In this document: in pieces, positions 1 through 64,000 of the stretch
Numbering within the stretch: the first letter of the stretch is position 1
Layout of the letters: every line of letters starts with the position of its first letter
NCBI RefSeq assembly: GCF_003704095.1
Contig: NW_020846747.1
Coordinates: 372,001-436,000, forward strand
Length of the DNA: 64,000 nt
Direction of reading: 5' to 3'
From: Pocillopora damicornis
Lineage: Eukaryota
Program-made: the position numbers and the translations under genes
The notes under the pieces: generated by a model
What the model saw: the letters and a program-made list of their open reading frames with translations, nothing else
Told to the model about the DNA's origin: nothing
Database searches by the model: none

Positions 1-42
1 CATTGCCTCAAGAAGAAGAAGGAGCACTCAGTTCTAACTCAC

Positions 43-68
43 CCATTTATCCCGATCTTGACCACCAT
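43..68 (-). CDS. GAPDH: Glyceraldehyde-3-phosphate dehydrogenase, first coding exon (gene continues off the left edge)
   Basis: Minus strand reads tttcag|GGAAAATACTAACTCGCA ATG GTG GTC AAG ATC GGG ATA AAT GG|gtgagt, i.e. MVVKIGING. This is the GAPDH N-terminal motif (KIGINGFGRIG), with a phase-2 intron in the Gly codon as in vertebrate GAPDH. The full exon spans 43-86. Too short for the ORF track. Confidence 0.88.
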
Positions 69-203
69 TGCGAGTTAGTATTTTCCCTGAAATTAAAAAT
101 AAACATTCTCTGATCAGGTAAAGGAAAGGTTGACCTTGAACAAAACGGTACCGATTCGGAAGGATTTGTAATAAAAAAAAGAATTATTAGCCCAATAACT
201 TAC

Positions 204-560
204 CTCCTAAGGCTAACAGACTTATGCTGCCACGTTCACTGATAGAATGGAACGATTTGGAACCGGCGTTGCACATCGAACTTCAAGTGAAGCTGGTGCT
301 AGCATTTGATTGGTTGAGACGAAGTCAGCTGACCAGGATCGTGAAGCCCTGCACGGAAAAATCACCTGATTGTTGATTGTTGTACTTTTTGTTCAAACAA
401 AGTGAATTCAACGTCACAGATTCCTCGCGCGACGACTTGAGGCGAGATGAGCATGTGTCTCGAGCGTGGTTGCTCATTGCGAAGCACTGGCCGGGTGCGA
501 CTGTTTCTTTGGACTGTATGTGAACAGGGCTCGACCACGTCAAAGTTCTCCGCCAAATAT
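204..560 (-). promoter_or_regulatory. GAPDH non-coding first exon and CpG-rich proximal promoter
   Basis: Consensus donor GGAG|gtaagt at 204/203. CCAAT box at ~309-313 on the minus strand. CpG-rich tract 230-610 against an AT-rich background. TSS not determined. Confidence 0.6.
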
Positions 561-1755
561 GCACGACGGCTAAGGAAACAGGCATGCTATACGGAGAACG
601 CATGGTAACGAAAATAAAAAGAGGGATCTTAATGTAACAGTCCATCAGAGGCAGCTGAAATAAGATTTACTTTAATTCTCATTACCTTTTTGCTGGATAA
701 TGTAAAAATAATATAGGGAGAAACTAAATGTTAATCACTTGAAGGAGGTAAGGGTTAAAACTCTTTGGGCCAGTTATTAAAACAAAGTTTAGTTAATGTT
801 AAGCAAAAACGCATTCTAAACTATCTTAAATTTAGCTGCATAATATGCAGCTAAATTTAAGAAATTCAATATATTATCTGCATATTAATTTTTGTGAAAA
901 GCATAAAGGAGGCCGAAAGTTAACTCATAGAAAGACAATTATTTAATGAAAACAACCCTCTTAAAGAGAATATGCAAGGCCCTCTGCTTGCATAAAACCC
1001 ACAGTTTGAGTTGGACCTCATGTGAATAACAGGCCCTTTAAGTCCAGAAAATGGACAAAATTTGTTATTTGGAAATAATAATAAAAACAACTTGGTATAG
1101 TGACACATTTTGGAAGAATACAAGCCACAGAAAGCCCCTTCCTCTATAAAAAGTAATGCCAACAACTGTGTTGTGTTCAGTAATGTGGTCTGGAGTGTTT
1201 TCTGGTTTGAGATTGTTCAGTGAACAGAGAATTAAACTCTACACCCTAACATCAGTATGCATATTCTCCATACTGTCCTTTGTACATATCTTACTGTTCT
1301 GACAAAAAGAATTTGTTTAACAATAAAGAATTTCTCTGGTTGGTGATCATTTCCTGTATTCCTGTGACCTTACTGTGTGATTGAGGGGGGATTTCATTGG
1401 GAGAATTTAGTTGCAAGTCACTCTACAGCAGAGATTGCAACTATGGAAGTAAATGCTTTACAGTCATTTTCTACAATCATTGTGAACATCATAACTTTAC
1501 CCATTCATTTTCCCACTTCTTCTAAAAGTCTACCATCCATTTATCATAATTTCAGCTTTGGTGATTTGGTGTCAAGGCACATAATCTGTATTTTCTATAA
1601 GATCTTTTTCTTTCTACTCATCACGTGGTTCACAATGTACATTAGTAATGCAAAATCATTTATTTTTTCTCCTTAACAAAGGAAATATTTACAATAAAAT
1701 GTACAAACACTGTTAGCTTTTTATGTCAACTGAAAACAGATACAATGTAAGGTGA

Positions 1756-4700
1756 CTAAAACTTGAGAGTGAATCCAGCAACTGCTGCAGATCCCTTCTG
1801 GGAAGTTGGCATGCGGAATCCCAAGCTACCACTACCACTGTCACCCTCATCTGCCTAAATGAACAAATAAACAAAAAGATAAATTTATAATAAATAAAAG
1901 ATAATAATAAAATTATTCATTAAAATACTGAATCAGAACCACAACAAAGATAGATAAAATACAGCTAATATAGTAAGTTACTAAACAAGAAAAAATTATA
2001 GAAAATGATGAGTCAGTCGATTAGTCAATGAATCACACAATCAGGCAGTAGATCAATCACACAATCAGGCAGTAGATCAATCAATCAGTCAGCAAATCAG
2101 ATGATCAGTCCTGAAGTCCATCAGCCAGTGAAGAGACAGTCCATCAGTCAGTAAGACAAGAGTCAGTTAATCAATACATCAATCAATCATTCAGTCAAAA
2201 GGCAGTCACTTAGTCAGTCATTCAGACAGTAGTTTAGTCAGCCAGTCAGTCAGTGAGTCAGTCAGACAGTCAATCAAAAAGTCAGTCCATCAGACAGTCA
2301 TTTAATCAGTGAGTCACTGAATCAGCCAGTTAAATAGACTAAAAGCCACTTCGTCAATCACTCCATCAGTCAGTTTTTCAGTAAATAAATCTATCGATTA
2401 CTGTCAGCTCTCTTTCAATAACTCAACTTATCCCAGCTATCACTTAGTCAACCAGTCCTTCAAACCAACACATCACAAATCTGTGCCTTGTTTCATAGAA
2501 AATGACAAATTCCTTACTAAGAAACTGAACCGTCTACTACTATTGCAGCAAGAAAGAATCAATAAACTCTGGTACTCACCAGCTTGGCAAACATAGCCCC
2601 TCCCTCAGGGGCTTTGGGACTGTGTTCTACATCTTTTCTCTTGGGCCTTTTTGCCATTTCACTCTTAGCTGGCCATGTTGGAAACATGGAGGGGTCCACA
2701 GGTTGAGGAGATTCCTAAAGGAAGTGGAAAGGAAAAAATCCTTGCTGTCAGAAGAAGGCAAGAATCAAAAGCTTTTGGTAAGTTACCAGAGAGAGCATAC
2801 ACAGCCCTGCCACAAAGTAAAAGGACTTCGTAGACTTTCCGTGATTCTGAGGATATTCATATTTTTGGTTTTGGGGCAGAGTACTTCTCCCTCGTGAGTC
2901 ACAACCAAAAAGGAATCACCTTTGTTTTCTTAGATCTCAAACAACGGACCTTTTTCCTTTGCTCATATTTTCATAAATATTGTTCTCTTTCCTTGTTTAG
3001 TTCAATTACCTGTAATTATGGTTAAAGTAACAGCAGAAACTGATACACTTTATATGCTATCTCCTAAAACGTAATCTATATCATGAGATAAGTATGCACT
3101 TACGGAGAAATATGCATGCTTCAAAGCATCCTCAGCTGTAATTCTTTTCTTTTTGCCTGGATCATATGTCAAGAACCTTGAAAAAGATTGAAAGTTTTCC
3201 TTTAAATACATGTAACATGACAACAAATTCTCTCAACAAATTAACAAGGAAATGAATAGCAGCCACAAAGGAAAATTTGAAGTGGATGTTAGGAGTTGAA
3301 GCTTCACCTGTTTAACAAATCAAAGCCTTTGTCTGTGAGGTAAGCTCCAAACCTGTTTCTCAAATTGTTGTAAGGATAGTCGGTGAAGGTCATCTAAAAG
3401 TAAAAACATTTGAATACATTCAATAACAGACTAAATAAATGAGTTATAAGAACTTTCTTTTGTACAAGTTTGGAAAATTCAGAATGAGACTTTTTATAAC
3501 ATCGAAGTGGCTCTAAGAAAAACTGTACTTGTCCATGAAAAAAGACAGACCAAAGAGTAATTAAAACTAATGCTGCTTTTTAGTGGAAAGCAATCACCAA
3601 AAATGGTTACTGGAAAACCCAAAATTGAAGTGAAGTAGCCATATAAAAGTTAAAATAAAAACCAAACAAAAAACAAAGTTGCCTGGTAATTGTTTTTGGA
3701 GAAAGGAGAAATTTTCATAAAAGAAAAACAAATGGAGCTTAAAATAATGTTATTTTTAAGCATTAAATTTTTATGTCAGTCTACCTTTGGACCATCAATA
3801 AGGGAAGCTTGTCACATGACCACAGAGTACTGAGGTTACCAACTGAGAGACATATGCTTCAAATGTAGTTACCAATTAAACAAAAATTTTTCGTTATTCA
3901 AAAGAGTTACAACTTGGAGTTTAAGTGATCAGGTGAAAATATAATAACTGTTATTAGTAATAAATGTACCTTCTGTACTGCTGGAAGCTCTGAATACGAT
4001 GGAGGACCTGGCCAAATTTTGTCACTTGGTGTGCCAAGCTCCTAAGAAGGAAACAAAATTATCAAACACTCATGTTTAATCAATCTTGAAAAGAGCAACT
4101 AATGATCATAATAATGTTGTCTTACTTTAAATATTCTGTTGATCTGGTCTATCTCAGATTTGCCAGGAAACAATGGCTTCATGGTCAATAACTCTGCAAA
4201 TATACAACCAACAGACCAAAGATCTATGGGGGTGGAGTACTCCTTAAAAACAAAACCACAAAGACCAAAATTAATGTTATTTGATATTTTTCTCATTAAT
4301 AAATGAACTACAATAGAACAAAAAGTAAAATATTTTGAGATACATGTTTGTATCCAAGTTCTTTTCACTACTAGGTACATTTTTGTTTCCTAAACCACAA
4401 GAGAGAATCCAAAACTTTGTGCAACATTGGGCAATGCACTATTCTCCTGACCACACCTTGGCTGTGAAATAAGCATTGTGGCTAACTCTGTTTTGGAGGT
4501 TGATGTGACATCTGCATGTACAAGCATAATGTACTCCAACAATAAAGAAGAAAAGGGCAAATCTTTATGAAGCAGAGTTATAAAGCAATCTTTATTTTAT
4601 GCAACTTTTGTTTATCTCACTTTAACATCAGACCACCAAAACTACATAATTTTGTAAGTCTTTAAAATGTTGCAGCCTGCTGCCAAAGATAAGTCACCAA

Positions 4701-7700
4701 ATAAGCAAACTTCACTGCAAACTTAGTTACCAAAATCTTTTTCAACTTTCCAGAGCAACAAAAACACTTGCAGCTTGAAGCACTGTACTACCATGAAGAT
4801 AGCTGTGAAGTTGAATATCAAGAAGAGAAAAGAGTACCTTGGTGCCCAACAAGAGTTCAGGGGCTCTGTACCACAGAGTCACCACAACAGGAGTGTAGTT
4901 TTTCAGTGGAGAACCATACTCCCTTGCAAGTCCAAAATCACCAACCTAGAGAGAATTGATACAAACGCCACAGTGGATATGAAGGTGCACTACAATAAAT
5001 GCTCAGATTTACCAGCTCATCAACAAACTACTGCATCATGCAGTACTTAAGTATATGAATGCTATTAATTTCATACATGTATGCCATTTTAAACATTTTT
5101 TACTGCAGTTTCCCTTAAAACTATTTCTTTGGTTTTGCATTCTTTAATGTTAACAAACCTTCAAGATTCCCTTATTACTGAGCAGTAAGTTAGAGGCTTT
5201 TAGATCCCTGTGCAGTATCCAGTTGTCATGGAGATGAGCCACAGCCCGTAGAAGTTGAATCATAAGAGTTTTGATTTCACCTAAATATATGAAAAAAGAA
5301 AAGTTTACTCATCATGTGAAAATTTGTTACTTGTTACATATCTTGCCAGTCTAACAATTAATCTTCATAGATATTTTTAAAGTACCAATACATACATTTG
5401 TACAGTCATGTACATCAAAGATTAAAAAAAGGGCCACTAATGTGCTGAGTAATAAATTTTAGAGGACAGAAACGAGGACAAGGTCAATTAGGTTTAAAGG
5501 CAATAGGACTTTAAAATTTTGTCACAAGTTATGATGAAATGAAAAGTCCAACCTGTGCCACACAAAAATTTTTAAGAAATTCATGACAAAAATAACAATA
5601 ACAATGACACAGTTCCACCTAAATTATCACGACCTCCATTACCCAGATTTTTCGATTACACAGACTTGTTTCTCTGGTCCCATTGTCTACAAACATCTAT
5701 ATTCATATTTTTTTTATCCAGACTCTCAATTATCCAGGCTATTAAGCTCAGTCCTAATGAGTCACGATAACCAAGGTTCGACTGTAATTTCAGTAATAAT
5801 AATAAACAAATTTCCATCATGATATTTTTCTTCAACTGCTAAATTGCAGTGTGAAATTACTTACAATGTAGTTTTATACTGTATATTACACATTGTACAT
5901 TGAATGAAGACTGAAATAAAAGCATTAATTAAAAATTGATAGACCTATTTTGAAGTCTCATCCAGTGCCTCTTTTCAATTCAATGCAAAAAAGTAGCTTA
6001 CCTATTCTGAATCCCTGTGTCATGTGCTCCATAAGAACTTTTAGATCATGTTCAACATAGTCCATTACAATGTATATCTTGTCCATATTGCTGCCTACAA
6101 CAATTTCCTACAGAAAGAAGAAAAAATAAGCATTTAAATAGAGAAAATTAAATAAATTTAACAAGTAATATTTCTTTGGTTTTTGTAATTATGTTCACTT
6201 TTCAACATTTCTGTCTTCTTTCTTTGGCATATCCCATATTTTCATTCTTAATAACAATATCCATTTTTCTACAGAGAAATATGAAAGCATATTGACCAGT
6301 ACACTTACTCTAACTGTGACAATGTTCGGATGCTGTGCTTTCAAAAGAGTGTTAATTTCCCGTAAAGATGTGATTGGAAATCCTTCCTTCTCTCTTTCCA
6401 TCTTCAATTTCTTCAATGCAACTATATCACCTGTTGACATAAAGAGGAGGGGGGGTTTAATAAATGAAACAGGTGATAACAGAAAGACATTCATCCACTA
6501 GAGGGTGTTTACTAATTTTGATATAACACTCTTGGGGTAAGAGACATGGTGGCTTTGTGGTCAGTGGGCTTGACTGGAAAGGTCTAGATTTGAGATATGG
6601 GCTTGTCATTGTGTTGTGTTCTAGTGCAAAACACTTTCACCTCAGAGTTCCTCTCTCCACCCAGGAGTATACATGTAAATGGGCACAGGTGAATTGTCAG
6701 GAAAGGCTGAAGAAATGCTCATGGGTAACCTTTTGATGGACTGGCATTCCATTCAGGGGGGAGTAAAAATACTCCTTGTTGCTTCATGCTATGGGAACTG
6801 GGATCAGCTCTGGCTGGATAGGCCACTTGGCTAAAATACAGACTTCACCTTTTTAATGCTTGGGGTACGAGACTGGCCTATCATTAGCATGTTGAAAGGT
6901 AAACTGAGAGATTTGGAAGTTCAAGATGTGGGCATGTCATTGTGTTGCATTCTTAGGCAAGGCATTTTACTCTCAGAGTTCCTCTCTCCAGACAAGAGTA
7001 GAAATGGGTACAACTAAGTTGGAGAAACCTGACAGAATTCTGGACTAGCATTCCCTCCAGGGAAAGAAGTTAATTAGCTGAATTACACAATGTATTTGAC
7101 TGGTTGTTACTTATTATCAACTGGAAGATAGATGTCTAGATGACATCACCATTAACCCTTTACACCCTCACATCAGTACCAATATTCTCCACACTGTTCT
7201 CTATAAATTTCCTAAGGTGCTGACAAGGAGAATTTGTTTAACAATCAAAAGCTTCTTTTGTTGGTGATCATTTTCTTTATTTTCATGATCTTAATGTGTG
7301 ACTCAGGGGTGATATTGTAGGGAGAAATTAGATGCTAGTCACACTTAGGGGTTAAAGGGTTAACAACAGCTTGCTTTTTTATCATACATGTATAAACATA
7401 TAAATTCCATGTTGCTGTGGGTCTGTAATACACAGTAGATCACAAGAAGATGCCAAACAGTGGCAAGAATATCAGTGACATACTCAGCTGTGCCTCGTGT
7501 GCTGCTTACTGTATTTTGTTCCTACCTTATTTTTATTTCACCTGTGATCTACATGTATTACTGAACAGGTGCACACCAACATGCAATCTATTTGTTAAGT
7601 AACAATCTTGTAAATTATACATGGAAGGAATGGTGTCTAAGAGGGATAACTTGTTTAATAAATCACATTTTTAATGGTCCACAACACAACAAGAATCAAA

Positions 7701-10673
7701 CCTGTTCTTTTGTCTTTAGCTCTGTATACAACCCCATATGTTCCCTCTTCAATTCTATTCAACCACTGAAACTCTTCCACATTCCTACAGCCACGAACAG
7801 CTGGATAGTATGGAGGGAGTTTGGTTTTTTCTTCTTCCTCGTCATCTTCTTGTTCACCATCAGAAAACTTCATTTCAACATCTGAGGGAACACCTTGTTT
7901 TTCATCTTCCACACTACTACCCTCACTTTCTATGTCAACAACTTCGTTAGTGAACTGTCTCCTTTCACGATCTGTCAGGATCAGTGACTTTCCTTCCTCT
8001 TTCTTTGGTTCATTTTGGGGAACATCTTCTTCAACATCTTTACTCTCCTTGTTACTCTTCTCCGAAGCAGAACTACTCCTTTTGCTGCCACTGTAGTTTT
8101 TCCTATCTTTGCCTTTTGTTTCACGGTTCGAAGAGTCCTCAGTGGAAGACCTGACACGCTTCTCTGAGTCCTTGCGTGATCTGTCTTTTTTTCTTCTCTC
8201 CACATCCATCTTAGACTGTTTTTCTCTTGCATCTGGTCTCTCTGATTTCAGCTTAGTGCTATCCTTTGGGTATGATCTGTGCTTATCGCGACTTTCTTTA
8301 TGTTTAGGAGCCACTGCAACCTGATCAGATCTTCCCTTCTCGTAAGATCTTCCTTTACTTTTGCTTTGTGAGTGTCGACTTTCTGTATCACCTTGATACT
8401 TTACTTGGCCTTTTCCCTTCTCCCTGACCCTTTCTTTATCACCCCTCGCATCAGAGGAGCCTTGTCCCTTTCCTCTGTGTTCTCTTTCTTCATAATGATG
8501 TCTCTCTGTTTTCAGTTTATGTCTATGTCTCTCATCACCTGGTCTTTGACGTTTAAGCTGTTGCAATTCCTTATGAAGATCTTCTGTTTCAAACTCTTCT
8601 GTCTTCATGGTTTCAGTCTTTTCCACAACTTCTTTGTTTACTTCTTCTTGTTCACTTTCTTCTGAACTGTCACTCTCACTTTCATCTTCTTCACTCTCCT
8701 CTTCCTCACTTTCCTCCTCACTGCTGTCCTCTTGTTCGCTAGAACTTTCATCACCCTCATCATCGTCATCATTTTTTTTTGAAACCATCTCTTTTGGCGC
8801 ACTTTTCTTTACCTCAGGTTCCCTCAGCTGCTTTACTTTGCTTTCCTTGTGCTCACTCTTAGAAACTGCTTCCTCCATCTTCTCATCTCCATCATCGTCA
8901 TCATCATCACTACTACTCTCTTCACTATCACTTCCAGATTCAGAGACACTGCTTTCTTTCTTCCCCTCTGCCATTTCCTTCCTCCCTTGCAGAACTCTCT
9001 TGGTGGCAGTTGCCGTCTCAGTGTCTTCTTCACTTTCTTCTTCATCAGAATCTTCTTCTTCACTTGATTCATCTGTCTTCTTTTCTTGTGTTACATCTGC
9101 ATGGATAAATTTAAATAACAATAATTATAAACAAGAGTGCTGTAAAGCCAAACAGACCCAAAAGAGTTACAGTTTGAAAACCCGATGGTGTATTAAAGCA
9201 AAGTATATCGATCGACATGACCTCAAACTCATTTATTGATACCATTTTAATTATCATGAGCCTATTACTGCCGAGAACTGATTGTTAACTCTCCCTTCCC
9301 CCTGCTACACATTACCTTGTAAATTAGTAACAAGAATTTGGTGTTAGATCAAGATATCAAATCCACCTGATAAGTTTGAATATTCTTGTTATCTGTTTGC
9401 TATATAGTGTATGAATATTATAGGGAGAAGTTACATGTTCATCACTTCTGGGAGTTAAAGGGTCGAAGGGTTTGAGAGCCCACTACTGTATTCTTACCTT
9501 TACCTCTTTGTTCTGTGGCATCATGTTTCTCTTCAACCTCAGGATTACTAATGGATGAGTACCTTCTTGATCTGCTCTCACTCCTTCTACTTTCAGAATC
9601 AGATGGGTCGCTCACAATTTCACCTTCTTCTTCTTCTGTTTTCCTCCTCCTGTTCACCTGGATCCCACTGGTTCCACCATCATGATATGAGGGTTGCTTC
9701 AACTTTTTTGGAGTTCTACTTGGTGATGAAGCTGAAATTTTAACAATGATTATTGAAATACATATTACAGGGCTCATACAGAGCAAGAATTTCCTCTCAC
9801 TTTCCAGGCGGAGTTTACAGGTACATGTGTGTGTATAATCACATGGCTGGGGAAGAATAGCAGTTTTCGAGCAGCAAGTAGGCTGCAATCTTTTGGTTCC
9901 CCATGGAGAGAAGACATAAATTTGGCTAGTAAATGTTCAACCAAAGTTTTCAAACTGGCTACCTGAGAACAGCAGCATATCAAAAGCAAGTCGAAGTTTT
10001 TACGCCTGTATTGATTGATGTTCATGATATAACTGGAGGTAAAACGTTTGCAAAAAATTAAATTAATGATCCGTCTTGAAAACTTCCTACTTTCGTCTAG
10101 CTTGTCCAAGAAACAAGCCTTGTGAGGTCCTGTGAGCATGCAGAAAAGAGCGACAGCTAATACTAGACTTTTACTTCGAGGGAGCTTTGGTAACTTTACC
10201 TCTCTAAATGGCGACATTGGAAAAATTGGGTTAGAGCCCAGTCAAAAGGTTGCCCAAAACTGAACATTATCTGATTGCGCTAGTTAAGTGTGTTGGCCAC
10301 GATAGAAGACAAGTAATCATTTGTACCTGATCTACCTACCTGAAGACAAACTAGTTTGCTCAGGACTAAGCTGGTAAATGACTTCGCTTTCTGTTCCCTG
10401 AACCGCCGGAGAACTTTGTTTCGAGGAAGGCTTCCGATCTCGTCTGGCTGAATCTACTGGGCTAGCAGTTCCCGAATTGTCAGTTGGTGATCCATTGCGT
10501 TCCTCTCCGGAGGCATCATCTTTTTCAAGGCGTCTTCGTTTTTCTAGTCGAATTTCATCCAGAGTTTTTATCCGAAAACGTTCTTCCGCCTTGTCCAGGC
10601 TGTCATCTTTTTCATCGTTGATTTCTGACTCAGCGGGTCTTTTGAGGCTTGGCTTAGAAGGATTTGAAGACAT
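1756..10673 (-). CDS. CDK11: Cyclin-dependent kinase 11 (PITSLRE kinase), 13 coding exons, ~1000 aa
   Basis: Exons 10340-10673, 9498-9731, 7702-9096, 6309-6430, 6002-6107, 5159-5280, 4838-4945, 4126-4242, 3970-4041, 3308-3393, 3104-3176, 2580-2714, 1756-1854. All GT-AG and phase-consistent (3003 nt). Motifs: [71 protein letters not shown] and C-terminal GFTLKF*. Long acidic and Arg/Lys/Ser-rich N-terminus. Confidence 0.96.
2010..2400. repeat. Degenerate (CAGT/CAAT)n tetranucleotide simple repeat in the last CDK11 intron
   Basis: Runs of tcag/cagt/caat, e.g. agtcagtcagtgagtcagtcagacagtcaatc. Confidence 0.85.
5610..5786. mobile_element. Degenerate Tc1/mariner-pogo-type MITE
   Basis: Left end cagttccacctaaattatcacgac and right end gtcacgataaccaaggttcgactg-ta form imperfect CAGT-initiated TIRs; TA at the right end. 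Confidence 0.55.
6545..6850 (+). mobile_element. tRNA-derived SINE, near full length; second partial copy at ~6915-7070
   Basis: tRNA-like head (ggtggctttgtggtcagtgggcttgact), then cattgtgttgtgttct..gcaa.acacttt, ctctctccacccaggagtat..aaatggg and gatggactggcattcc..gggggagta. The same body recurs at 14700-15305 (-), ~25480-25650, ~30340-30430 and ~52455-52600. Confidence 0.7.
7152..7363. mobile_element. piggyBac-type MITE (TTAA-flanked, CCCTTTA TIR), complete copy
   Basis: TTAA-CCCTTTACACCCT...AGGGGTTAAAGGG-TTAA. Related copies at ~660-760, ~1231-1420, ~9284-9462, ~11097-11311, 15634-15839, ~29041-29240, ~36317-36520, ~41005-41206 and 54420-54632. Confidence 0.8.
7395..7600. mobile_element. 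Palindromic (fold-back) interspersed element
   Basis: Arms attccatgttgc...gatcaca..aagatgccaaa and cacctgtgatc...caacatgcaatctatttgtt are self-complementary. Homologous copies at ~47770-48030 and ~53345-53600. Confidence 0.7.
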
Positions 10674-11656
10674 ATTGCGCTGAAATGATCAGGTGAAGTA
10701 TCACTGATCTGAATGTTAACAATTCATTCGAGAACTACAGGCCGCACGACCGCCATCACTACGCTCTTTACTCGTTCTCATTCTTCTTTGCAGTGTGCGA
10801 GGATGCTAAGCTTCTGGCATGAATTGAAGGTACGTAACGCGTGCAAAAACAGGCAATTATGGTACTGGAAATTTCTCAACAGTACAATTAAAGAAGACTC
10901 AATTGATTAATCTCGGGGCTGTCTAAATTAAGGAAACGTGCAAAGTAGAGTGCTTTCTAACACGGTATTTCAAAACTGTTAAAAAAGATAAAATAAAAAT
11001 ACAAATTGGAGTATTAATTACAGGGCTGTAAGCCACCATTTAAAATAAGACATTAATATTCACATTATAGGACCAATGAAATAATCTGATCCACCATCCT
11101 TTTACATCCTCATATCAGTATGCATATTCTCCATACTGTTCTCTACTGATTTCCTTGGGTACTGACAGAGAGAATTTAATTTTCAAACAATCAGAAGCTT
11201 CTTTAGTTGAGATGATCATTTGCCTTATCCTCTTGACCTTAATGTGGTATTGAGGGGTGATACTCTGGGAAGAAATTAAATGCCAGCGACCCTTAGGGTT
11301 TAAAGGGCTTAAATGAGATAATGCCTCAATAGATATTTTTCAGGTGCTTGTTCCTTTCCTGCCATAATTTGTTCCAGTTGCGCATACAGAAACAAATCCA
11401 CACAAAATATAAGATGACTTTTATTCTAGTTTTATTCACTTCTCCTTCCTACAGGAAGTAACTTTTAATTAGTTAGCATATTCACTTTACTTTTTTGTTC
11501 AATATTATAAATACAGAAAATTTTCAGGAAATACTTCCCAAAATTGTTTATAATTTACTCTAAAAAGCTTATTTTACTTGCCAAAAAAAATCAAGGCATT
11601 TTTCTGACAACAAAATAAACTTTGGTGGGCTTATCAAGAAATGCTTTTTTGGAAAA

Positions 11657-14600
11657 TCACAGCTCAGAGTGTGTTGATTCTCTGTGAATGGAATCCAAGC
11701 TATCTGATGGTAGTTGTGTTTGTTTCATGATCTCTTTATCTTCAGCCAATTCTTTTTCATAGAAAATTCCTGAAAGAAAGAAAAAATCTGACATCATTAA
11801 ATGACACTTCACCTTGGAAAAGCATTTCAGAGGGTGGATCTCTCCAAAAAATGAGAGATGACATTGTGTTTTCCATTAATTTTTTTTTCTGACTCAAACA
11901 AATAAAGGAAAGGTTTTTATTGTCAAATTTTTTTTATAGTTGCCTTGAAAGCCCCCTTATTACTGATTTTTGTAAGGGCACTCTTATTACTCCTTATAAT
12001 TAGGTTCAAACAAATTTTCAAGTCTTCGTGGTCATATGATGAAATGATTATTGACTGAAGTTGATTGGGCCTGACAGTGACATTTTAGCTTTTTGTTGAA
12101 AAAGTGCAAACTTCACTGCAGCCCTCCCACTAAGTCAATGAGTACATATTTGGGAGTGCTTATTGATTGAGTGTCTTAAAACCTAAACCATTGAAGTAAT
12201 AGTCAACTGTCAATCAGAAAAAAGGAAAATAACCTAAGGAGCCAATGACAACTCAAAGTAAAAACAAGCTTACAACTGAAAGCATGGGAAAACGGGCCAA
12301 GTTGTCATTGATTTTAGTTTTGCATCTGATAGGTTGAGCAAATTGAGTAACTTTTCTGGACCAATCACAGTGTAGAGTCAGGCAAAACTGATGCCATCAC
12401 CGGTTACTTTTGACACTCAAAGAAAGTCACTTTAAAGTTTTGTGTGTTTTTCAAACCTGATTTGTCATCATCTTTCTTTTTCAAATAAAGCTTCAAGACA
12501 TGGTCAAGACGCTCCCTCAGTTCTTCTTCTGACACAAAATCTGCATTTTTAGGCTGAAGCATGTTGTAAAGTTCCTTCGCTACTTTAGCAGAGCCACCAA
12601 AATCCTAGAGGATAAAAAATAGCCATGAATCGTGACTAACATGAACACAGAACATAATTAGTGGCTGGTATGTCAGCTGATGATGTCTGTGGCTGACAAA
12701 TTGTCTAAACATTATTTATATAATTGTCTGAAAAGCTCTAAGGTAAATGTGAAATTTGGAGGAACAAGATTTCTGAACAAATTACATAGGGCAAAGTGAA
12801 GCAACCCAGTCGAAAATTGCTATATTTGTAAGTGCCTTAGTTCTTGGACCCCTTTTCTAGTAACAATTTTTCTGCAGGTGTCATGTTAATTACCTCGTAA
12901 CGTGCTATCAAGTTGTCCTTTGTCAGTTTTCCATGTCCATCTTGCAAAGCTTGGTTAAAAACAGACCTGAAAAGAGGAAAAAAATAAAACGCTTGTGAGA
13001 ATTCTGGATTTAGGGGATGGTAGAAAACAGGAGACCAAGAAAAAATTTCAGAGGAAGGACTGGAACCAACAAGAGACATATCTCACAAATGACGTCAGCC
13101 TGGAAACCAACCAAGGGCACCACAGTGAGGGGCAAGTAAGAGGGTGAGAGGGGAGGGGGGGGCAGGTTTTTCCACAGGTATCCATTATTGCCCCACCTCT
13201 GACATAAAATTAGTCTCTTCTTCACCAAATTCTAAAAACTATTGTCAAAAAAGAAAAAAATACTGTGGCATTAAAGTAGCAAGAATCGTTCCATGTCTCT
13301 TACTTGACTTCCTTCAGATCAAAAACAGCAAATTCATATTCCTCAGTGTTTGCAGGGTCTGGATCAATCTCATTTGCCACTTGTTTCACTTGTTCTATTG
13401 TAAGGGCCTCGATGTCTTGTTTGGTGACATAACCTTTGTTTTCAGCATCCATTATTTTAAGAACCTTCAAAGGTAAAATAAACAAAGTATTTTTCATTTG
13501 ACACGTCAAACCTAGTCTAAGACTTCTTCAAGGTTTTACTTCAATCACTTCTCTTTGTGATTGGTCTAAAAAGCTTATGCCACTTTCTCAAGCAATAGAG
13601 ACATTTTCAATTGAGTATCACAACTCTTTTCCGCTGGGTGGTTGTTACAATTACTTTTTTTTTGAATTGAAAAGAGTTCCTTAATAAAAGTTTACTTTGA
13701 TTGGTATTAAAACATAAAAAAATTGGGGAAACTTGGAGGCCATAAGACAAGTATATCAATCTACAATAACACACAATTTTAAAGTGCATACAATCTCTCT
13801 TCTCTTTAGAATTATAATTTTGTGTCTTTTAATTGTAGTTGTACCATTTACTGTTAACTTATTTTCACTCATTCACCTCCTTAATTACTTAAATCATATA
13901 AAATTTTTGAACTTTTTACTTCAATCACTTCACTGTGATTGGTTTAAAAAGCTTACACCACTTTCTCAACCAATAGAGACATTTTCAATGAGTATTGCAA
14001 CTCCTTTCCTCAGGTTGGTTGTTGTGATCACTTTGGTTTTCAATTGAAAAGAAATCTTAAACAAAAGTTTTCTTTGTTTGGTATTAAAACTCAATACAGT
14101 GTAGGAAACTGGGGAACTTGGAGACCACGAGACAAGAACATCAATGATCCACAGTTACTGTACACAGTTTTAAGTGCACAGAATCTCTCTTCTCTTACAT
14201 TAGAATCTACGCCTTTTAATTGTACATAATTATACTTTTAATGTTAACTTGTTTTCACTCATTCCCCTCCCTACTTAAATAATAAATAAAATTTCAACTT
14301 TTTGCCAGTTGCCTGCTGTTGTTGGCCCATGTCATCATAAATTACTAACTTACTTTTTCAGCGATGTTTCTTCTAACATCTTCATGTTCTTCCATAACTT
14401 CACCCTGCAAGAACAGCAAAAGTAAGTCATAGCACAGGCAGACCACACTATGTGTCTGTGTCTATCGTTGACAAGAGACAAACAAAATCTATGAGAGTTA
14501 TGAATACAGCTCTGAAAATTGCATATCTAAATCATATCTATGTCTGAATATCTCACTAAAATTAAATGAAATGATAATTGATGCATTTGTGGTATTTTTT

Positions 14601-17600
14601 TTCCTTCACGGGCCATTTTAAGTGTTTTACAACAAAATTACTCTTAGCCAGAGGCTGTAAAGAGAAGAAAGGGAGTCTCCCTTTCTGCTCTTAACTTGAG
14701 GTAATAGAGTCTGCTCTGGAGCAAAGTGGCCCACCCAGCTGGGGTTTATCCTGATTTCCTTGGCATGAAGCAACAAGGAGGAAGAGCGCTACTCCCCCCC
14801 TGAATGGAATGCCAGTCCATCACAAGGTTATCCCTTAGCATTTCATCAGGCTTTGAATTCCCTGACAATTTGCTGGTAAAAAGTACCCATTTTCATTATA
14901 TGACAAGGTAGCCTTAGGTAAATCTAAGCATTCTTGCTTGGTCTGGATTTTTCCATATGGACCGTTTCCACTGAAATTTCATGAGCCACAAATTTCTGTC
15001 TTCTGTCTCCAAAATAAACAAGTTTGTCTGAATGCTGGAGTCATACTAGGAAATGTTGGCCCTTGATCATATTTGTACAGACCTGGCTGTCCTGGGTCTA
15101 TACTGCCATGACTTTGGGTCAATATTCCCCAGTACAGCCCTGATGCCTGATTAGTAAGAATTTAATACTCCTGAGTGGAGAGAGACACTGTGAAATTAAA
15201 GTGTCATGCTTAAGAACACAACAAAATGACCTGGCCCGATCTCAAACCCAGACTTCTTGACCTGGATTCCAGCACAGTAATCACTGTGTCATCATGTCTC
15301 CCACAAAGGCTACAGTGGTATCATACATGTATTATTCAAATCAAAAATCCCTCACAGGATGCTTAATTATTGTAGGATCACACATACTCATGTATAGGTT
15401 TCCTTACTTCAGTAAGTAGTTGAAAAAAGTCCTCTATGTCCAGTCTCTTACTTTTCTTACTTTCCACAAAACTGATATAATGATCTCTATAACAAATTAA
15501 ACAAAGATGAAATCAACAGTGATCCAAAGGATCATAATATTATTTATTCATGTAATTTCAATTGGAAAAGGAACTTATCCTAGAATATGCTCTGACAAAG
15601 GGCTAATGCTCAAAACATCAGCTTTGAAACTCTTTAACCCTTTAACTCCCAGATCAAACTTGTCATTCTCCTTATTGTCAACCATACAATTCTTATAATG
15701 TTAGTTCAGAGAGTATTGGATCAACTGATTATCTCCAAATTGATATTTTTCTCGATTCTCATCATTTATCTGGTTGATATTGTATTGATATTGTAAGGAG
15801 AAATTCTGTCTTCATCACTCATGGGAGTTAAAGGGTTAAAGTGGCCTATTTACATTATCAACTCAGTTGATACTATTAAATTACCCTGGCTGTTTCTTTA
15901 GAAACTTACCCCCTTTATCTGAGAATTGGCCAAATGAGGACACATGGAAAACTTTTAACTTGATTGCATATACCAATTAAAAAAGGATCACTTTGGTTTT
16001 GTTTAATTTGGATACTGTAAAAATAAATAAGATCCCACTCATTTTTAGGAGATAAAGGGTTAACTTTCCAATAAAAAGTTGCTTAAGGGTCTGTGCAAAC
16101 TTTGCACAACACCTGGGACATTTTACCTGATGTGAATAGTTCCCAGTCTTGCATGTAATCTGATCAAACAACATGGTGTCCAGATTAACTTGGCCACAGC
16201 TTCTATTTCTTATTTATCTTCTACTTTCAATTATTATAGTTGTTACCCCTATACCCTCTAGTATTGAATAATTCATGTAATACGTACTTCATTTCAAATG
16301 GATCTAAGTTCCCCATGGTTTGTGGGCCATATCCTGGGTAGGTCCATACCATGTTCACATCAGACAGGGGTGTGTACTCTAGCTTGGCACTCTCACATCC
16401 AATAGGGTCAAACTCTGTCAGGCGTGAGAACAGAACTGAAACAGCCATGTTCTTGGAGCCATATGATCGCACTTGATGCCAGTAACCTGATATAAATTAT
16501 AAAACATCCATCTTTAGTTAATAATGGTAGGCTTTGAAATAGCTGCAGACATTTGTAGGCACTAACTAATACACTGATAGAGCATAATGTTTCAGAAACT
16601 ATCTAATACATGCATGTACTCTGTACACTTTCTTAGAATGAGGGTCCTGATCTCTTTTCATGCACAAATTTTAAAAATTTGCATGTCACATGTACTTGAA
16701 ACAGTGTTTCATAGGTCAAAAACTTCAAATCTCATCTTACATTGCCTTTATGTAAAATTCATGTGCCATGTATTAATTTTGGGATTTATCATGTGCAGAA
16801 AACATCAACCCTTTGCCCCCTTTTAAAGTGCTTAATTCTTGAGATGAAAGTTTCTCCTAAAATCTTCATGTACAAAGTCTAGATATTCATGATAATGTAT
16901 GGTAACTATTCTTAGTATCAAATGTCTATGTTAGAAATTTTAGTATTATGGGTAAAGTGAAAAATTTCAATCTTTGTAATAATTTTTTTTAATACCATCA
17001 GCATTACAAGTACATAGTATGTCAGTAATGAAAGTACAGGATGTATAACACTAATGGTTTTAAAAAAAACTGATTAAAAATACAGAAATTTTTTACTTTG
17101 GTTACATTATATGGCTAGTATTAGTAGTGCTTACTGTAAGGCAAGAACAGGCAATCTCCTGGTGTCATGTTTGCATACTGCCATCTAACTTGTTTGAATT
17201 TGGGATATTTGATAAGATTTACACTTTGAACATCCAATGTGGCAAACCCTCCATAGCCTCTGTCCCCATCAGCAACTGGTATCTGCAATCCACAAATATA
17301 ATTTAAGACATCAGATCTCTTGTGAATAGCTGCTACAACTCAAAGGCTTAACTGGGTCAAGATTGTTTTCCTTACATGGAAGCAAAGAACTTTCTTTTGC
17401 ACAAGGATAATTTTCCTAATTAAGTTGAGTACCTTGTTCTCAAGTTGAGAATTTTCTTAATACTAAAAAAATAATTTAGACCAAGACTTTCAAAGATTCT
17501 CAATTAAATAAAAGTGTCAACTTAAGAAATCTCAAGTTTCTGTAAACAGTCTAGACTTCACTTGAGAAGAAAAATCCAGTTGAAATTAACCACAACCACA

Positions 17601-18868
17601 ACTGTCCACAAGAGCTTTCCATTTTTCTTTCTCTTAACAAAGATTTGAAAAAAGTCACAAAGATTTTCAAATAACATTTTGTCATCACTAAAGATTGTGA
17701 ATCAATTAAAGAAATAGTGGACTACGCGTTTTAAAGAAACAATTTATAAGTAAATTATTCAACGAAAAAACACCTGTTTCATACAGGTAAATAACAGTGG
17801 TTATTTACCACGTTTTGTTCACCAAGCTTAGCAATTATTTACGCAGCGGACCTTTTGCTAAATGCGGAAGCTTAGTAAATAGTTCATACGAATTTAAAAA
17901 TTGAGCGATCTAAAATCTAAAGAACTTATCATGTTAATTGCTATCAGATTTCAAATACTTCATTACCATGGCAAAGGTTCGTATTTTAAAAAGTCTGAAT
18001 TAGTTTCTAAGGTAAATTTGACGACAAAGTGTTTTTCTGAAGGCGTCAATGACAAGGTGATGACTTTTTGAGATGCAGATCTCAATACAAAAGGTCTAGG
18101 AATTGAAGATTAGAACAAGGAAGCATGAAAAATTTCCAACTTTGAACGAAGTGACAAATTTCAATTCAAGAGAGCTTTCTTTGTCAAGAAAAATTATTTG
18201 AAGCCATCTTTTCATCAAAAAACGAAATAAAGATTTCAAAATAATTCTTATCTGCAAGATCGTACGTTTTGTTCGTTTTCTGGGTGAATGAGTATCCAGT
18301 CTTTGGTGCCATTGAGCAAGCAATTAATGGCATTGTCTGCATCTTTGTGCAACATACTGCGAGTTCCGCCCGAACTCAACCAAAGATTTGCTTCTAAAAT
18401 TCTCTCACTGAAAGAACCACACATCAGGGAGGGTAACACGAAAACTTCTGTTGACAACGGATCTGGCAGCTGAGACACGGTATAGGAATCTTTCTGTTGA
18501 TAAGTTTCCAGAAAACTACGAATCGTGTCACGACCAAGACCCCTTTCTCCAACAGGAACATGATCTTTCTCGCGTTTAGCCTCCAGTTTAACTTCTAACT
18601 CGCCATAATTGTCTTTTAAATATTGATCAGTCCATAAATGGAAAGCAGGAAATTTTTTAGCTGCTCCGCGAAAAACAACAGGTTTTCGCAAACTTGCATA
18701 TTGGTTCCAAAACTCCTGAGGCGATGGAAGTTGTTGTAAAATCTCTACATGCCCATCGCTGTCTCTGTGTTTGCCAAGTTCTTCTCCATGACCGCGAGGA
18801 AGTTCTTGGTGGTTGGCAGAAGTTAGGGCTCGTTCCAGGATAGACAAAACAAATAAGAAAATCTTCAT
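11657..18868 (-). CDS. Secretory-pathway JmjC (cupin-like, JMJD7/KDM8/FIH-related) Fe(II)/2OG oxygenase with C-terminal EF-hand-like motifs and HSEL terminus, 9 exons, ~524 aa
   Basis: Exons 18266-18868, 17135-17282, 16288-16486, 15408-15486, 14354-14404, 13304-13464, 12894-12966, 12457-12604, 11657-11769 (1575 nt, phase-consistent). N-terminus MKIFLFVLSILERALTSA. JmjC motifs KPVVFRGAA, NLWLSSGGTRSMLHKDADNAINCLLNGTKDW and PGDCLFLPYSYWHQVRS. EF-like loop DAENKGYVTKQD. Ends THSEL*. Confidence 0.9.
12165..12430. mobile_element. CCAAT-rich non-autonomous interspersed element (MITE-like), CpG-decayed copy
   Basis: Shares ggagccaatga.aactcaaagtaaaaacaagc...ttttagttttgcatctgat.ggttgag...ttttctggaccaatcacag with the many copies listed under 26325-26570. 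Confidence 0.7.
13520..14300. repeat. Local tandem duplication of ~390 bp in a JmjC-gene intron
   Basis: 13520-13900 and 13915-14300 share successive blocks: ttttacttcaatcactt, gtgattggt.taaaaagctta, caatagagacattttcaat, ggtattaaaac, ggggaa.cttggag, cacacaa/gttttaagtgca, aatctctcttctct, gttaactt.ttttcactcatt. Confidence 0.8.
14700..15305 (-). mobile_element. tRNA-derived SINE (minus) interrupted by a nested ~270 bp element at ~14893-15165
   Basis: SINE sequence gtacccattt|atactcctg.gtggagagag is split by an unrelated insert. The flanks match the reverse complement of 6545-6850. Confidence 0.7.
15590..15920 (+). mobile_element. Penelope-like/retrozyme-type fragment with decayed hammerhead-like core, split by a piggyBac MITE (15634-15839)
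   Basis: ctgacaaagggctaatgctcaaaacatcagctttgaaactct[MITE]gtggcctatttacattatcaactcagttgat...gaaacttaccccctttat. An uninterrupted homolog lies at 31471-31623. Confidence 0.6.
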
Positions 18869-19006
18869 GTTGAAAGTGTACTGCTTAATTGTTTTGAGAT
18901 TCTGTGTGAACGAGAGAGCCCGGTTTTGAGCATGGAGATGAGGCCTGCAGTTGGTAAAATATGACCAATTGTCTTGGACTGGATTCACGGATGTATGGTG
19001 AGATAA

Positions 19007-19763
19007 AGTGAAAACCTGCGTATAAGGACCTATTTTTTTTTTAAGTTAGGTGCACAATTAACAAAGTTAAGTCTGGTAAAGTAGGTTCTTGTATTTTGGG
19101 CCCCTATTGGCGATTTAGGCTGAATAGGTTCTTAATTAAGTTCTTTATTGTAAATTGGGGTAGGCAGGCTTACCCGACTCCGTGGTGTGTCCAGTTTTCT
19201 CTACACTTGTTGCAAATGTTAATAGGCCCACACGACTCCACAGTAGGTTCCTGAGTGACTATGGAGAGATTGAGGCAGAATGGATTGGTGCCCATTACAA
19301 CGGAGGACAGGGTTAATGACTTGAAATCCGAGTGGATTACAGACTACCATTTCAAATGTCAGAAAAAAACCAGATTTAACTTTGTTAATGTGCACCTGAC
19401 TGAAAAGGCAAAATTTTAGACTGTTACACCGCAAGAATGGATACAATACATTGTAAACCTCTTTTATCCAAAGTCCATGAAGATAATAAAAACTTGACAT
19501 TAACTTGTTTTTGTTGTAGGGATTAGTACTTTCATTTGCAATTACAGTTTGCTACACTATGTTGTTGTTATACTCAAATTTGCAATCTGAAAGTTTCACT
19601 CCTCGGTTAAAATGTTTTTCATGATATAACTGTAACTCAAAATATAAGAACCTGCTTGATCTTGCTTGACTAAATGTAGGTTCTTGTATTTTAGGGTATG
19701 AAGGAGGCATTTCTGCCAGGATGTTTTTAATCCACTAAGTTGTTCTACGCGGGTTTAAACTGT
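19007..19763. mobile_element. Tc1/pogo-like MITE (~750 bp) between the divergent JmjC and Kv genes
   Basis: Imperfect TIRs agtgaaaacctgcgtataag / ttctacgcgggtttaaactgta. Internal repeated gtaggttcttgtatttt motif at 19081 and 19676. Confidence 0.55.
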
Positions 19764-20864
19764 AGTCTACCGTTTCTTTTTCAATTGTTACTTGAAAAGC
19801 CAGTTACAGCGCTCTACCGTCACCTATGAGACCACTCGCCGCTGTCTTTTTAGTCTGCGAGCAGCCGGGCCGTGTTTCCATCTCTCGTGCGCCATTGGCA
19901 GCCGCTTATGGTACAAGTTATTGAAATTCCTGTATTTATACGTAAGAAGAAGTGTTGTGTACAAATTAAATACTGAGTTAACGGCCACTCAACTTCACAG
20001 TTTATATGTGCAAAAATTACTTAAAGTGAAAGAGCTGTAACGCCGCTACAGAGAGGGAAAATAGTCATCGAATACTGTTAATCGGTTACTTTGTTGTTGT
20101 TTCCGAGGGCGGAAATGTCATCGGCAAAAGGTAAATGGCATTTAAAAAAAAAAAAGAAAAAATAGCTAAAATTTTGCGAATCTTCTGGAAATAATGTAAG
20201 TGATACACGAAATATTTCAAAGTAAAGGAACATCAGCGGAATAAAGCCACATACATAAGGTTACAATACATTGCATTTTAAATACCTCTTCAAACGGGCC
20301 AAAAATCGGAAATAGGAAGAGATCAGCTAAAAGCTGGTTTCTAAACCGCAAACATATTTCATTATTGCTGATTATAGTACACATCAAAACACTCGACTGG
20401 TTTCATTCGTTTTTACGACAGGCCACTTGTGATAATCGGTATGGTATCACAAAAGACAATAATGATTCGCACCGATAACACACAGACTTAGGGCAATCAC
20501 TTTAGAAATCGGAGAACCGCCTCTGTTTATTATTTTTCGATACTACGCGGATTTTTGAGCAGATGAATGTGCAATTTCAAATTCTGGCTACACGAAGAGA
20601 AGAACCTAAGGCATTTTTAATTGTTTTTAATGAGATTAATCGGCTGAAAAATGGAACAGATTGACCTCGATGATAGATTGTATTATAGTCATCCGCTGAC
20701 AAGGTTAAGGGTTCGAGATGTAAACAAACTTAGTAAAGAATGTGGTTTGGCGTAAGATCGCATGTTGTCACTTGCATTGATCTTGAACCGAAATAACAAT
20801 TGGTGTGCCGAAAAGAAGAAAAGAAAAACGCTAGTGACGTCTGGCGATTGGATGTTAACCCAAG

Positions 20865-22838
20865 ATGCTACCTTACTATGGAAAACCATCAAATTTGGAA
20901 ACTTACCCGACATCACCGAAGATCTACCGTAGAGGATTGGCGAAAACGTTCGTGCGTCGCGCACAGAGGGCCGACCCAGAGCGACAACTTAATCCCTCGG
21001 AAGATCCTGGCGGTATCTCTTGCGAGACTCTATCCCGCAGGGAAAAAAAGATACGAGTCAATGTCTGTGGAAAACCATACGTAATCACTGTTCAACAACT
21101 GCTAAGATTTCCTGCAAGTTTGCTTGCAGACCCAGAAAAAAGAGCACCTTTTCACGATGAAGAGAACCACGAATTCTTTTTTGACAGAAATCGAACGACA
21201 TTTGAAAGCATCTTTTACTTTTACGTAACAAATGGAATACTAGTTTTTCCGAGTAAAACATTCTCGCTGCAGCTTTTGGCAGACGATTTTTATTTCTTTG
21301 GCCTGTACGAGTATTTGAGCTCGGAAGAAAGGCGACACAGTTTGCCAACTCCAAGTGCATTTTTTCCAAGGAAAGTGATAGCCCCAAAATCAGTTTGTCA
21401 AAAAAAGTTTTGGGAAATTTGCGAGTCTCCAGATTCAAGCTTCGTCGCACGAATCACAACGTTGTTTTCGCTGATGGTAATTTTGCTCGCCATTGCTATT
21501 TTGTGCATTGAAAGTCTTCCAAGCGTACGAAACTCGAATCTTGTTGAGGAAGTCATAGATAGTGGAGTGCACCTTAACATCAGTACAAACCAAAACAATG
21601 CAATAGTGACCCACGATAGCAATTCCTTCACAGTGAAACATTTCACCTCAAGAGCTGAGGAATTTTGCATCGCCTGGTTCACTCTGGAATTAATTATTCG
21701 TTTTCTTGTTTCGCCAGAAAAGCGAAGATTCCTGCTCAAATTTCTAAACATCGTGGACATAGCCGCTATTTTACCATTCTACATTTATTTGGTCGTGTCC
21801 GAAAAGTCAAAAGCACCCCCTGTTTATCTGATCAAGATCTTTCATCTTTCAAAAATATTTCAAGTGCTTAAAGTCTCTCGCTACGCTTCAACGATGATAG
21901 TGCTTAAAAAAACTGTTACCGCATGTCTATCAGATCTGTGGACGATGGTTTCTTTAACTCTTACAGGAACCATTTTATTTGGGATTCTTGTATATTACTG
22001 CGAAACTTGGGACCAAGAAACGGAATTTCGAAGTATTCCTCACTCGTTCTGGTGGGCTGTTGTGACAATTACTACTGTTGGGTATGGTGATATGGTTCCA
22101 AACACTCTTGGTAAGTGTAAAATTCATTGTCTCTTTATCAAGGTACTACACAATTTTCATTTTTCCAAAGTTGTGGAACATAATCTTTTTGACGTCGAGA
22201 TAAGAACCCATAGAATCTCATGACGGCTCCAAGCCTTTGAACAAATCAAAAAGCCGTCCACTGCACGTGTGACTCGTGCGACAAGCGCACGATTGCAAGC
22301 TATGACATCACTAGCTTACAATTGATTGGCTGACGCAACGGATAGTGAAATATAGATGGCAAACTGTTAGCCGCTTATCATTCATTTAACTCTTAAAGCG
22401 CAAATGACTTTCTTATCACGATTTCATGATCTTTCTAGAAAAAAATTCGTGCAGACGGCCGTGTATGTCTCACACGATGTAAGAAACATGTGTTTTGTGC
22501 CGTATACTCTGCAGTATCTAAGCAACTGCGAAACTGCTCCTCACCTAACTCAATACTAATCCTAACTAGTTATCGGTTGCTGGGTTGGGGGAAAGGGTAG
22601 GTGTGCATTTGCCCAGATACTGACATCAATTGAAAAAAATGAATGTCAGGAAAAGGTGCACATTCCGTGCTTGAAAGAATTATATTTTCTACTTTTATCT
22701 GCAGGTGGGAAGATTCTGGGTGGACTGTGCACCATCTCAGGTGTTATATTCATAACACCCCTCCTGCCCATCATTTACAATAAGTTTGTCCGGTTTCAAA
22801 AACTGGAAGACAGCAAGCCGTTATGTCAATGTCGATAA
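20865..22838 (+). CDS. Shaker/Kv1-family voltage-gated K+ channel subunit, probably a regulatory (silent) type; 2 coding exons, ~459 aa
   Basis: Exons 20865-22110 and 22705-22838, phase-1 intron (CTTG|gtaagt ... gcag|GT). Kv1-type T1 domain (EFFFDRNRTTFESIFYFY). S1-S3 (CIAWFTLELIIRF, NIVDIAAILPFY). Pore SFWWAVVTITTVGYGDMVP. S6 GKILGGLCTISGVIFITPLLP. Confidence 0.93.
22511..22625. mobile_element. Short palindromic MITE (cagtatct..caactgc..cctaac TIR); second copy at ~39224-39325
   Basis: cagtatctaagcaactgcg...gtgtgcatttgcccagatactg. Matches 39227 cagtatctgaacaactgcacaaccacccctcccctaacc...gggttaggggaggggtgggtgcacagttg. Confidence 0.65.
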
Positions 22839-23919
22839 AGTGAACTGGTCACTAAATTGAATGCAATGCACGTTGTGATCACCTGATGACATGATAACAA
22901 TTTACCTCACACTTTCTCGTAAGTTCCTCGTCTAGAGCTTCTATTTCTGACGGGCCCTTTACTCCTCTTAAACCGACGTTACTCCTCTGGGCCCTTTGCC
23001 AGCCTCTGCTCAGAAAATGAGCCAGAATCGGGAGGAAAGAAGACAGGATCCGAGAAAACGGCGCAAATTTAGCCTACATTCCCTCTTGGGGTTCCATACT
23101 GGTTTAATCTTAATTCTAATTGTATGAGAATAGTACTGATGGCTCCAAACGGTAGATAGCTGTGAACAACAGGAGTAAATAAAGAAATTTATTCAGCTCG
23201 TAGTCTATAATTAATCAATTCTACAAAAAATCAATACTTTACACTGAGTGATCAATACAATCTTTACAACAAAATGCAGTTCCACTAAATACGAGGTAGC
23301 TTTGCAGGTTCTTAAAACAAAGGGTAAAAAAAAAAGGCAAGAGAAGATGCAATTTAATTTAAGAGTAATTTCTCACAAACTCAAAAAAATTTGGGTTCAT
23401 CATTCACACCTTGGCGTTTTTTATGTTTACCATAGAAATTTTCCCTTTCCCCAAAAACATTAATACGACTAGAGGTATCAATTTTCCGCAATGCCAAGTC
23501 AATAACTAACTAACTAACAAGAGGGTTAACAAAATAAATACGAAATTTTCATTTAAATATCTATTTGTATCATCTGAAAAATCATCTCATAAAATAGAAA
23601 ATGTACAACAAATAGGAAACGATGAAAAAAAATAAATATCATAATAAAACGATGCTGTTATTCGAGAATAATTACTTCATTTTGAAATGAATACGCACAC
23701 TATAAATCTTCATGCGTTTTTACACAAACGAAATGTTGTTAGCTTAACTGAGATAATTCTTATGTCAACTGTAATTCTTCACATTTTCTCGCTCATAAAA
23801 CTTAACGGACGAATTTACAACGAAAGTATGTACATGGTCGTCGATGTTTCCTTAAAGTGGGAAAAATCGTTGTAAAAAATTTTGTGGTCGTATTTTCAGA
23901 CGCAAAATGTGACGCTATT

Positions 23920-23955
23920 TAGGAACCAGTCATTATTTTCGTCTTAGAGCTGGGT

Positions 23956-23986
<31 letters not shown>

Positions 23987-24168
23987 GATTCAATGGTTTT
24001 CAGGGGACCGGAGGGAGGATCAGTCGGCGACTATAGCAAGTTTAATGCTTGTGGGATAGGATCATTAAACTACCACAGAGCCTAAGGGGGGTTCAGGTAA
24101 ATTTTGTTTTGACACAACCAAAATCCTCCAGCCCTTCCCCTTCGGAGATAAATAATGACCGATCCCTA
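23920..24168. mobile_element. MITE with taggRaccRgtcattattt TIRs and an internal poly-G run; related copy at ~59688-60000 (opposite orientation, poly-C)
   Basis: Left taggaaccagtcattatttt; right aaataatgaccgatcccta. Confidence 0.65.
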
Positions 24169-24243
24169 TGATCATAAAACGACCAAGAAAAGTTTGCGTT
24201 TTTGAAGTCGTTTCTCAAAACGGTAGTTTTTTTCACTCGCAGG

Positions 24244-27200
24244 TTACGACTCGTTGTATTTTTGCATCCAGAGCCGAAAGAGTTTCTTGGTCTTGTACAT
24301 TTGCCATCCTTTGAGCAAGCGACGGCGCACGAGCGTGAGCTGGTACCAAGCCATAAAAACCTATTAGGTGAAAAACAGTACATAAGTGACCTGCTTTTCT
24401 ACTTGAAGCAAAAACATTACGAACATGGTAGACATTCTTAGGTACTTTAAATGAGATGTTATTATGTTAAGGAATAATTTCTATTTTTCTTAAGCTCCTG
24501 AATCTCGAACTTGGACCGAGTCTTGACAATCTATTGCTGTTATTCTAGCCAGGATATCTCGGCTCCTAAGATATCTGGAACCCCCGGAAAGCTCTTCATA
24601 CGTCTAGTATCTGTTGCGCCCCCCTACCCCCACCCCGTATCTTGGGTCCCTCGACGGGCATTTCGAACTTCCCTGTATTCTAAATTCTCGACATCTCGGT
24701 CGCCCGGTTATCCCTAGCCCCCTGGAAGCACAATTTTTTCTCTTTCTCTTTCCCATTTACAAATCAAGTTCCCCACCTCTTTTGAAACCTCAGTACCAAT
24801 ACGAATACCAACACCAATAATTTTCTCTTAGCCCTATGAGATTGAAGATGACGCCTCCTCTTACCTCAGATAGCTGCTTTTTGTCTTCATGCTTCATCAT
24901 CATTTCCGACACTCTTTTCCTTATCAACTGGTGACGCCATTTCGTCCAAAACTTTTCAAATACACGGCGATCAACCTAAAAATAAATAAATAAATAAAAA
25001 TGATCAGATACTGAAAAACGACATGAATAGTATGCACTCTCCAGAGACGAACGAAAATATTGGAATTCAAGTTGTTCCTTCTTGCGTCTCCTAAGATTAA
25101 AGGTCTTCAGTGACAACTAGTACAATCCAAGTATGCGTCCCCTCAACTCTGCGACGCTTAGTGCAATACAGTTTCTGAGTCTCACCATTTCAGTGGCGAT
25201 CGAGTTCAAGTCAATTCTCTTCTTCCACATCATGAAGTGCTTCGCTACAATGCGTTCTTCCTTCTTTCTGCTGTGTATCTCAAGTTTTGTGTCATGAAAC
25301 CAGGCGCGGAAACACATTTTGCTGAAAGGAACAAATGACAGTGTGAGAAATGAATCAGCCTTTGTTCACAGACAAATGATCCAACATGCGAAACGAAGGG
25401 AAACGCAAATTTTCCACCTATTACCGCAAACTAAGGCTTTTTGGAACACCCGGGAACCGTACGTCAGTTTACGTCACCCAGTAGAGATGGAGGTAACTCA
25501 GAGCGTTAGGTTGCAATCTTGGTAAAAAGACACGCGTGTCCTTTCTGAATAGAATACACAAGTCCAGCGAATGTTAAGGTATAGAGAAACTTGTGAATAT
25601 TGACCAAGAACACTAAACAATAGCCGCGGCCAGGGCTCAAGTCTGTACACCTGACCTTATGGAATAAACCCAACTATCGCAGACTCCCTCTTGGACAAGA
25701 AAGATGGACCTTGGACCTCTCCCGCTAAGGAGAGCTGACCTGTTTTTTCGTTTGATTATAGTTATTACCTCAACCTTTTCTGGTAATGTTCGTCAGCGAT
25801 TTCCTCTTGTTGCTGCAACGAAATAAATTCACATGATTTGGAAGCCGATTTGGAACCAAATGTGACGCTGTTTAAAGTAACTCTAATCGAAAACCACGTG
25901 AAAGGCTGATGTTGTAAACGCCTCATATTTTCACTCTAAACGTACTTAACTAACCAAGTGCGGGGTGCGAAATGTACGTTGTGACTGATAAATGGGGAAA
26001 ACGAACATCCGTAACTTAAAAAACCGACTGAGAAAACAAGATTAGTAAAATATTTATTTTTTCACCACTATCACCCGACGGGTAGATTGAACAATCAGAA
26101 GGCGAAAACAATGCTGCCGAAAATGTAGGGTTTCAGTGTAGAATTACCTTAGCTTTTTCTTTTTCTGCCTGCTTCAGTTCTGTCTTTGCCTTCCAGTCGG
26201 CAAAAAACTGTACCAAATAAAATACAGAAAAAGAACTGTGGTCAGTGCAATTGGAACAAAAGACGATTCTATCAGTAGGTCAGGTAAGGTAATATAACGG
26301 GACATCACAATTAACAACGCATCTCGACTGAACGTCGAAGACCAAAGTTATCACAACAGCCAATCAGAGCGAAGGAAAATGTTACAAGGAGCCAATGAGA
26401 ACTCAGAGTGAAAACAAGCAAACTGCCCAAAGCGCGGGAAAACGCGGGTGACCAAGTCGTGATTGTTTTTAGTTTTGCATTTGATTGGTTGAGAGGGTGT
26501 CACGAGTTTTCTGGACCAATCACAGGGCGAAGTAAAGCAAAACCACTGCAATTCGACATTGACAGCTGAAGGTTGCTGTATAGACTGTAACAAATCCATA
26601 CCTTAGAAGTGACTGTCTTGTTACAATGTTTCTCTGCGCGGCTCTTCAGTGTAAATTTTTTCCATTCCTGCATACAGCCCCGTTTCACTCGTCTGTTGTG
26701 ATGAATCATCTGTCCGTCTGTCAGCTCCTTGTGCTTGCGGGCGACTTTAAGCGCCTCGTGCCAATCATAGAACAGGCGAGAAACCTGGAAAAAGTTTAAT
26801 AACAGAGAAAAATAATATAATTGTGCTGCAAAAGGCCTACCCTTCTTTAGAGGAATTTGGAAATAGCGTTTTCATGCTGGAAGCGGAGAAAACAAGTTTC
26901 TGGCGTTTTCGAAAAGCTTCCCATTCACAATAAAAGACGGGGTCAACGTTTCCAAATTAATACATGAAGTAGAGCGTTTACCAAAACTAAGCTTGTAGAC
27001 AGTTTATGCGGATGAGTGTCAACGGTTGGTCTACTTGTAGGAATGAAGTTTCGTTTTCAAATTTCTTCGCCTCGGTGAATACAAGGCTTCAGTTCAAGTG
27101 CCCACAAAGGTTACTGTCGCACTTATCCCAAGAACGTTTTTCTTCCGATCGTATTTGCTGTTCTTCCACAACAGGACAAAATTAGGCAACATCTCGGTTG

Positions 27201-30200
27201 AAACTGAACTAACTATTATTGGCTAGGAAATTGTTTACTACCCATAATCAGTTTCAGGATGTTTTTGAGAACTCTTGCGGCGTCAACGCAAAGTTGTATT
27301 TTTTTTTCAGAAAGAAAGAGGCGCTTCGGAAATCGTCGTAACAAACCTTTTTATTCATTGTCTGGTCTCGAAAAGAATTAATTTTCTTCCGTTCATTTAT
27401 CTTCTTTCTTGAAAATTGGTGCCATTCTGCCAGTGATCTGCAAATCAAACACACAATTTGTTTAATTAAAGCGTTGTTCAACAGTTGAAGCGTGTTGTAC
27501 AACATGATGCCTTACGCATCGCTAACATTTGAAGTTCGTTCGTTATTCTATCGCCTCGGACTGAAAATTGTCTGTTTTGTCTTTGGACCAAGTTTGAATC
27601 TAGGTACGTGAGTGGAGTAGCAGTAAAAACGCAATTTTTAGTCGTCACAAACCTCTTCAATACTGTGCGGTTGTGCAAATCCTTTGCTTGTTGCATCTGC
27701 CGCGTTTTTTCCGTCCACTGCACAAAGTATAAATGTACCAAACGTCGGCCGTGTTTTGTCTGAAGATCGTTCGCCATCTCCGCTTGTTTCTTCACCTCTG
27801 TGAACGGAAAACTCGCAATCAGTACAGCGGCTAAAAAAAGTAATTTTCAACTGAATGTCGCAAAACGAAAACCAAAGTAAAGAAAAATTTAAAACAGAAA
27901 CCAGCCAAAATTCATGATAAAACTAGCAAACTGCCCGAAGGACAGAAATACGTGAGAAATCAAGTCACTATTGTTTTTAAAACAGTTTTAATTGAGTGTC
28001 GAAAAATAAAAACCAGTATAGTCCCAACGACTACTAACATCATGATTACCCAATGATAAACTCAAAGTAAAAACAGGCAACCTGCTTAAAGCGCGGGAAA
28101 ACGCAAGTGACCATGTTGGGATTAATTTTAGTTTTCCATTTGATTGGATGAAATGGTGGCGCCAGTTTTATGGACCAATCACAGAGCGAAGTAAAGCAAA
28201 ACAAAAGCAAACTTGGATTACTTGCGACACTCGATTGGTTGAGAGAGAAGGCGCGCGTTTTCTTGACCAATCACAGCAGTGAAATAAGAAAGACGAAATC
28301 ACAGAAAACGTGCGACACTTAACAAAAAATTGCTTTAGGATGACCAATAAACACCGTTTACTCACTAATCGTCCATTGTTTCCAGTGTCGACCAGCTTCT
28401 CGGGTTTTTCTGATAAGCATTTTCTGCAAGTTGTAAGGTCAAAAAGACATATCAGCAACTCTCTCTCGTACATTGAGACCGAGAAAAACTGCCATTGCAA
28501 ATGTGCTTTGGTATCAGTGACAAAGCACAGGTCGAACGATCTCTCTCTCTGGACAGTGAGCCATGTTTTCCACATAATCTCTCACCCTTCAACCACAACT
28601 TTCAGATATGTAATTTTACATCCAGCAAAGCTCCCAAAGAAAAAGCGAGACGACAAAAAAACTTTCCCGCTCCAATCTTTTTCTTCTGCTTTCCTTACAC
28701 ATTTGAGACATTTACCTCTTGAAGTTTTTCAGAGCCCTTCTTGGTGTACAACGCAAGCCACCATCTTGTGAAACACTGACGGAAAAAAGAAAGGCATAAC
28801 TGTGATTAAAAACACTTCTATTTAAAAATATCATTAAAAAAAATAACAACATTTGGTATTTAATGTTTTAAACCTCAGTTTACAGTACTGTGTTTGAGCG
28901 ATGTACGGCTAAGGCCATAAACATTTTACAAAATTCAATATTAATTCCACAATTTTTCCAAATCACTATTTTCATTTTCTAAGCTGAAGGTCAAGATTAA
29001 GATTACACGACCAGCTGTAAACCGGCAGATGTCGAGGATTTAACTCTCGAACTTCCAAAAATGATGAATATGTAACTTCTCCCTATAATATCTATACATT
29101 AAACACCTAACAGGTAATGAGAGTACTCAAACTTATCAGGCAGAGGTTGTTATCTTGATCTAACGCCAAATTATTATAACTAATTTAGAAGAAAATGTGT
29201 AGCAGTTTTAGGGCAGAACAAACAATCAGATCTTGGGAAAAATTTCCAACCGCATCAATAAACTGCTTCGACATAGGTACTTTACGTAAATTGATTCACT
29301 CAGTCATTAAGCAACCGTTAACACTTATAACTAATTCCAAAATAAGTTCATTTTGTTCAAAACTTAAGCTTTTCCTTATTTTGTATAGTTTTCTAAGCCT
29401 TTGAAATTAGTGTCGCATTATTGTGGATGAACTAAGCCACATTTCAACTTTGTAAACTGACCTTGTGTACGATTTTTTTCTCGTAAGATTTTTCCGCTTT
29501 ACACCGCAGCATGAATTTCACCCACTTTACAAGACAATAGTGAAGTAACTCTGACTCTTTTCTCTGAAGATGCTCCTCTAAGACCTCCAGGTTTCTCATA
29601 TTGCGTTGGAATCTTTCTCTCCAAGTCTTGAAGGACTTAGATACCTAGAAGCGAAAAATAAAATGACGAAAATAAATTAATAAAAAAAAAGTCTTTACAT
29701 TTGAACTTGAGGTCGCGAAAACTGTCGTACTTTCTTACACTTATGGTACACATAAATTTATCTTCTCGCAGTCAAAATCCAATAAAATGCTTTGTTTTCA
29801 TCGCAATTAAACCTTCATTGATAAGTCGTTCGATAATAAAGTGCTAATCACTGAGTCCTAACAACACTAAGGAACTAATACAACAGAATAATGCGTGAAA
29901 AACGATAATTGAATAACAGTTTTTGGTTGTAAAAAATAAAGTTTAATCACGATGAAATAGCAACGTTTTTCCCGCAAGTGAAACCTTCCGAGCGGTATTC
30001 ACGAGTCCGAATATAACTGACCACGAAGAAACTTCGGAAGGTACTCGTTACCTCCGAAGCAGCTATTAAGATCGACGAGAAATTATCAAATGCATTCGCG
30101 ATTATCTCAGCACGGTGTTACACTTACCAATTCTTCTTCCTTGTTTTGCAGTATTTCCTGTAAGATTTTTCGTTTCTCGACTCGTGATTGCACATACTGA

Positions 30201-33200
30201 TGCAATCCGAGCAAAGTTCTATTGAAAGAAAAGAATCACATTCTTTAGCAAAAATACATTCAACTCCATCTGCTCAACACAAGTAAAGGAAATCTTTCAT
30301 GCTCTCTCAACTCCAAATTCCCATCAGTCAGCTTTAAGGTAAAGTCTGTTCTCGTAACAACTGGCCCATCCAACCGGAGCTTATTCCGGTTCCCTTAGGA
30401 TGAAAAGACAAGGAGAATTACGTTGCAAGGTTAGATGGATCTTTCCTGCAACAAAATCAGTTTCACTTTGAAAACTGAATGAGAAGCACTATTCCTCACG
30501 CGATGCTAAGCATTAAGCTACCGCGTCTTCCACTAAATTCCCATCAGTACCTTCTGATCATCTTTCCACTCGCATGACTCTTTGCTTTTTGTACTTTATG
30601 AGCTTCCTGCACCCAGTTATCAAACATACGCCGTAACAACTTCTTCTCCGACCCTTCGGCGATGTGCATGGCTCTGTTGTTCAATACTTTAGCTTCTGTA
30701 AGAAAAGAAAAAAGAAAGCGACTAAAGCTTTGCCCACACGTAACCTATATGTTTTAAAATGCAGATTTGTTGACGACTTTAGCTGGCAGGCACGTTAAGG
30801 ATCATTTTCGTAAACAGCTTCTAAAGTGGGTAAGCTTGAAAAAGCGTCAAGTGAAGTTTGCATGTCATGTATCATGTGTGATGTGTGATAAATTTTGTGT
30901 GATTTGTGATAAGTTTTGTGTGATTTGTGATAAGTTTTGTGTGATGTGTGATGAGTTTTGTGTGTGTATGGTGGCTTTGCGTTTTGTAGAATGTGTCATT
31001 TTCGTAAACAGCTTATAAAGTGGTTCAGCTTGGAAAAGCATAGTTTATTCTTTGACAAAGAGACGATAAACCTAACATACCGAATGATTCTCACACTTAT
31101 TGTTCTAAACAAAAAACTACCTGGAGTTAAATTTATCCGAATATGGTGTACTTTTAGCGGGGCTGTGCTCTAGTAGAGCCTGGCTACTACGGGAGACAAA
31201 CGTTAGTCTTTGGGCGGAAAGTTTACCAGTAACCCAATTATATTTTTCTTGTTCGCGTCCAAACTGTCGAGCGGTGGCCATCATTGAATACATTTACATA
31301 CAAACATTTCCCCGTACCTTCTGTAATACTTTTCCAACTGTGGATAAGACGGCGTGTCTATAAAAGAAAAAATAAAATTACAGCCTAATAAAAGTGTTTA
31401 TATTTGAAAAGAATGGGAAAGTTCTTGTTTGGCACTTGTAAAAACTTCAATTGCAACACATTACAATCACTCTGACGAAAGGCTAACGCTCTGACTAAAT
31501 ATCAGCTTTAGAAACTCTTTACGGTGGGCAATTTACATTATAACTCTGTTGATGAAACCAAGTTGTTGAATATCCCCTACCAATGTAGCAATTATTTAAT
31601 TAGGAACTTACCCCTTTATTCATTTATGTTTATTTCTTCCACACTACGAAATTTCTGTGCCATATTTTGTTCAAAATTTAAGCAGAATTGTTATCAGTTA
31701 AATCATTTACATCCATTCAATGCGATTCAATGCTCTTTTTCGTCTTGCCGCTGTTATGTAGCTTCACTGATCTGACCGCCGTTGGCTTCTCAGGAAATAC
31801 AACTTAACACTCCTTTTTTATCCATTTTTAGTTACTTTCAGAGCCATGAAAAATACAAAGAACGTAACTCACGGTTTTTCGGGACGTGTATTCGTCGTAC
31901 CAACACAGGAACATCTGAGAGATAATGTGCATACAAAAGTTCACCAACACGAGAGTTGAAATCGAAATTCTGAGAAAAAAGTAATGTAAAACATGCGCCA
32001 CAAACGGTGTAACGCGAGGGAATAATTTTAAGCTTCTCAATGTAAGGAAGCAACTCAGAACAACTTGACTTTTCGTTCCCGACGATTCCGAAAAATAACG
32101 TTAAAACGAAGATTTAAACATGGAGAAATTTTGGGCAAAACATGCCATGGGAAAGTTGTGTTTTAAACATAAAAGAGAAGCCTTAAAAGAATTATTTAAC
32201 CACCTACCAAGCACTCTAAGGAGTGAATCGCAATTCTAACCCGAGGCAGCTAAATATACAGGCAGCTAATGACGATGATTAAATCAAATTGTGTTGCGTC
32301 AAAATTAATTATAACACTAACTTAAGCTACTCCAAATAAATCATTTATCGACAGTCTAGCCACGGGTAACAAAAAAAAAATCCGTCAATTTGAAGCTTAA
32401 TAAACGATAGCTGTGACAGAAAGAAAAAGAGAGCGAAATTTACTGCCAAAGTGTAACAGAGAGAAGCAGTTTGTATTCAGCTTGGACGAACGAGAGTAAA
32501 CAAATTTAGGAGGATTAATTAAATTTTCTGGACGCGTGAAATAATTCTTATTAAAACTAGCAAAAGTCACTCTCACTAATTAATTACGATGCACAAGATA
32601 AATTTCATGTTTGACTTTTCGCTTTCAAATCATTATTACTGAGTGTTTCTCGCTGATTAAAACTCGCGGAATATTCACTTTTTGAAGTAAATTAATTTGG
32701 TTAAAAAAAAAAAAAAACTTGTGAAAACGTCAAAATTACGCAAATCCTGGAGCTGAAAAATTATAACTTTCAAAACATAAAAGATTTTAGAGACAAAGTT
32801 ATTTGCTTACGACAGTGGTATAGGGAGGCACTTTGGTACACACAGTCAGACAAGAGTATTTTGAACCACGTGGTACATATGGCCGGATTGGCATCCAAGA
32901 TGATTGGTTCATTAGTACCACGTGGTTTAAAATATTCTTCCCCTATTGTCTGTGCTCCACCGTGCCCTCGTATACTTCAATCGATGTGGGTTTTTGAAAG
33001 GCCGGTGGACATCTATATCGCTTTTCAAGCTACCGTTCATACCTGTTTTTGCAACGCCATGATGTAGAACTTGTCTGCTCGGATTTCCAGCGTGTAATTC
33101 CTCCAATCCTCGAAACATTCCCGAAGTGCATTGTGATCACGCTGTTGATTGTGCGCCCGCGATAACTCTGAGTGGGCCAGAAGTTGTTGCCAGAAACGGA

Positions 33201-36200
33201 AGCTTCGAGCAAGCTGAGAAACCATGGGAAATAACATAGAATGTCAGAATTCAAAGAGTTACTCAGCCTGTCGACTGATCAATCAGTTGGCGAGTCAGTC
33301 AGTTGGTCAGTCAAAATGTCAGAGTCAATCATTCATTACGCTACTTCGAAAACACCATAGCACAATCACGCAAGCTTGGCCTTATATAGGCATAGCGATT
33401 CAAATCCCAGTTGTCAGAGTGGTACATCAGAATTCGGCGTACAAACATGCCTAAAAGCTACATGCTAGCATTCCGTACGGCTGATAAATCCTGAAAAGAA
33501 TCAGGAATACTAGCGATAGGGAATGGGAAGTAAGTCATTGAAATTTTAACTCGCAGAACCTAGTCGGTCGATCAGTCAGTACGTCAATCAGTCAATCAGT
33601 CTGTCCGTAGGTCAGTCGGTCAGTCAGTTAGTCATTCAGTCAGGCAGAGGGTCGACTGGATTGGTCAATCAGTCAGTTGGTCGGAAACCAGCCAGCCTGC
33701 CAGACATTCCGTCAAATAACCAATCAATAATTCACTGATTCGATCAATAGATTTATCAATCAATCAGTTATATCTGGCAGTCACTCATTCAAAGTGAGCG
33801 TAATCTTGTGACACAAAGCAAACTGATCTTTTCTAGGAATAGCGTCATTTACCAAGTTTGCGCCAACGTTTTTCTTGAACTCTTGCATCGCTCGTTTGTT
33901 TCTTGTCCTTTCCAGAGCCACATCCCTCCATCCGACAAACACACTGTAAATACAACCGCAAACCATCAGTACTAACTTGAGGAAATTACCCTACAGCTGT
34001 TTAGGATAAGTTTAGAATTACCTTCTGACTAAAACGGCTTAATAAAAAAACACATCTACGTTTAACTTAATATTAACAAATGCTTTACTGTAATTGATGA
34101 CAGTGCTTTAAGAAACATGATATTTCACTAAAGCCAGCCCTTGAATACACGCAGTATCAGAAATTCTAAAAATTTGACAAACGCCAAGCGTTTTATCAAG
34201 AAAATACAGTAATTTTTGCCTACCATTTCAATATATGTAATTCGTGTGTTCTCTTGGCTATCTGAAGCTGTTGAGCGCCTGTCAACCAGTTGATAAAAAT
34301 CTCTCTTGTGATTTTCAATTCCACAGAGCGACGAAAAAGACGAGATTGTTTCCTCCGCGTGTTCATACCTAACAAGCAGCAAAAAGAAAAGAAATTAAAC
34401 TGCCCTACGTGCGTTTATCAGAGTAACGAATTAGTAACACACAGTTTTAAATCTCTTCAGATTCTGCAACAGACTCACGAGCTGTTTAAACTGTAGAGTT
34501 TATAAGTTCGATTCTATAGCCCGTCAGTATCCGATCGACAATCGAAAGGGTTTTTAAAGCACTTGAGACCCAAAGAAGGTACCTACCATTCGCCCAGTTG
34601 TGCCATACTCGAAGAATTTCTAACAGCCGATCAGCTTCCTTAATCTGCGAGTACAAAACATTAAGATTACGTCAACATTTGTCATGTTTCTGTCTTTCTT
34701 GCATAGGCATTCCGTTATTTATTCAAATCATTAAAACCAAGAAATGCGTTGTTGCACTGACCTCGATAAACTCGTCAACAAGACTGATGGCCTGGAATCG
34801 GGCCTGCCACTCCCTGAATGCCTGCAAGAGAGAACTGGTGGTTACAGATGGCGTGAAGAACAGGCTGAATAATTGTGATTCCTACGACTGAACTTATCTC
34901 TTGCCGTAACGCAGTAGATGGACGTGGTTTCCTCAAATTCGAACTCAAGTGTCAAATCAAACATCTACCAATAGTATTAACACATAATGCAACGTATCAC
35001 ACATCACATTTAACGCTTGAAGCATCGCAAATAAGACATCATACATTTAACAGCAAAACGATTAAAAAATCCTGCATCACAAATCACTCAACAGATTACA
35101 CATCACATACAACGCATCACACAACACATTTATGACATGTCAAACATTTCACAGCACACCCATTACAAATCATGGATCACGCATAAAACAGCACATCGCA
35201 CATCACAAATTACACATCACACTGAAGCACTCTTTTTACCATGGTCAAGAGCCTTCTTTCTCCAAACAGTACCACTTTCTTCCTATTAGAAACACGAGTA
35301 GAGGCAAGGACATGCCAAGCCTTAAAACACCTGTAAGAAAAAAAGAGACAGTTAACACTCATGCCACCACTTTCAGAAAGTACTAGCTTCTATAAACTTT
35401 TCCCATTATAGAAAGGTTCAGCTTACTTTGGTAGAAGTCTGTCTGTGTATAGTCGCATGGCGTCTTGACTCTTTCTTGTCATCTGCACCCAATAAGTGAA
35501 AGTCTGCCGCACAAATCTGTCGTTCTGCTTCTTCTGAATGACCTGAGTGAAGCCTTTGTCTTTCTCGGTCACTATAAATGAAGAAGAAAGGGAAAGACTT
35601 TGTAAGATATTTGTCCCACGCCCTAAACAAAGGTTTCAACATCTTCATCTCTTTGTTCGACATTGCTGATGCAAGCAATATGTAGCAACACAGTGGTCAA
35701 ACAGCTGAGCATAAGGGAACTTGGTGATGTGCTTTCAGGCTGTCAGGACCAAGCTGTCTCACACGAGTTACAAACAACCACAGAAACTAGTAAGTCACAG
35801 TGTTTTAAACGCATATAACTTTTTTGGCAAAGCTCAGAACAGAATGGTAAATCAACAGGATATTCTTTTTATCATCACCTTAAGAAATAAATAGAAAACA
35901 CTTTAGAGAATGTGCAAACTGATGTTAAGTGTGTAAGGAGGTTAACGATCTGCAAAACCTGGAACTCTGCTCAGCACTTACCAATAGCCTTCTTCTGCCA
36001 CTGTCCGATTAGCTCTTGTAGCTTCTTCTTAGCGGNNNNNNNNNNNNNNNNNNNNNNNNNNNNNNNNNNNNNNNNNNNNNNNNNNNNNNNNNNNNNNNNN
36101 NNNNNNNNNNNNNNNNNNNNNNNNNNNNNNNNNNNNNNNNNNNNNNNNNNNNNNNNNNNNNNNNNNNNNNNNNNNNNNNNNNNNNNNNNNNACAGAAGAG

Positions 36201-39200
36201 CAAGGTCTTTTAAACGTCATAGCAAATCGCCTTTCATTAAGATAATTTCTTGGCTAATTCTTTGCTACAACGGACAAATAACAACGGGGCACGAATGAAC
36301 ATGGAACGAAGATGGTTAACCCTTCAAGAAGAAATCAAGATGCAACATCTCCATGCAATTCCAGTGTGTTATCTCGAAAACAGATCATGAGAACAAACAA
36401 GCTCATCGGTTTAAGGGAGTTACCTTGAAATGAGACCAAAGTCTCTTGTCTAATTTACAAGGAAATATATGGCAGTCATAAGAAAGAATTTATCACTGGA
36501 TTCTAGGGGATAAAGGGCTTAGGATGGCGAAGATTAACAGGGATCGGAAAAATTAGGAAATTCCATTAATCTGAACAACTTATCCTGACGCACCTTTTTC
36601 TTCCACTTCTGAAAGCCACCCTTGAGCCTTGAGAGCCTGCAGTGATCATCAGCCAGCATCTTCCTTTCCTCTTGGATCCTCTTTGTGACAGCGTACTCGT
36701 GCCAGATCCTCAGGTATTTGAGACGGCTTGTGTCAAGCTGTAGCAAGAGAAAGATGGACTTCATTCCTGCGGCTAAATTGATCGAATGGATTTGGGATTT
36801 TGGCAAAATGCTGCGGCGAGTTGAACGCATGCACCTTCTTCAAGGGCGACCACGGCACTTAAAAACGTTTAAGAACACTTCTCGACTGAGTGTCGTAAAT
36901 CCAAAACCAAAGTTATCGCAACAGCCAATCAGAGGAACAGAGAAAGACTTTAAGAGCCAATAAAGCGCGGGAAAACGCGGGCGACCAAGTCGTGATCGGT
37001 GTTAACTTTGCATCTGATTGGTTAAGAGGGTAACGCGAGTTTTCAGAAGCAATCACAGAGCGAAGAGAAACAAACTAAAGTAATCTCGGATGACCATATT
37101 CGACCCGGATTACATTTGACTTATGACCCAGCTAAGGCTTCAACTTGAAGCGTTTGCCTGAAGCTAAGTGCAATAACCACTCGTGACCTCGTCTCTCACT
37201 TGGAAGAGGGAATTTTGTAAATATCTCTATTTTATGGCGTCCTTAGAGAATTTCACTCATACAAAAGCTGGTGTTTGCAACGAAATTATATAACCTTGTA
37301 TAAAAGGCAATTTTTTCTCTTGTAATAACAACATACAAACAACAACAAAAACAACCTACCCAGTGTTGCCTTGCAGTGACTTTCGTATACAGCTCTCTTC
37401 TCCATTTTCCCAAAGTTTTCGACATCAGTTCTGTTGTCTTGTTGTTTGTGATGTAGTTCAAAAGCTCCTTTTGTAGTTTTCTTTGGCGGGTAAATTTTAG
37501 CCACGTTCTAAAAGTCAGACTCAGAGGCAGGTTCCTCCAGTGCAGTATAGTCTCTGTGGCCATCACCTCACGATCACGTGGTTCACTTTGTGTGCTACGC
37601 CCGGTGAAGGACGTACATGAAGCAGTGCTCATACCGTCATAGTCCTAAGGAAAGAAATATCACGATCAAAATTCTCTCCAGGGGGTTTTATTTACTTTCT
37701 TTGCCATTGATGAAGAGAAAACAATGTATGACCACACGTCGTAATTACTCTTAGGTCAAGATGGCTGGGTGTAAGTTTGAATTCGAACCCATTTTAGCTT
37801 TACATAATGCATTTAAGAGGAGACTGATTCCTAGACTAAATAAGGTAGAGGAGCAAGATTGAGGAGTCACCTGTACATGACACATTATACGAAACGCATA
37901 ACACATCATACAACACAGAAAACACATCACACAAAACTTATCACACATCACACAAATCACACATGATACATCACATGCAAACTTTAGTTTGTGACCAAAC
38001 CTCACAATTATTGTTCCCGATATCTAATTAGTATCTTCAAATGATGTAGATAAGTGAAAAAAAATTTCCAACTTGTATACGAGACCGGTCATACCACTAG
38101 GCGATAAAATGTGACCAATACAGAAATATGAACAACATGTCTCCCTTCTAAACATGCTTACCATGTCCCTCCCCACCCCACCCCACACCTGAACGCCACT
38201 TACCTCATGATCCGTCTCGCTGCTTCCAGAGTGAATGCCTGTATCGTCCTCAGACTTCACAGGAGAAAAGTCCTCCAGTCTAATGGGTGGAGTTGATGGG
38301 AGGGGATGCTCAGGACTGGGGGAAGGAGAGGGGGAGGGGACGGGACTGGTGTGACTTGAATTGAACGCCAAGGGGGACATGGGGCGAGAATCTCTCAGGA
38401 TAGATATAGGGGAAATGGGTCGAACAATGGGACTCTCTGGCCTCAAAAGCTGGTCTATGCCATCGATTCTTCCTGGCAGTGAGGCCGTCTGAAAATAATT
38501 TAAAAAATATCATTGACCCCATGCCGTTTTAAGTTTTCAGGCCCACACGAAACCTCCGTGAATTCACTTTCAAATAAACGCTACTAAGCAGTAATTTCAT
38601 GTGGAACTTCTTCTATTTTTTTAATTGTGCAGCACTAGGTTCTAGCTTTTCAGTCTGTGGATGAAAAAACCCTGGTGTGTGATCATATAATCAAGAGCTT
38701 CTGAGCAGTGCTTTTAAATGGTACTCTCTGTTATGCTGCAAAAAAAAAGGACTGTACAACCACTCAAATGAAGCCACCGAACAGGAAAAGATTTTTGTAT
38801 AAACCCATATTATTCTAGGACAAAGCCTTAGTACTAAAGGCAGCCTATCGTTATTCCATTGTTTTCTTCATCCAAGAACTGTACGCATAATGAAGTATTG
38901 GACTGCGCAGAAATCTGACCCTGAGCAGTTATCTTATCTGGTATTAAAAAGCCATTCTAACGCATCAGACTGTGGAGCAAACCCTTAAGTGTGATCGTTT
39001 TGCTGAAGGCTACTGTGCTCGTCTCTCGTTTAGTATTGTTTATCACGCTAACGAATTTTAACTTTCCATTCTGTAAACAAAATCTTTGTAAGAACCATTC
39101 AGGTGAAAGCTTAAGAACCGCTATTCCATGAGGAATTGAAAACTATGCTGTTTAACAGTGATCCTAACTTCAAACGACGAAATCTAACTGAGTGATCACT

Positions 39201-42200
39201 CAAATATGAGCAGTATGCATCACTGTCAGTATCTGAACAACTGCACAACCACCCCTCCCCTAACCAACATTAAGTTGTTATCCGTTGACTATTATTGGGT
39301 TAGGGGAGGGGTGGGTGCACAGTTGTTGTTATACTTACATCATCGTCCCTCTCCTTGAGAGCTAACCCAAATGTAAACACGGTACCAGATCCCCTCCGAA
39401 TGGAGGCGCCATACCCTGAGGAAGTAAGGGCGTCAGACACAGTGGAGCCAAGAGTCGAGCCTAAGGTTGAACCTAACGGCTGGCGAAAAGAAGGGGAGAA
39501 CGATCCAAAGGAAGAATCCAAGCCGGACACTGAGGTAGCAAACTTTTGCATCTCCACTTGTAGGATCTCTTTAGTAATACGGTGCCATGCTTGAAACATA
39601 CTCCGCAGAAAGGCGTCCTTCTTTGTAAGAGCGTGATCTCTGTTTAGAGAGTAGCAAAAATGGCCAAGTTAATCCTTTGTAACTTTTAAGCCAAAATAAA
39701 ATTTCTTACAAAAGACCTTGCCAACGGAGGATTAAAATGCTCATTTGACAGATTCAGGTTTTAACTTATGGACTAAAATTGGACTCACCCAACATTTCGT
39801 CATCACACTTCCCCTCATAATATTTTTCTCACCTTGCCCATTCCTCCACACGGTAACGTCTCAGCCAAACTGCCCATGCTTTCCTCGTAACTGTGTTCCT
39901 GTATAGATCATCCGCAATTTCTTCTTGCCTCAAGCGATACGCTCTCTGACGGTCAGCGGATGCTCTCCAAAATCTAAAGGACCATTTGACCAATAGCAAA
40001 CCTCGAGCCTGTAATTCACACAAAACGAAATTGAAGCTTCCTCCATTTTCTTGATAATTTTATACTTTGAGTCTCACGACAACATTTTTATTAAATCTTA
40101 AAAGCTTCGCGGGCTAGGAAAAAAACCCTACCTCCTTTCCAATCTCCTCGACCTTCTCCTCAGCTCTATGTTGAACTTTTTCTTTCCATAAAGAGTAGAA
40201 CTTCTCCATTAGTTCAAATCGTCGCGCGCGTATTTTCAGCTTGGCGTATCGCTGATCTTTTATGTAACCTGTAAATTCACAATTTAAAGGGTACACATGT
40301 AAGTGACGCAAATAACGGATAAAATCCTTCAGTAAAATCTATAGGCTTTTTGCGTGACTCGTCGGTCGACCTCACCTCTCCAAGCAGCAAAAGCTCTTGA
40401 CATTTTATTCCGAAGCAGCGTCTCGTTTACTTCTGTTTCTTTAACACGAAGATAAGCCCGATCTCTGTGGCAAAACGAGAAGAAGAAAATTCATACAAAA
40501 ATTTAAAGAAACAACTAAAACAGAACAAAAAGTTAACCATAGCTAAAAACTCCGACAACTGCTGTTGGTGGATTATTCTGCTTCCGATTCGATTCTTAAC
40601 CTCTACCACTCCCTTGATCTAAATATCAGTCGTGTTACATGAGAGCGCACTCGTTTTCGGCTGATCAGAAACGCGTAATTTTTTTCATGTGCATAATTAA
40701 AAAGGGACCTGGTTTTTAGAGGAGCGATTGAGTCTTAGGAGTGAATGGTTTCAAGGTGCTATATGAATTGCTTTTTCTGCGACTGTCACAGACAAAATTA
40801 GCTTATACGAGAAGGAAAGCTAATGTTGGTTCATGAGACAGAAATAAAACAAATAAAATAATTGGATATAAACCATTACCTCCAAAACAGGAAGTATTTG
40901 TCAAGTATCTTTTCTGTCGCTCTTGTCTTCTGATCAACAATATTTTTCAGGCGATGTACGTGAAGTCTCCAAGCATCAAAAACCCTGAAATCATATTTAA
41001 CTAAACCGTTCACAACCTAACATCAGAATCCATATTCTCCCTACTCTTTCAATACATTCTCTTTGGTACTGACAAGGAGAAATTGTTTAACCATCAAAGT
41101 GTTTTTAAGTTGGCGATCATTTCCTTTATTCTCATGACGTAATGAATGATTCAGCAGTATTACTGTGAGGAGAAATTAGATGCTGGTCAATCTTAAGGTT
41201 TAAAGGATACTATGCTATTCATTTGACTTGTAAACGGAGCGAAGCAACGAACCCGAAAAGAAATTCAACGTGTTAAAATATACCAAGAGGATTGTTGAAC
41301 TGTGAAGTGATAGTGGGTTCAAACGCCGGAGCCAAAAGTAGATGTAATATTCTTCCTGTAACTTCCACGCAAAATAATATTCCAGCGTAGAAGTTACTGA
41401 AGAAATGTTACAAATGCTTTTGGTATAAATCAACCAAATTCAGATTTTATGGTAGGTCATGTTTCCAATATGTAAAAACGATTGATCGACTTCTAAACAT
41501 CAGAAATGAGAGATAAAAACATAAAATGATGGGAACTAAGGACACAATAAAAATACTCAAACAATAAACAAAAAATTAGATGTAGCCACTACGGTAGGTG
41601 GAATTCTTGATCAAAAGTTGTTAAAGCACATTTACAAAAAGCAAAGTCTGGGCAGGAAATTCATAGCAAATACTTATAGCCATGCGGTATTATTCATTCT
41701 TTGGAAATAATTTCCACAATTTGGGAGATTGATATTTTCAATTCCAAAGTTAAAATTAGCATCAAGAGGGTTTCAACTATCCACATTGCTTTCCCACAAG
41801 GCATTGGGTGGGGGGAGACTTAAAACCCGCTTCCCACCCCACACCCCCCGCTTTGATCTTGACTTGGCTTTCTCAAACTCAATGCTGTACCTGGCCATTT
41901 CTTTCCTCTCTCTCCGAGCTACCATGGGTGAAATGATTTGTTGTTCCTGATTAACAACTCTCCACGCCTGAAGGACACGAGCTTTGAAGTTCTTTGTCAA
42001 GATAGCTCTTGCTCTGAAGACCTTTTCATTCTCTGCATCAACTTTTCTCTTCTGCAGTTTCCAGGTCCTAAAAATTCCTAAAGACGGGATAGTTGAAATC
42101 AGGTACCCGAAGAAAAACAAAAAACAGAGAGACAAAGACGACAAACATAAAACACAACAAAACTCTAGTGGGCCACTCTCTAATTAATCTCCTCTCTTAT

Positions 42201-45200
42201 AAGCCCCCTCTCGAAAAAGCCCCCGCTCTAAAAAAACCACCCTCTCTGCTAAGCCCTCTTCTGTACCAGGCCCTTCTCTCTTACCTCCTCCCTCCCACGT
42301 CCTTTCAATATTCTGTCTTTGTTTGAGAACGCTTTCCTAAACTTACTTTTCATCATCAATAGTTGCCAGATATCGCGATTCACCATCAGTCTTTGCTCCA
42401 AGTACTTCTTCTTTAAAAGAAGTTTCCAAGCTTCACATGCTTTCCTGTAGCAAAGAAGTTAAAGACATTTTGTTGAGACTTCGTTGATATTTTGTGGATG
42501 CAATTAAACCAGCACTACAGGGCCAAAGAGATCTTTATAAATCACGTAAGGGAAGTCCCATTTTAAAGTGGACAATATTTCCACGCGTTTTTCTTATTTT
42601 CAATGAACTAAAAAAGAACTTCATGAAACATCAGATCTACTTGAGGCCCTTCGAAAGAGAAACTTCACCACTCCCGGGTCAGTTTTTGCCCAACTTCAGA
42701 CAAACCCTACCTGAAGTCCATGAACTGCAACGAAATAGTGCAGATTACTTTCCCGCAGTCTCTGTGATTTGTTTACAAATTCTATATATATTATTAACCA
42801 ACCAGGAACAAAAATTAAACCATGCGCGTCTTGGTCGAGAGTTTTTACGCGTTTTCCTGCGCTTTGAGCTCTGAAGCCTGCATACTGTCAGTTTTCATTA
42901 ATTCTCAACATTTTCCTTCTCTCTGAAACATTTTATGTCCTCAAACCTTTAATTTGCGAAGAACTACCAAGTAGTTGCCACTTACTTTGTACACCGCTTG
43001 GACCAATTAACTCTCGCTTTCTTTCTGAAGTTAGCCACCTTCATGGCAAACAACCAGCGATCCATCATTTTTCGCGAAGCGATGTGATTCTTCTTCTGGA
43101 TCAACTGAATTTCTTTGCTCCTGCATGTAAAGACAAAACACGTGTCAAAGCTTTGAGAATTCTAAGCCGCCGTGAGTCCTTTGCAAACTCTTATTCTATC
43201 GCGCAACTCAAAAGAAATCAGTTTTCAGTATTTGCAAATGGTTCTAAATTACAGCTGTAATTTAACGCTACCAGTGGATCATGCACCGAGATTTTGCAAG
43301 AAAAGAGTTTTGCCAAAGAAAAGCGATCAGGCCTCTCGACTCAGGCTCTTGCACGCCAACAGTTAGGCCATTTCACTACATGTAACAACAACTCAAGAGT
43401 CACCCAGGATCTACCTACTCACCTGAGAGCTTTGTTCTCTTTCACGTGTTGTTTCCAGTTATTTAACATGCTGCTGACAAGCATCCGTTCTAAGGAACCA
43501 ACAAAGGCTCTTCTCCTCTCCCTTTGCTGTTTGGTAAAATTTGACCATCTGTTGAAGAACCTGCGCTTTTTCCCCTGAAAGAAGAGCCACAAGGTTTCAA
43601 TTGTTGTGTAACCACAATGATTTCACCTTGATGAGAAGACTCTCACTCTCTCTCTCTCTCGATCATTTCATTCGCAAGTAGCAAACACGCGGTCTTTGAA
43701 AAAGTTTACACTCGTCATGAGATGGTAAAAACATCCGTGCAGAATATTGAATATAGAAAAAAACATTTCAGCCTTCGAAAATTTGAAAGAGAGTAGTTCG
43801 TGCAGATGTGCAAAAACTGGAGCTCCCAGTTCATAGCCATATATATAAACACCACCAAATGTCCAAATGGGAAAAAATTTAAATAGAATGACTCGTCTAC
43901 GGCAAGTTTGTTCTGTACCACAACTTATACCGATTTCCTCCGGAGAAATTCTTAAAAGCGTGTCGAGCACAATGCGAAATGGCATTCGTTTTTCTTTACT
44001 CTGTTCTGTCTTAAAATAACTCGCACGCGGCAACCTCCTAAACCAATCAGATTCATAACTAAAACCAACTGCGACTACATGTGGATCACTCGCGTTTTCT
44101 TACGCTTCAGGCGGTTTGGTTGTTTTCACTGGCTTTGTTCGAATTGGTTCCCTATGTTTTTTCCTTCGTCCCGAATGACCATTTTTATCAAATTAGTATT
44201 TATTTTACGACACCAGAGTTATCAGCAGTGTTACATTAAATTCATAATTCAGGCTAGTTCTGAATCTTAACCCTGTAAATGACACTTCAAAAAAAAAAAA
44301 AAATTCAAAACGAATCCTTAGAACAATACGTCTTCCCAAATCACCTCTCTTCATACCTTTTTGGCCAAGGCCTTGCACAGATGTCGATGAATAACCTTCC
44401 TCCTGTACCGCAAAAACCACAACTTGAATATCTTCCTGAAGATGAAGAAAAAAAATTTGAAAGCATTAGACTGCATCACGGACGGTAAGAATCATTTCAT
44501 CGTTCTTAAACTGAATCAGCCTTCTCCGCCTCTGAAAGTTTCAAATCAAGAGTGAAACTTTCAACTAAGCGTCGGAAGTAATTCTGCATTGCACTGATTA
44601 AACTTTATTTTGCTATTTAATTGTTAAAAAAAAAACCCCACGCTACCCTTTCGACCAATGAAGGTCCAAACTAAACCCAGTCACTCGTGTTTCCCGCGCT
44701 TGAAGCAGTTTGTTTGTCGTTACGCTGAATTCTCATTGGCTACTTGTGATATTTGCCGTTGTTCTGTTTGGCTGTAGCGATTACTTTACTTTTGGTTTTA
44801 TGCCATGCAGTCATAGGTTGAGCACAAACAAAAAGCCCATCGTTCTCTAGTCTCGGTTTACCTCTGAAGTCCGTTTCTGTAACGCCTATCCGCCTGCCGG
44901 TTCATTAGCCGGATTTTCCAGTGATGAAAAGATTGCTTGACCAACTTGTGACGATGATATTCCTTGCACATGCTCTGGAACCTCAGCCGAATAATCCTGT
45001 GAGGACACAGAATAACGACAAAATCAATACCAGACCTGCAGATTTTTAGTTAATGAATTTTTTCTAGGCAATTTATACAGTTGTAACTTTGCACGGTTTT
45101 AAGAGAATAACTACATGCAGATCGTGCAATTTCTGGAGTGAAAAGTACAGGCGCCTAAAAGGTTTTTTAAACTTCAGCTTTTTCGATCGTTAACAACTAT

Positions 45201-48200
45201 TAACACAATTTGTAATCAAGCGTCGAGAGGATTTCATTAGTTTTGCTTTTTTATACTCTTTGATTGGTCCAGAAAACTGACGTTGGCCTCTCGACCACTC
45301 AATGAAATGCAGAGCTACAACCAATTGCGTCATGGCCACTCTTGTTTTCCCGCGCTTACGAATTCTACGTATAATTGGCTCCTTGTAATGCTCATCTTTG
45401 TTCTGATCGGTCACTGTAATTGCTTAAGCTATGGTTTTGCCGAACACAAGCGAAAAGCGCTAAAAGATTGTCCATACAGTTGGCTTTGCACCTACTCTTC
45501 AATTGCTCTACTCTTCAATCGCCCTTCAATCGCTCTAATACGAAGATGTTGCCGGTTTTTTTCGGCTGCGCATTTTTACGGAGTTTGTTTAACTTACTTG
45601 GCATACTGAGTCCAGTTCTTCCAACAATAGAAAGCTTTTACAAGTACGCGTTTCCTAGAAAAATGAAAAAAATATAATATAATTTACACAAATGATACTG
45701 ATGAAACAAACAAAGCAGAAAAGAAAAAGTACCAAACAAGCTAAAAAAGGTTGAAATGTACTTCTCAATCAATTTGGGAAAAACAAAGACGAAAAACATT
45801 GCCAAACCCCATTCTATCTTTACCACTGCTCTGTTCCACAAAAAAATTCCTTTCACAGAGATCACTTTTTTAAAATGAGTGTCAAACGAAATCCGGAATA
45901 ACCCGTGTTTTGTTTTACTTCGCTCTGTCATTGGTCCAGAAGACTCGCGCCAATCTCTCAACCAATCAGATGCAAAACTAAAACCAATCACGACTTGGTC
46001 GCCCGCGTTTTCCCGCGCTTTGGGCGATTTGGCTGTCTTTACTTTGACCTCATTGGCTATTAAAGGTATTTTTAACCTTTCTTCTGATTTGCCCTTGTGA
46101 TTACTTTGGTTTTGGCTCTGAGACACTCAGTGGAAAGGCGTTCTAATCTCATAACTGCAAGAGTAAAATGATTCTACACGCAACTTACGATTTCAAACTA
46201 TCTGCGACAACTGCTTTGCCCGTGTTTTCCTTCCAAAGGGTAAATAATCTGGCCTGTAAATGTTCTTCATAGTGTACTCTGAGAAGTGAACACACAAGAA
46301 CCAAGTTCGTTACATTATAAAGTATCGCACATAAAATAACAATTGTTCAGTGTACAATAAGAGAACAGTAAGGAGAACTTGCACTCTGATGTTAGGGTGT
46401 AAACGAGGTTTCTGTGACTATTAAGGCGTAACCGTATAATAAATCCCTTCTTTTTGGCAAAGTCCGTTGCGCGAGTTAAAAATAGGTCAACGAAGAAAAC
46501 AAATTGACACTGGCGCGCCGCGCGGAACCCTGTGAGTGAGGCGCATTACTCCCGGAGTTCCGCGCAGTGCGATAACTTTTTTTCGCGGATGTTACCTTCC
46601 TTATTTTTTATTTGCGCGACGGCCCTCGCCGAAAAGGAGTGACTGTTTGTCGTCTAGTAAGGCATCTGACCCCGAAATAGAAATGCCCCGGAAGGTTTTA
46701 GATTTTAATTGTATCAGATTCGCTCAGACCTTTTCTTTTCTTTGTTCTTCTCTGGTAAAAAATATTTACCGTCTCTTTCTATTCCATTAATCTGCGCTTT
46801 TCCATCACTAATATAAGTTTTAAGTCTACTTTGAAAATTGATAGTTCTCAAATCCTTGTTAGGCCATCCTTTAAAAACTATGCTTTCGTTTTCTTTTAGT
46901 TCACCTGGCAACTTCTTTCAATCTTGTTTTAACCACTCTCTGTGAAGCGTACAATCTCCAGCTGTGCCAGCTCCTTGTCAGTAAACCGATTCTGGTCAGA
47001 AAAAACAGTCCTTGAAAGTTAATCCTGATGTGTTTGAACTTGTGAGAACTGTGAGCATTTGAAAATGTGCTTAAACGAGATCCCGAAAACGACGAAAATG
47101 TAGTTTGAATTTCCCAGTTAATACGAAGTAAATCTTCTTCAGCTAATTCCATTTCCCGGTGTAAATATTGATTTGCTTGAGTAATGACCAGAATTAAACA
47201 AATTATTGTTCAAATTACAAAAGTAGTGAATTTCGCCAGAAGGTTCAGCAAGCCACAAGCGCGTTCACTCGAAACATTTTGGATCATCGCATTGAACATG
47301 CGAATGTTAAATTTAAGACTTCTTTTTCGTCTTTTTCAATTCAGAATGCTTGAAGTAGTATAGAACACAAATCAGATCTTTGTTCTTGTTCAAAAGGAAC
47401 CGTGCCTCGTGTGTTAATTACGTGTTATGAATTTTTTCACAGCCCCAACAAATACGATTATCATTATATTGCTAAATTCGTTGATAACACCTGTTGCATA
47501 TCAAACATGCTCATAAACTAAGAATCTCTGATCATAATTCGCCAATTTTGATAAATTAGGCACTTTTAGGAAACACAGTTAAAAACTGAAGGCATTTTGG
47601 TGGTCTAGATTTCTTTGTTCTTAACTTTCTTACTCATAAATTTCAAAACGTATACATTAAAATAATGTACGCAAGACAAAATTGCCAAAAGTACTGTGCA
47701 GTTGGACAGGACACTAAATCGTTGAAATCCATCTGGAAATTTTTAATTCATATGATAAGCTGATTTATACATGCATTCTGATTAGTTCTTACTTACAATA
47801 TATCGGAGGACAGAGGAAGCATGCAAGCATAGATGACGACATACAAAACAAATAGATTAATATTTCTGTGGTTTTGAGCGGTAATAGAATCACAGTGGAC
47901 GTCAAAATGTGGTCAGAATGAAGTGACACACCTTGCTGCGCTTCATGTGCCACTTTTTTTTCTTACCAAAATTTGACGTCAACTGTGTTCAATTACTAAA
48001 CAGACGCATTGTAACATGGAATCTATTTATTAATTAGCTAATAAGTACAGAATTTTTGTACAATAAACAGCGGAAACTTGAACCATACTTGTAGTGTAAG
48101 GAAGCAACTCCATTCTTCTGCTCCATATCACACTTTATCTTCCATTTAATATAATTTCTCGATAATATGTGCCTGTCAGCCATCTGTTCCATCATTGCGC

Positions 48201-51200
48201 CCCTTGATTATAAGAGAAAAAAAAAAGCTTTTAATTTGAAAACTTTCATGGAGCTGCAGATTCTTTTTAGTGGTTCAGGATGTTGTTTGTATCCTTTGCT
48301 CACTGCTCGGAAAAATACTACGTAACTCGCAAGAAACCTGCGCGTATTATACGTTAACCTATCAAATAAGGTGTATATAAACCACTAGACTTTATTACTT
48401 GTCATGTAGAGAAAAGATTGTTACCTGTTTTGATCCATTTTGAACAAGTGCCACTTGTCAAACGCTTCTCGCAGTCTATCAGTCACTTTCGTTTGCACAG
48501 CCTTTTGCCACTAAATGAAGATTTAAAGAAAAAGTTATGCAAATGAAGATCCCGGCTCTTGACATAAATCTACTGTATGCTCCTTTCAACTCCATCTACC
48601 CTTTGTCAACACATTACAGGCTTTAAAATACGCGATAATATTTTACGTGTTCACAGTGAGAAAAATTTGCACAATTTCTAACTTAAAAATCTCCAGAATT
48701 ACTGTGAAGATTTGAAACTTAAAAATCATAATAATCTTGTTGAGCTCACTCTTTTCACCGAGTTACCTTAATTTAAACAATCATCCAACAATTTACTTAA
48801 AATACATAGAAAATATATCTTCCATCTACTAACTTATGATAATTTTGTGCTTAGAGCGATTTTCAATTGTGTCGAAATTAGTCCGAGATAGCATAGGATT
48901 TGCCTCACTTCTCTCTGTGATTGGTTCAGAAAACTGGCGCCACTCTCTCATCCAATCAGATTCAAATCTTTAAAAACCAATCGCGACTTGGTCACCCGCG
49001 TTTTCCCGCGCTTCGGGCAGTTTGCTTGTGTTTACTTTGACTTCTTATTGGCTCTTAAAGTTTCCTTTGTTCTGATTGGTTTTTGTAATTTCTTGGATTT
49101 GCCTTGAAAGGCGGTCTCCTACAAGTACATTGTAACTTTTCCACACCTTTAGCCAGTATTTGGCCGTAATCCTGGCTCTAGCCCTCGTCTGGACCTCCGA
49201 TACGGACTGTTTATGCTGACTCACAGCAAATCGCAGGGCACTCAATCCTTTCTGTAGCATGAGCTTTCTTCGCAGTTTGTCTGCTTTTTCCAGCTGAACA
49301 GTCCTGGCATTTCTCCATGCTTCAAAATACTTATGTTGCGTCTCTGTTTGCCAGAACGTGACTGCACTGTTAAAAGAATGGTGCAAAAAATTACCAAACG
49401 CAATCTATACTCCCTTCAATGTTTTGACCTACATTTTGAAGCTGTATGCATTCATGTAGTTGTGCTTGTACAACGTAGACGTTAATCCTGTTTAGCAAAC
49501 TTCCCCTGACCATTACTTGAATTAATGGGTTTGAAGAAACCCTGATCACCTATAGTGTGTCACAAAGAGCTAGCCAAGGCTCAGACCAAATTTATGTTCT
49601 ACATGCACGATAAACAATACTTGCAGGTGGTACCCTGTTATATTTACCCCCATGGCCGACATATTACCTTGCAGGGGCTGTCAACCTCTCAGGCACCTTA
49701 CTCATCTACTGTTAATGAGTTTAACAATTTATCAAATACCTTTGTAATTTGACGTCATCCTCTTGTTTGATCAGCCTTTTCAGCCTTGTCTTCTGGTACC
49801 AGCGTCGAAAAAGGCGACCCTTCAAATTACATGCCAATAGTAAACATAATATCTAACAGATTATGCTCGATGGAAACTGTTTAATTTGATACATTACGCT
49901 TGGGTAAAAAATTTACAATATATAATGTTAGCTACCTTGAGCAGCAGCTCCTGATAAGAATTTGGACTGGACGTTCGAGAGGCCCAGAGAGCAGAGGAAA
50001 TTCTCTGTGATTTATCCACTGAAAATGAGTTTCTCAAGCTAGAAAATAATTAAAAGGCACATTAAAGAAACATACTTTTACAAACCTGAAAATACATGTA
50101 TTAGGCAAGGTTACATTGTAATTTCATGTCATTTACGAGAATTTGCTTCCAGTGAAATAAAATTAGCTTGCAAGTAGGCCTCGTCATTGGAGCTGCAAGA
50201 AACGTGATTCTCCGCCCGAGGAAAGATTTGAGACGAGTCGGGGAGAGGTTTGCGGAGGGTCTGGCACTAATTATGAGGTGCAAACCTCTCACTGGCTTAC
50301 GTTACTCAAGGCTTCATACTTTCCCGCGGGCGAAGAACGCTCGTGACAAAGGGCGCTCGTAGACTGAACTGTAAAACAAACATTTCTCCTTCTTGAGCAC
50401 GGGTTTTCAGTAAGAATCAGAGTAGAAGGAAAAAGTTTGGGGGTAGTTAGAGAATGGAGACAAAGTGATGAAAATACAAAGAGCTTTCAAACTCAAAACT
50501 CATCCATGTACTACCTGAGATCCTGTGGGAGATTTCCTCTTTTATCCAAGTAATCGTCAAGTGAGTGTTCTCTTTTACTGCTTTTCTCAAAGTGAGGAGT
50601 GAACCTATAAGGCGGTGAATTATCTGGACTTGACTTCACACTTCCGCTGCTTAACAACTCCTCAATTGTGAGACTGTCGTCTCCGCTACGTCCACTCGAC
50701 ATCAGGCTTGGCCTTGAGCTCAGATCCACTTTACTGTTTGTTTGCTGTAAGAATGATTTCCCTGCTGATCTGAGTGAAGATCTAGACAAAACTTTATTTC
50801 CACTGAATCCCAAACTGACATTTGATTGTCTGGACGGTGAGGCTAAATTCCTGGAGAGATTTGATTCAAACAAGTTGTGTTCACCATACAGAGACAAAAG
50901 CCGAACTGAGTGTGAACTCCGTTGTGAATTGCAGTGATCTGAACTTTGGTTCGTACATGTATCTCTGGTGGGAGGGGAGGGTGGGAGAGCCACATCATAG
51001 GGGTCACCATAACTGCTATTTCCCTCACTCAGACCGTTCCTTTCTGCCACCGTAGTCTCTAGTCTTGGTTTCTGATCAAAGCTTCTCTTCACTGCATTTT
51101 TTTGTACTCCAGATTCAACGAAGTTTTGGCCAAGGCGTCCACTCAACACCACGTTGCTCTGTACGGTGTGCTCTTGCTGTACAGGGAAGCCATTCTGAGC

Positions 51201-52375
51201 ATGTCCTTCCTTGGGTCTGCTGTTTATCAACTGCTCATTTCCATCTTCTTTACCAGAAGAATACGATTTGCTTAGTTTATCAGTGCCCTTAACAGAATTT
51301 GCGAATGAAACCGATTTAGGAGAATGCTCTTTCTTGAATGTACTTCCTGGAACAACCTTCTGCTTTTCCCTCCTAATCAGGGCATCCCTTGATCGTTGCA
51401 TAAATTTATTTGCAAGTATTTCCTGAGAACTGGAACCTCCTGAATAGCTTCCATTCGATGGGTAACTCCTCTTAAGTCTTTCCAAATAGCTGGCATTTTC
51501 ACTTTTATCAACGCCACCATGACCATTTCGCCCTGTTTTGTGCACAGAAACCTCGGATGGAACAACAAGAATGTCTGGGTGGCCTTTCATTGAAGCTTTA
51601 CTCGACAAACTTGAAGAATTGGGGTTAGTAACATGTGCATCCTGGCCTCTATTCTGTTGAAGCCCTTCAAATCTAGTCTCTCTTCTGTGTTTACTATTAA
51701 GCATCAAGTCAGAATGTCTGTAAAATAAACTTCCATCAAATGCTTTGGTTGAGGTGATCACATCCTGAACACCACTTGTGGTACTGATTCCACTTGCTGT
51801 ACTCTCTGAAGTTTGATTACCGTTCTGAGGCGCAGTCTCTTGTGACAGTAGTTGATTTACTGAGTCTTCCATTGCCAAGCTGAATGGATTGCCAACCTCA
51901 GTGTCTAGCAATGTGTGCACTCGATGAGCTGAAGAAGTGCAAACAAAAAGAAGGCATTGTAACACGTAGCAGAGCAAGTCTTCACCGAACCCAAGAGGGT
52001 CAGCCACCAGTGACAGACACTATTCCTGTCTCTGTACCATCAAGCTACCAAGAGTATTGCTACATTGGCCCCTGCATTTTGTCAGGCTTCCAAGAAAGAT
52101 CACTGCTTAGCATTTTATCATCCAACTGCGCTAAGTAGGGTATAAAAAACGCGCGAATCGAGTACAAATATCCTGCGTTATTTTGTACTGTAAAAATAAA
52201 CTGTTTCACCGGTCGGCTGCGGGTTTTGCTTCTCTATCTGCTTCGCTTTACCCACTTTTTAAGAAATGCTCATGAAATAAAGTAATTGGATAATAAATAA
52301 CTTAGTACATGTTTTGGTGTGTAGCATCGCTGACTATTAAGTTTTTACTCAGTGTATTTTGACGTGCCCTATGGA

Positions 52376-52411
<36 letters not shown>

Positions 52412-55400
52412 GTGATACTACGCACCAAAGCGTCTAAAAATATAAACATATTCCAGGTAAAGAGAGAATTATGATAGTAGAGTGTCTTGCCCACAAGCAC
52501 GACACAATGACACTGGTTTTCTCACTGGACTGAATCAAACTGTCGAAGCTCAAGAACTGGTTGGGATCACTTTGTTGTCTTCTTGAGCAAGACACTTACA
52601 GGTCTGTTATTAAAAAAATGTAATAGAAGTATGAGCTGAAATGAATAATGCTTCAGTAGCCATCAAGGCTAGTTGCAAAGCAAATGTCCTTCTAGGAGGG
52701 AAGGGTCTAAGGGGCATGCTCCTCCATAAAATTTTTAAATTTGAAACTCATTGAGTTAGATGATTTTCAGCATTCTTGGACATCTGAGTTGCACTGAGTA
52801 ACAGCTTACTTGACTCTTCAAACAACCAGGGCCAAGAAAAGCTGCGGCAGTTAAAGTGGCTACCTACGCAAGGCTGATAGCACTTAATGTGCCTCTGTTA
52901 ACTATTGTGCATGATTTAACAATTTTATAGCAATGTACCTTTTGCAGTAGCATGGTAAGGAGGTCTGGACACCATGTGAGAAGGTATCATGTGTTCTGAA
53001 GGATGAACTGACCTATGGAAAGAGTCCTGAAAAGCAACACCACAAACTGTAACAATAGTATTAGAGTACTGTATTTTAAACAAGAAATTGGAATGAAATG
53101 AGAGCAAAACAACACAAGCAACACATGACTGTACAAACCTCACTAACCTTTAAAGTATCTGGCAAATCATAAAAAGAGAAATCAGACCATTCTTCATCTG
53201 AGCTCTCTTTGCTGGATTGATATGGGCACTTCTCATCAGTTATTGGAAGATCCTGTATTGAGGCTTTGTGGCAATGCTCATGAGGGAAATCATGAGCTGC
53301 TGTCGAAATGAGATAGGTGATTATTTTGTATAATAAGCTCAATGATGCTCCCATTTTGATTGGTTCTTACAAGTATGATCTATTGATGGACAGATGCATA
53401 GGTGACATCATCATTGACAATATTTTTGCTTCCTTATTGTATAAAACAAAAAGATTATATGTTGCTGTGGTTTTGTATGGTCTGTGATAGATCACAGAAG
53501 ATATCAAAATGTGTTGAGAGCATCAGTGACCACTTTTTTGTTCTTGCCACATTTTGACATCACCTGTAATCTGAACAGACATGTCATGTCAAAGAGTCTA
53601 TCTGTAAAATAGAGCAAAATGTCACCTGCCGGAAACATCTATAGAGCAGTTATCATTATAACAGCAGCAACATATAACAATTTAGAAGAAGAGCAATCTG
53701 CCATTATGATAATATTTGAAAATAGTGCACCTATGCACTCAGAAACTAAACTGAGTTGGCTCACAGGCCATTGGCTGGTTTATATGCCTGTATGTTGGAA
53801 AACTCCCAGATGATTGGCTGACTGTCCCAGATTTTGTTAATACTTATTTATCAGGAGGTCCCTAGACATTGTAACCGGTTTTTTCCAATATTGACTTTAA
53901 CTTTTGACTCAAGGATTAACTGGAGCTAAAATCATATCCGATGTCCCTGACAGTGAAACTTGATGTTTCTATATACAAGTATGGTGAATGATTGCTGATC
54001 ATCACAGAACTCTAGGTTCCTCAGGAAAATAGAGACATTCCAGATTTCCCTGTTGAGTTTTCATTAGTAGGAAAAATCTGAGATGGTCAGGAAACAGTAA
54101 AATCCTCAATTTTCCTCTATGAAAACCAGCCTGAAAAGTCAGTGCATACATGCCCACAATGTACATGTGCAAGATGCCAGGTTTTGTTTGAGAGTTGCAC
54201 TTTGATGATTTTGCTGTGCAAGTTTCAACATTTTTGAAGTGTTTTTTTCTGTCTTTGTAGGTGTCTGTTGTAAATGTTCACAAAATGCAAAATACATCCA
54301 TCATGAATTGCATTCATACCTCTCTTTCTAAGGAAATCCAGTTTAGTGTCTTTAGAGCCATTCTGCAGGAAAAAAAAACATCTTAAATAACTTAATGAAG
54401 CAATGAGATTATGATTGTTTTAACCCTTTAACTCCCATGAGTGACCAAGACAGAATTTCTCTTTACAGTATTATTATACAATATCAACCAGATAAGTGAT
54501 GAGAACAAAGAAAAATATCAATTTGGGGATAATTAGTTGATCTAATACTAAATTCTCTGAACTAACATTATAAGAATTGTATGGTTGATAACAAGGAGAA
54601 TTAAGAATTTTTTCTGGGAGTTAAAGGGTTGAGAGATCATATTTTCCTCAATAAACAGAGAGGTAGAGACTATATCATTACACATAAGAAGGTTGAAACA
54701 CAACATCTACCACTTTTGTACATCACAGAAAATATTTCAAGTTCTTAGTTACATGAATCAACTGAAGTAAACTACAGCTGTATGTAAATTTTAGAGTAGC
54801 CCAGAATCATTAAAGATTTCATGTCTTTATTTACTTACTGTAATACACTTTTATGCTAGCATTCAAAAGCATGCAACCAACAGACTGATACTAGAGTTTT
54901 ACTCCAAAATACAGGAACAAACAAACACATACATCATCCATTCACATTCAACCACAGGCTGTTTTAAAGGACATCAAAAACACAAAAACACTATCGACAT
55001 TTGCGTCATGGTTGTAACATCTACAAATATCACGTCATGCATAAAAACACTATCGACATTTGCGTCATGGTTGTAACATCTACAATTATCACGTCATGCA
55101 TAAGAAAAGAGTACAAACCAGACAGTGTTGACAACTTGTTGCCCAGGATACAAATACACATATCAAACAAGATAACTGCTAAGTTAATTTAAGCTGATAC
55201 TAGATATGCGAGATTTTTCTGGAAATAAATCTGCCTTTGGAAATTTGTTTTACAGGATCAACATCTGTAAATGTTTTTCTAAATTGGTGAATCAAAGTTG
55301 TTGTTGATAACTTAATACAGTGTTATGCTCAAAGAAAACTTTACTTGAAAAATATGCAATGCATGTCAAAATATAACTCAAGGCCAAATTAATATTTCTA

Positions 55401-58117
55401 TGTTTCTCATAACCTGTAGTAAATTCAGTGAAACAAATTTTTTGAATCTCCTTTCGAGCTTATAGGAATAAAAAATTCATTTGGTTTTGAGCTATTGGAA
55501 GGTAACAAAAATCCCTTGGTTCACATGTATCTTGAGAAGGAAACCAGATTTGATCTGCATTATAAGAAGATTTGACAAACCAAGTGTATGCAAAATTACA
55601 AATCTACTGTATTAATCAGTGCTTTTTAAAGTTCACTAGTAATACCTGTGATCCTTAAAATCAAAAATACATTAACACACGTGAATGCAAGTGGATACTA
55701 CTCTACACAAAACAGCTGAGTTCAACACCTTTGCTTCTCTTATAAAAATTGCCATAGATCTTACTGTACTGCATTCTGAACATATAAGTGTACAAAGTCA
55801 TGTAGATTATTCAATCTTAGCAGAGTACAATAATAAGTTAAGCTTCATAATGAAACTGCTTCATGATCAGGAAATTTAAGCTACAAAGTCTTGCCACAAT
55901 ATGGTTCAATAAGTTTCAGTAACACAAATCAGCACGAAGGTTAAGCAGTACATTTGAACATGAAACAAGCTGACAATTTGTAATGTTTTCATAGATTGAG
56001 AGGGCTCCAGAAATAACCCTTAAGTTAAACAGATATACCATGAAATCTTAGAGATGATTTTGAACAACTTCCTAGCCTAACAAGCCACACTAAATGTATA
56101 CAAATTGCCAAACAATAATTGATTTCAGCTGTTCTATTACTGTACAGAGAACAAAGAAACAAACTCACCAAATACTACCATTTTAAAATTAGAAGACCAG
56201 GTCACTTTTTTCTCATGTATAGATATCAATTGCTATTTAAATTATGCAGTGATGGTAAGACTGGTCAAGATAAATGTTATGTTCTCGATTATTTAAGTCA
56301 GAGTGGAAGCCATTGATTACAGTGTTCTAAAACTCATTTGCAACCCAAATTATCAAAGACAAAAAAACCTGATATTGACTCTCCATTAAAAGTTGTGACA
56401 GCTTGATGAAAACTTGTCATATATGAAATAAGACAGAACAGAACACTGTCACGTTTTGTTTCTGCAGTAGGGGTACATTAAGATTTAACTAGACAATGTT
56501 CATTTGTAGGCCTTGAAGAAATTTAGAAATCCTGATAACACATTTTCCTGCGACAAAGTTAAATGAACTGTGAAATAACTGCTATTCAGATAAATTTATC
56601 AATTAAGTAGATGCATTGTGAAACTCTTAGCTGTTGATACATGGGTTTTGTATAAATTAGCACTGTTTGTACTACAAAATTCCTGAATCACCAATCAATA
56701 CAGTATAATGTTTGCTTGGTTACAGCTCACAAAAAAAATCTACTCAAACTATTTGATGAGATAAAGCAGAAGTTTACTGCAATACTCATTGTGGATTGGA
56801 CGATCTAATTTCAAAGATGCTAGAGAACCAAACTCAAACAAAAAACAACAAAAAATTAAAATTGTCCAGCACTATCAGGTCAAAGTGCTGTGTGCAAACT
56901 TTTTTTTTCTAATTTACTTCTTATATTTGATGTCTGATGATGTCAAAGGATAAATCTCTCTACAAATATATGCAGTAATTTCCTTCTGATGAAGACTGAT
57001 AGAATTTTGGGTAGAGAAAATCAAAGAGCAATTACATACAATGTAATCTGCCAATGTTAATTAAAATATTTCTTCCAGTGATCCACCAAAATAACAACCT
57101 TAATGATTTTTTTTAATTAGGAAATCCTGAACATGTACTGTATACAAATGAAATACACTAGTAATATCACAAATTAGCATACTTTTCCTGAGAATTGTAA
57201 AATAACTTCCTGCTAATCCTGTATATATGGAGAAGTAAAAAATGTTATAATCCTAAAAAATTTAACGAGATAATTTAAATTTACGAAATTAAAACAGGAG
57301 GGTGATAGATTTAATAAAACTGTTTCATTTCTGTTTCTATAAATATGTTTTTTATGAGTGTTTAAAGTTTAAATGCTCTTTATTCACGATAAAGAGAATG
57401 TCAAATGCGGATTCTTCTTCGAAAACATTACAATAAAATTACCTTAAAAACTTGATTTTTTTAAAATAACTTTGAACGAATTAACATTGTAAAAATATTT
57501 CATTCGAATCCAAATCAATCAAGCTGAAACAACTTCATACACCAACTACAAACTGCTTTTCACGATAAAATTTACTTCAAAATAATTAAATATGCGGGGC
57601 GATATGTTATAATTACGATTTGGGTGACTGAAGTTTTTTTTTTCATTCGTGCGCCAGCTGGCGGTCAAAATCATGTTAAATGAACTTCTAACAGCGCTCG
57701 AGAAAGCTCAATTAAGAAGGAAGTAAACAAAAATTACCTTCATCGAACGATGAATACTAATTACAGCCATGGAAGCTGGAAAATATCGATGAACGTAACT
57801 TTTGACTACATTTAATCCATGATGCGAGTGATCTATCACTGATCATTTGACTTTCAACTGAAGTTTGTAACCAATTCGAATCCGTGGAAACACCTCTTGA
57901 TGGAAAAAAATTATAAATGATTCATGTCATTAAATTGCATTTAGCGCGACAATTTCAAGACTCATTTTTTAAGAACACCAAATTGATTTGGTGCTCTTAA
58001 CAGAAGAGCGCTGCTACAGCGCTCTTCCTTGCCAAGCAGCTGGTAGAAAAATCATGATCTTACCTTCGATTCGAGTCCTTTCTCTCGTCTTCGATTAGCG
58101 ATAGAGTTGTTGTCCAT
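24244..58117 (-). CDS. Giant Sfi1-repeat (centrin-binding-type, SFI1/C1orf167/CCDC191-like) protein, ~50 exons, ~2400 aa
   Basis: Phase-consistent exons, 5'->3': 58064-58117(?), 54320-54362(?), 53148-53299, 52939-53026, 50515-51928, 49936-50038, 49740-49819, 49147-49366, 48425-48510, 48089-48202, 46905-46991, 46189-46278, 45598-45654, 44862-44996, 44357-44435, 43423-43574, 42986-43120, 42347-42444, 41891-42077, 40880-40984, 40376-40464, 40132-40268, 39833-40008, 39339-39639, 38204-38488, 37360-37644, 36594-36737, [gap], 35982-~36039, 35427-35571, 35240-35330, 34762-34821, 34587-34644, 34224-34368, 33853-33943, 33043-33213, 31873-31914, 31318-31357, 30551-30695, 30128-30218, 29462-29644, 28716-28775, 28366-28423, 27653-27797, 27347-27437, 26602-26784, 26148-26207, 25769-25812, 25186-25321, 24865-24975, 24244-24360. 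Dozens of A-x7-LL-x3-(F/L)-x2-W(K/R)-like motifs (KYFEAWR, RAFAAWR, VFDAWR, QSFHHWK, ECFEDWR, KSFKTWR). The exons 5' of 52 kb are less certain; an internal start MEDSV at 51872 is possible. Confidence 0.85.
26325..26570. mobile_element. CCAAT-rich non-autonomous interspersed element, well preserved; most abundant family in the window
   Basis: Core gccaatcaga..ggagccaatgagaactca..gcgcgggaaaacgcgggtgaccaagtcgtgatt..tttgcatttgattggttgagag..ggaccaatcacag. Other copies at ~27845-28320, ~36885-37100, ~44040-44200, ~44560-44810, ~45220-45460, ~45875-46145 and ~48852-49100, in both orientations. Confidence 0.8.
30860..30970. repeat. Minisatellite (tgtgatXtgtgataagttttg)n; related (CATCACA)n tracts at ~34980-35220 and ~37870-37980
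   Basis: Four ~21-bp units are visible directly and give rise to a spurious CDKFCVI ORF repeat. Confidence 0.8.
31471..31623 (+). mobile_element. Penelope-like/retrozyme-type fragment with partial hammerhead-like core
   Basis: ctgacgaaaggctaacgctc followed by atcagctttagaaactctttacggtgg.caatttacatta...gaacttacccctttattc. Homologous to 15590-15920. Confidence 0.6.
33270..33785. repeat. Degenerate (CAGT/CGGT/CAAT)n simple repeat
   Basis: Runs such as gtcagtcggtcagtcagttagtcattcagtcag. Confidence 0.75.
36036..36191. other. Assembly gap (156 N) inside the Sfi1-repeat gene
   Basis: Run of N. It truncates the exon ending at 35982 and abuts a polypyrimidine tract on the minus strand. Confidence 0.99.
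52300..52440. mobile_element. Short palindromic element
   Basis: tttggtgtgtagcatcgctga...gtattttgacg / cgtcaaaatac...tcagtgatactacgcaccaaa are inverted arms. Confidence 0.65.
54984..55102. repeat. Near-perfect ~58-bp direct tandem duplication
   Basis: aaaaacactatcgacatttgcgtcatggttgtaacatctacaaWtatcacgtcatgcataa occurs twice. Confidence 0.9.
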
Positions 58118-58149
58118 TGAAAAGTAAAGCACTGGCTACGTCAAATATA

Positions 58150-58520
58150 CCACCATCGTGTCCTGTCCTACGCACAAGGAGTAGAAGAAACAACTTCGTG
58201 ATGACGCATTCTAAAGATCTAACTTTCGATACTCTCCCCTATCTGTCTTCGCTTTGCGAAAATTCTAAACCCTGGATAAGAGCTTGAAATCAAAAGGGCG
58301 CAAATTGCAATTCACTCCGCCATTCACGCCAAATGACTTCTTTCCACGAGGATCACAAAAGCCTGAAAAGGTTGTTATTTCAGACACAATGCACTCAGCA
58401 CAGCGTGAAACATGGCGTCCCTTTGTTGGAAAAACAAACGAATGGTGCTGAATTCGAAATAGACAATGGCGGGAAATTGTTGCTATGGTTTCGAACAAAG
58501 AATTTCCTGATGCGGAACAG
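58150..58520 (-). promoter_or_regulatory. CpG-rich promoter region upstream of the Sfi1-repeat gene's candidate first exon, with an X-box-like site
   Basis: GTTGCTATGG at 58479-58488 (RFX X-box strong half-site). YY1-like ATGGCG motifs at ~58411 and ~58465. CpG-rich. Confidence 0.45.
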
Positions 58521-60916
58521 TCTTCACAAAGCCATCAAGATATAAGCAGCTTTTTGCATTTCCTTAAACAGCTTTGCATTAAAAATCTTTGCATATTTTG
58601 TATGAGGTGTAAATGTTTTCCATGTTATTAATAAATGATTAGACATTCCAAATGTTTTCGCCATTTAGTCAGCACGGGCGAACTGGTATAGGACAGAACT
58701 GGTTATTAGTTGAATAAATCAAATACTAGGCCTTTCTTAAGATATACTGGATTCTTAGGTTTTGTTGTTGTTGTTGTTTTTTTAATCGATCAAAAATAAG
58801 GCTGTCTCGAGGAAAAAACGCCGTAAAAGGTTTTTTTCGTTCCTTCTTTGCTGATATCTGATGTAAAATTTTGTTTCATAAGAAAATGAATTGTCGTGGA
58901 CTCGTGGGTGTTTTCGAAAGAGAGAAAGAAAATAGCATTAGCGTGGATTTGAAAAACCAGGTTATGGCAAATCATCGCATGTCTGTATTGACGCCTTAAA
59001 TACTCAGCAGAACTGTAAGGAAATAGACAGGAGTTACAACCGAAATACTTCAAAAGTATCTTGCTCTGAAACCCTAAACTGAGTGGCATGAATTGATGAC
59101 ACATCGAAGCTTGTAATGTCGCTTCCAAGCGCTTAAACGCCCTTTTACATAATTATAAAGAATTTGGCCCAAAAGAGACAATAAATAAATAAATAAAAAA
59201 CTTCAGACAGCAGGTATCTCATACAAATGAGGACAGCGCCAAATCTTGGCACTGGGGCTGTCATCATTAGATACCGTCTGTATAAGGCAATTGTTTTTTT
59301 TATAGCATGTCATAGTTGTCACGTTATCATTGTGGTGTCAAAAAACTGTAGACACAGAGACGCATGCGCTCTCGATAGTTAAAAACTCGAGCGAGGGAAG
59401 GCCGATGTCAAACAAAATGGCCGTAAAAGCACTAATTTGATAAAAAAAAACTTTTTCACGAGGCTAAATTCTAAACTTTTCCCCGTACCGAAAAAAAAAA
59501 ACACGAATTAAAATTCGGAGCCCAAGAGCACTTGAAATTTTCGTATAAATTTACATTTCTCATAATTCAGCTTTTCTCTGATTTGGTTTATATTTTTTGA
59601 AGTATGAACAAGCAAATTAAAGTGGCCATCTTTTGTATGTGATTCAGGAAAAATAGAGGAAATCAAATCCCTAAATTTTATACAACTTGTCATTATTTGT
59701 ATCGGGGAGGGGGGAAGGATTTTGTTTGTGTCACGATAAATATTTGCCCAATCCCCCGATTAGGCTGCCCCCCCCCCCAAATTGGTCTCCTGATCTCGTA
59801 TCAGATCCTACCGTTTTGAATGTAACTTATTATGTAGGATCTAACAATCGCTTAGCTGTGAAAGTCTGGGTACGAGACTAATTATACTAATTAGACTTTA
59901 TACTCTTTTGGCGGCGACTGGTCCCCTCTCCGTTCTCCCTGTTGACCAATTGATTTCCCCCCCCCCCCCCCCCCCCTCCATCCTTCACCTCCCCGCCAGA
60001 ATTTGCAGTTGTTCAGATTAGAATTAACGAACCAAAAAACCAGGTTTTTTCTACATCTGTAAGTAATTATTGAATACAGGCTGAGCTAAATTGCTTACTT
60101 TTAAGAAGACATTTATTAAACATACAAAATAAAATGACTAATTGTATATATATGTCACTGCCATTAGGTGTTTGGTACGTAAATATACAAAAAAGTACAT
60201 ATGTGTTAAGTAACTTTGTTAGGAACCTTTGAAAAATGTATTTAATATTCTTGGAGTACGTAATACAGCTAGTTAACACTTCTACGATCTGGGTAACACC
60301 ACTTAATGCCGATATAATATAGTGAGTATACAATGCGCACTTGACTAAATGAACACTGGGGGAGTTGGTCAAATTTTACAGTACAGTAAGGAGATGGATT
60401 GAGTTTCTATGAATTGGCGTATTTCTGGAAATTGCTATTACCGAGATTTTTTTTTTTTCACTTTTCCACTTTTTCTTTCATAAATTTCAAGTTTTAGTAA
60501 GAGTCACAAGAACCCCAGTATCTCTAAAATCAATAAACGTGAATCAAGGCGAGTCATTGATAAAAAAATTTACAGAATACAGAAAAGCAAACGCAACTCT
60601 AAAATTCAGATCATTCACTAAATGTGAAGTACTACTTTGCCTCATAGAGGGCTGAATACATTCGTGTTGAAAAATTCTACTTTTGCTCATTAAAAGATTT
60701 TCTTTTTCCATCCAACGCAGGAAGGAATCATAAATATTTCAGGTAGTGTGTTTCAAGAAAAGGAGTTTCCGTTAAAATTAATCATAGTTGGTTTCATTTG
60801 ACAGAGTACTTTTAAAAATTGTTCTTATTTTTATAATCTTATCCGTAATCAAAGCAATTGAAAAGAGTTTTTTGAACAGGGAAAATTAAATTCTAATTGA
60901 GTTCATTCTGCGATGT

Positions 60917-62449
60917 TTACAATCTATCCTTGGCACATATTTCAAAGGGGCCGGGCATTAAGACCACGCCAACCTCGCCGCTCAGATCTGGAAGAGGTCT
61001 ACCAGCTGGATTTTCGAATTTAAATTGATGCAGGAGCCTGGACGCCACTAAGAACATTTCGGTTTTCGCCAGTGATTCACCCAGGCAACCGCGTCTTCCG
61101 GCGCTAAATGGTAAGTAGCTGCGTACTCCAGCGGCGGAGAATTTTCGTTCTGAGCCAAGAAGCTTTCCGTCTTTGTCCAAGAACCTAGACGGGTCGAACA
61201 CTTCGGGATTCTGCCATTCATTTTTGTCGTGGTGCATAGCCCATATGTTTGATATAAGCATTGTGTCTTTTGGTACATCGTAGCCACCCAGTGTCGTATC
61301 ACACGTCGCCTTGTGAGGCAGTGACAGTGGAACTATAGCTCTGATGCGGAGAACCTCTGCAATGGTGGATTCCAAATATGGAAGATTCCCACGGTCGTTC
61401 AAACACGGCATGCGGCCACTGCCGATGACGTCATCTAACTCCGCATGCACGCGGGCTTGGATATCTGGGTAGGTAACCAAGAAAGCGAGCAGCCATCGTA
61501 GTGTTGTAGCCGATGTCTCCAGACCGGCATTGAAGACATCGTTCATTGTCATAACGAGATGATCTTCAGTCAGCAATTGTGCGACTTTTCCGTCTTCTTC
61601 TTGCGCCTCGTGGTAGGCCTTCAGTAGAGCATCAGTCAAATCTTCGATTTCAAAGTTGTTGTTTGCGCTGTCCTCTTCAAACCTCTTTTTGTGTTCTTGA
61701 TATTTTGCTCCGAGGATGTCATCTCTGATTTGGCGCGACTCGCGCAGGGTTTTCATGTCTTGCAGAGGGAAAAATCTTAGCCACGGAAGCAGGTCTAAGA
61801 TATTATAGCTACCAAATAGTCTGATAAAGTCATCATTGTACTGAATTATCCGCAGGAATTCTTCGTCTTCAATATCGTAGCTTTCGCCGTAGACAACAGC
61901 ACATATCACGTTGAGAATGGTCAGCTGAATTTCTTTTTTTGGATCAAATGGTTTCCCCTGTTGGGAAGTGATGCGTTTGGCCATGTGATCAACCTCACTG
62001 CTTATAAGACACTCGAGATGCTTCAAGCCACTTCCGTACATGCGCAGTGCTGAGTGAGCAATCTTTCGCAGAAGGATCATTGATTGCGTGAAGTCGGCGC
62101 AGATGATATTTCTGCCTCCTCGGGACAAGTAGTCTCCAACAAAGGTCACGGGTCGCCCTGAAAATTCATCTCTCCTAGCGAGCAGCGCTTCACGGGCCAG
62201 ATCTATTGAGTTGATAACGACACACCGCTGACCGCCGGGCAGGTAGAGCGTATAGATCTTACCATACTCCTCAGCTAGCTCAGTCATGGCCAAGTGACCT
62301 GGTTTTCCTGCTAAACGGGGCATGTTGCCAATCAGGGGATACGGCCTGGGGCCAGGAGCCAGCTTCTTGGATTTCTGCGCATGGGCGCGGTGGACAAAGA
62401 AAGCGATCGTTGTCACACAAACGAAAACAAATGCGATTTCTAGAATCAT
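60917..62449 (-). CDS. Microsomal cytochrome P450, clan 2 (CYP17/CYP1-like), intronless CDS, 510 aa
   Basis: N-terminal TM anchor, PGPRPYPLIGN hinge, I-helix AGLETS, K-helix EVLR, FDPSRF and heme motif FSAGRRGCLG. A 5'UTR intron acceptor (ttctgttgcag) lies ~11 nt upstream of the ATG. Confidence 0.96.
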   Translation of the reverse strand: MILEIAFVFVCVTTIAFFVHRAHAQKSKKLAPGPRPYPLIGNMPRLAGKPGHLAMTELAEEYGKIYTLYLPGGQRCVVINSIDLAREALLARRDEFSGRPVTFVGDYLSRGGRNIICADFTQSMILLRKIAHSALRMYGSGLKHLECLISSEVDHMAKRITSQQGKPFDPKKEIQLTILNVICAVVYGESYDIEDEEFLRIIQYNDDFIRLFGSYNILDLLPWLRFFPLQDMKTLRESRQIRDDILGAKYQEHKKRFEEDSANNNFEIEDLTDALLKAYHEAQEEDGKVAQLLTEDHLVMTMNDVFNAGLETSATTLRWLLAFLVTYPDIQARVHAELDDVIGSGRMPCLNDRGNLPYLESTIAEVLRIRAIVPLSLPHKATCDTTLGGYDVPKDTMLISNIWAMHHDKNEWQNPEVFDPSRFLDKDGKLLGSERKFSAAGVRSYLPFSAGRRGCLGESLAKTEMFLVASRLLHQFKFENPAGRPLPDLSGEVGVVLMPGPFEICAKDRL

Positions 62450-63554
62450 CTTTCAGATTTCTGCAACAGAAGATTACAAATCGATTATTGTCAATCACAC
62501 TTGTTGCTTCTTAAAAATTACTAGGTAGCTTTTAACCTGTCCAGAAAATATTTAACAAAACTTATGATATCCGCTGGGAGCAAATTTATCAGAGTTATAG
62601 GCTTCTTCGGCAGATTTTCATTCATTAAACCGCTGGAAATTGGAAAGCTCAAAAAGGCGGGAATGTTAAGAGCGAAAGAGAGTCGGTATTTGGCGGCCGT
62701 ATTTCTATGCAACCCCAGTCCCTCGCGCTTCACTCTCTATTTCCTGCGCATTTTTGTTGTGAAACTAAAATTATCCTTCGTTGCTCCAATGAACTGTGTA
62801 ATTGTATGCATTCAATACTCGTCGCGATAATCTGTTATGATCTAACGAGAGCTTAAAATGTTTACAGCTATTAAGGTCAGAGGTGTACCATTATGAGCTA
62901 AATATGAATTCCAAACTCGAATAATGTGAATTTTTTCCGTATTGGCACGCGACCTCCGTAGAGGAGTGTTATTATTGAGTTATATTTAGTAACCTCGATT
63001 AGTTATCAAAACGGCGCCTCATCCAGTCGACCTTCGAGATACTGTTTCAGAAACTGTTTATCTTTCAACATGGAAGATATCTGCTAAATATATTGACAGT
63101 GAAAACACCGTATTTGATATAACATGAATTCCTAACCTTTTTGGAGTTTATTTATAAGCCAATGCAATTCGCGGTTAGATTACATTTTAAGGCCACTTAA
63201 CCGATTATAGAACGTCAAGAAAAATTGCAACTGTCTGGAGGATGCACTAAGTATTTCTCGAGTACCACGACATTTTAATTGCCTCGTTACATTGATCTTT
63301 GGAAAATGGCAAAACAAACAAAACATCCTGGCCTTTACAAACTGGGTCATCATGAAAATCATGTCGAAACAATTGTATCCACATTCCCGAAACAATACCA
63401 ACGGACGATTTTGACGGCACACAATCCACTTAAGTTGCTATTGTTTCTTTTCTTGTCTTTCTTGGTCTTCGGACCCACTTCATTCGATTTTTATCTTTTA
63501 AGAGATCATTTTAAGGGGCTATTTATAAAGGTAAAAGCGCGTTCAAAACAAAAA

Positions 63555-63878
63555 CACGCTGAAGAGTTCGCCGGTCATTCTGTCACGCACTGATCACGTT
63601 CTACCTGCACCACGTGGCCTCTCACCAGCCAATGGCAGACAGTATGGTGTCTATGGACGTATGGCACGATAACGGAGGAATCCGTTCGCTGATTTTTATT
63701 CCCGACCCCTGATCTGTATCGATAATAAAATCACGTGCATAGCCACGCGCTCTCGGATCAAACTACAGAGTTCACATCATCACGCCGGTATTACGTAACG
63801 TATTTCAGCTGTTACTTAACGGTACTAATCGGGTTTAGTTTGACCAAACCTAAAATTGTTCGTTTCGGTAAATCACGT
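63555..63878. promoter_or_regulatory. Cluster of eight RCGTG/CACGTG (bHLH-PAS/E-box type) cores upstream of the P450
   Basis: CACGC at 63555, 63584, 63744 and 63781; CACGT at 63595 and 63874; CACGTG at 63611 and 63732. CCAAT at ~63629. Confidence 0.5.
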
Positions 63879-64000
63879 TTTCCACAGCGTTGTGCTAAAC
63901 AACACAAACAATTTCATTGGTGGTTAGACGATCGACATCGATGGATTATGTCCAGTAGGTTCAAGATGCTTGATGAAAAAGGAAAAAAAAAAGTATGAAA

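What the first reader, a model, noticed from the sequence alone, without database searches (positions are those of the whole stretch)
11657..18868. Probable ER-lumenal JmjC hydroxylase fused to EF-hand-like motifs with a KDEL-like HSEL tail
Seen: the spliced protein starts with a hydrophobic signal-peptide-like segment. It has an intact Fe-binding H-x-D...H triad (LHKD, YWHQV) and the 2OG-binding Lys (NGTKDW). Four helix-loop-helix segments follow (VESKKSKRLDIED, DAENKGYVTKQD, QDGHGKLTKDN, QPKNADFVSEEE), and the protein ends in THSEL*. Known: JmjC-only hydroxylases (FIH, JMJD5, JMJD7) are cytosolic or nuclear. The characterised ER 2OG enzymes (P4H, PLOD, ASPH, and P4HTM, which carries EF-hands) belong to other subfamilies; JMJD8 is the ER-targeted JmjC exception. 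Inference: a Ca2+- and O2-sensitive secretory-pathway protein hydroxylase of a poorly characterised invertebrate family, possibly modifying matrix, skeletal or nematocyst proteins. The ORF track shows none of the C-terminal features.
Basis: partly seen in the sequence, partly recalled or inferred. Interest (0 to 1): 0.8.

Follow-up and report, generated by a model that had tools for sequence, protein, structure and literature searches.

The report
ER-resident JMJD5-like hydroxylase with EF-hand domain
This coral gene encodes an apparently active iron/2-oxoglutarate protein hydroxylase that is predicted to stay in the endoplasmic reticulum; it belongs to an untested animal enzyme family first listed in 2010, and its calcium-binding motifs look degenerate in this species.

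Summary
A nine-exon, all GT-AG, minus-strand gene (11657-18868) encodes 524 aa. The product is letter-for-letter the database record "hypothetical protein pdam_00003363 [Pocillopora damicornis]". RNA contigs from four studies join exons 2-9 exactly, including the HSEL exon.

The protein has a hydrophobic N-terminus and a Cupin_8/JmjC domain closest to JMJD5 (Z 24.7). All Fe/2OG ligands are invariant in 43 orthologs, as are four cysteines. A C-terminal domain of four helix-loop-helix units matches EF-hand proteins. The tail is HSEL.

42 of 43 orthologs and 12 of 15 paralogs end in [KRH]xEL or a close variant. This points to ER retrieval rather than secretion.

The family is not new. Iyer et al. 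2010 (PMC2938197) named it the "secreted JMJD5-like family": GHxxxhG motif, conserved cysteines, lost in vertebrates, arthropods and nematodes. That paper's main text does not mention EF-hands, KDEL-type tails or the ER.

It is not JMJD8, which has HxH and sits in another clade.

Ca2+ sensing is weakly supported here. No EF loop in any of the seven hexacoral orthologs fits the canonical pattern, whereas 14 of 43 orthologs elsewhere keep one.

The substrate is unknown. JMJD5's arginine-binding Glu is invariant, which hints at a basic residue.

The parts
18266..18868 (-). Exon 1 (codons 1-201). Holds the start ATG at 18868, the signal-peptide-like segment, the GHxxxLG motif, and the first half of the JmjC domain with H174, D176 and K189.
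   Evidence: Pfam Cupin_8 E 2.2e-18 on this exon alone.
18815..18868 (-). Residues 1-18: hydrophobic N-terminal segment, the predicted signal peptide, with small residues T-S-A before N19.
   Evidence: Kyte-Doolittle 9-residue maximum 3.27. AF2 predicts a helix at 2-18. No other hydrophobic 19-residue window exceeds 1.15. All 43 orthologs have a hydrophobic N-terminus. SignalP was not available.
18773..18793 (-). G26-H27-G-E-E-L31-G32: the family-specific N-terminal GHxxxhG motif.
   Evidence: G32 is invariant; G26, H27 and L31 are at least 90% conserved. The motif is named in PMC2938197.
18341..18349 (-). H174-K-D176, the HxD iron ligands.
   Evidence: They align to JMJD5 H321/D323.
18302..18304 (-). 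K189, the lysine that binds the 2OG C5-carboxylate, inside the N186-G-T sequon.
   Evidence: Invariant. Aligns to JMJD5 K336 (PMC5862942).
17135..17282 (-). Exon 2 (codons 202-250 plus 1 nt), JmjC domain. Includes the N239-M-T sequon and C245.
   Evidence: Cupin_8 E 2.4e-05. RNA joint 16486/17135 seen in 4 runs.
16288..16486 (-). Exon 3. Holds H254 (codon 16476-16478), the end of the double-stranded beta-helix, and C281.
   Evidence: RNA joints on both sides.
15408..15486 (-). Exon 4: first helix-loop-helix (EF1; loop residues 325-336 at 15429-15464), non-canonical.
   Evidence: AF2 helices H313-326 and H334-343 with a beta bridge at 331-332. RNA uses the acceptor at 15486 rather than the in-frame one 15 nt downstream.
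14354..14404 (-). Exon 5 (17 codons): acidic linker leading into the entering helix of EF2.
13304..13464 (-). Exon 6. Holds EF2 (loop 366-377 at 13414-13449; Lys at loop position 5) and the conserved D-P-A-N-T-E-E-Y-E motif (396-404 at 13333-13359; N399 and E404 invariant).
   Evidence: Weak Pfam EF-hand hits on this exon, E 0.055-0.19.
12894..12966 (-). Exon 7: EF3 (loop 421-432 at 12912-12947), non-canonical.
12457..12604 (-). Exon 8: EF4 (loop 455-466 at 12521-12556). Degenerate here, but canonical in 11 of 43 orthologs.
11657..11769 (-). Exon 9: last helix, a disordered tail, the C-terminal H-S-E-L (11660-11671) and the TGA stop (11657-11659).
   Evidence: RNA joint 11769/12457 in 4 runs, with contigs running on past the stop to the edge of the laid stretch. 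Tail conservation.

Best explanation
The gene encodes a soluble Fe(II)/2-oxoglutarate-dependent JmjC protein hydroxylase of the animal 'secreted JMJD5-like' family. [quoted passage not shown]

Shown here: the exon structure and its splicing in RNA; the JmjC fold, closest to JMJD5; invariance of every Fe and 2OG ligand; four invariant cysteines; a C-terminal domain with the fold of two EF-hand pairs; and a C-terminal HxEL tail conserved across the family.

Inferred mechanism. The N-terminal segment directs the protein into the ER and is probably cleaved near A18/N19. The four cysteines probably form disulfides there. The HSEL tail is recognised by the KDEL receptor, so escaped protein is brought back from the Golgi. 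In the ER the enzyme uses O2 and 2OG to hydroxylate a side chain on proteins passing through the secretory pathway.

The target is most likely a basic residue. The family keeps JMJD5's arginine-binding Glu (E96) and JMJD5's unusual three-residue 2OG carboxylate clamp (K189, Y129, S171).

The EF-hand domain packs against the catalytic domain. In this coral it is probably a structural or substrate-binding module, or at most a low-affinity Ca2+ site, because its loops have lost the canonical ligands.
For: Gene model: all introns are GT-AG, and the product is identical to P0077. Seven of eight introns are confirmed by RNA contigs from 4 studies.

Catalytic domain: Pfam Cupin_8 E 4.7e-35. The AF2 model has pLDDT 91.1 and pTM 0.87. 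JMJD5 is the best structural match (Foldseek E 4e-17, TM 0.83-0.86 on the target; VIA Z 24.7, rmsd 2.2 A over 225 residues). JMJD5 is also the best profile match (E 5e-26, against JMJD7 6e-19, TYW5 3e-9 and FIH 4e-7).

Active site: H174, D176, H254, K189, Y129, S171, W163, V256 and E96 are invariant in 43 orthologs. In the pairwise alignment they fall on JMJD5 H321, D323, H400, K336, Y272, S318, W310, V402 and E238. Those JMJD5 roles are taken from PMC5862942.

ER residence: all 43 orthologs have a hydrophobic N-terminus, and 42 of 43 end in [KRH]xEL, HDEF, HDDL or HEDL. 12 of 15 more distant paralogs end likewise. [quoted passage not shown] A KDEL-receptor gene is present in this genome. The protein has exactly four cysteines, each invariant in 43/43, two partly conserved N-glycosylation sequons, and no transmembrane segment.

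EF-hand domain: the model shows four helix-loop-helix units with paired loop beta-bridges. 20 of 43 orthologs hit Pfam EF-hand_6 (best 4e-8) and 17 of 43 hit EF-hand_7 (best 2e-9). The family profile hits solved NCS-1 at E 1.2e-5 over positions 403-473. A domain-only model of a 78%-identical ortholog finds EF-hand proteins almost exclusively: Foldseek top 50 at prob 0.89-1.0, and VIA best Z 7.3 to the EF-hand pair of FKBP22/FKBP14.

Family identity: the GHxxxLG motif, the conserved cysteines, JMJD5-likeness and the taxon range all match the description in PMC2938197.
Against: No localisation, activity or Ca2+-binding experiment exists for any family member that I could find.

SignalP and DeepLoc were not available, and the hydrophobic core is short (about 9 residues, followed by E-R).

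HSEL itself has not been tested. Only the HXEL class has.

Iyer et al. predicted an extracellular or cell-surface role.

The basic-residue guess rests on one conserved Glu. JMJD5's Y243 aligns with E100 here.

The structural matches of the EF-hand domain are modest: Foldseek E 1e-3 to 3e-2, and Z below 8, a level the tool says can reflect a common helical arrangement.

Disulfide pairing and the position of the EF domain relative to the active site could not be read, because model coordinates are not exposed.

The 5' end of the mRNA was not checked with reads.
Confidence: 0.72

Rival explanations
1. One reading: the EF-hand domain makes this coral enzyme a Ca2+-gated hydroxylase that couples ER Ca2+ and O2 to protein hydroxylation, in the way proposed for P4H-TM.
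For: The EF-hand fold is present and appears to be held rigidly against the catalytic domain (pTM 0.87). 14 of 43 orthologs keep a canonical loop: EF4 in 11 and EF2 in 3. P4H-TM is a precedent, with an EF domain next to the active site and a Ca2+ affinity in the ER range (PMC7948501). ER Ca2+ is high, so a weak site could still be occupied.
Against: In this protein, loop positions 1/3/5/12 read E/K/S/D (EF1), D/E/K/D (EF2), L/D/H/N (EF3) and Q/K/A/E (EF4). None fits the canonical pattern. All seven hexacoral orthologs share these losses, including a conserved Lys at position 5 of EF2. Pfam EF-hand scores for this protein are 17-18 bits against cut-offs of 25-30.
Confidence: 0.25
2. The protein is secreted and hydroxylates cell-surface or matrix proteins outside the cell, as Iyer et al. 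2010 predicted. On this reading the HSEL tail is weak or non-functional.
For: This is the prediction in PMC2938197. The protein has a signal peptide, conserved cysteines and sequons, which fit any secretory protein.
Against: A [KRH]xEL-type C-terminus is kept in 42 of 43 orthologs from sponges to amphioxus, and in 12 of 15 paralogs from other subfamilies. That is hard to explain without selection for KDEL-receptor binding. 2OG, Fe(II) and ascorbate are available in the ER, where P4H, PLOD and ASPH work (established knowledge), but are scarce outside cells.
Confidence: 0.1
3. It is a catalytically inactive ER scaffold or chaperone-like JmjC protein, as has been suggested for JMJD8.
For: JMJD8 is ER-lumenal, forms oligomers and may lack activity (PMC5684140).
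Against: JMJD8's doubt rests on its HxH motif. This family keeps HxD...H and every 2OG-binding residue invariant across about 43 orthologs. Iyer et al. place JMJD8 in another clade.
Confidence: 0.05

Closest known systems
Secreted JMJD5-like family of JOR/JmjC dioxygenases (Iyer, Abhiman, de Souza & Aravind 2010, NAR 38:5261, PMC2938197)
   Same: JmjC fold closest to JMJD5. N-terminal GHxxxhG motif. Conserved cysteines. Entry into the secretory pathway. Animal-only range with loss in vertebrates, arthropods and nematodes. Several subfamilies with lineage-specific expansions; this coral genome has at least 12 further paralogous loci.
   Different: The protein itself does not differ; it is a typical member. 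The paper's main text does not mention the EF-hand domain, the [KRH]xEL tail, the ER or calcium, and it predicts action on cell-surface proteins.
Human JMJD5/KDM8, arginyl C-3 hydroxylase (PDB 6F4N and others; PMC5862942)
   Same: Best structural and profile match. Same Fe ligands, the same K/Y/S clamp on the 2OG C5-carboxylate, the same Trp and Val lining the 2OG pocket, and the arginine-binding Glu.
   Different: JMJD5 is nuclear/cytosolic, with no signal peptide, EF-hand domain, retrieval tail or the four cysteines. Its Y243 is not conserved here. Identity is only about 25%.
JMJD8 (PMC5684140)
   Same: A JmjC-only protein with an N-terminal signal sequence, shown to be in the ER lumen.
   Different: JMJD8 has HxH instead of HxD, an apparently uncleaved signal peptide, and no reported EF-hand domain. 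It sits in a different JmjC clade (PMC2938197). I had no JMJD8 sequence by reference, so I did not align it directly.
P4H-TM, ER transmembrane prolyl 4-hydroxylase with an EF domain (PMC7948501)
   Same: A 2OG oxygenase in the ER combined with an EF-hand domain close to the catalytic domain.
   Different: It belongs to a different 2OG-oxygenase subfamily (P4H, not JmjC). Its EF domain is inserted within the catalytic domain and binds Ca2+. It is membrane-anchored rather than retained by a tail.
ER-resident FKBPs such as FKBP22/FKBP14 (PDB 4MSP)
   Same: The best VIA match of the isolated C-terminal domain (Z 7.3, rmsd 3.2 A over 72 residues). The layout also matches: a lumenal enzyme domain, then an EF-hand pair, then an HxEL-type tail. 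The tail of FKBP14 is from my own knowledge and was not checked here.
   Different: The catalytic domain is unrelated (a peptidyl-prolyl isomerase). It has two EF-hands rather than four.

Membership tests
Secreted JMJD5-like family (PMC2938197) | JOR/JmjC double-stranded beta-helix with HxD...H, closest to JMJD5 | tested here: met
   Cupin_8 E 4.7e-35. H174/D176/H254 are invariant. JMJD5 is the best hit by profile (5e-26) and by structure (Z 24.7).
Secreted JMJD5-like family (PMC2938197) | Unique N-terminal GHxxxhG motif | tested here: met
   G26-H27-G-E-E-L31-G32. G32 is invariant and G26/H27/L31 are at least 90% conserved in 43 orthologs. The motif is also present in the paralogs.
Secreted JMJD5-like family (PMC2938197) | Conserved cysteines that form disulfides | tested here: inconclusive
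   There are exactly four Cys (150, 183, 245, 281), each conserved in 43/43 and absent at the aligned JMJD5 positions.
Secreted JMJD5-like family (PMC2938197) | N-terminal secretion signal | tested here: met
   A hydrophobic N-terminus in 43/43 and no other hydrophobic segment. This is a crude hydropathy test only; SignalP was not available.
Secreted JMJD5-like family (PMC2938197) | Animals only; absent from vertebrates, arthropods and nematodes | tested here: met
   The named hits among the 120 best are sponges, a placozoan, cnidarians, echinoderms, hemichordates, cephalochordates, tunicates, a brachiopod and molluscs. The limits are those of a word-based search and a list of 120.
JMJD8 | HxH in place of HxD at the iron site (PMC5684140, PMC2938197) | tested here: not met
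   The motif is H174-K-D176, invariant in the family.
EF-hand domain | Paired helix-loop-helix fold | tested here: met
   Four units with loop beta-bridges in the AF2 model. The domain-only ortholog model hits EF-hand proteins almost exclusively, with modest scores. Profile hit to NCS-1 at E 1.2e-5.
EF-hand domain | Pfam EF-hand model above the gathering score | tested here: not met
   P0077 scores 18.2 bits on EF-hand_7 (cut-off 30) and 17.1 bits on EF-hand_6 (cut-off 25). Orthologs do pass: 20 of 43 hit EF-hand_6, best 4e-8.
EF-hand domain | Canonical 12-residue Ca2+ loop (the PROSITE PS00018-type pattern, written from memory) | tested here: not met
   No match in P0077 or in any of the 7 hexacoral orthologs. 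EF4 matches in 11 of 43 and EF2 in 3 of 43 orthologs elsewhere.
KDEL-receptor cargo (soluble ER residents) | Extreme C-terminus [KRH]-x-E-L on a soluble lumenal protein | tested here: met
   HSEL follows a disordered tail. 42 of 43 orthologs have the motif. The HXEL class is functional in carboxylesterases (PMC5818367). A KDEL-receptor gene is in this genome.
KDEL-receptor cargo (soluble ER residents) | ER localisation that depends on the tail | not testable with these tools
   Needs cell biology.
JMJD5-type arginyl C-3 hydroxylase | Arg-binding E238 and Y243 (PMC5862942) | tested here: inconclusive
   E238 aligns with the invariant E96. Y243 aligns with E100, in a loop that carries a gap.
JMJD5-type arginyl C-3 hydroxylase | Hydroxylation of a peptidyl arginine | not testable with these tools
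   Needs enzyme assays and mass spectrometry.

The most novel reading that the evidence does not exclude
Non-vertebrate animals, from sponges to amphioxus, may run an undescribed ER-lumenal side-chain hydroxylation of secretory and matrix proteins, JMJD5-like and perhaps at arginine or lysine C-3. It would be carried out by a multigene JmjC family that vertebrates, arthropods and nematodes lost. In lineages that keep canonical EF loops (sponges, tunicates, crinoids, octocorals) the reaction would be gated by ER Ca2+.
Probability: 0.3. Interest if true: 0.75.

Novelty: new member of a known kind. Interest (0 to 1): 0.5.

Why it matters
Among JmjC proteins, experimental ER-lumen residence is so far reported only for JMJD8, which may be inactive. 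The known ER hydroxylases (P4H, PLOD, ASPH, P4H-TM) belong to other subfamilies.

This family looks catalytically intact. It is conserved at 45-65% identity across about 600 million years of animal evolution and is expanded in this coral. It carries a retrieval tail that moves its predicted workplace from the cell surface, as proposed in 2010, to the ER lumen.

That gives a concrete, testable candidate for a protein modification that the main model animals cannot reveal, because they lost the genes. Nematostella, sea urchin, Ciona and amphioxus all have orthologs and are workable systems.

Tried and rejected
Exon-by-exon Pfam scan. It confirmed Cupin_8 but gave only sub-threshold EF-hand hits.

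Joined model. I did not type or submit a joined model to any search tool. The exons were joined only once, inside a script, to test identity with a database record, and no sequence was printed. All whole-protein work then used that record, P0077, by id.

The look-up of encoding contigs for P0077 returned nothing; records of the window's own genome are left out. There is therefore no single mRNA contig of this species. I used ortholog mRNA contigs instead.

JMJD8 orthology. I rejected it on HxD versus HxH and on the clade assignment in PMC2938197. I made no direct alignment, because no JMJD8 sequence was available by reference and I would not type one from memory.

Whole-model structure searches. 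The JmjC domain filled the hit lists, so they say nothing about the C-terminal half. I got round this with a domain-only model of a 78%-identical ortholog.

Rfam on 11000-19500 gave no hits.

Literature. There were no papers combining JmjC, EF-hand and KDEL, none using the phrase 'secreted JMJD5-like', and none citing the locus tags.

The big all-against-all protein search and the third word search were not used.

The search of earlier findings returned only two unrelated notes on other parts of the window.


Full report
**What is in the sequence.**
The window is eukaryotic DNA at about 36-40% G+C. Between 11657 and 18868 the minus strand carries a nine-exon gene, which I rebuilt by eye from the sequence and then checked by script.

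The exons are 18868-18266, 17282-17135, 16486-16288, 15486-15408, 14404-14354, 13464-13304, 12966-12894, 12604-12457 and 11769-11657. All eight introns are GT..AG. The CDS is 1575 nt, giving 524 aa plus a stop.

A search with a Trichoplax relative then returned a database record, P0077, named "hypothetical protein pdam_00003363 [Pocillopora damicornis]", 524 aa. An in-script comparison that printed no sequence showed it to be identical to the spliced product. From there I used P0077 by id.

The window is contig C3382:372001-436000 of a 234-Mb assembly.

**Is it transcribed and spliced as modelled?**
Eight poly-A RNA-seq runs hold 23-34% of the sampled words of the 7.35-kb stretch. That share is about what the exons plus UTRs make up.

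I laid the contigs of four RNA runs from four different studies on 11600-17599. This was the one call allowed, at most 6,000 letters. All four runs show joints at exactly the seven modelled introns between exons 2 and 9, each with CT..AC ends on the plus strand. This includes the last exon with the HSEL tail. It also shows use of the acceptor at 15486, where a second in-frame acceptor lies 15 nt downstream.

Contigs of 1417 and 1465 nt run on for 532 and 580 nt beyond exon 2, about the length of exon 1. That part lay outside the laid stretch, so the exon 1/2 joint and the 5' end are not directly shown.

Three things support the start codon:
- There is an in-frame stop at 19048-19046 and no in-frame ATG before 18868.
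- All 43 orthologs begin with a hydrophobic segment.
- An mRNA contig of a 78%-identical ortholog carries an in-frame stop four codons upstream of its ATG.

**The catalytic domain.**
Pfam gives Cupin_8 at E 4.7e-35 over residues 50-272. An AlphaFold2 model built on 43 orthologs is confident: mean pLDDT 91.1, pTM 0.87, with only residues 510-524 disordered.

JMJD5 is the closest solved protein by every measure:
- Foldseek: E 4e-17, TM 0.83-0.86 on the target.
- VIA-align: Z 24.7, rmsd 2.2 A over 225 residues. This is ahead of TYW5 (22.5), JMJD7 (21.6) and FIH (20.8).
- Family profile: E 5e-26, against 6e-19 for JMJD7, 3e-9 for TYW5 and 4e-7 for FIH.

I combined the HMMER alignment to JMJD5 with the residue roles given in PMC5862942. 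The equivalences are as follows:

| JMJD5 residue | Role in JMJD5 | This protein |
|---|---|---|
| H321 / D323 / H400 | iron ligands | H174 / D176 / H254 |
| K336, Y272, S318 | clamp on the 2OG C5-carboxylate | K189, Y129, S171 |
| W310, V402 | line the 2OG pocket | W163, V256 |
| E238 | salt bridge to the substrate arginine | E96 |
| Y243 | cation-pi contact with the arginine | E100 (not kept) |
| L329 | lines the 2OG pocket | N182 (not kept) |

All the residues in the first four rows are invariant in the 43 orthologs. The enzyme therefore looks catalytically competent. It has a JMJD5-like cofactor site and an acidic substrate pocket. A basic target residue is a reasonable guess, but no more than that.

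**Signs of life in the secretory pathway.**
- The N-terminus is hydrophobic: Kyte-Doolittle 9-residue maximum 3.27, and an AF2 helix at 2-18.
- No other segment approaches transmembrane hydrophobicity.
- The protein has exactly four cysteines (150, 183, 245, 281). Each is conserved in 43 of 43 orthologs and absent at the aligned JMJD5 positions.
- There are two N-glycosylation sequons, N186 (conserved in 24/43) and N239 (30/43).
- The tail is HSEL, at the end of a disordered stretch.

Across 43 full-length orthologs, 42 end in [KRH]-x-E-L or the near variants HDEF, HDDL or HEDL; the exception is a truncated model. Twelve of 15 more distant paralogs, at 35-40% identity, end the same way. Two of the other three are truncated.

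[quoted passage not shown] This genome also encodes a KDEL receptor (PF00810, 98.9 bits).

Conservation of this tail from sponges to amphioxus is the strongest argument that these enzymes are ER residents rather than secreted proteins.

**The C-terminal domain.**
In the model, residues 313-479 form four helix-loop-helix units: 313-326/334-343, 351-365/375-379, 410-423/430-440 and 444-453/464-479. Each loop has a two-residue beta bridge, as in paired EF-hands. A long last helix follows.

For this protein, Pfam EF-hand scores are below threshold (18.2 and 17.1 bits). However, 20 of 43 orthologs hit EF-hand_6 (best 4e-8) and 17 hit EF-hand_7 (best 2e-9). The family profile also hits solved NCS-1 (E 1.2e-5), frequenin, neurocalcin and hippocalcin at positions 403-473, and calmodulin and troponin C (E about 0.02) at positions 304-404.

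Whole-model structure searches were saturated by JmjC hits. I therefore cut the domain out of ten ortholog mRNA contigs by reference and modelled it for a 78%-identical scleractinian ortholog (pLDDT 75).
- Foldseek's listed top-ranked matches (to rank 49) are EF-hand proteins almost without exception: the SCaMC regulatory domain, calmodulin, troponin C, NCS-1, sorcin and centrin. Probabilities are 0.89-1.0, but E-values are only 1.4e-3 to 3e-2.
- VIA-align's best matches are EF-hand pairs for each lobe. The top one is the EF-hand pair of the ER protein FKBP22/FKBP14 (Z 7.3, rmsd 3.2 A over 72 residues). These Z values are modest.

Together with the sequence evidence, this is enough to call the domain EF-hand-type.

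**Does it bind calcium?**
Probably not in the classical way in this coral. Loop positions 1/3/5/12 read as follows:

| Loop | Positions 1/3/5/12 |
|---|---|
| EF1 | E/K/S/D |
| EF2 | D/E/K/D |
| EF3 | L/D/H/N |
| EF4 | Q/K/A/E |

I applied a PROSITE-type EF-loop pattern, written from memory, to all 43 orthologs. It matches none of the seven hexacoral sequences. It does match EF4 in 11 orthologs (sponges, tunicates, crinoids, octocorals) and EF2 in 3.

The ancestral protein therefore probably bound Ca2+. Hexacorals keep the fold but have lost the ligands. A weak site in EF2 cannot be excluded at ER Ca2+ levels.

One feature is unexplained. The segment D-P-A-N-T-E-E-Y-E (396-404) between EF2 and EF3 is highly conserved, and N399 and E404 within it are invariant.

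**What family is it?**
Table 1 of Iyer, Abhiman, de Souza and Aravind (2010, PMC2938197) lists a "Secreted JMD5-like family". [quoted passage not shown]

All of these features are met here:
- The motif G26-H27-G-E-E-L31-G32 is present.
- The four cysteines are invariant.
- The protein is JMJD5-like.
- The taxon range fits.
- A tree of 58 members shows an ortholog group that tracks animal phylogeny, plus further subfamilies.
- This coral genome has at least 12 other paralogous loci.

That paper's main text does not mention EF-hands, KDEL, the ER or calcium. I found no later paper on the family.

It has HxH rather than HxD and sits in a different clade (PMC5684140; PMC2938197). This gene is not a JMJD8 ortholog.

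Database names for orthologs are automatic and inconsistent. They include "F-box protein At5g06550-like", "Lysine-specific demethylase 8", "Calmodulin" and "JMJD7-like".

**Verdict.**

The family is not new, so I file the gene as a new member of a known kind.

Two points appear not to be in the literature I could search. First, the whole family carries an ER-retrieval tail. Second, it carries an EF-hand domain. Together these change its predicted site of action from the cell surface to the ER lumen.

The claim of Ca2+ sensing is weak for this coral. The suggested link to skeleton or nematocysts has no support, because sponges, placozoans and deuterostome invertebrates have orthologs.

Noticed in passing
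window 15600-15999 (intron 3 of the gene): Summed RNA-contig word depth reaches about 7,000-42,000 in all four RNA runs, against about 30-80 on the exons. There are many different joints and loose ends. This looks like a copy of a highly expressed dispersed repeat or element. Rfam gives no hit.
   Followed up: partly
window 18865-18933, minus strand: An out-of-frame upstream ATG at 18933 opens a 22-codon uORF. Its TGA stop overlaps the main ATG (the bases read ATGA). Whether the mRNA 5' end includes it is unknown.
   Followed up: partly
window 13556-14291 (intron 5) and 12329-12375 (intron 8): Intron 5 holds a tandem duplication of about 378 nt at 76-93% identity, and intron 8 holds a related inverted copy. 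RNA depth of about 30-58 at 12200-12399 also suggests an expressed repeat, although all four runs splice across that region.
   Followed up: partly
G000 contigs C3272, C286, C2139, C901, C3714, C2045, C788, C2556, C1165, C3244, C55, C33: There are at least 12 further loci with 25-52% identity to this protein. The closest is on C3272, at about 50%. C286 and C2139 also match part of the C-terminal domain. This points to a multigene family in this coral.
   Followed up: partly
P0087 (Stylophora pistillata ortholog record): The record carries 'GG' pairs where all other orthologs have conserved residues, for example at the HxD histidine, and an extra insert after the JmjC domain. This looks like a gene-model or assembly artefact rather than biology.
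   Followed up: no
L009:1-24: This public Logan transcript contig starts with what looks like Illumina adapter sequence, ending 2 nt upstream of the ortholog's ATG.
   Followed up: no

Follow-up and report, generated by a model that had tools for sequence, protein, structure and literature searches.

Gene Structure and Protein Layout

The window, that is, the whole 64,000-nt stretch of Pocillopora damicornis DNA analysed here, carries a long minus-strand gene whose parts are collected in Table 1. Its spliced model shares 87% identity with Stylophora XP_022798775.1 and 66% with the Montipora protein P0008. The low-complexity N-terminal region, which includes a 1,414-nt exon (51928–50515), is followed by two blocks of Trp-anchored repeats (about 24 and 31 anchors) separated by a linker of approximately 200 aa. 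Prolines are scarce in block 2, at two per 887 aa. An AlphaFold model was all helix, but with a mean pLDDT of 44 and a pTM of 0.17 (alignment A1) it was set aside as evidence. PDB sequence searches returned one chance match, located in the linker, and none for the profile.

Table 1. Coordinates of the gene, its regions, and the exons of the repeated cassette (window positions, transcript order).
Feature	Position	Strand	Description and basis
Whole gene	24244..58117	−	50 exons, ~2,406 codons; ATG at 58117, stop ends at 24244; open spliced model with AG/GT ends
Exons 1–6, N-terminal region	49936..58117	−	~620 aa, low complexity; tblastn with P0008 and P0009, gene model
Sfi1-repeat block 1	39339..49819	−	18 exons, ~695 aa, ~24 Trp anchors; dominant lag 29 aa
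Ser/Pro-rich linker, then first block 2 repeats	37360..39639	−	End of 301-nt exon, exon 38488–38204, start of exon 37644–37360
144-nt exon	36594..36737	−	A d-like repeat and the unit 1 a-like repeat; class similarity; joined directly to next exon in P0002
b1, 58 nt	35982..36039	−	54 bases readable, 5' end under N; length inferred from relatives
c1, 145 nt	35427..35571	−	Gene model, RNA joints
d1, 91 nt	35240..35330	−	No e exon after it, likewise in coral locus L005; RNA joints
a2, 60 nt	34762..34821	−	Gene model, RNA joints
b2, 58 nt	34587..34644	−	Gene model, RNA joints
c2, 145 nt	34224..34368	−	Gene model, RNA joints
d2, 91 nt	33853..33943	−	Gene model, RNA joints
e2, 171 nt	33043..33213	−	Holds two repeats; e3 and e4 are each 4 aa longer; RNA joints
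a3, 42 nt	31873..31914	−	Gene model, RNA joints
b3, 40 nt	31318..31357	−	Gene model, RNA joints
c3, 145 nt	30551..30695	−	Gene model, RNA joints
d3, 91 nt	30128..30218	−	Anchor position: Leu in stony corals, Trp in anemones; RNA joints
e3, 183 nt	29462..29644	−	Gene model, RNA joints
a4, 60 nt	28716..28775	−	Gene model, RNA joints
b4, 58 nt	28366..28423	−	Gene model, RNA joints
c4, 145 nt	27653..27797	−	Gene model, RNA joints
d4, 91 nt	27347..27437	−	Gene model, RNA joints
e4, 183 nt	26602..26784	−	Gene model, RNA joints
a5, 60 nt	26148..26207	−	Opens incomplete fifth unit; RNA joints
Last four exons (44, 136, 111, 117 nt)	24244..25812	−	Terminal repeats, not part of the cassette

A Repeated Five-Exon Cassette

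The first-pass annotation of this DNA had proposed that the gene is built from tandem five-exon units sharing exon lengths and intron phases. All of the exons concerned were found on the minus strand, and the intron phases before a, b, c, d, and e are 0, 0, 1, 2, and 0 in every unit, in agreement with that proposal. GT is present at all cassette donors and AG at all readable acceptors. Ordered runs of identical exon lengths occur 12 times for two exons, six times for three, and twice for four, counts that none of 50,000 shuffles of the 48 internal exon lengths matched. The cassette is absent from the 18 exons of block 1.

Splicing was evaluated in contigs from six RNA runs of six studies, one of them flagged as 'probably DNA', with joints tested downstream of 36030. 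All 18 introns between the 19 cassette-region exons are joined as modelled, so the transcripts display the proposed boundaries; 13 introns are supported among the joints listed (15 of 55 rows, four runs) and the other five by the full set of 11 joints (four runs). The 91-nt exon of unit 1 is spliced straight to the 60-nt exon of unit 2 in 4/4 runs, confirming that unit 1 lacks the symmetric 183-nt exon. No alternative splicing of cassette exons appeared among the 11 joints, as read from contigs, which drop rare forms.

P0002, a relative derived from transcripts (91% identity with the window model, gapless over 917 aa), joins the 144-nt exon (36737–36594) directly to the 58-nt exon. Where the annotation had placed a gap before the latter in unit 1, the P0002 transcript therefore has no separate 60-nt exon, and the a-type repeat of unit 1 occupies the final part of the 144-nt exon.

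Period and Likeness of the Units

A full unit comprises six Trp-anchored Sfi1 repeats spaced 25-29-33-26-33-33, giving 179 aa. The expected period of approximately 179 aa was the top autocorrelation lag in all three hexacoral proteins. Lag 179 was not a top peak in Lingula, and within a wider set of relatives it was the top lag in only two long proteins.

The units are 19–26% identical, yet they match in register. An HMM of unit 4 scored 79 bits on unit 2 and 72 bits on unit 3, both in register, compared with ≤22 bits for block 1 and ≤42 bits for three unrelated Sfi1-repeat proteins. With consensus residues masked, repeats at the same position of different units were more alike than others (p = 1e-4). 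A set of 16 non-vertebrate proteins likewise showed same-class likeness (p = 3e-4, whether labels were shuffled freely or within spacing groups), and 18 of 22 nearest neighbours were of the same class. This likeness was weak for b and x, and in lophotrochozoans the strict shuffle left it marginal (p 0.019–0.048). The higher-order period is encoded by a repeated exon block.

Identity of the Repeats

Sfi1 repeats follow the pattern A-x12-[F/L]-x2-W-[K/R/H] at distances of 23–35 aa (PMC2173958). Among the block 2 anchors, Trp is present in 25/26, F/L at −3 in 22/26, and Ala at −16 in 9/26; this Ala occurs in 8/8 repeats with 25/26 spacing vs 1/18 of the others. Two 17-aa gaps fall outside the expected range. 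The Sfi1-repeat call made by the annotation is upheld by Pfam PF08457, which reaches 71.5 bits in P0002 against a cut-off of 22, exceeds the cut-off in all six long relatives, and scores 50–160 bits in most invertebrate members; single exons of the window score under it. Genome searches with PF08457 and P0137 gave no matches, missed even this gene, and are uninformative on other Sfi1 genes, while an exon query against the genome had one match, the window itself.

Complete Sfi1 proteins have 20–24 continuous repeats (Li 2006, PMC2063913), and human SFI1 is a 1,242-aa protein with a single block of 23 repeats, 21 being 33-mers (PMC2173958). The coral protein resembles yeast Sfi1p and human SFI1 in its Trp-anchored pattern, low proline content, and gaps of mostly 25–33 aa. 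Unlike human SFI1, it has two blocks, a Ser/Pro linker, and a six-repeat period. Neither a single block of 20–24 repeats nor near-uniform 33-residue spacing was found, as only 9/22 cassette gaps are 33 aa vs 21/23 in human SFI1. The earlier annotation missed both this non-canonical architecture and the apparently separate animal-wide family described below.

Conservation Among Animals

Judged by sequence, the gene belongs to an unnamed animal family, apparently separate from canonical SFI1, with members in anemones, a hemichordate, amphioxus, echinoderms, an annelid, a brachiopod, molluscs, and fishes. Our literature search found no paper on this family, and in databases its proteins are unnamed or loosely tagged 'SFI1'.

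In five further coral loci, 37 exons were matched, all at identical length, with AG at 36/37 projected ends and GT at 36/36 internal ones; among corals, the comparison of exon sizes that the annotation had suggested returned the same sizes. Trp spacings equal those of the coral in 30/30 cases in both Actinia and Nematostella, 28/30 in Glandiceps (hemichordate), 27/30 in Branchiostoma, and 16/18 across a2–y4 in Amia. Roughly three in four residues differ between coral and hemichordate, yet the gaps have barely moved.

Block 1 has the same length, 694 aa, in the proteins of Montipora, Actinia, and Lingula. Block 2 is nearly equal (836–842 aa, ~125 nm) in anthozoans, the hemichordate, amphioxus, and one sea urchin. 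Across animals it ranges from 574 to 974 aa with local spacing fixed, because entire repeats or sets of exons were lost in many lineages; incomplete gene models may account for some of the short forms. Dropping a3–d3 should leave a 28-residue gap, which 6/6 mollusc-type proteins (four named molluscs, two unnamed) show, and dropping e3 a 30-residue gap, which Antedon shows. Stylophora P0009 is missing most of unit 4 and runs on into downstream genes; it was rejected as a gene-model error because the RefSeq model P0014 of the same species and transcript-derived proteins keep unit 4.

Proposed History of the Duplication

The same-class likeness, the in-register HMM matches, and a spacing kept as far as deuterostomes support the ancient intragenic block duplication that had been put forward. 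A phase-0/phase-0 block would have duplicated before the cnidarian–bilaterian split, and later losses would have removed symmetric exons (e in unit 1, a3–d3 in molluscs) or single repeats. Mollusc-type proteins lack exactly a3–d3, so the introns likely predate bilaterians, whose intron positions are read here from gaps in predicted proteins, not from DNA. A recent duplication was rejected, as equivalent introns are without DNA likeness except for a dispersed repeat.

The order of duplication varied with the proteins used: with 16, the pairing 1-3/2-4 was found in 4,099 of 5,000 bootstraps, and with five, the pairing 1-4/2-3 led and 1-3/2-4 fell to 1,187 of 5,000. An older three-repeat sub-unit was not established, with a and d, and c and y, mildly alike, and b and x not. 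The a/d likeness may be convergent.

A Probable Patterned Centrin Fibre

Centrin fibres link and position basal bodies, and to our knowledge few animal centrin scaffolds have been described. The second block, with its four diverged five-exon units, probably encodes a predicted centrin-carrying helix, in what is likely a structural fibre of the centriole or basal body. The spacing hardly differs between corals, acorn worms, and some fish, so this fibre is likely an overlooked component of those structures in animals. A full unit is predicted to form a single alpha-helix of ~27 nm with up to six centrin molecules, which, by analogy with yeast Sfi1p, would wind around each repeat and contact the centrins next to them. 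The helix turns 60 degrees per 33-aa repeat and 80 per 26-aa repeat, close to the 65 between centrins (Li 2006, PMC2063913). The 33- and 26-residue gaps would fit centrin–centrin contact, and gaps of 25, 29, and 17–21 would force kinks or leave sites empty. The contact residues are partly specific to centrin 3 (Li 2006, PMC2063913), so the packing argument may not hold for other centrins. Selection would then act on the ordered gap pattern, as the coated fibre's shape and docking pattern, and not on one total length. The sequence is best read as a helical fibre coated by centrin, in which long and short gaps follow a programmed pattern, with centrin binding and location both presumed. The main text of a ciliome paper (bioRxiv 10.1101/153437) does not contain 'sfi1'; its supplements may bear on location.

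The annotation had instead suggested a molecular ruler for a centrin-decorated filament. On such a reading, the count of 179-aa units would define how long a centrin fibre is, or would position a partner at intervals of 24–27 nm, in the manner of nebulin super-repeats on thin filaments. The fixed coral exon lengths and animal-wide Trp spacing stand, as does the near-equal block 2 of anthozoans, hemichordate, amphioxus, and sea urchin; losses fall as whole repeats or exon sets, and Sfi1p–centrin filaments do span the yeast half-bridge (PMC2063913). The length claim itself is weakened, since the units of one gene are unequal (about 118, 175, 167, and 179 aa) and block 2 varies over the range given above, though its short forms may reflect gene models. 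Furthermore, a 179-aa unit rotates an ideal helix by 260 degrees vs 30 for six 65-degree steps, so the units would not present identical faces. We know of no partner with a 179-aa period. Reading-frame and centrin-packing constraints explain the local constancy without a ruler, which we regard as unlikely.

Somewhat more doubtful is the view that the super-repeat is a frozen by-product, in which duplication added generic sites and spacing was kept since an indel anywhere in a coated helix would do harm, the pattern itself being irrelevant. Block 1 holds its spacing equally well without a cassette (the shared 694 aa, with a shared gap series), and the units drifted to their present low identity, as such a view would expect. 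The Ala at −16 in short gaps and the same-class likeness in all units speak against it, although shared ancestry could also explain them. Binding of another EF-hand protein (calmodulin, a light chain), or a coiled coil with no centrin fibre, seems very improbable: the scarcity of Ala at −16 in block 2 and the two 17-aa gaps, which look too short for two centrins, would fit it, but most invertebrate members score well with Pfam Sfi1 and human SFI1 repeats bind centrins directly (PMC2173958).

Beyond the patterned fibre preferred here, we tentatively raise a broader possibility, which we hold with less than even confidence. The protein could be a second, undescribed giant animal centrin scaffold besides SFI1, with its gap order acting as a spacing code that arose by exon-block duplication before the cnidarian–bilaterian split and sets twists, kinks, or partner docking about every 25 nm; lineages would tune it by dropping or re-copying symmetric exon sets.

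Related Systems and Significance

In nebulin and titin, exon-block duplication laid a higher-order period over simple repeats, and nebulin reportedly sets thin-filament length. The coral protein shares such a period, but its repeat type is unrelated, its units are only four and unequal, and its ruler role is putative; we know of no partner lattice for the super-repeat. It is also large and rich in repeats like the giant ciliate proteins of the Stentor Sfi1 family and Spirostomum GSBP1/2, many-repeat scaffolds that build centrin fibres (bioRxiv 2025.08.11.669701). The Stentor proteins have uniform repeats of 69 aa, whereas here gaps of different lengths follow one another in a set order, are specified by an exon cassette, and occur in animal proteins.

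Among ESM Atlas look-alikes, a chordate DUF4684 (PF15736) cluster (scores 0.77 and 0.82, below 0.9) pointed to vertebrate C1orf167, which we take to be the gene with this domain. DUF4684 matches numbered 0/6, 0/28, and 0/15 in the proteins scanned, fish members included; with Pfam negative, C1orf167 is at most a putative orthologue and the Atlas result a lead only.

The gene shows clearly how an exon cassette can preserve a duplication of great age, and it adds a new candidate centrin scaffold of 2,000–3,000 residues reaching from corals to fishes. Because its gaps hardly shifted between coral and hemichordate despite change at about three residues in four, it becomes testable whether Sfi1 repeat lengths other than 33 encode shape or are noise. 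Natural variants are at hand in molluscs without one exon set and Antedon without another, and Nematostella is amenable to tagging and knockout.

Exon cassette and splicing

The repeat feature is genuine, is expressed, and dates far back. A splice-site scan with translation of the minus strand recovered all the exon lengths listed by the first-pass annotation, and the intron phases it had assigned (0, 0, 1, 2, and 0 before exons a, b, c, d, and e of 60, 58, 145, 91, and 183 nt, respectively) were borne out. Ordered identical runs of two, three, and four exon lengths occurred 12, 6, and 2 times, respectively, which none of 50,000 shuffles reached. All 18 introns within 26148–36039 appeared as joints (13 and 5 more) in RNA contigs from six runs and six studies, out of 23 runs, one run being possibly DNA; such contig-only evidence would miss rare isoforms. 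A later set of 11 joints included two non-canonical ones, both intron-internal. The transcript-derived relative P0002 matched the last 917 residues of the window model at 91% identity with no gap, and its 144-nt exon is spliced straight to b1 (exon b of unit 1), indicating that no additional 60-nt exon is used there.

Protein super-repeat

Each complete unit carries six Trp anchors, whose gaps (residues between successive anchors) are a25, b29, c33, d26, x33, and y33, adding up to 179 aa; exon e holds x and y. The deviant units are unit 1, without x and y, unit 2 (y29), and unit 3 (b17). Nebulin and titin super-repeats arose from exon cassettes. Identity among the units is 19–26%, and equivalent introns compared between units had only a dispersed repeat in common. 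With consensus positions masked, same-position repeats were closer than other pairs (p = 1e-4). Across 16 non-vertebrate proteins, same-class likeness held even with shuffling only within the long, short, and b groups (p = 3e-4), the nearest neighbour being of the same class in 18/22; the lophotrochozoan subset alone gave p = 0.019–0.048 under the strict shuffle, and the likeness was weak for classes b and x. The unit-4 HMM recognised the other units in register, with 79 bits for unit 2, 72 for unit 3, and 37 for unit 1; block 1 did not exceed 22 bits, and three other Sfi1-repeat proteins, two fungal and the third unnamed, did not exceed 42.

The anticipated periodicity of ~179 aa gave the highest autocorrelation in three proteins (Montipora, Actinia, and Nematostella), whereas Lingula peaked elsewhere; among the further long proteins examined, lag 179 led only in Branchiostoma and Diadema. 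In part this is because a fixed lag is smeared out by deletions and by units of unequal size.

In P0110, a 2,538-aa protein from the wider search, the a2–d3 gap series seemingly occurs twice in tandem (~1648–2214); its halves in register score 177, where the equivalent alignment within Glandiceps scores 144, a weak signal, and a lineage-specific re-duplication of two units is possible. Another Trp-repeat protein, P0181 (2,155 aa), which seems to have no relation to this family, carries ~13 copies of a near-identical 117-aa super-repeat (gaps 33-33-39-12), and this young super-repeat suggests that higher-order periods arise more than once.

Gene layout and family assignment

Features of the Sfi1-repeat gene and its surroundings
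Feature	Position	Strand	Remarks
Whole gene	58117–24244	minus	50 exons, ~2,406 codons; exons upstream of 36030 by homology, without RNA
N-terminal region		minus	low complexity, ~620 aa
Repeat block 1	39339–49819	minus	~695 aa, without exon cassette, main lag 29
Linker between blocks 1 and 2		minus	Ser/Pro
Repeat block 2		minus	887 aa, contains cassette
Simple repeats, intronic	34940–35220, 30870–30970, 37850–37990		degenerate, ACATC/ACACAT-like
Dispersed repeat, short intronic copies	26208–26601, 27798–28365, 36738–37359		75–84% alike
Dispersed-repeat look-alikes	near 44000–44120, 44660–44800, 45900–46120, 48890–49110
Cupin/JmjC-like and CDK11-like kinase genes	1759–17285	minus
Voltage-gated potassium channel gene	20859–22835	plus	BTB_2, Ion_trans; tail to tail with Sfi1-repeat gene
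Cytochrome P450	60920–62452	minus	single ORF, 511 codons stop to stop

The spliced model of this stony-coral gene and Stylophora pistillata XP_022798775.1 share 87% identity, and a single-exon query of the genome assembly matched solely the window gene itself. The introns with simple repeats include one where exon e1 would lie, and the dispersed repeat attracts many unrelated RNA contigs.

The protein is a variant of the Sfi1-repeat scaffold and belongs to an unnamed animal family. Pfam Sfi1 exceeded its cut-off in all six long relatives. Trp occupies 25 of the 26 block-2 anchors examined in the window model and Phe or Leu position −3 in 22; Ala at −16 marks 8/8 repeats with 25/26 gaps versus 1/18 others. 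The architecture departs from that of canonical SFI1, since two repeat blocks with mixed gaps differ from one block of mostly 33-mers: the SFI1 of Kilmartin 2003 has 23 repeats in one block, 21 being 33-mers (PMC2173958), and Li 2006 describes continuous repeats, 20–24 in number and outside fungi mostly 33-mers (PMC2063913). Atlas scores < 0.9 offer a relation to vertebrate C1orf167 as a lead; Pfam searches for its domain, DUF4684, matched 0/6, 0/28, and 0/15 proteins. The literature searched, outside subscription journals and supplements, described neither this family nor any animal Sfi1-repeat protein with a super-repeat, and six gene or accession identifiers returned no papers.

Conservation and age

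Metagenome contigs held 97 pattern matches, five of which proved to be genomic loci of relatives; these five had 37 exon matches of identical length, AG at 36/37 acceptors, and GT at 36/36 internal donors. The acceptor projected for exon e3 at L003:115–297, in a coral relative, is TG, a variant or an assembly error. Another coral locus, L005, shares the cassette peculiarities noticed earlier (absent e1, 171-nt e2, 42/40-nt a3/b3).

Protein searches found relatives in Actinia, Nematostella, and Lingula, and a profile search returned 249 proteins at E ≤ 0.001. Of the best 150 of these, 20 were assigned to a source and define the taxonomic range: two are fungal Sfi1 proteins, and the animal members come from seven fishes, four molluscs, four echinoderms, an annelid, amphioxus, and a hemichordate. 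In a 27-protein alignment, block-2 gaps equalled those of the coral at 30/30 in both anemones, 28/30 in Glandiceps, and 27/30 in Branchiostoma, the latter two at ~23% sequence identity; Amia kept 16/18 across a2–y4. Block 1 gap series (e.g., 33-29-29-29-29-32-34) are conserved across animals equally to block 2.

Removing coral exons a3–d3 (106 aa, with phase 0 at both ends) predicts a gap of precisely 28 aa, and all six mollusc-type proteins show it. Antedon shows a 30-aa gap, the length expected if e3 was lost, as also happened in coral unit 1. Judging from these predicted proteins, the introns bounding these exons likely predate the cnidarian–bilaterian split, because simple deletion from one Trp to another would preserve a gap length already present (33 at the mollusc junction). 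Other losses do run from Trp to Trp, removing 29 aa in Owenia, Lingula, and molluscs, and 58 aa in P0049, from the wider search.

Proposed mechanism

Sfi1 repeats form one centrin-wrapped helix with centrins in contact at ~65-degree steps (PMC2173958, PMC2063913); gaps of 33 and 26 aa turn the helix by 60 and 80 degrees, and other lengths require local unwinding or bending. Four cassette gaps fit well and two are awkward (25, 340 degrees; 29, 20 degrees). In a centrin-coated fibre each unit would be ~27 nm long and block 2 as a whole ~125 nm; the fibre may be distorted at fixed places set by the awkward gaps. Its location would most likely be centrioles or basal bodies, by analogy with human SFI1, which acts there (PMC9627676). 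An AlphaFold model was of too low quality, and the mechanism was drawn without it.

We consider it probable that the ordered pattern of gaps, rather than one total length, is what is kept in this predicted fibre, putatively at centrioles or basal bodies; that the spacing code is functional is judged less likely than not. The first-pass annotation had proposed a molecular ruler from strict length conservation. Local gaps are indeed fixed, but block 2 spans 574–974 aa across animals, and a ruler appears unlikely when total length varies while local gaps stay frozen. The same combination ranks the ordered-gap reading above a neutral relic, which we regard as rather less likely than a ruler, and above binding of a non-centrin partner, the least probable of these.

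Neighbouring genes

The GenBank Stylophora model P0009 joins the cupin/JmjC-like and CDK11-like genes to the Sfi1-repeat gene under the label 'CDK11B'; the RefSeq model P0014 is without this fusion.
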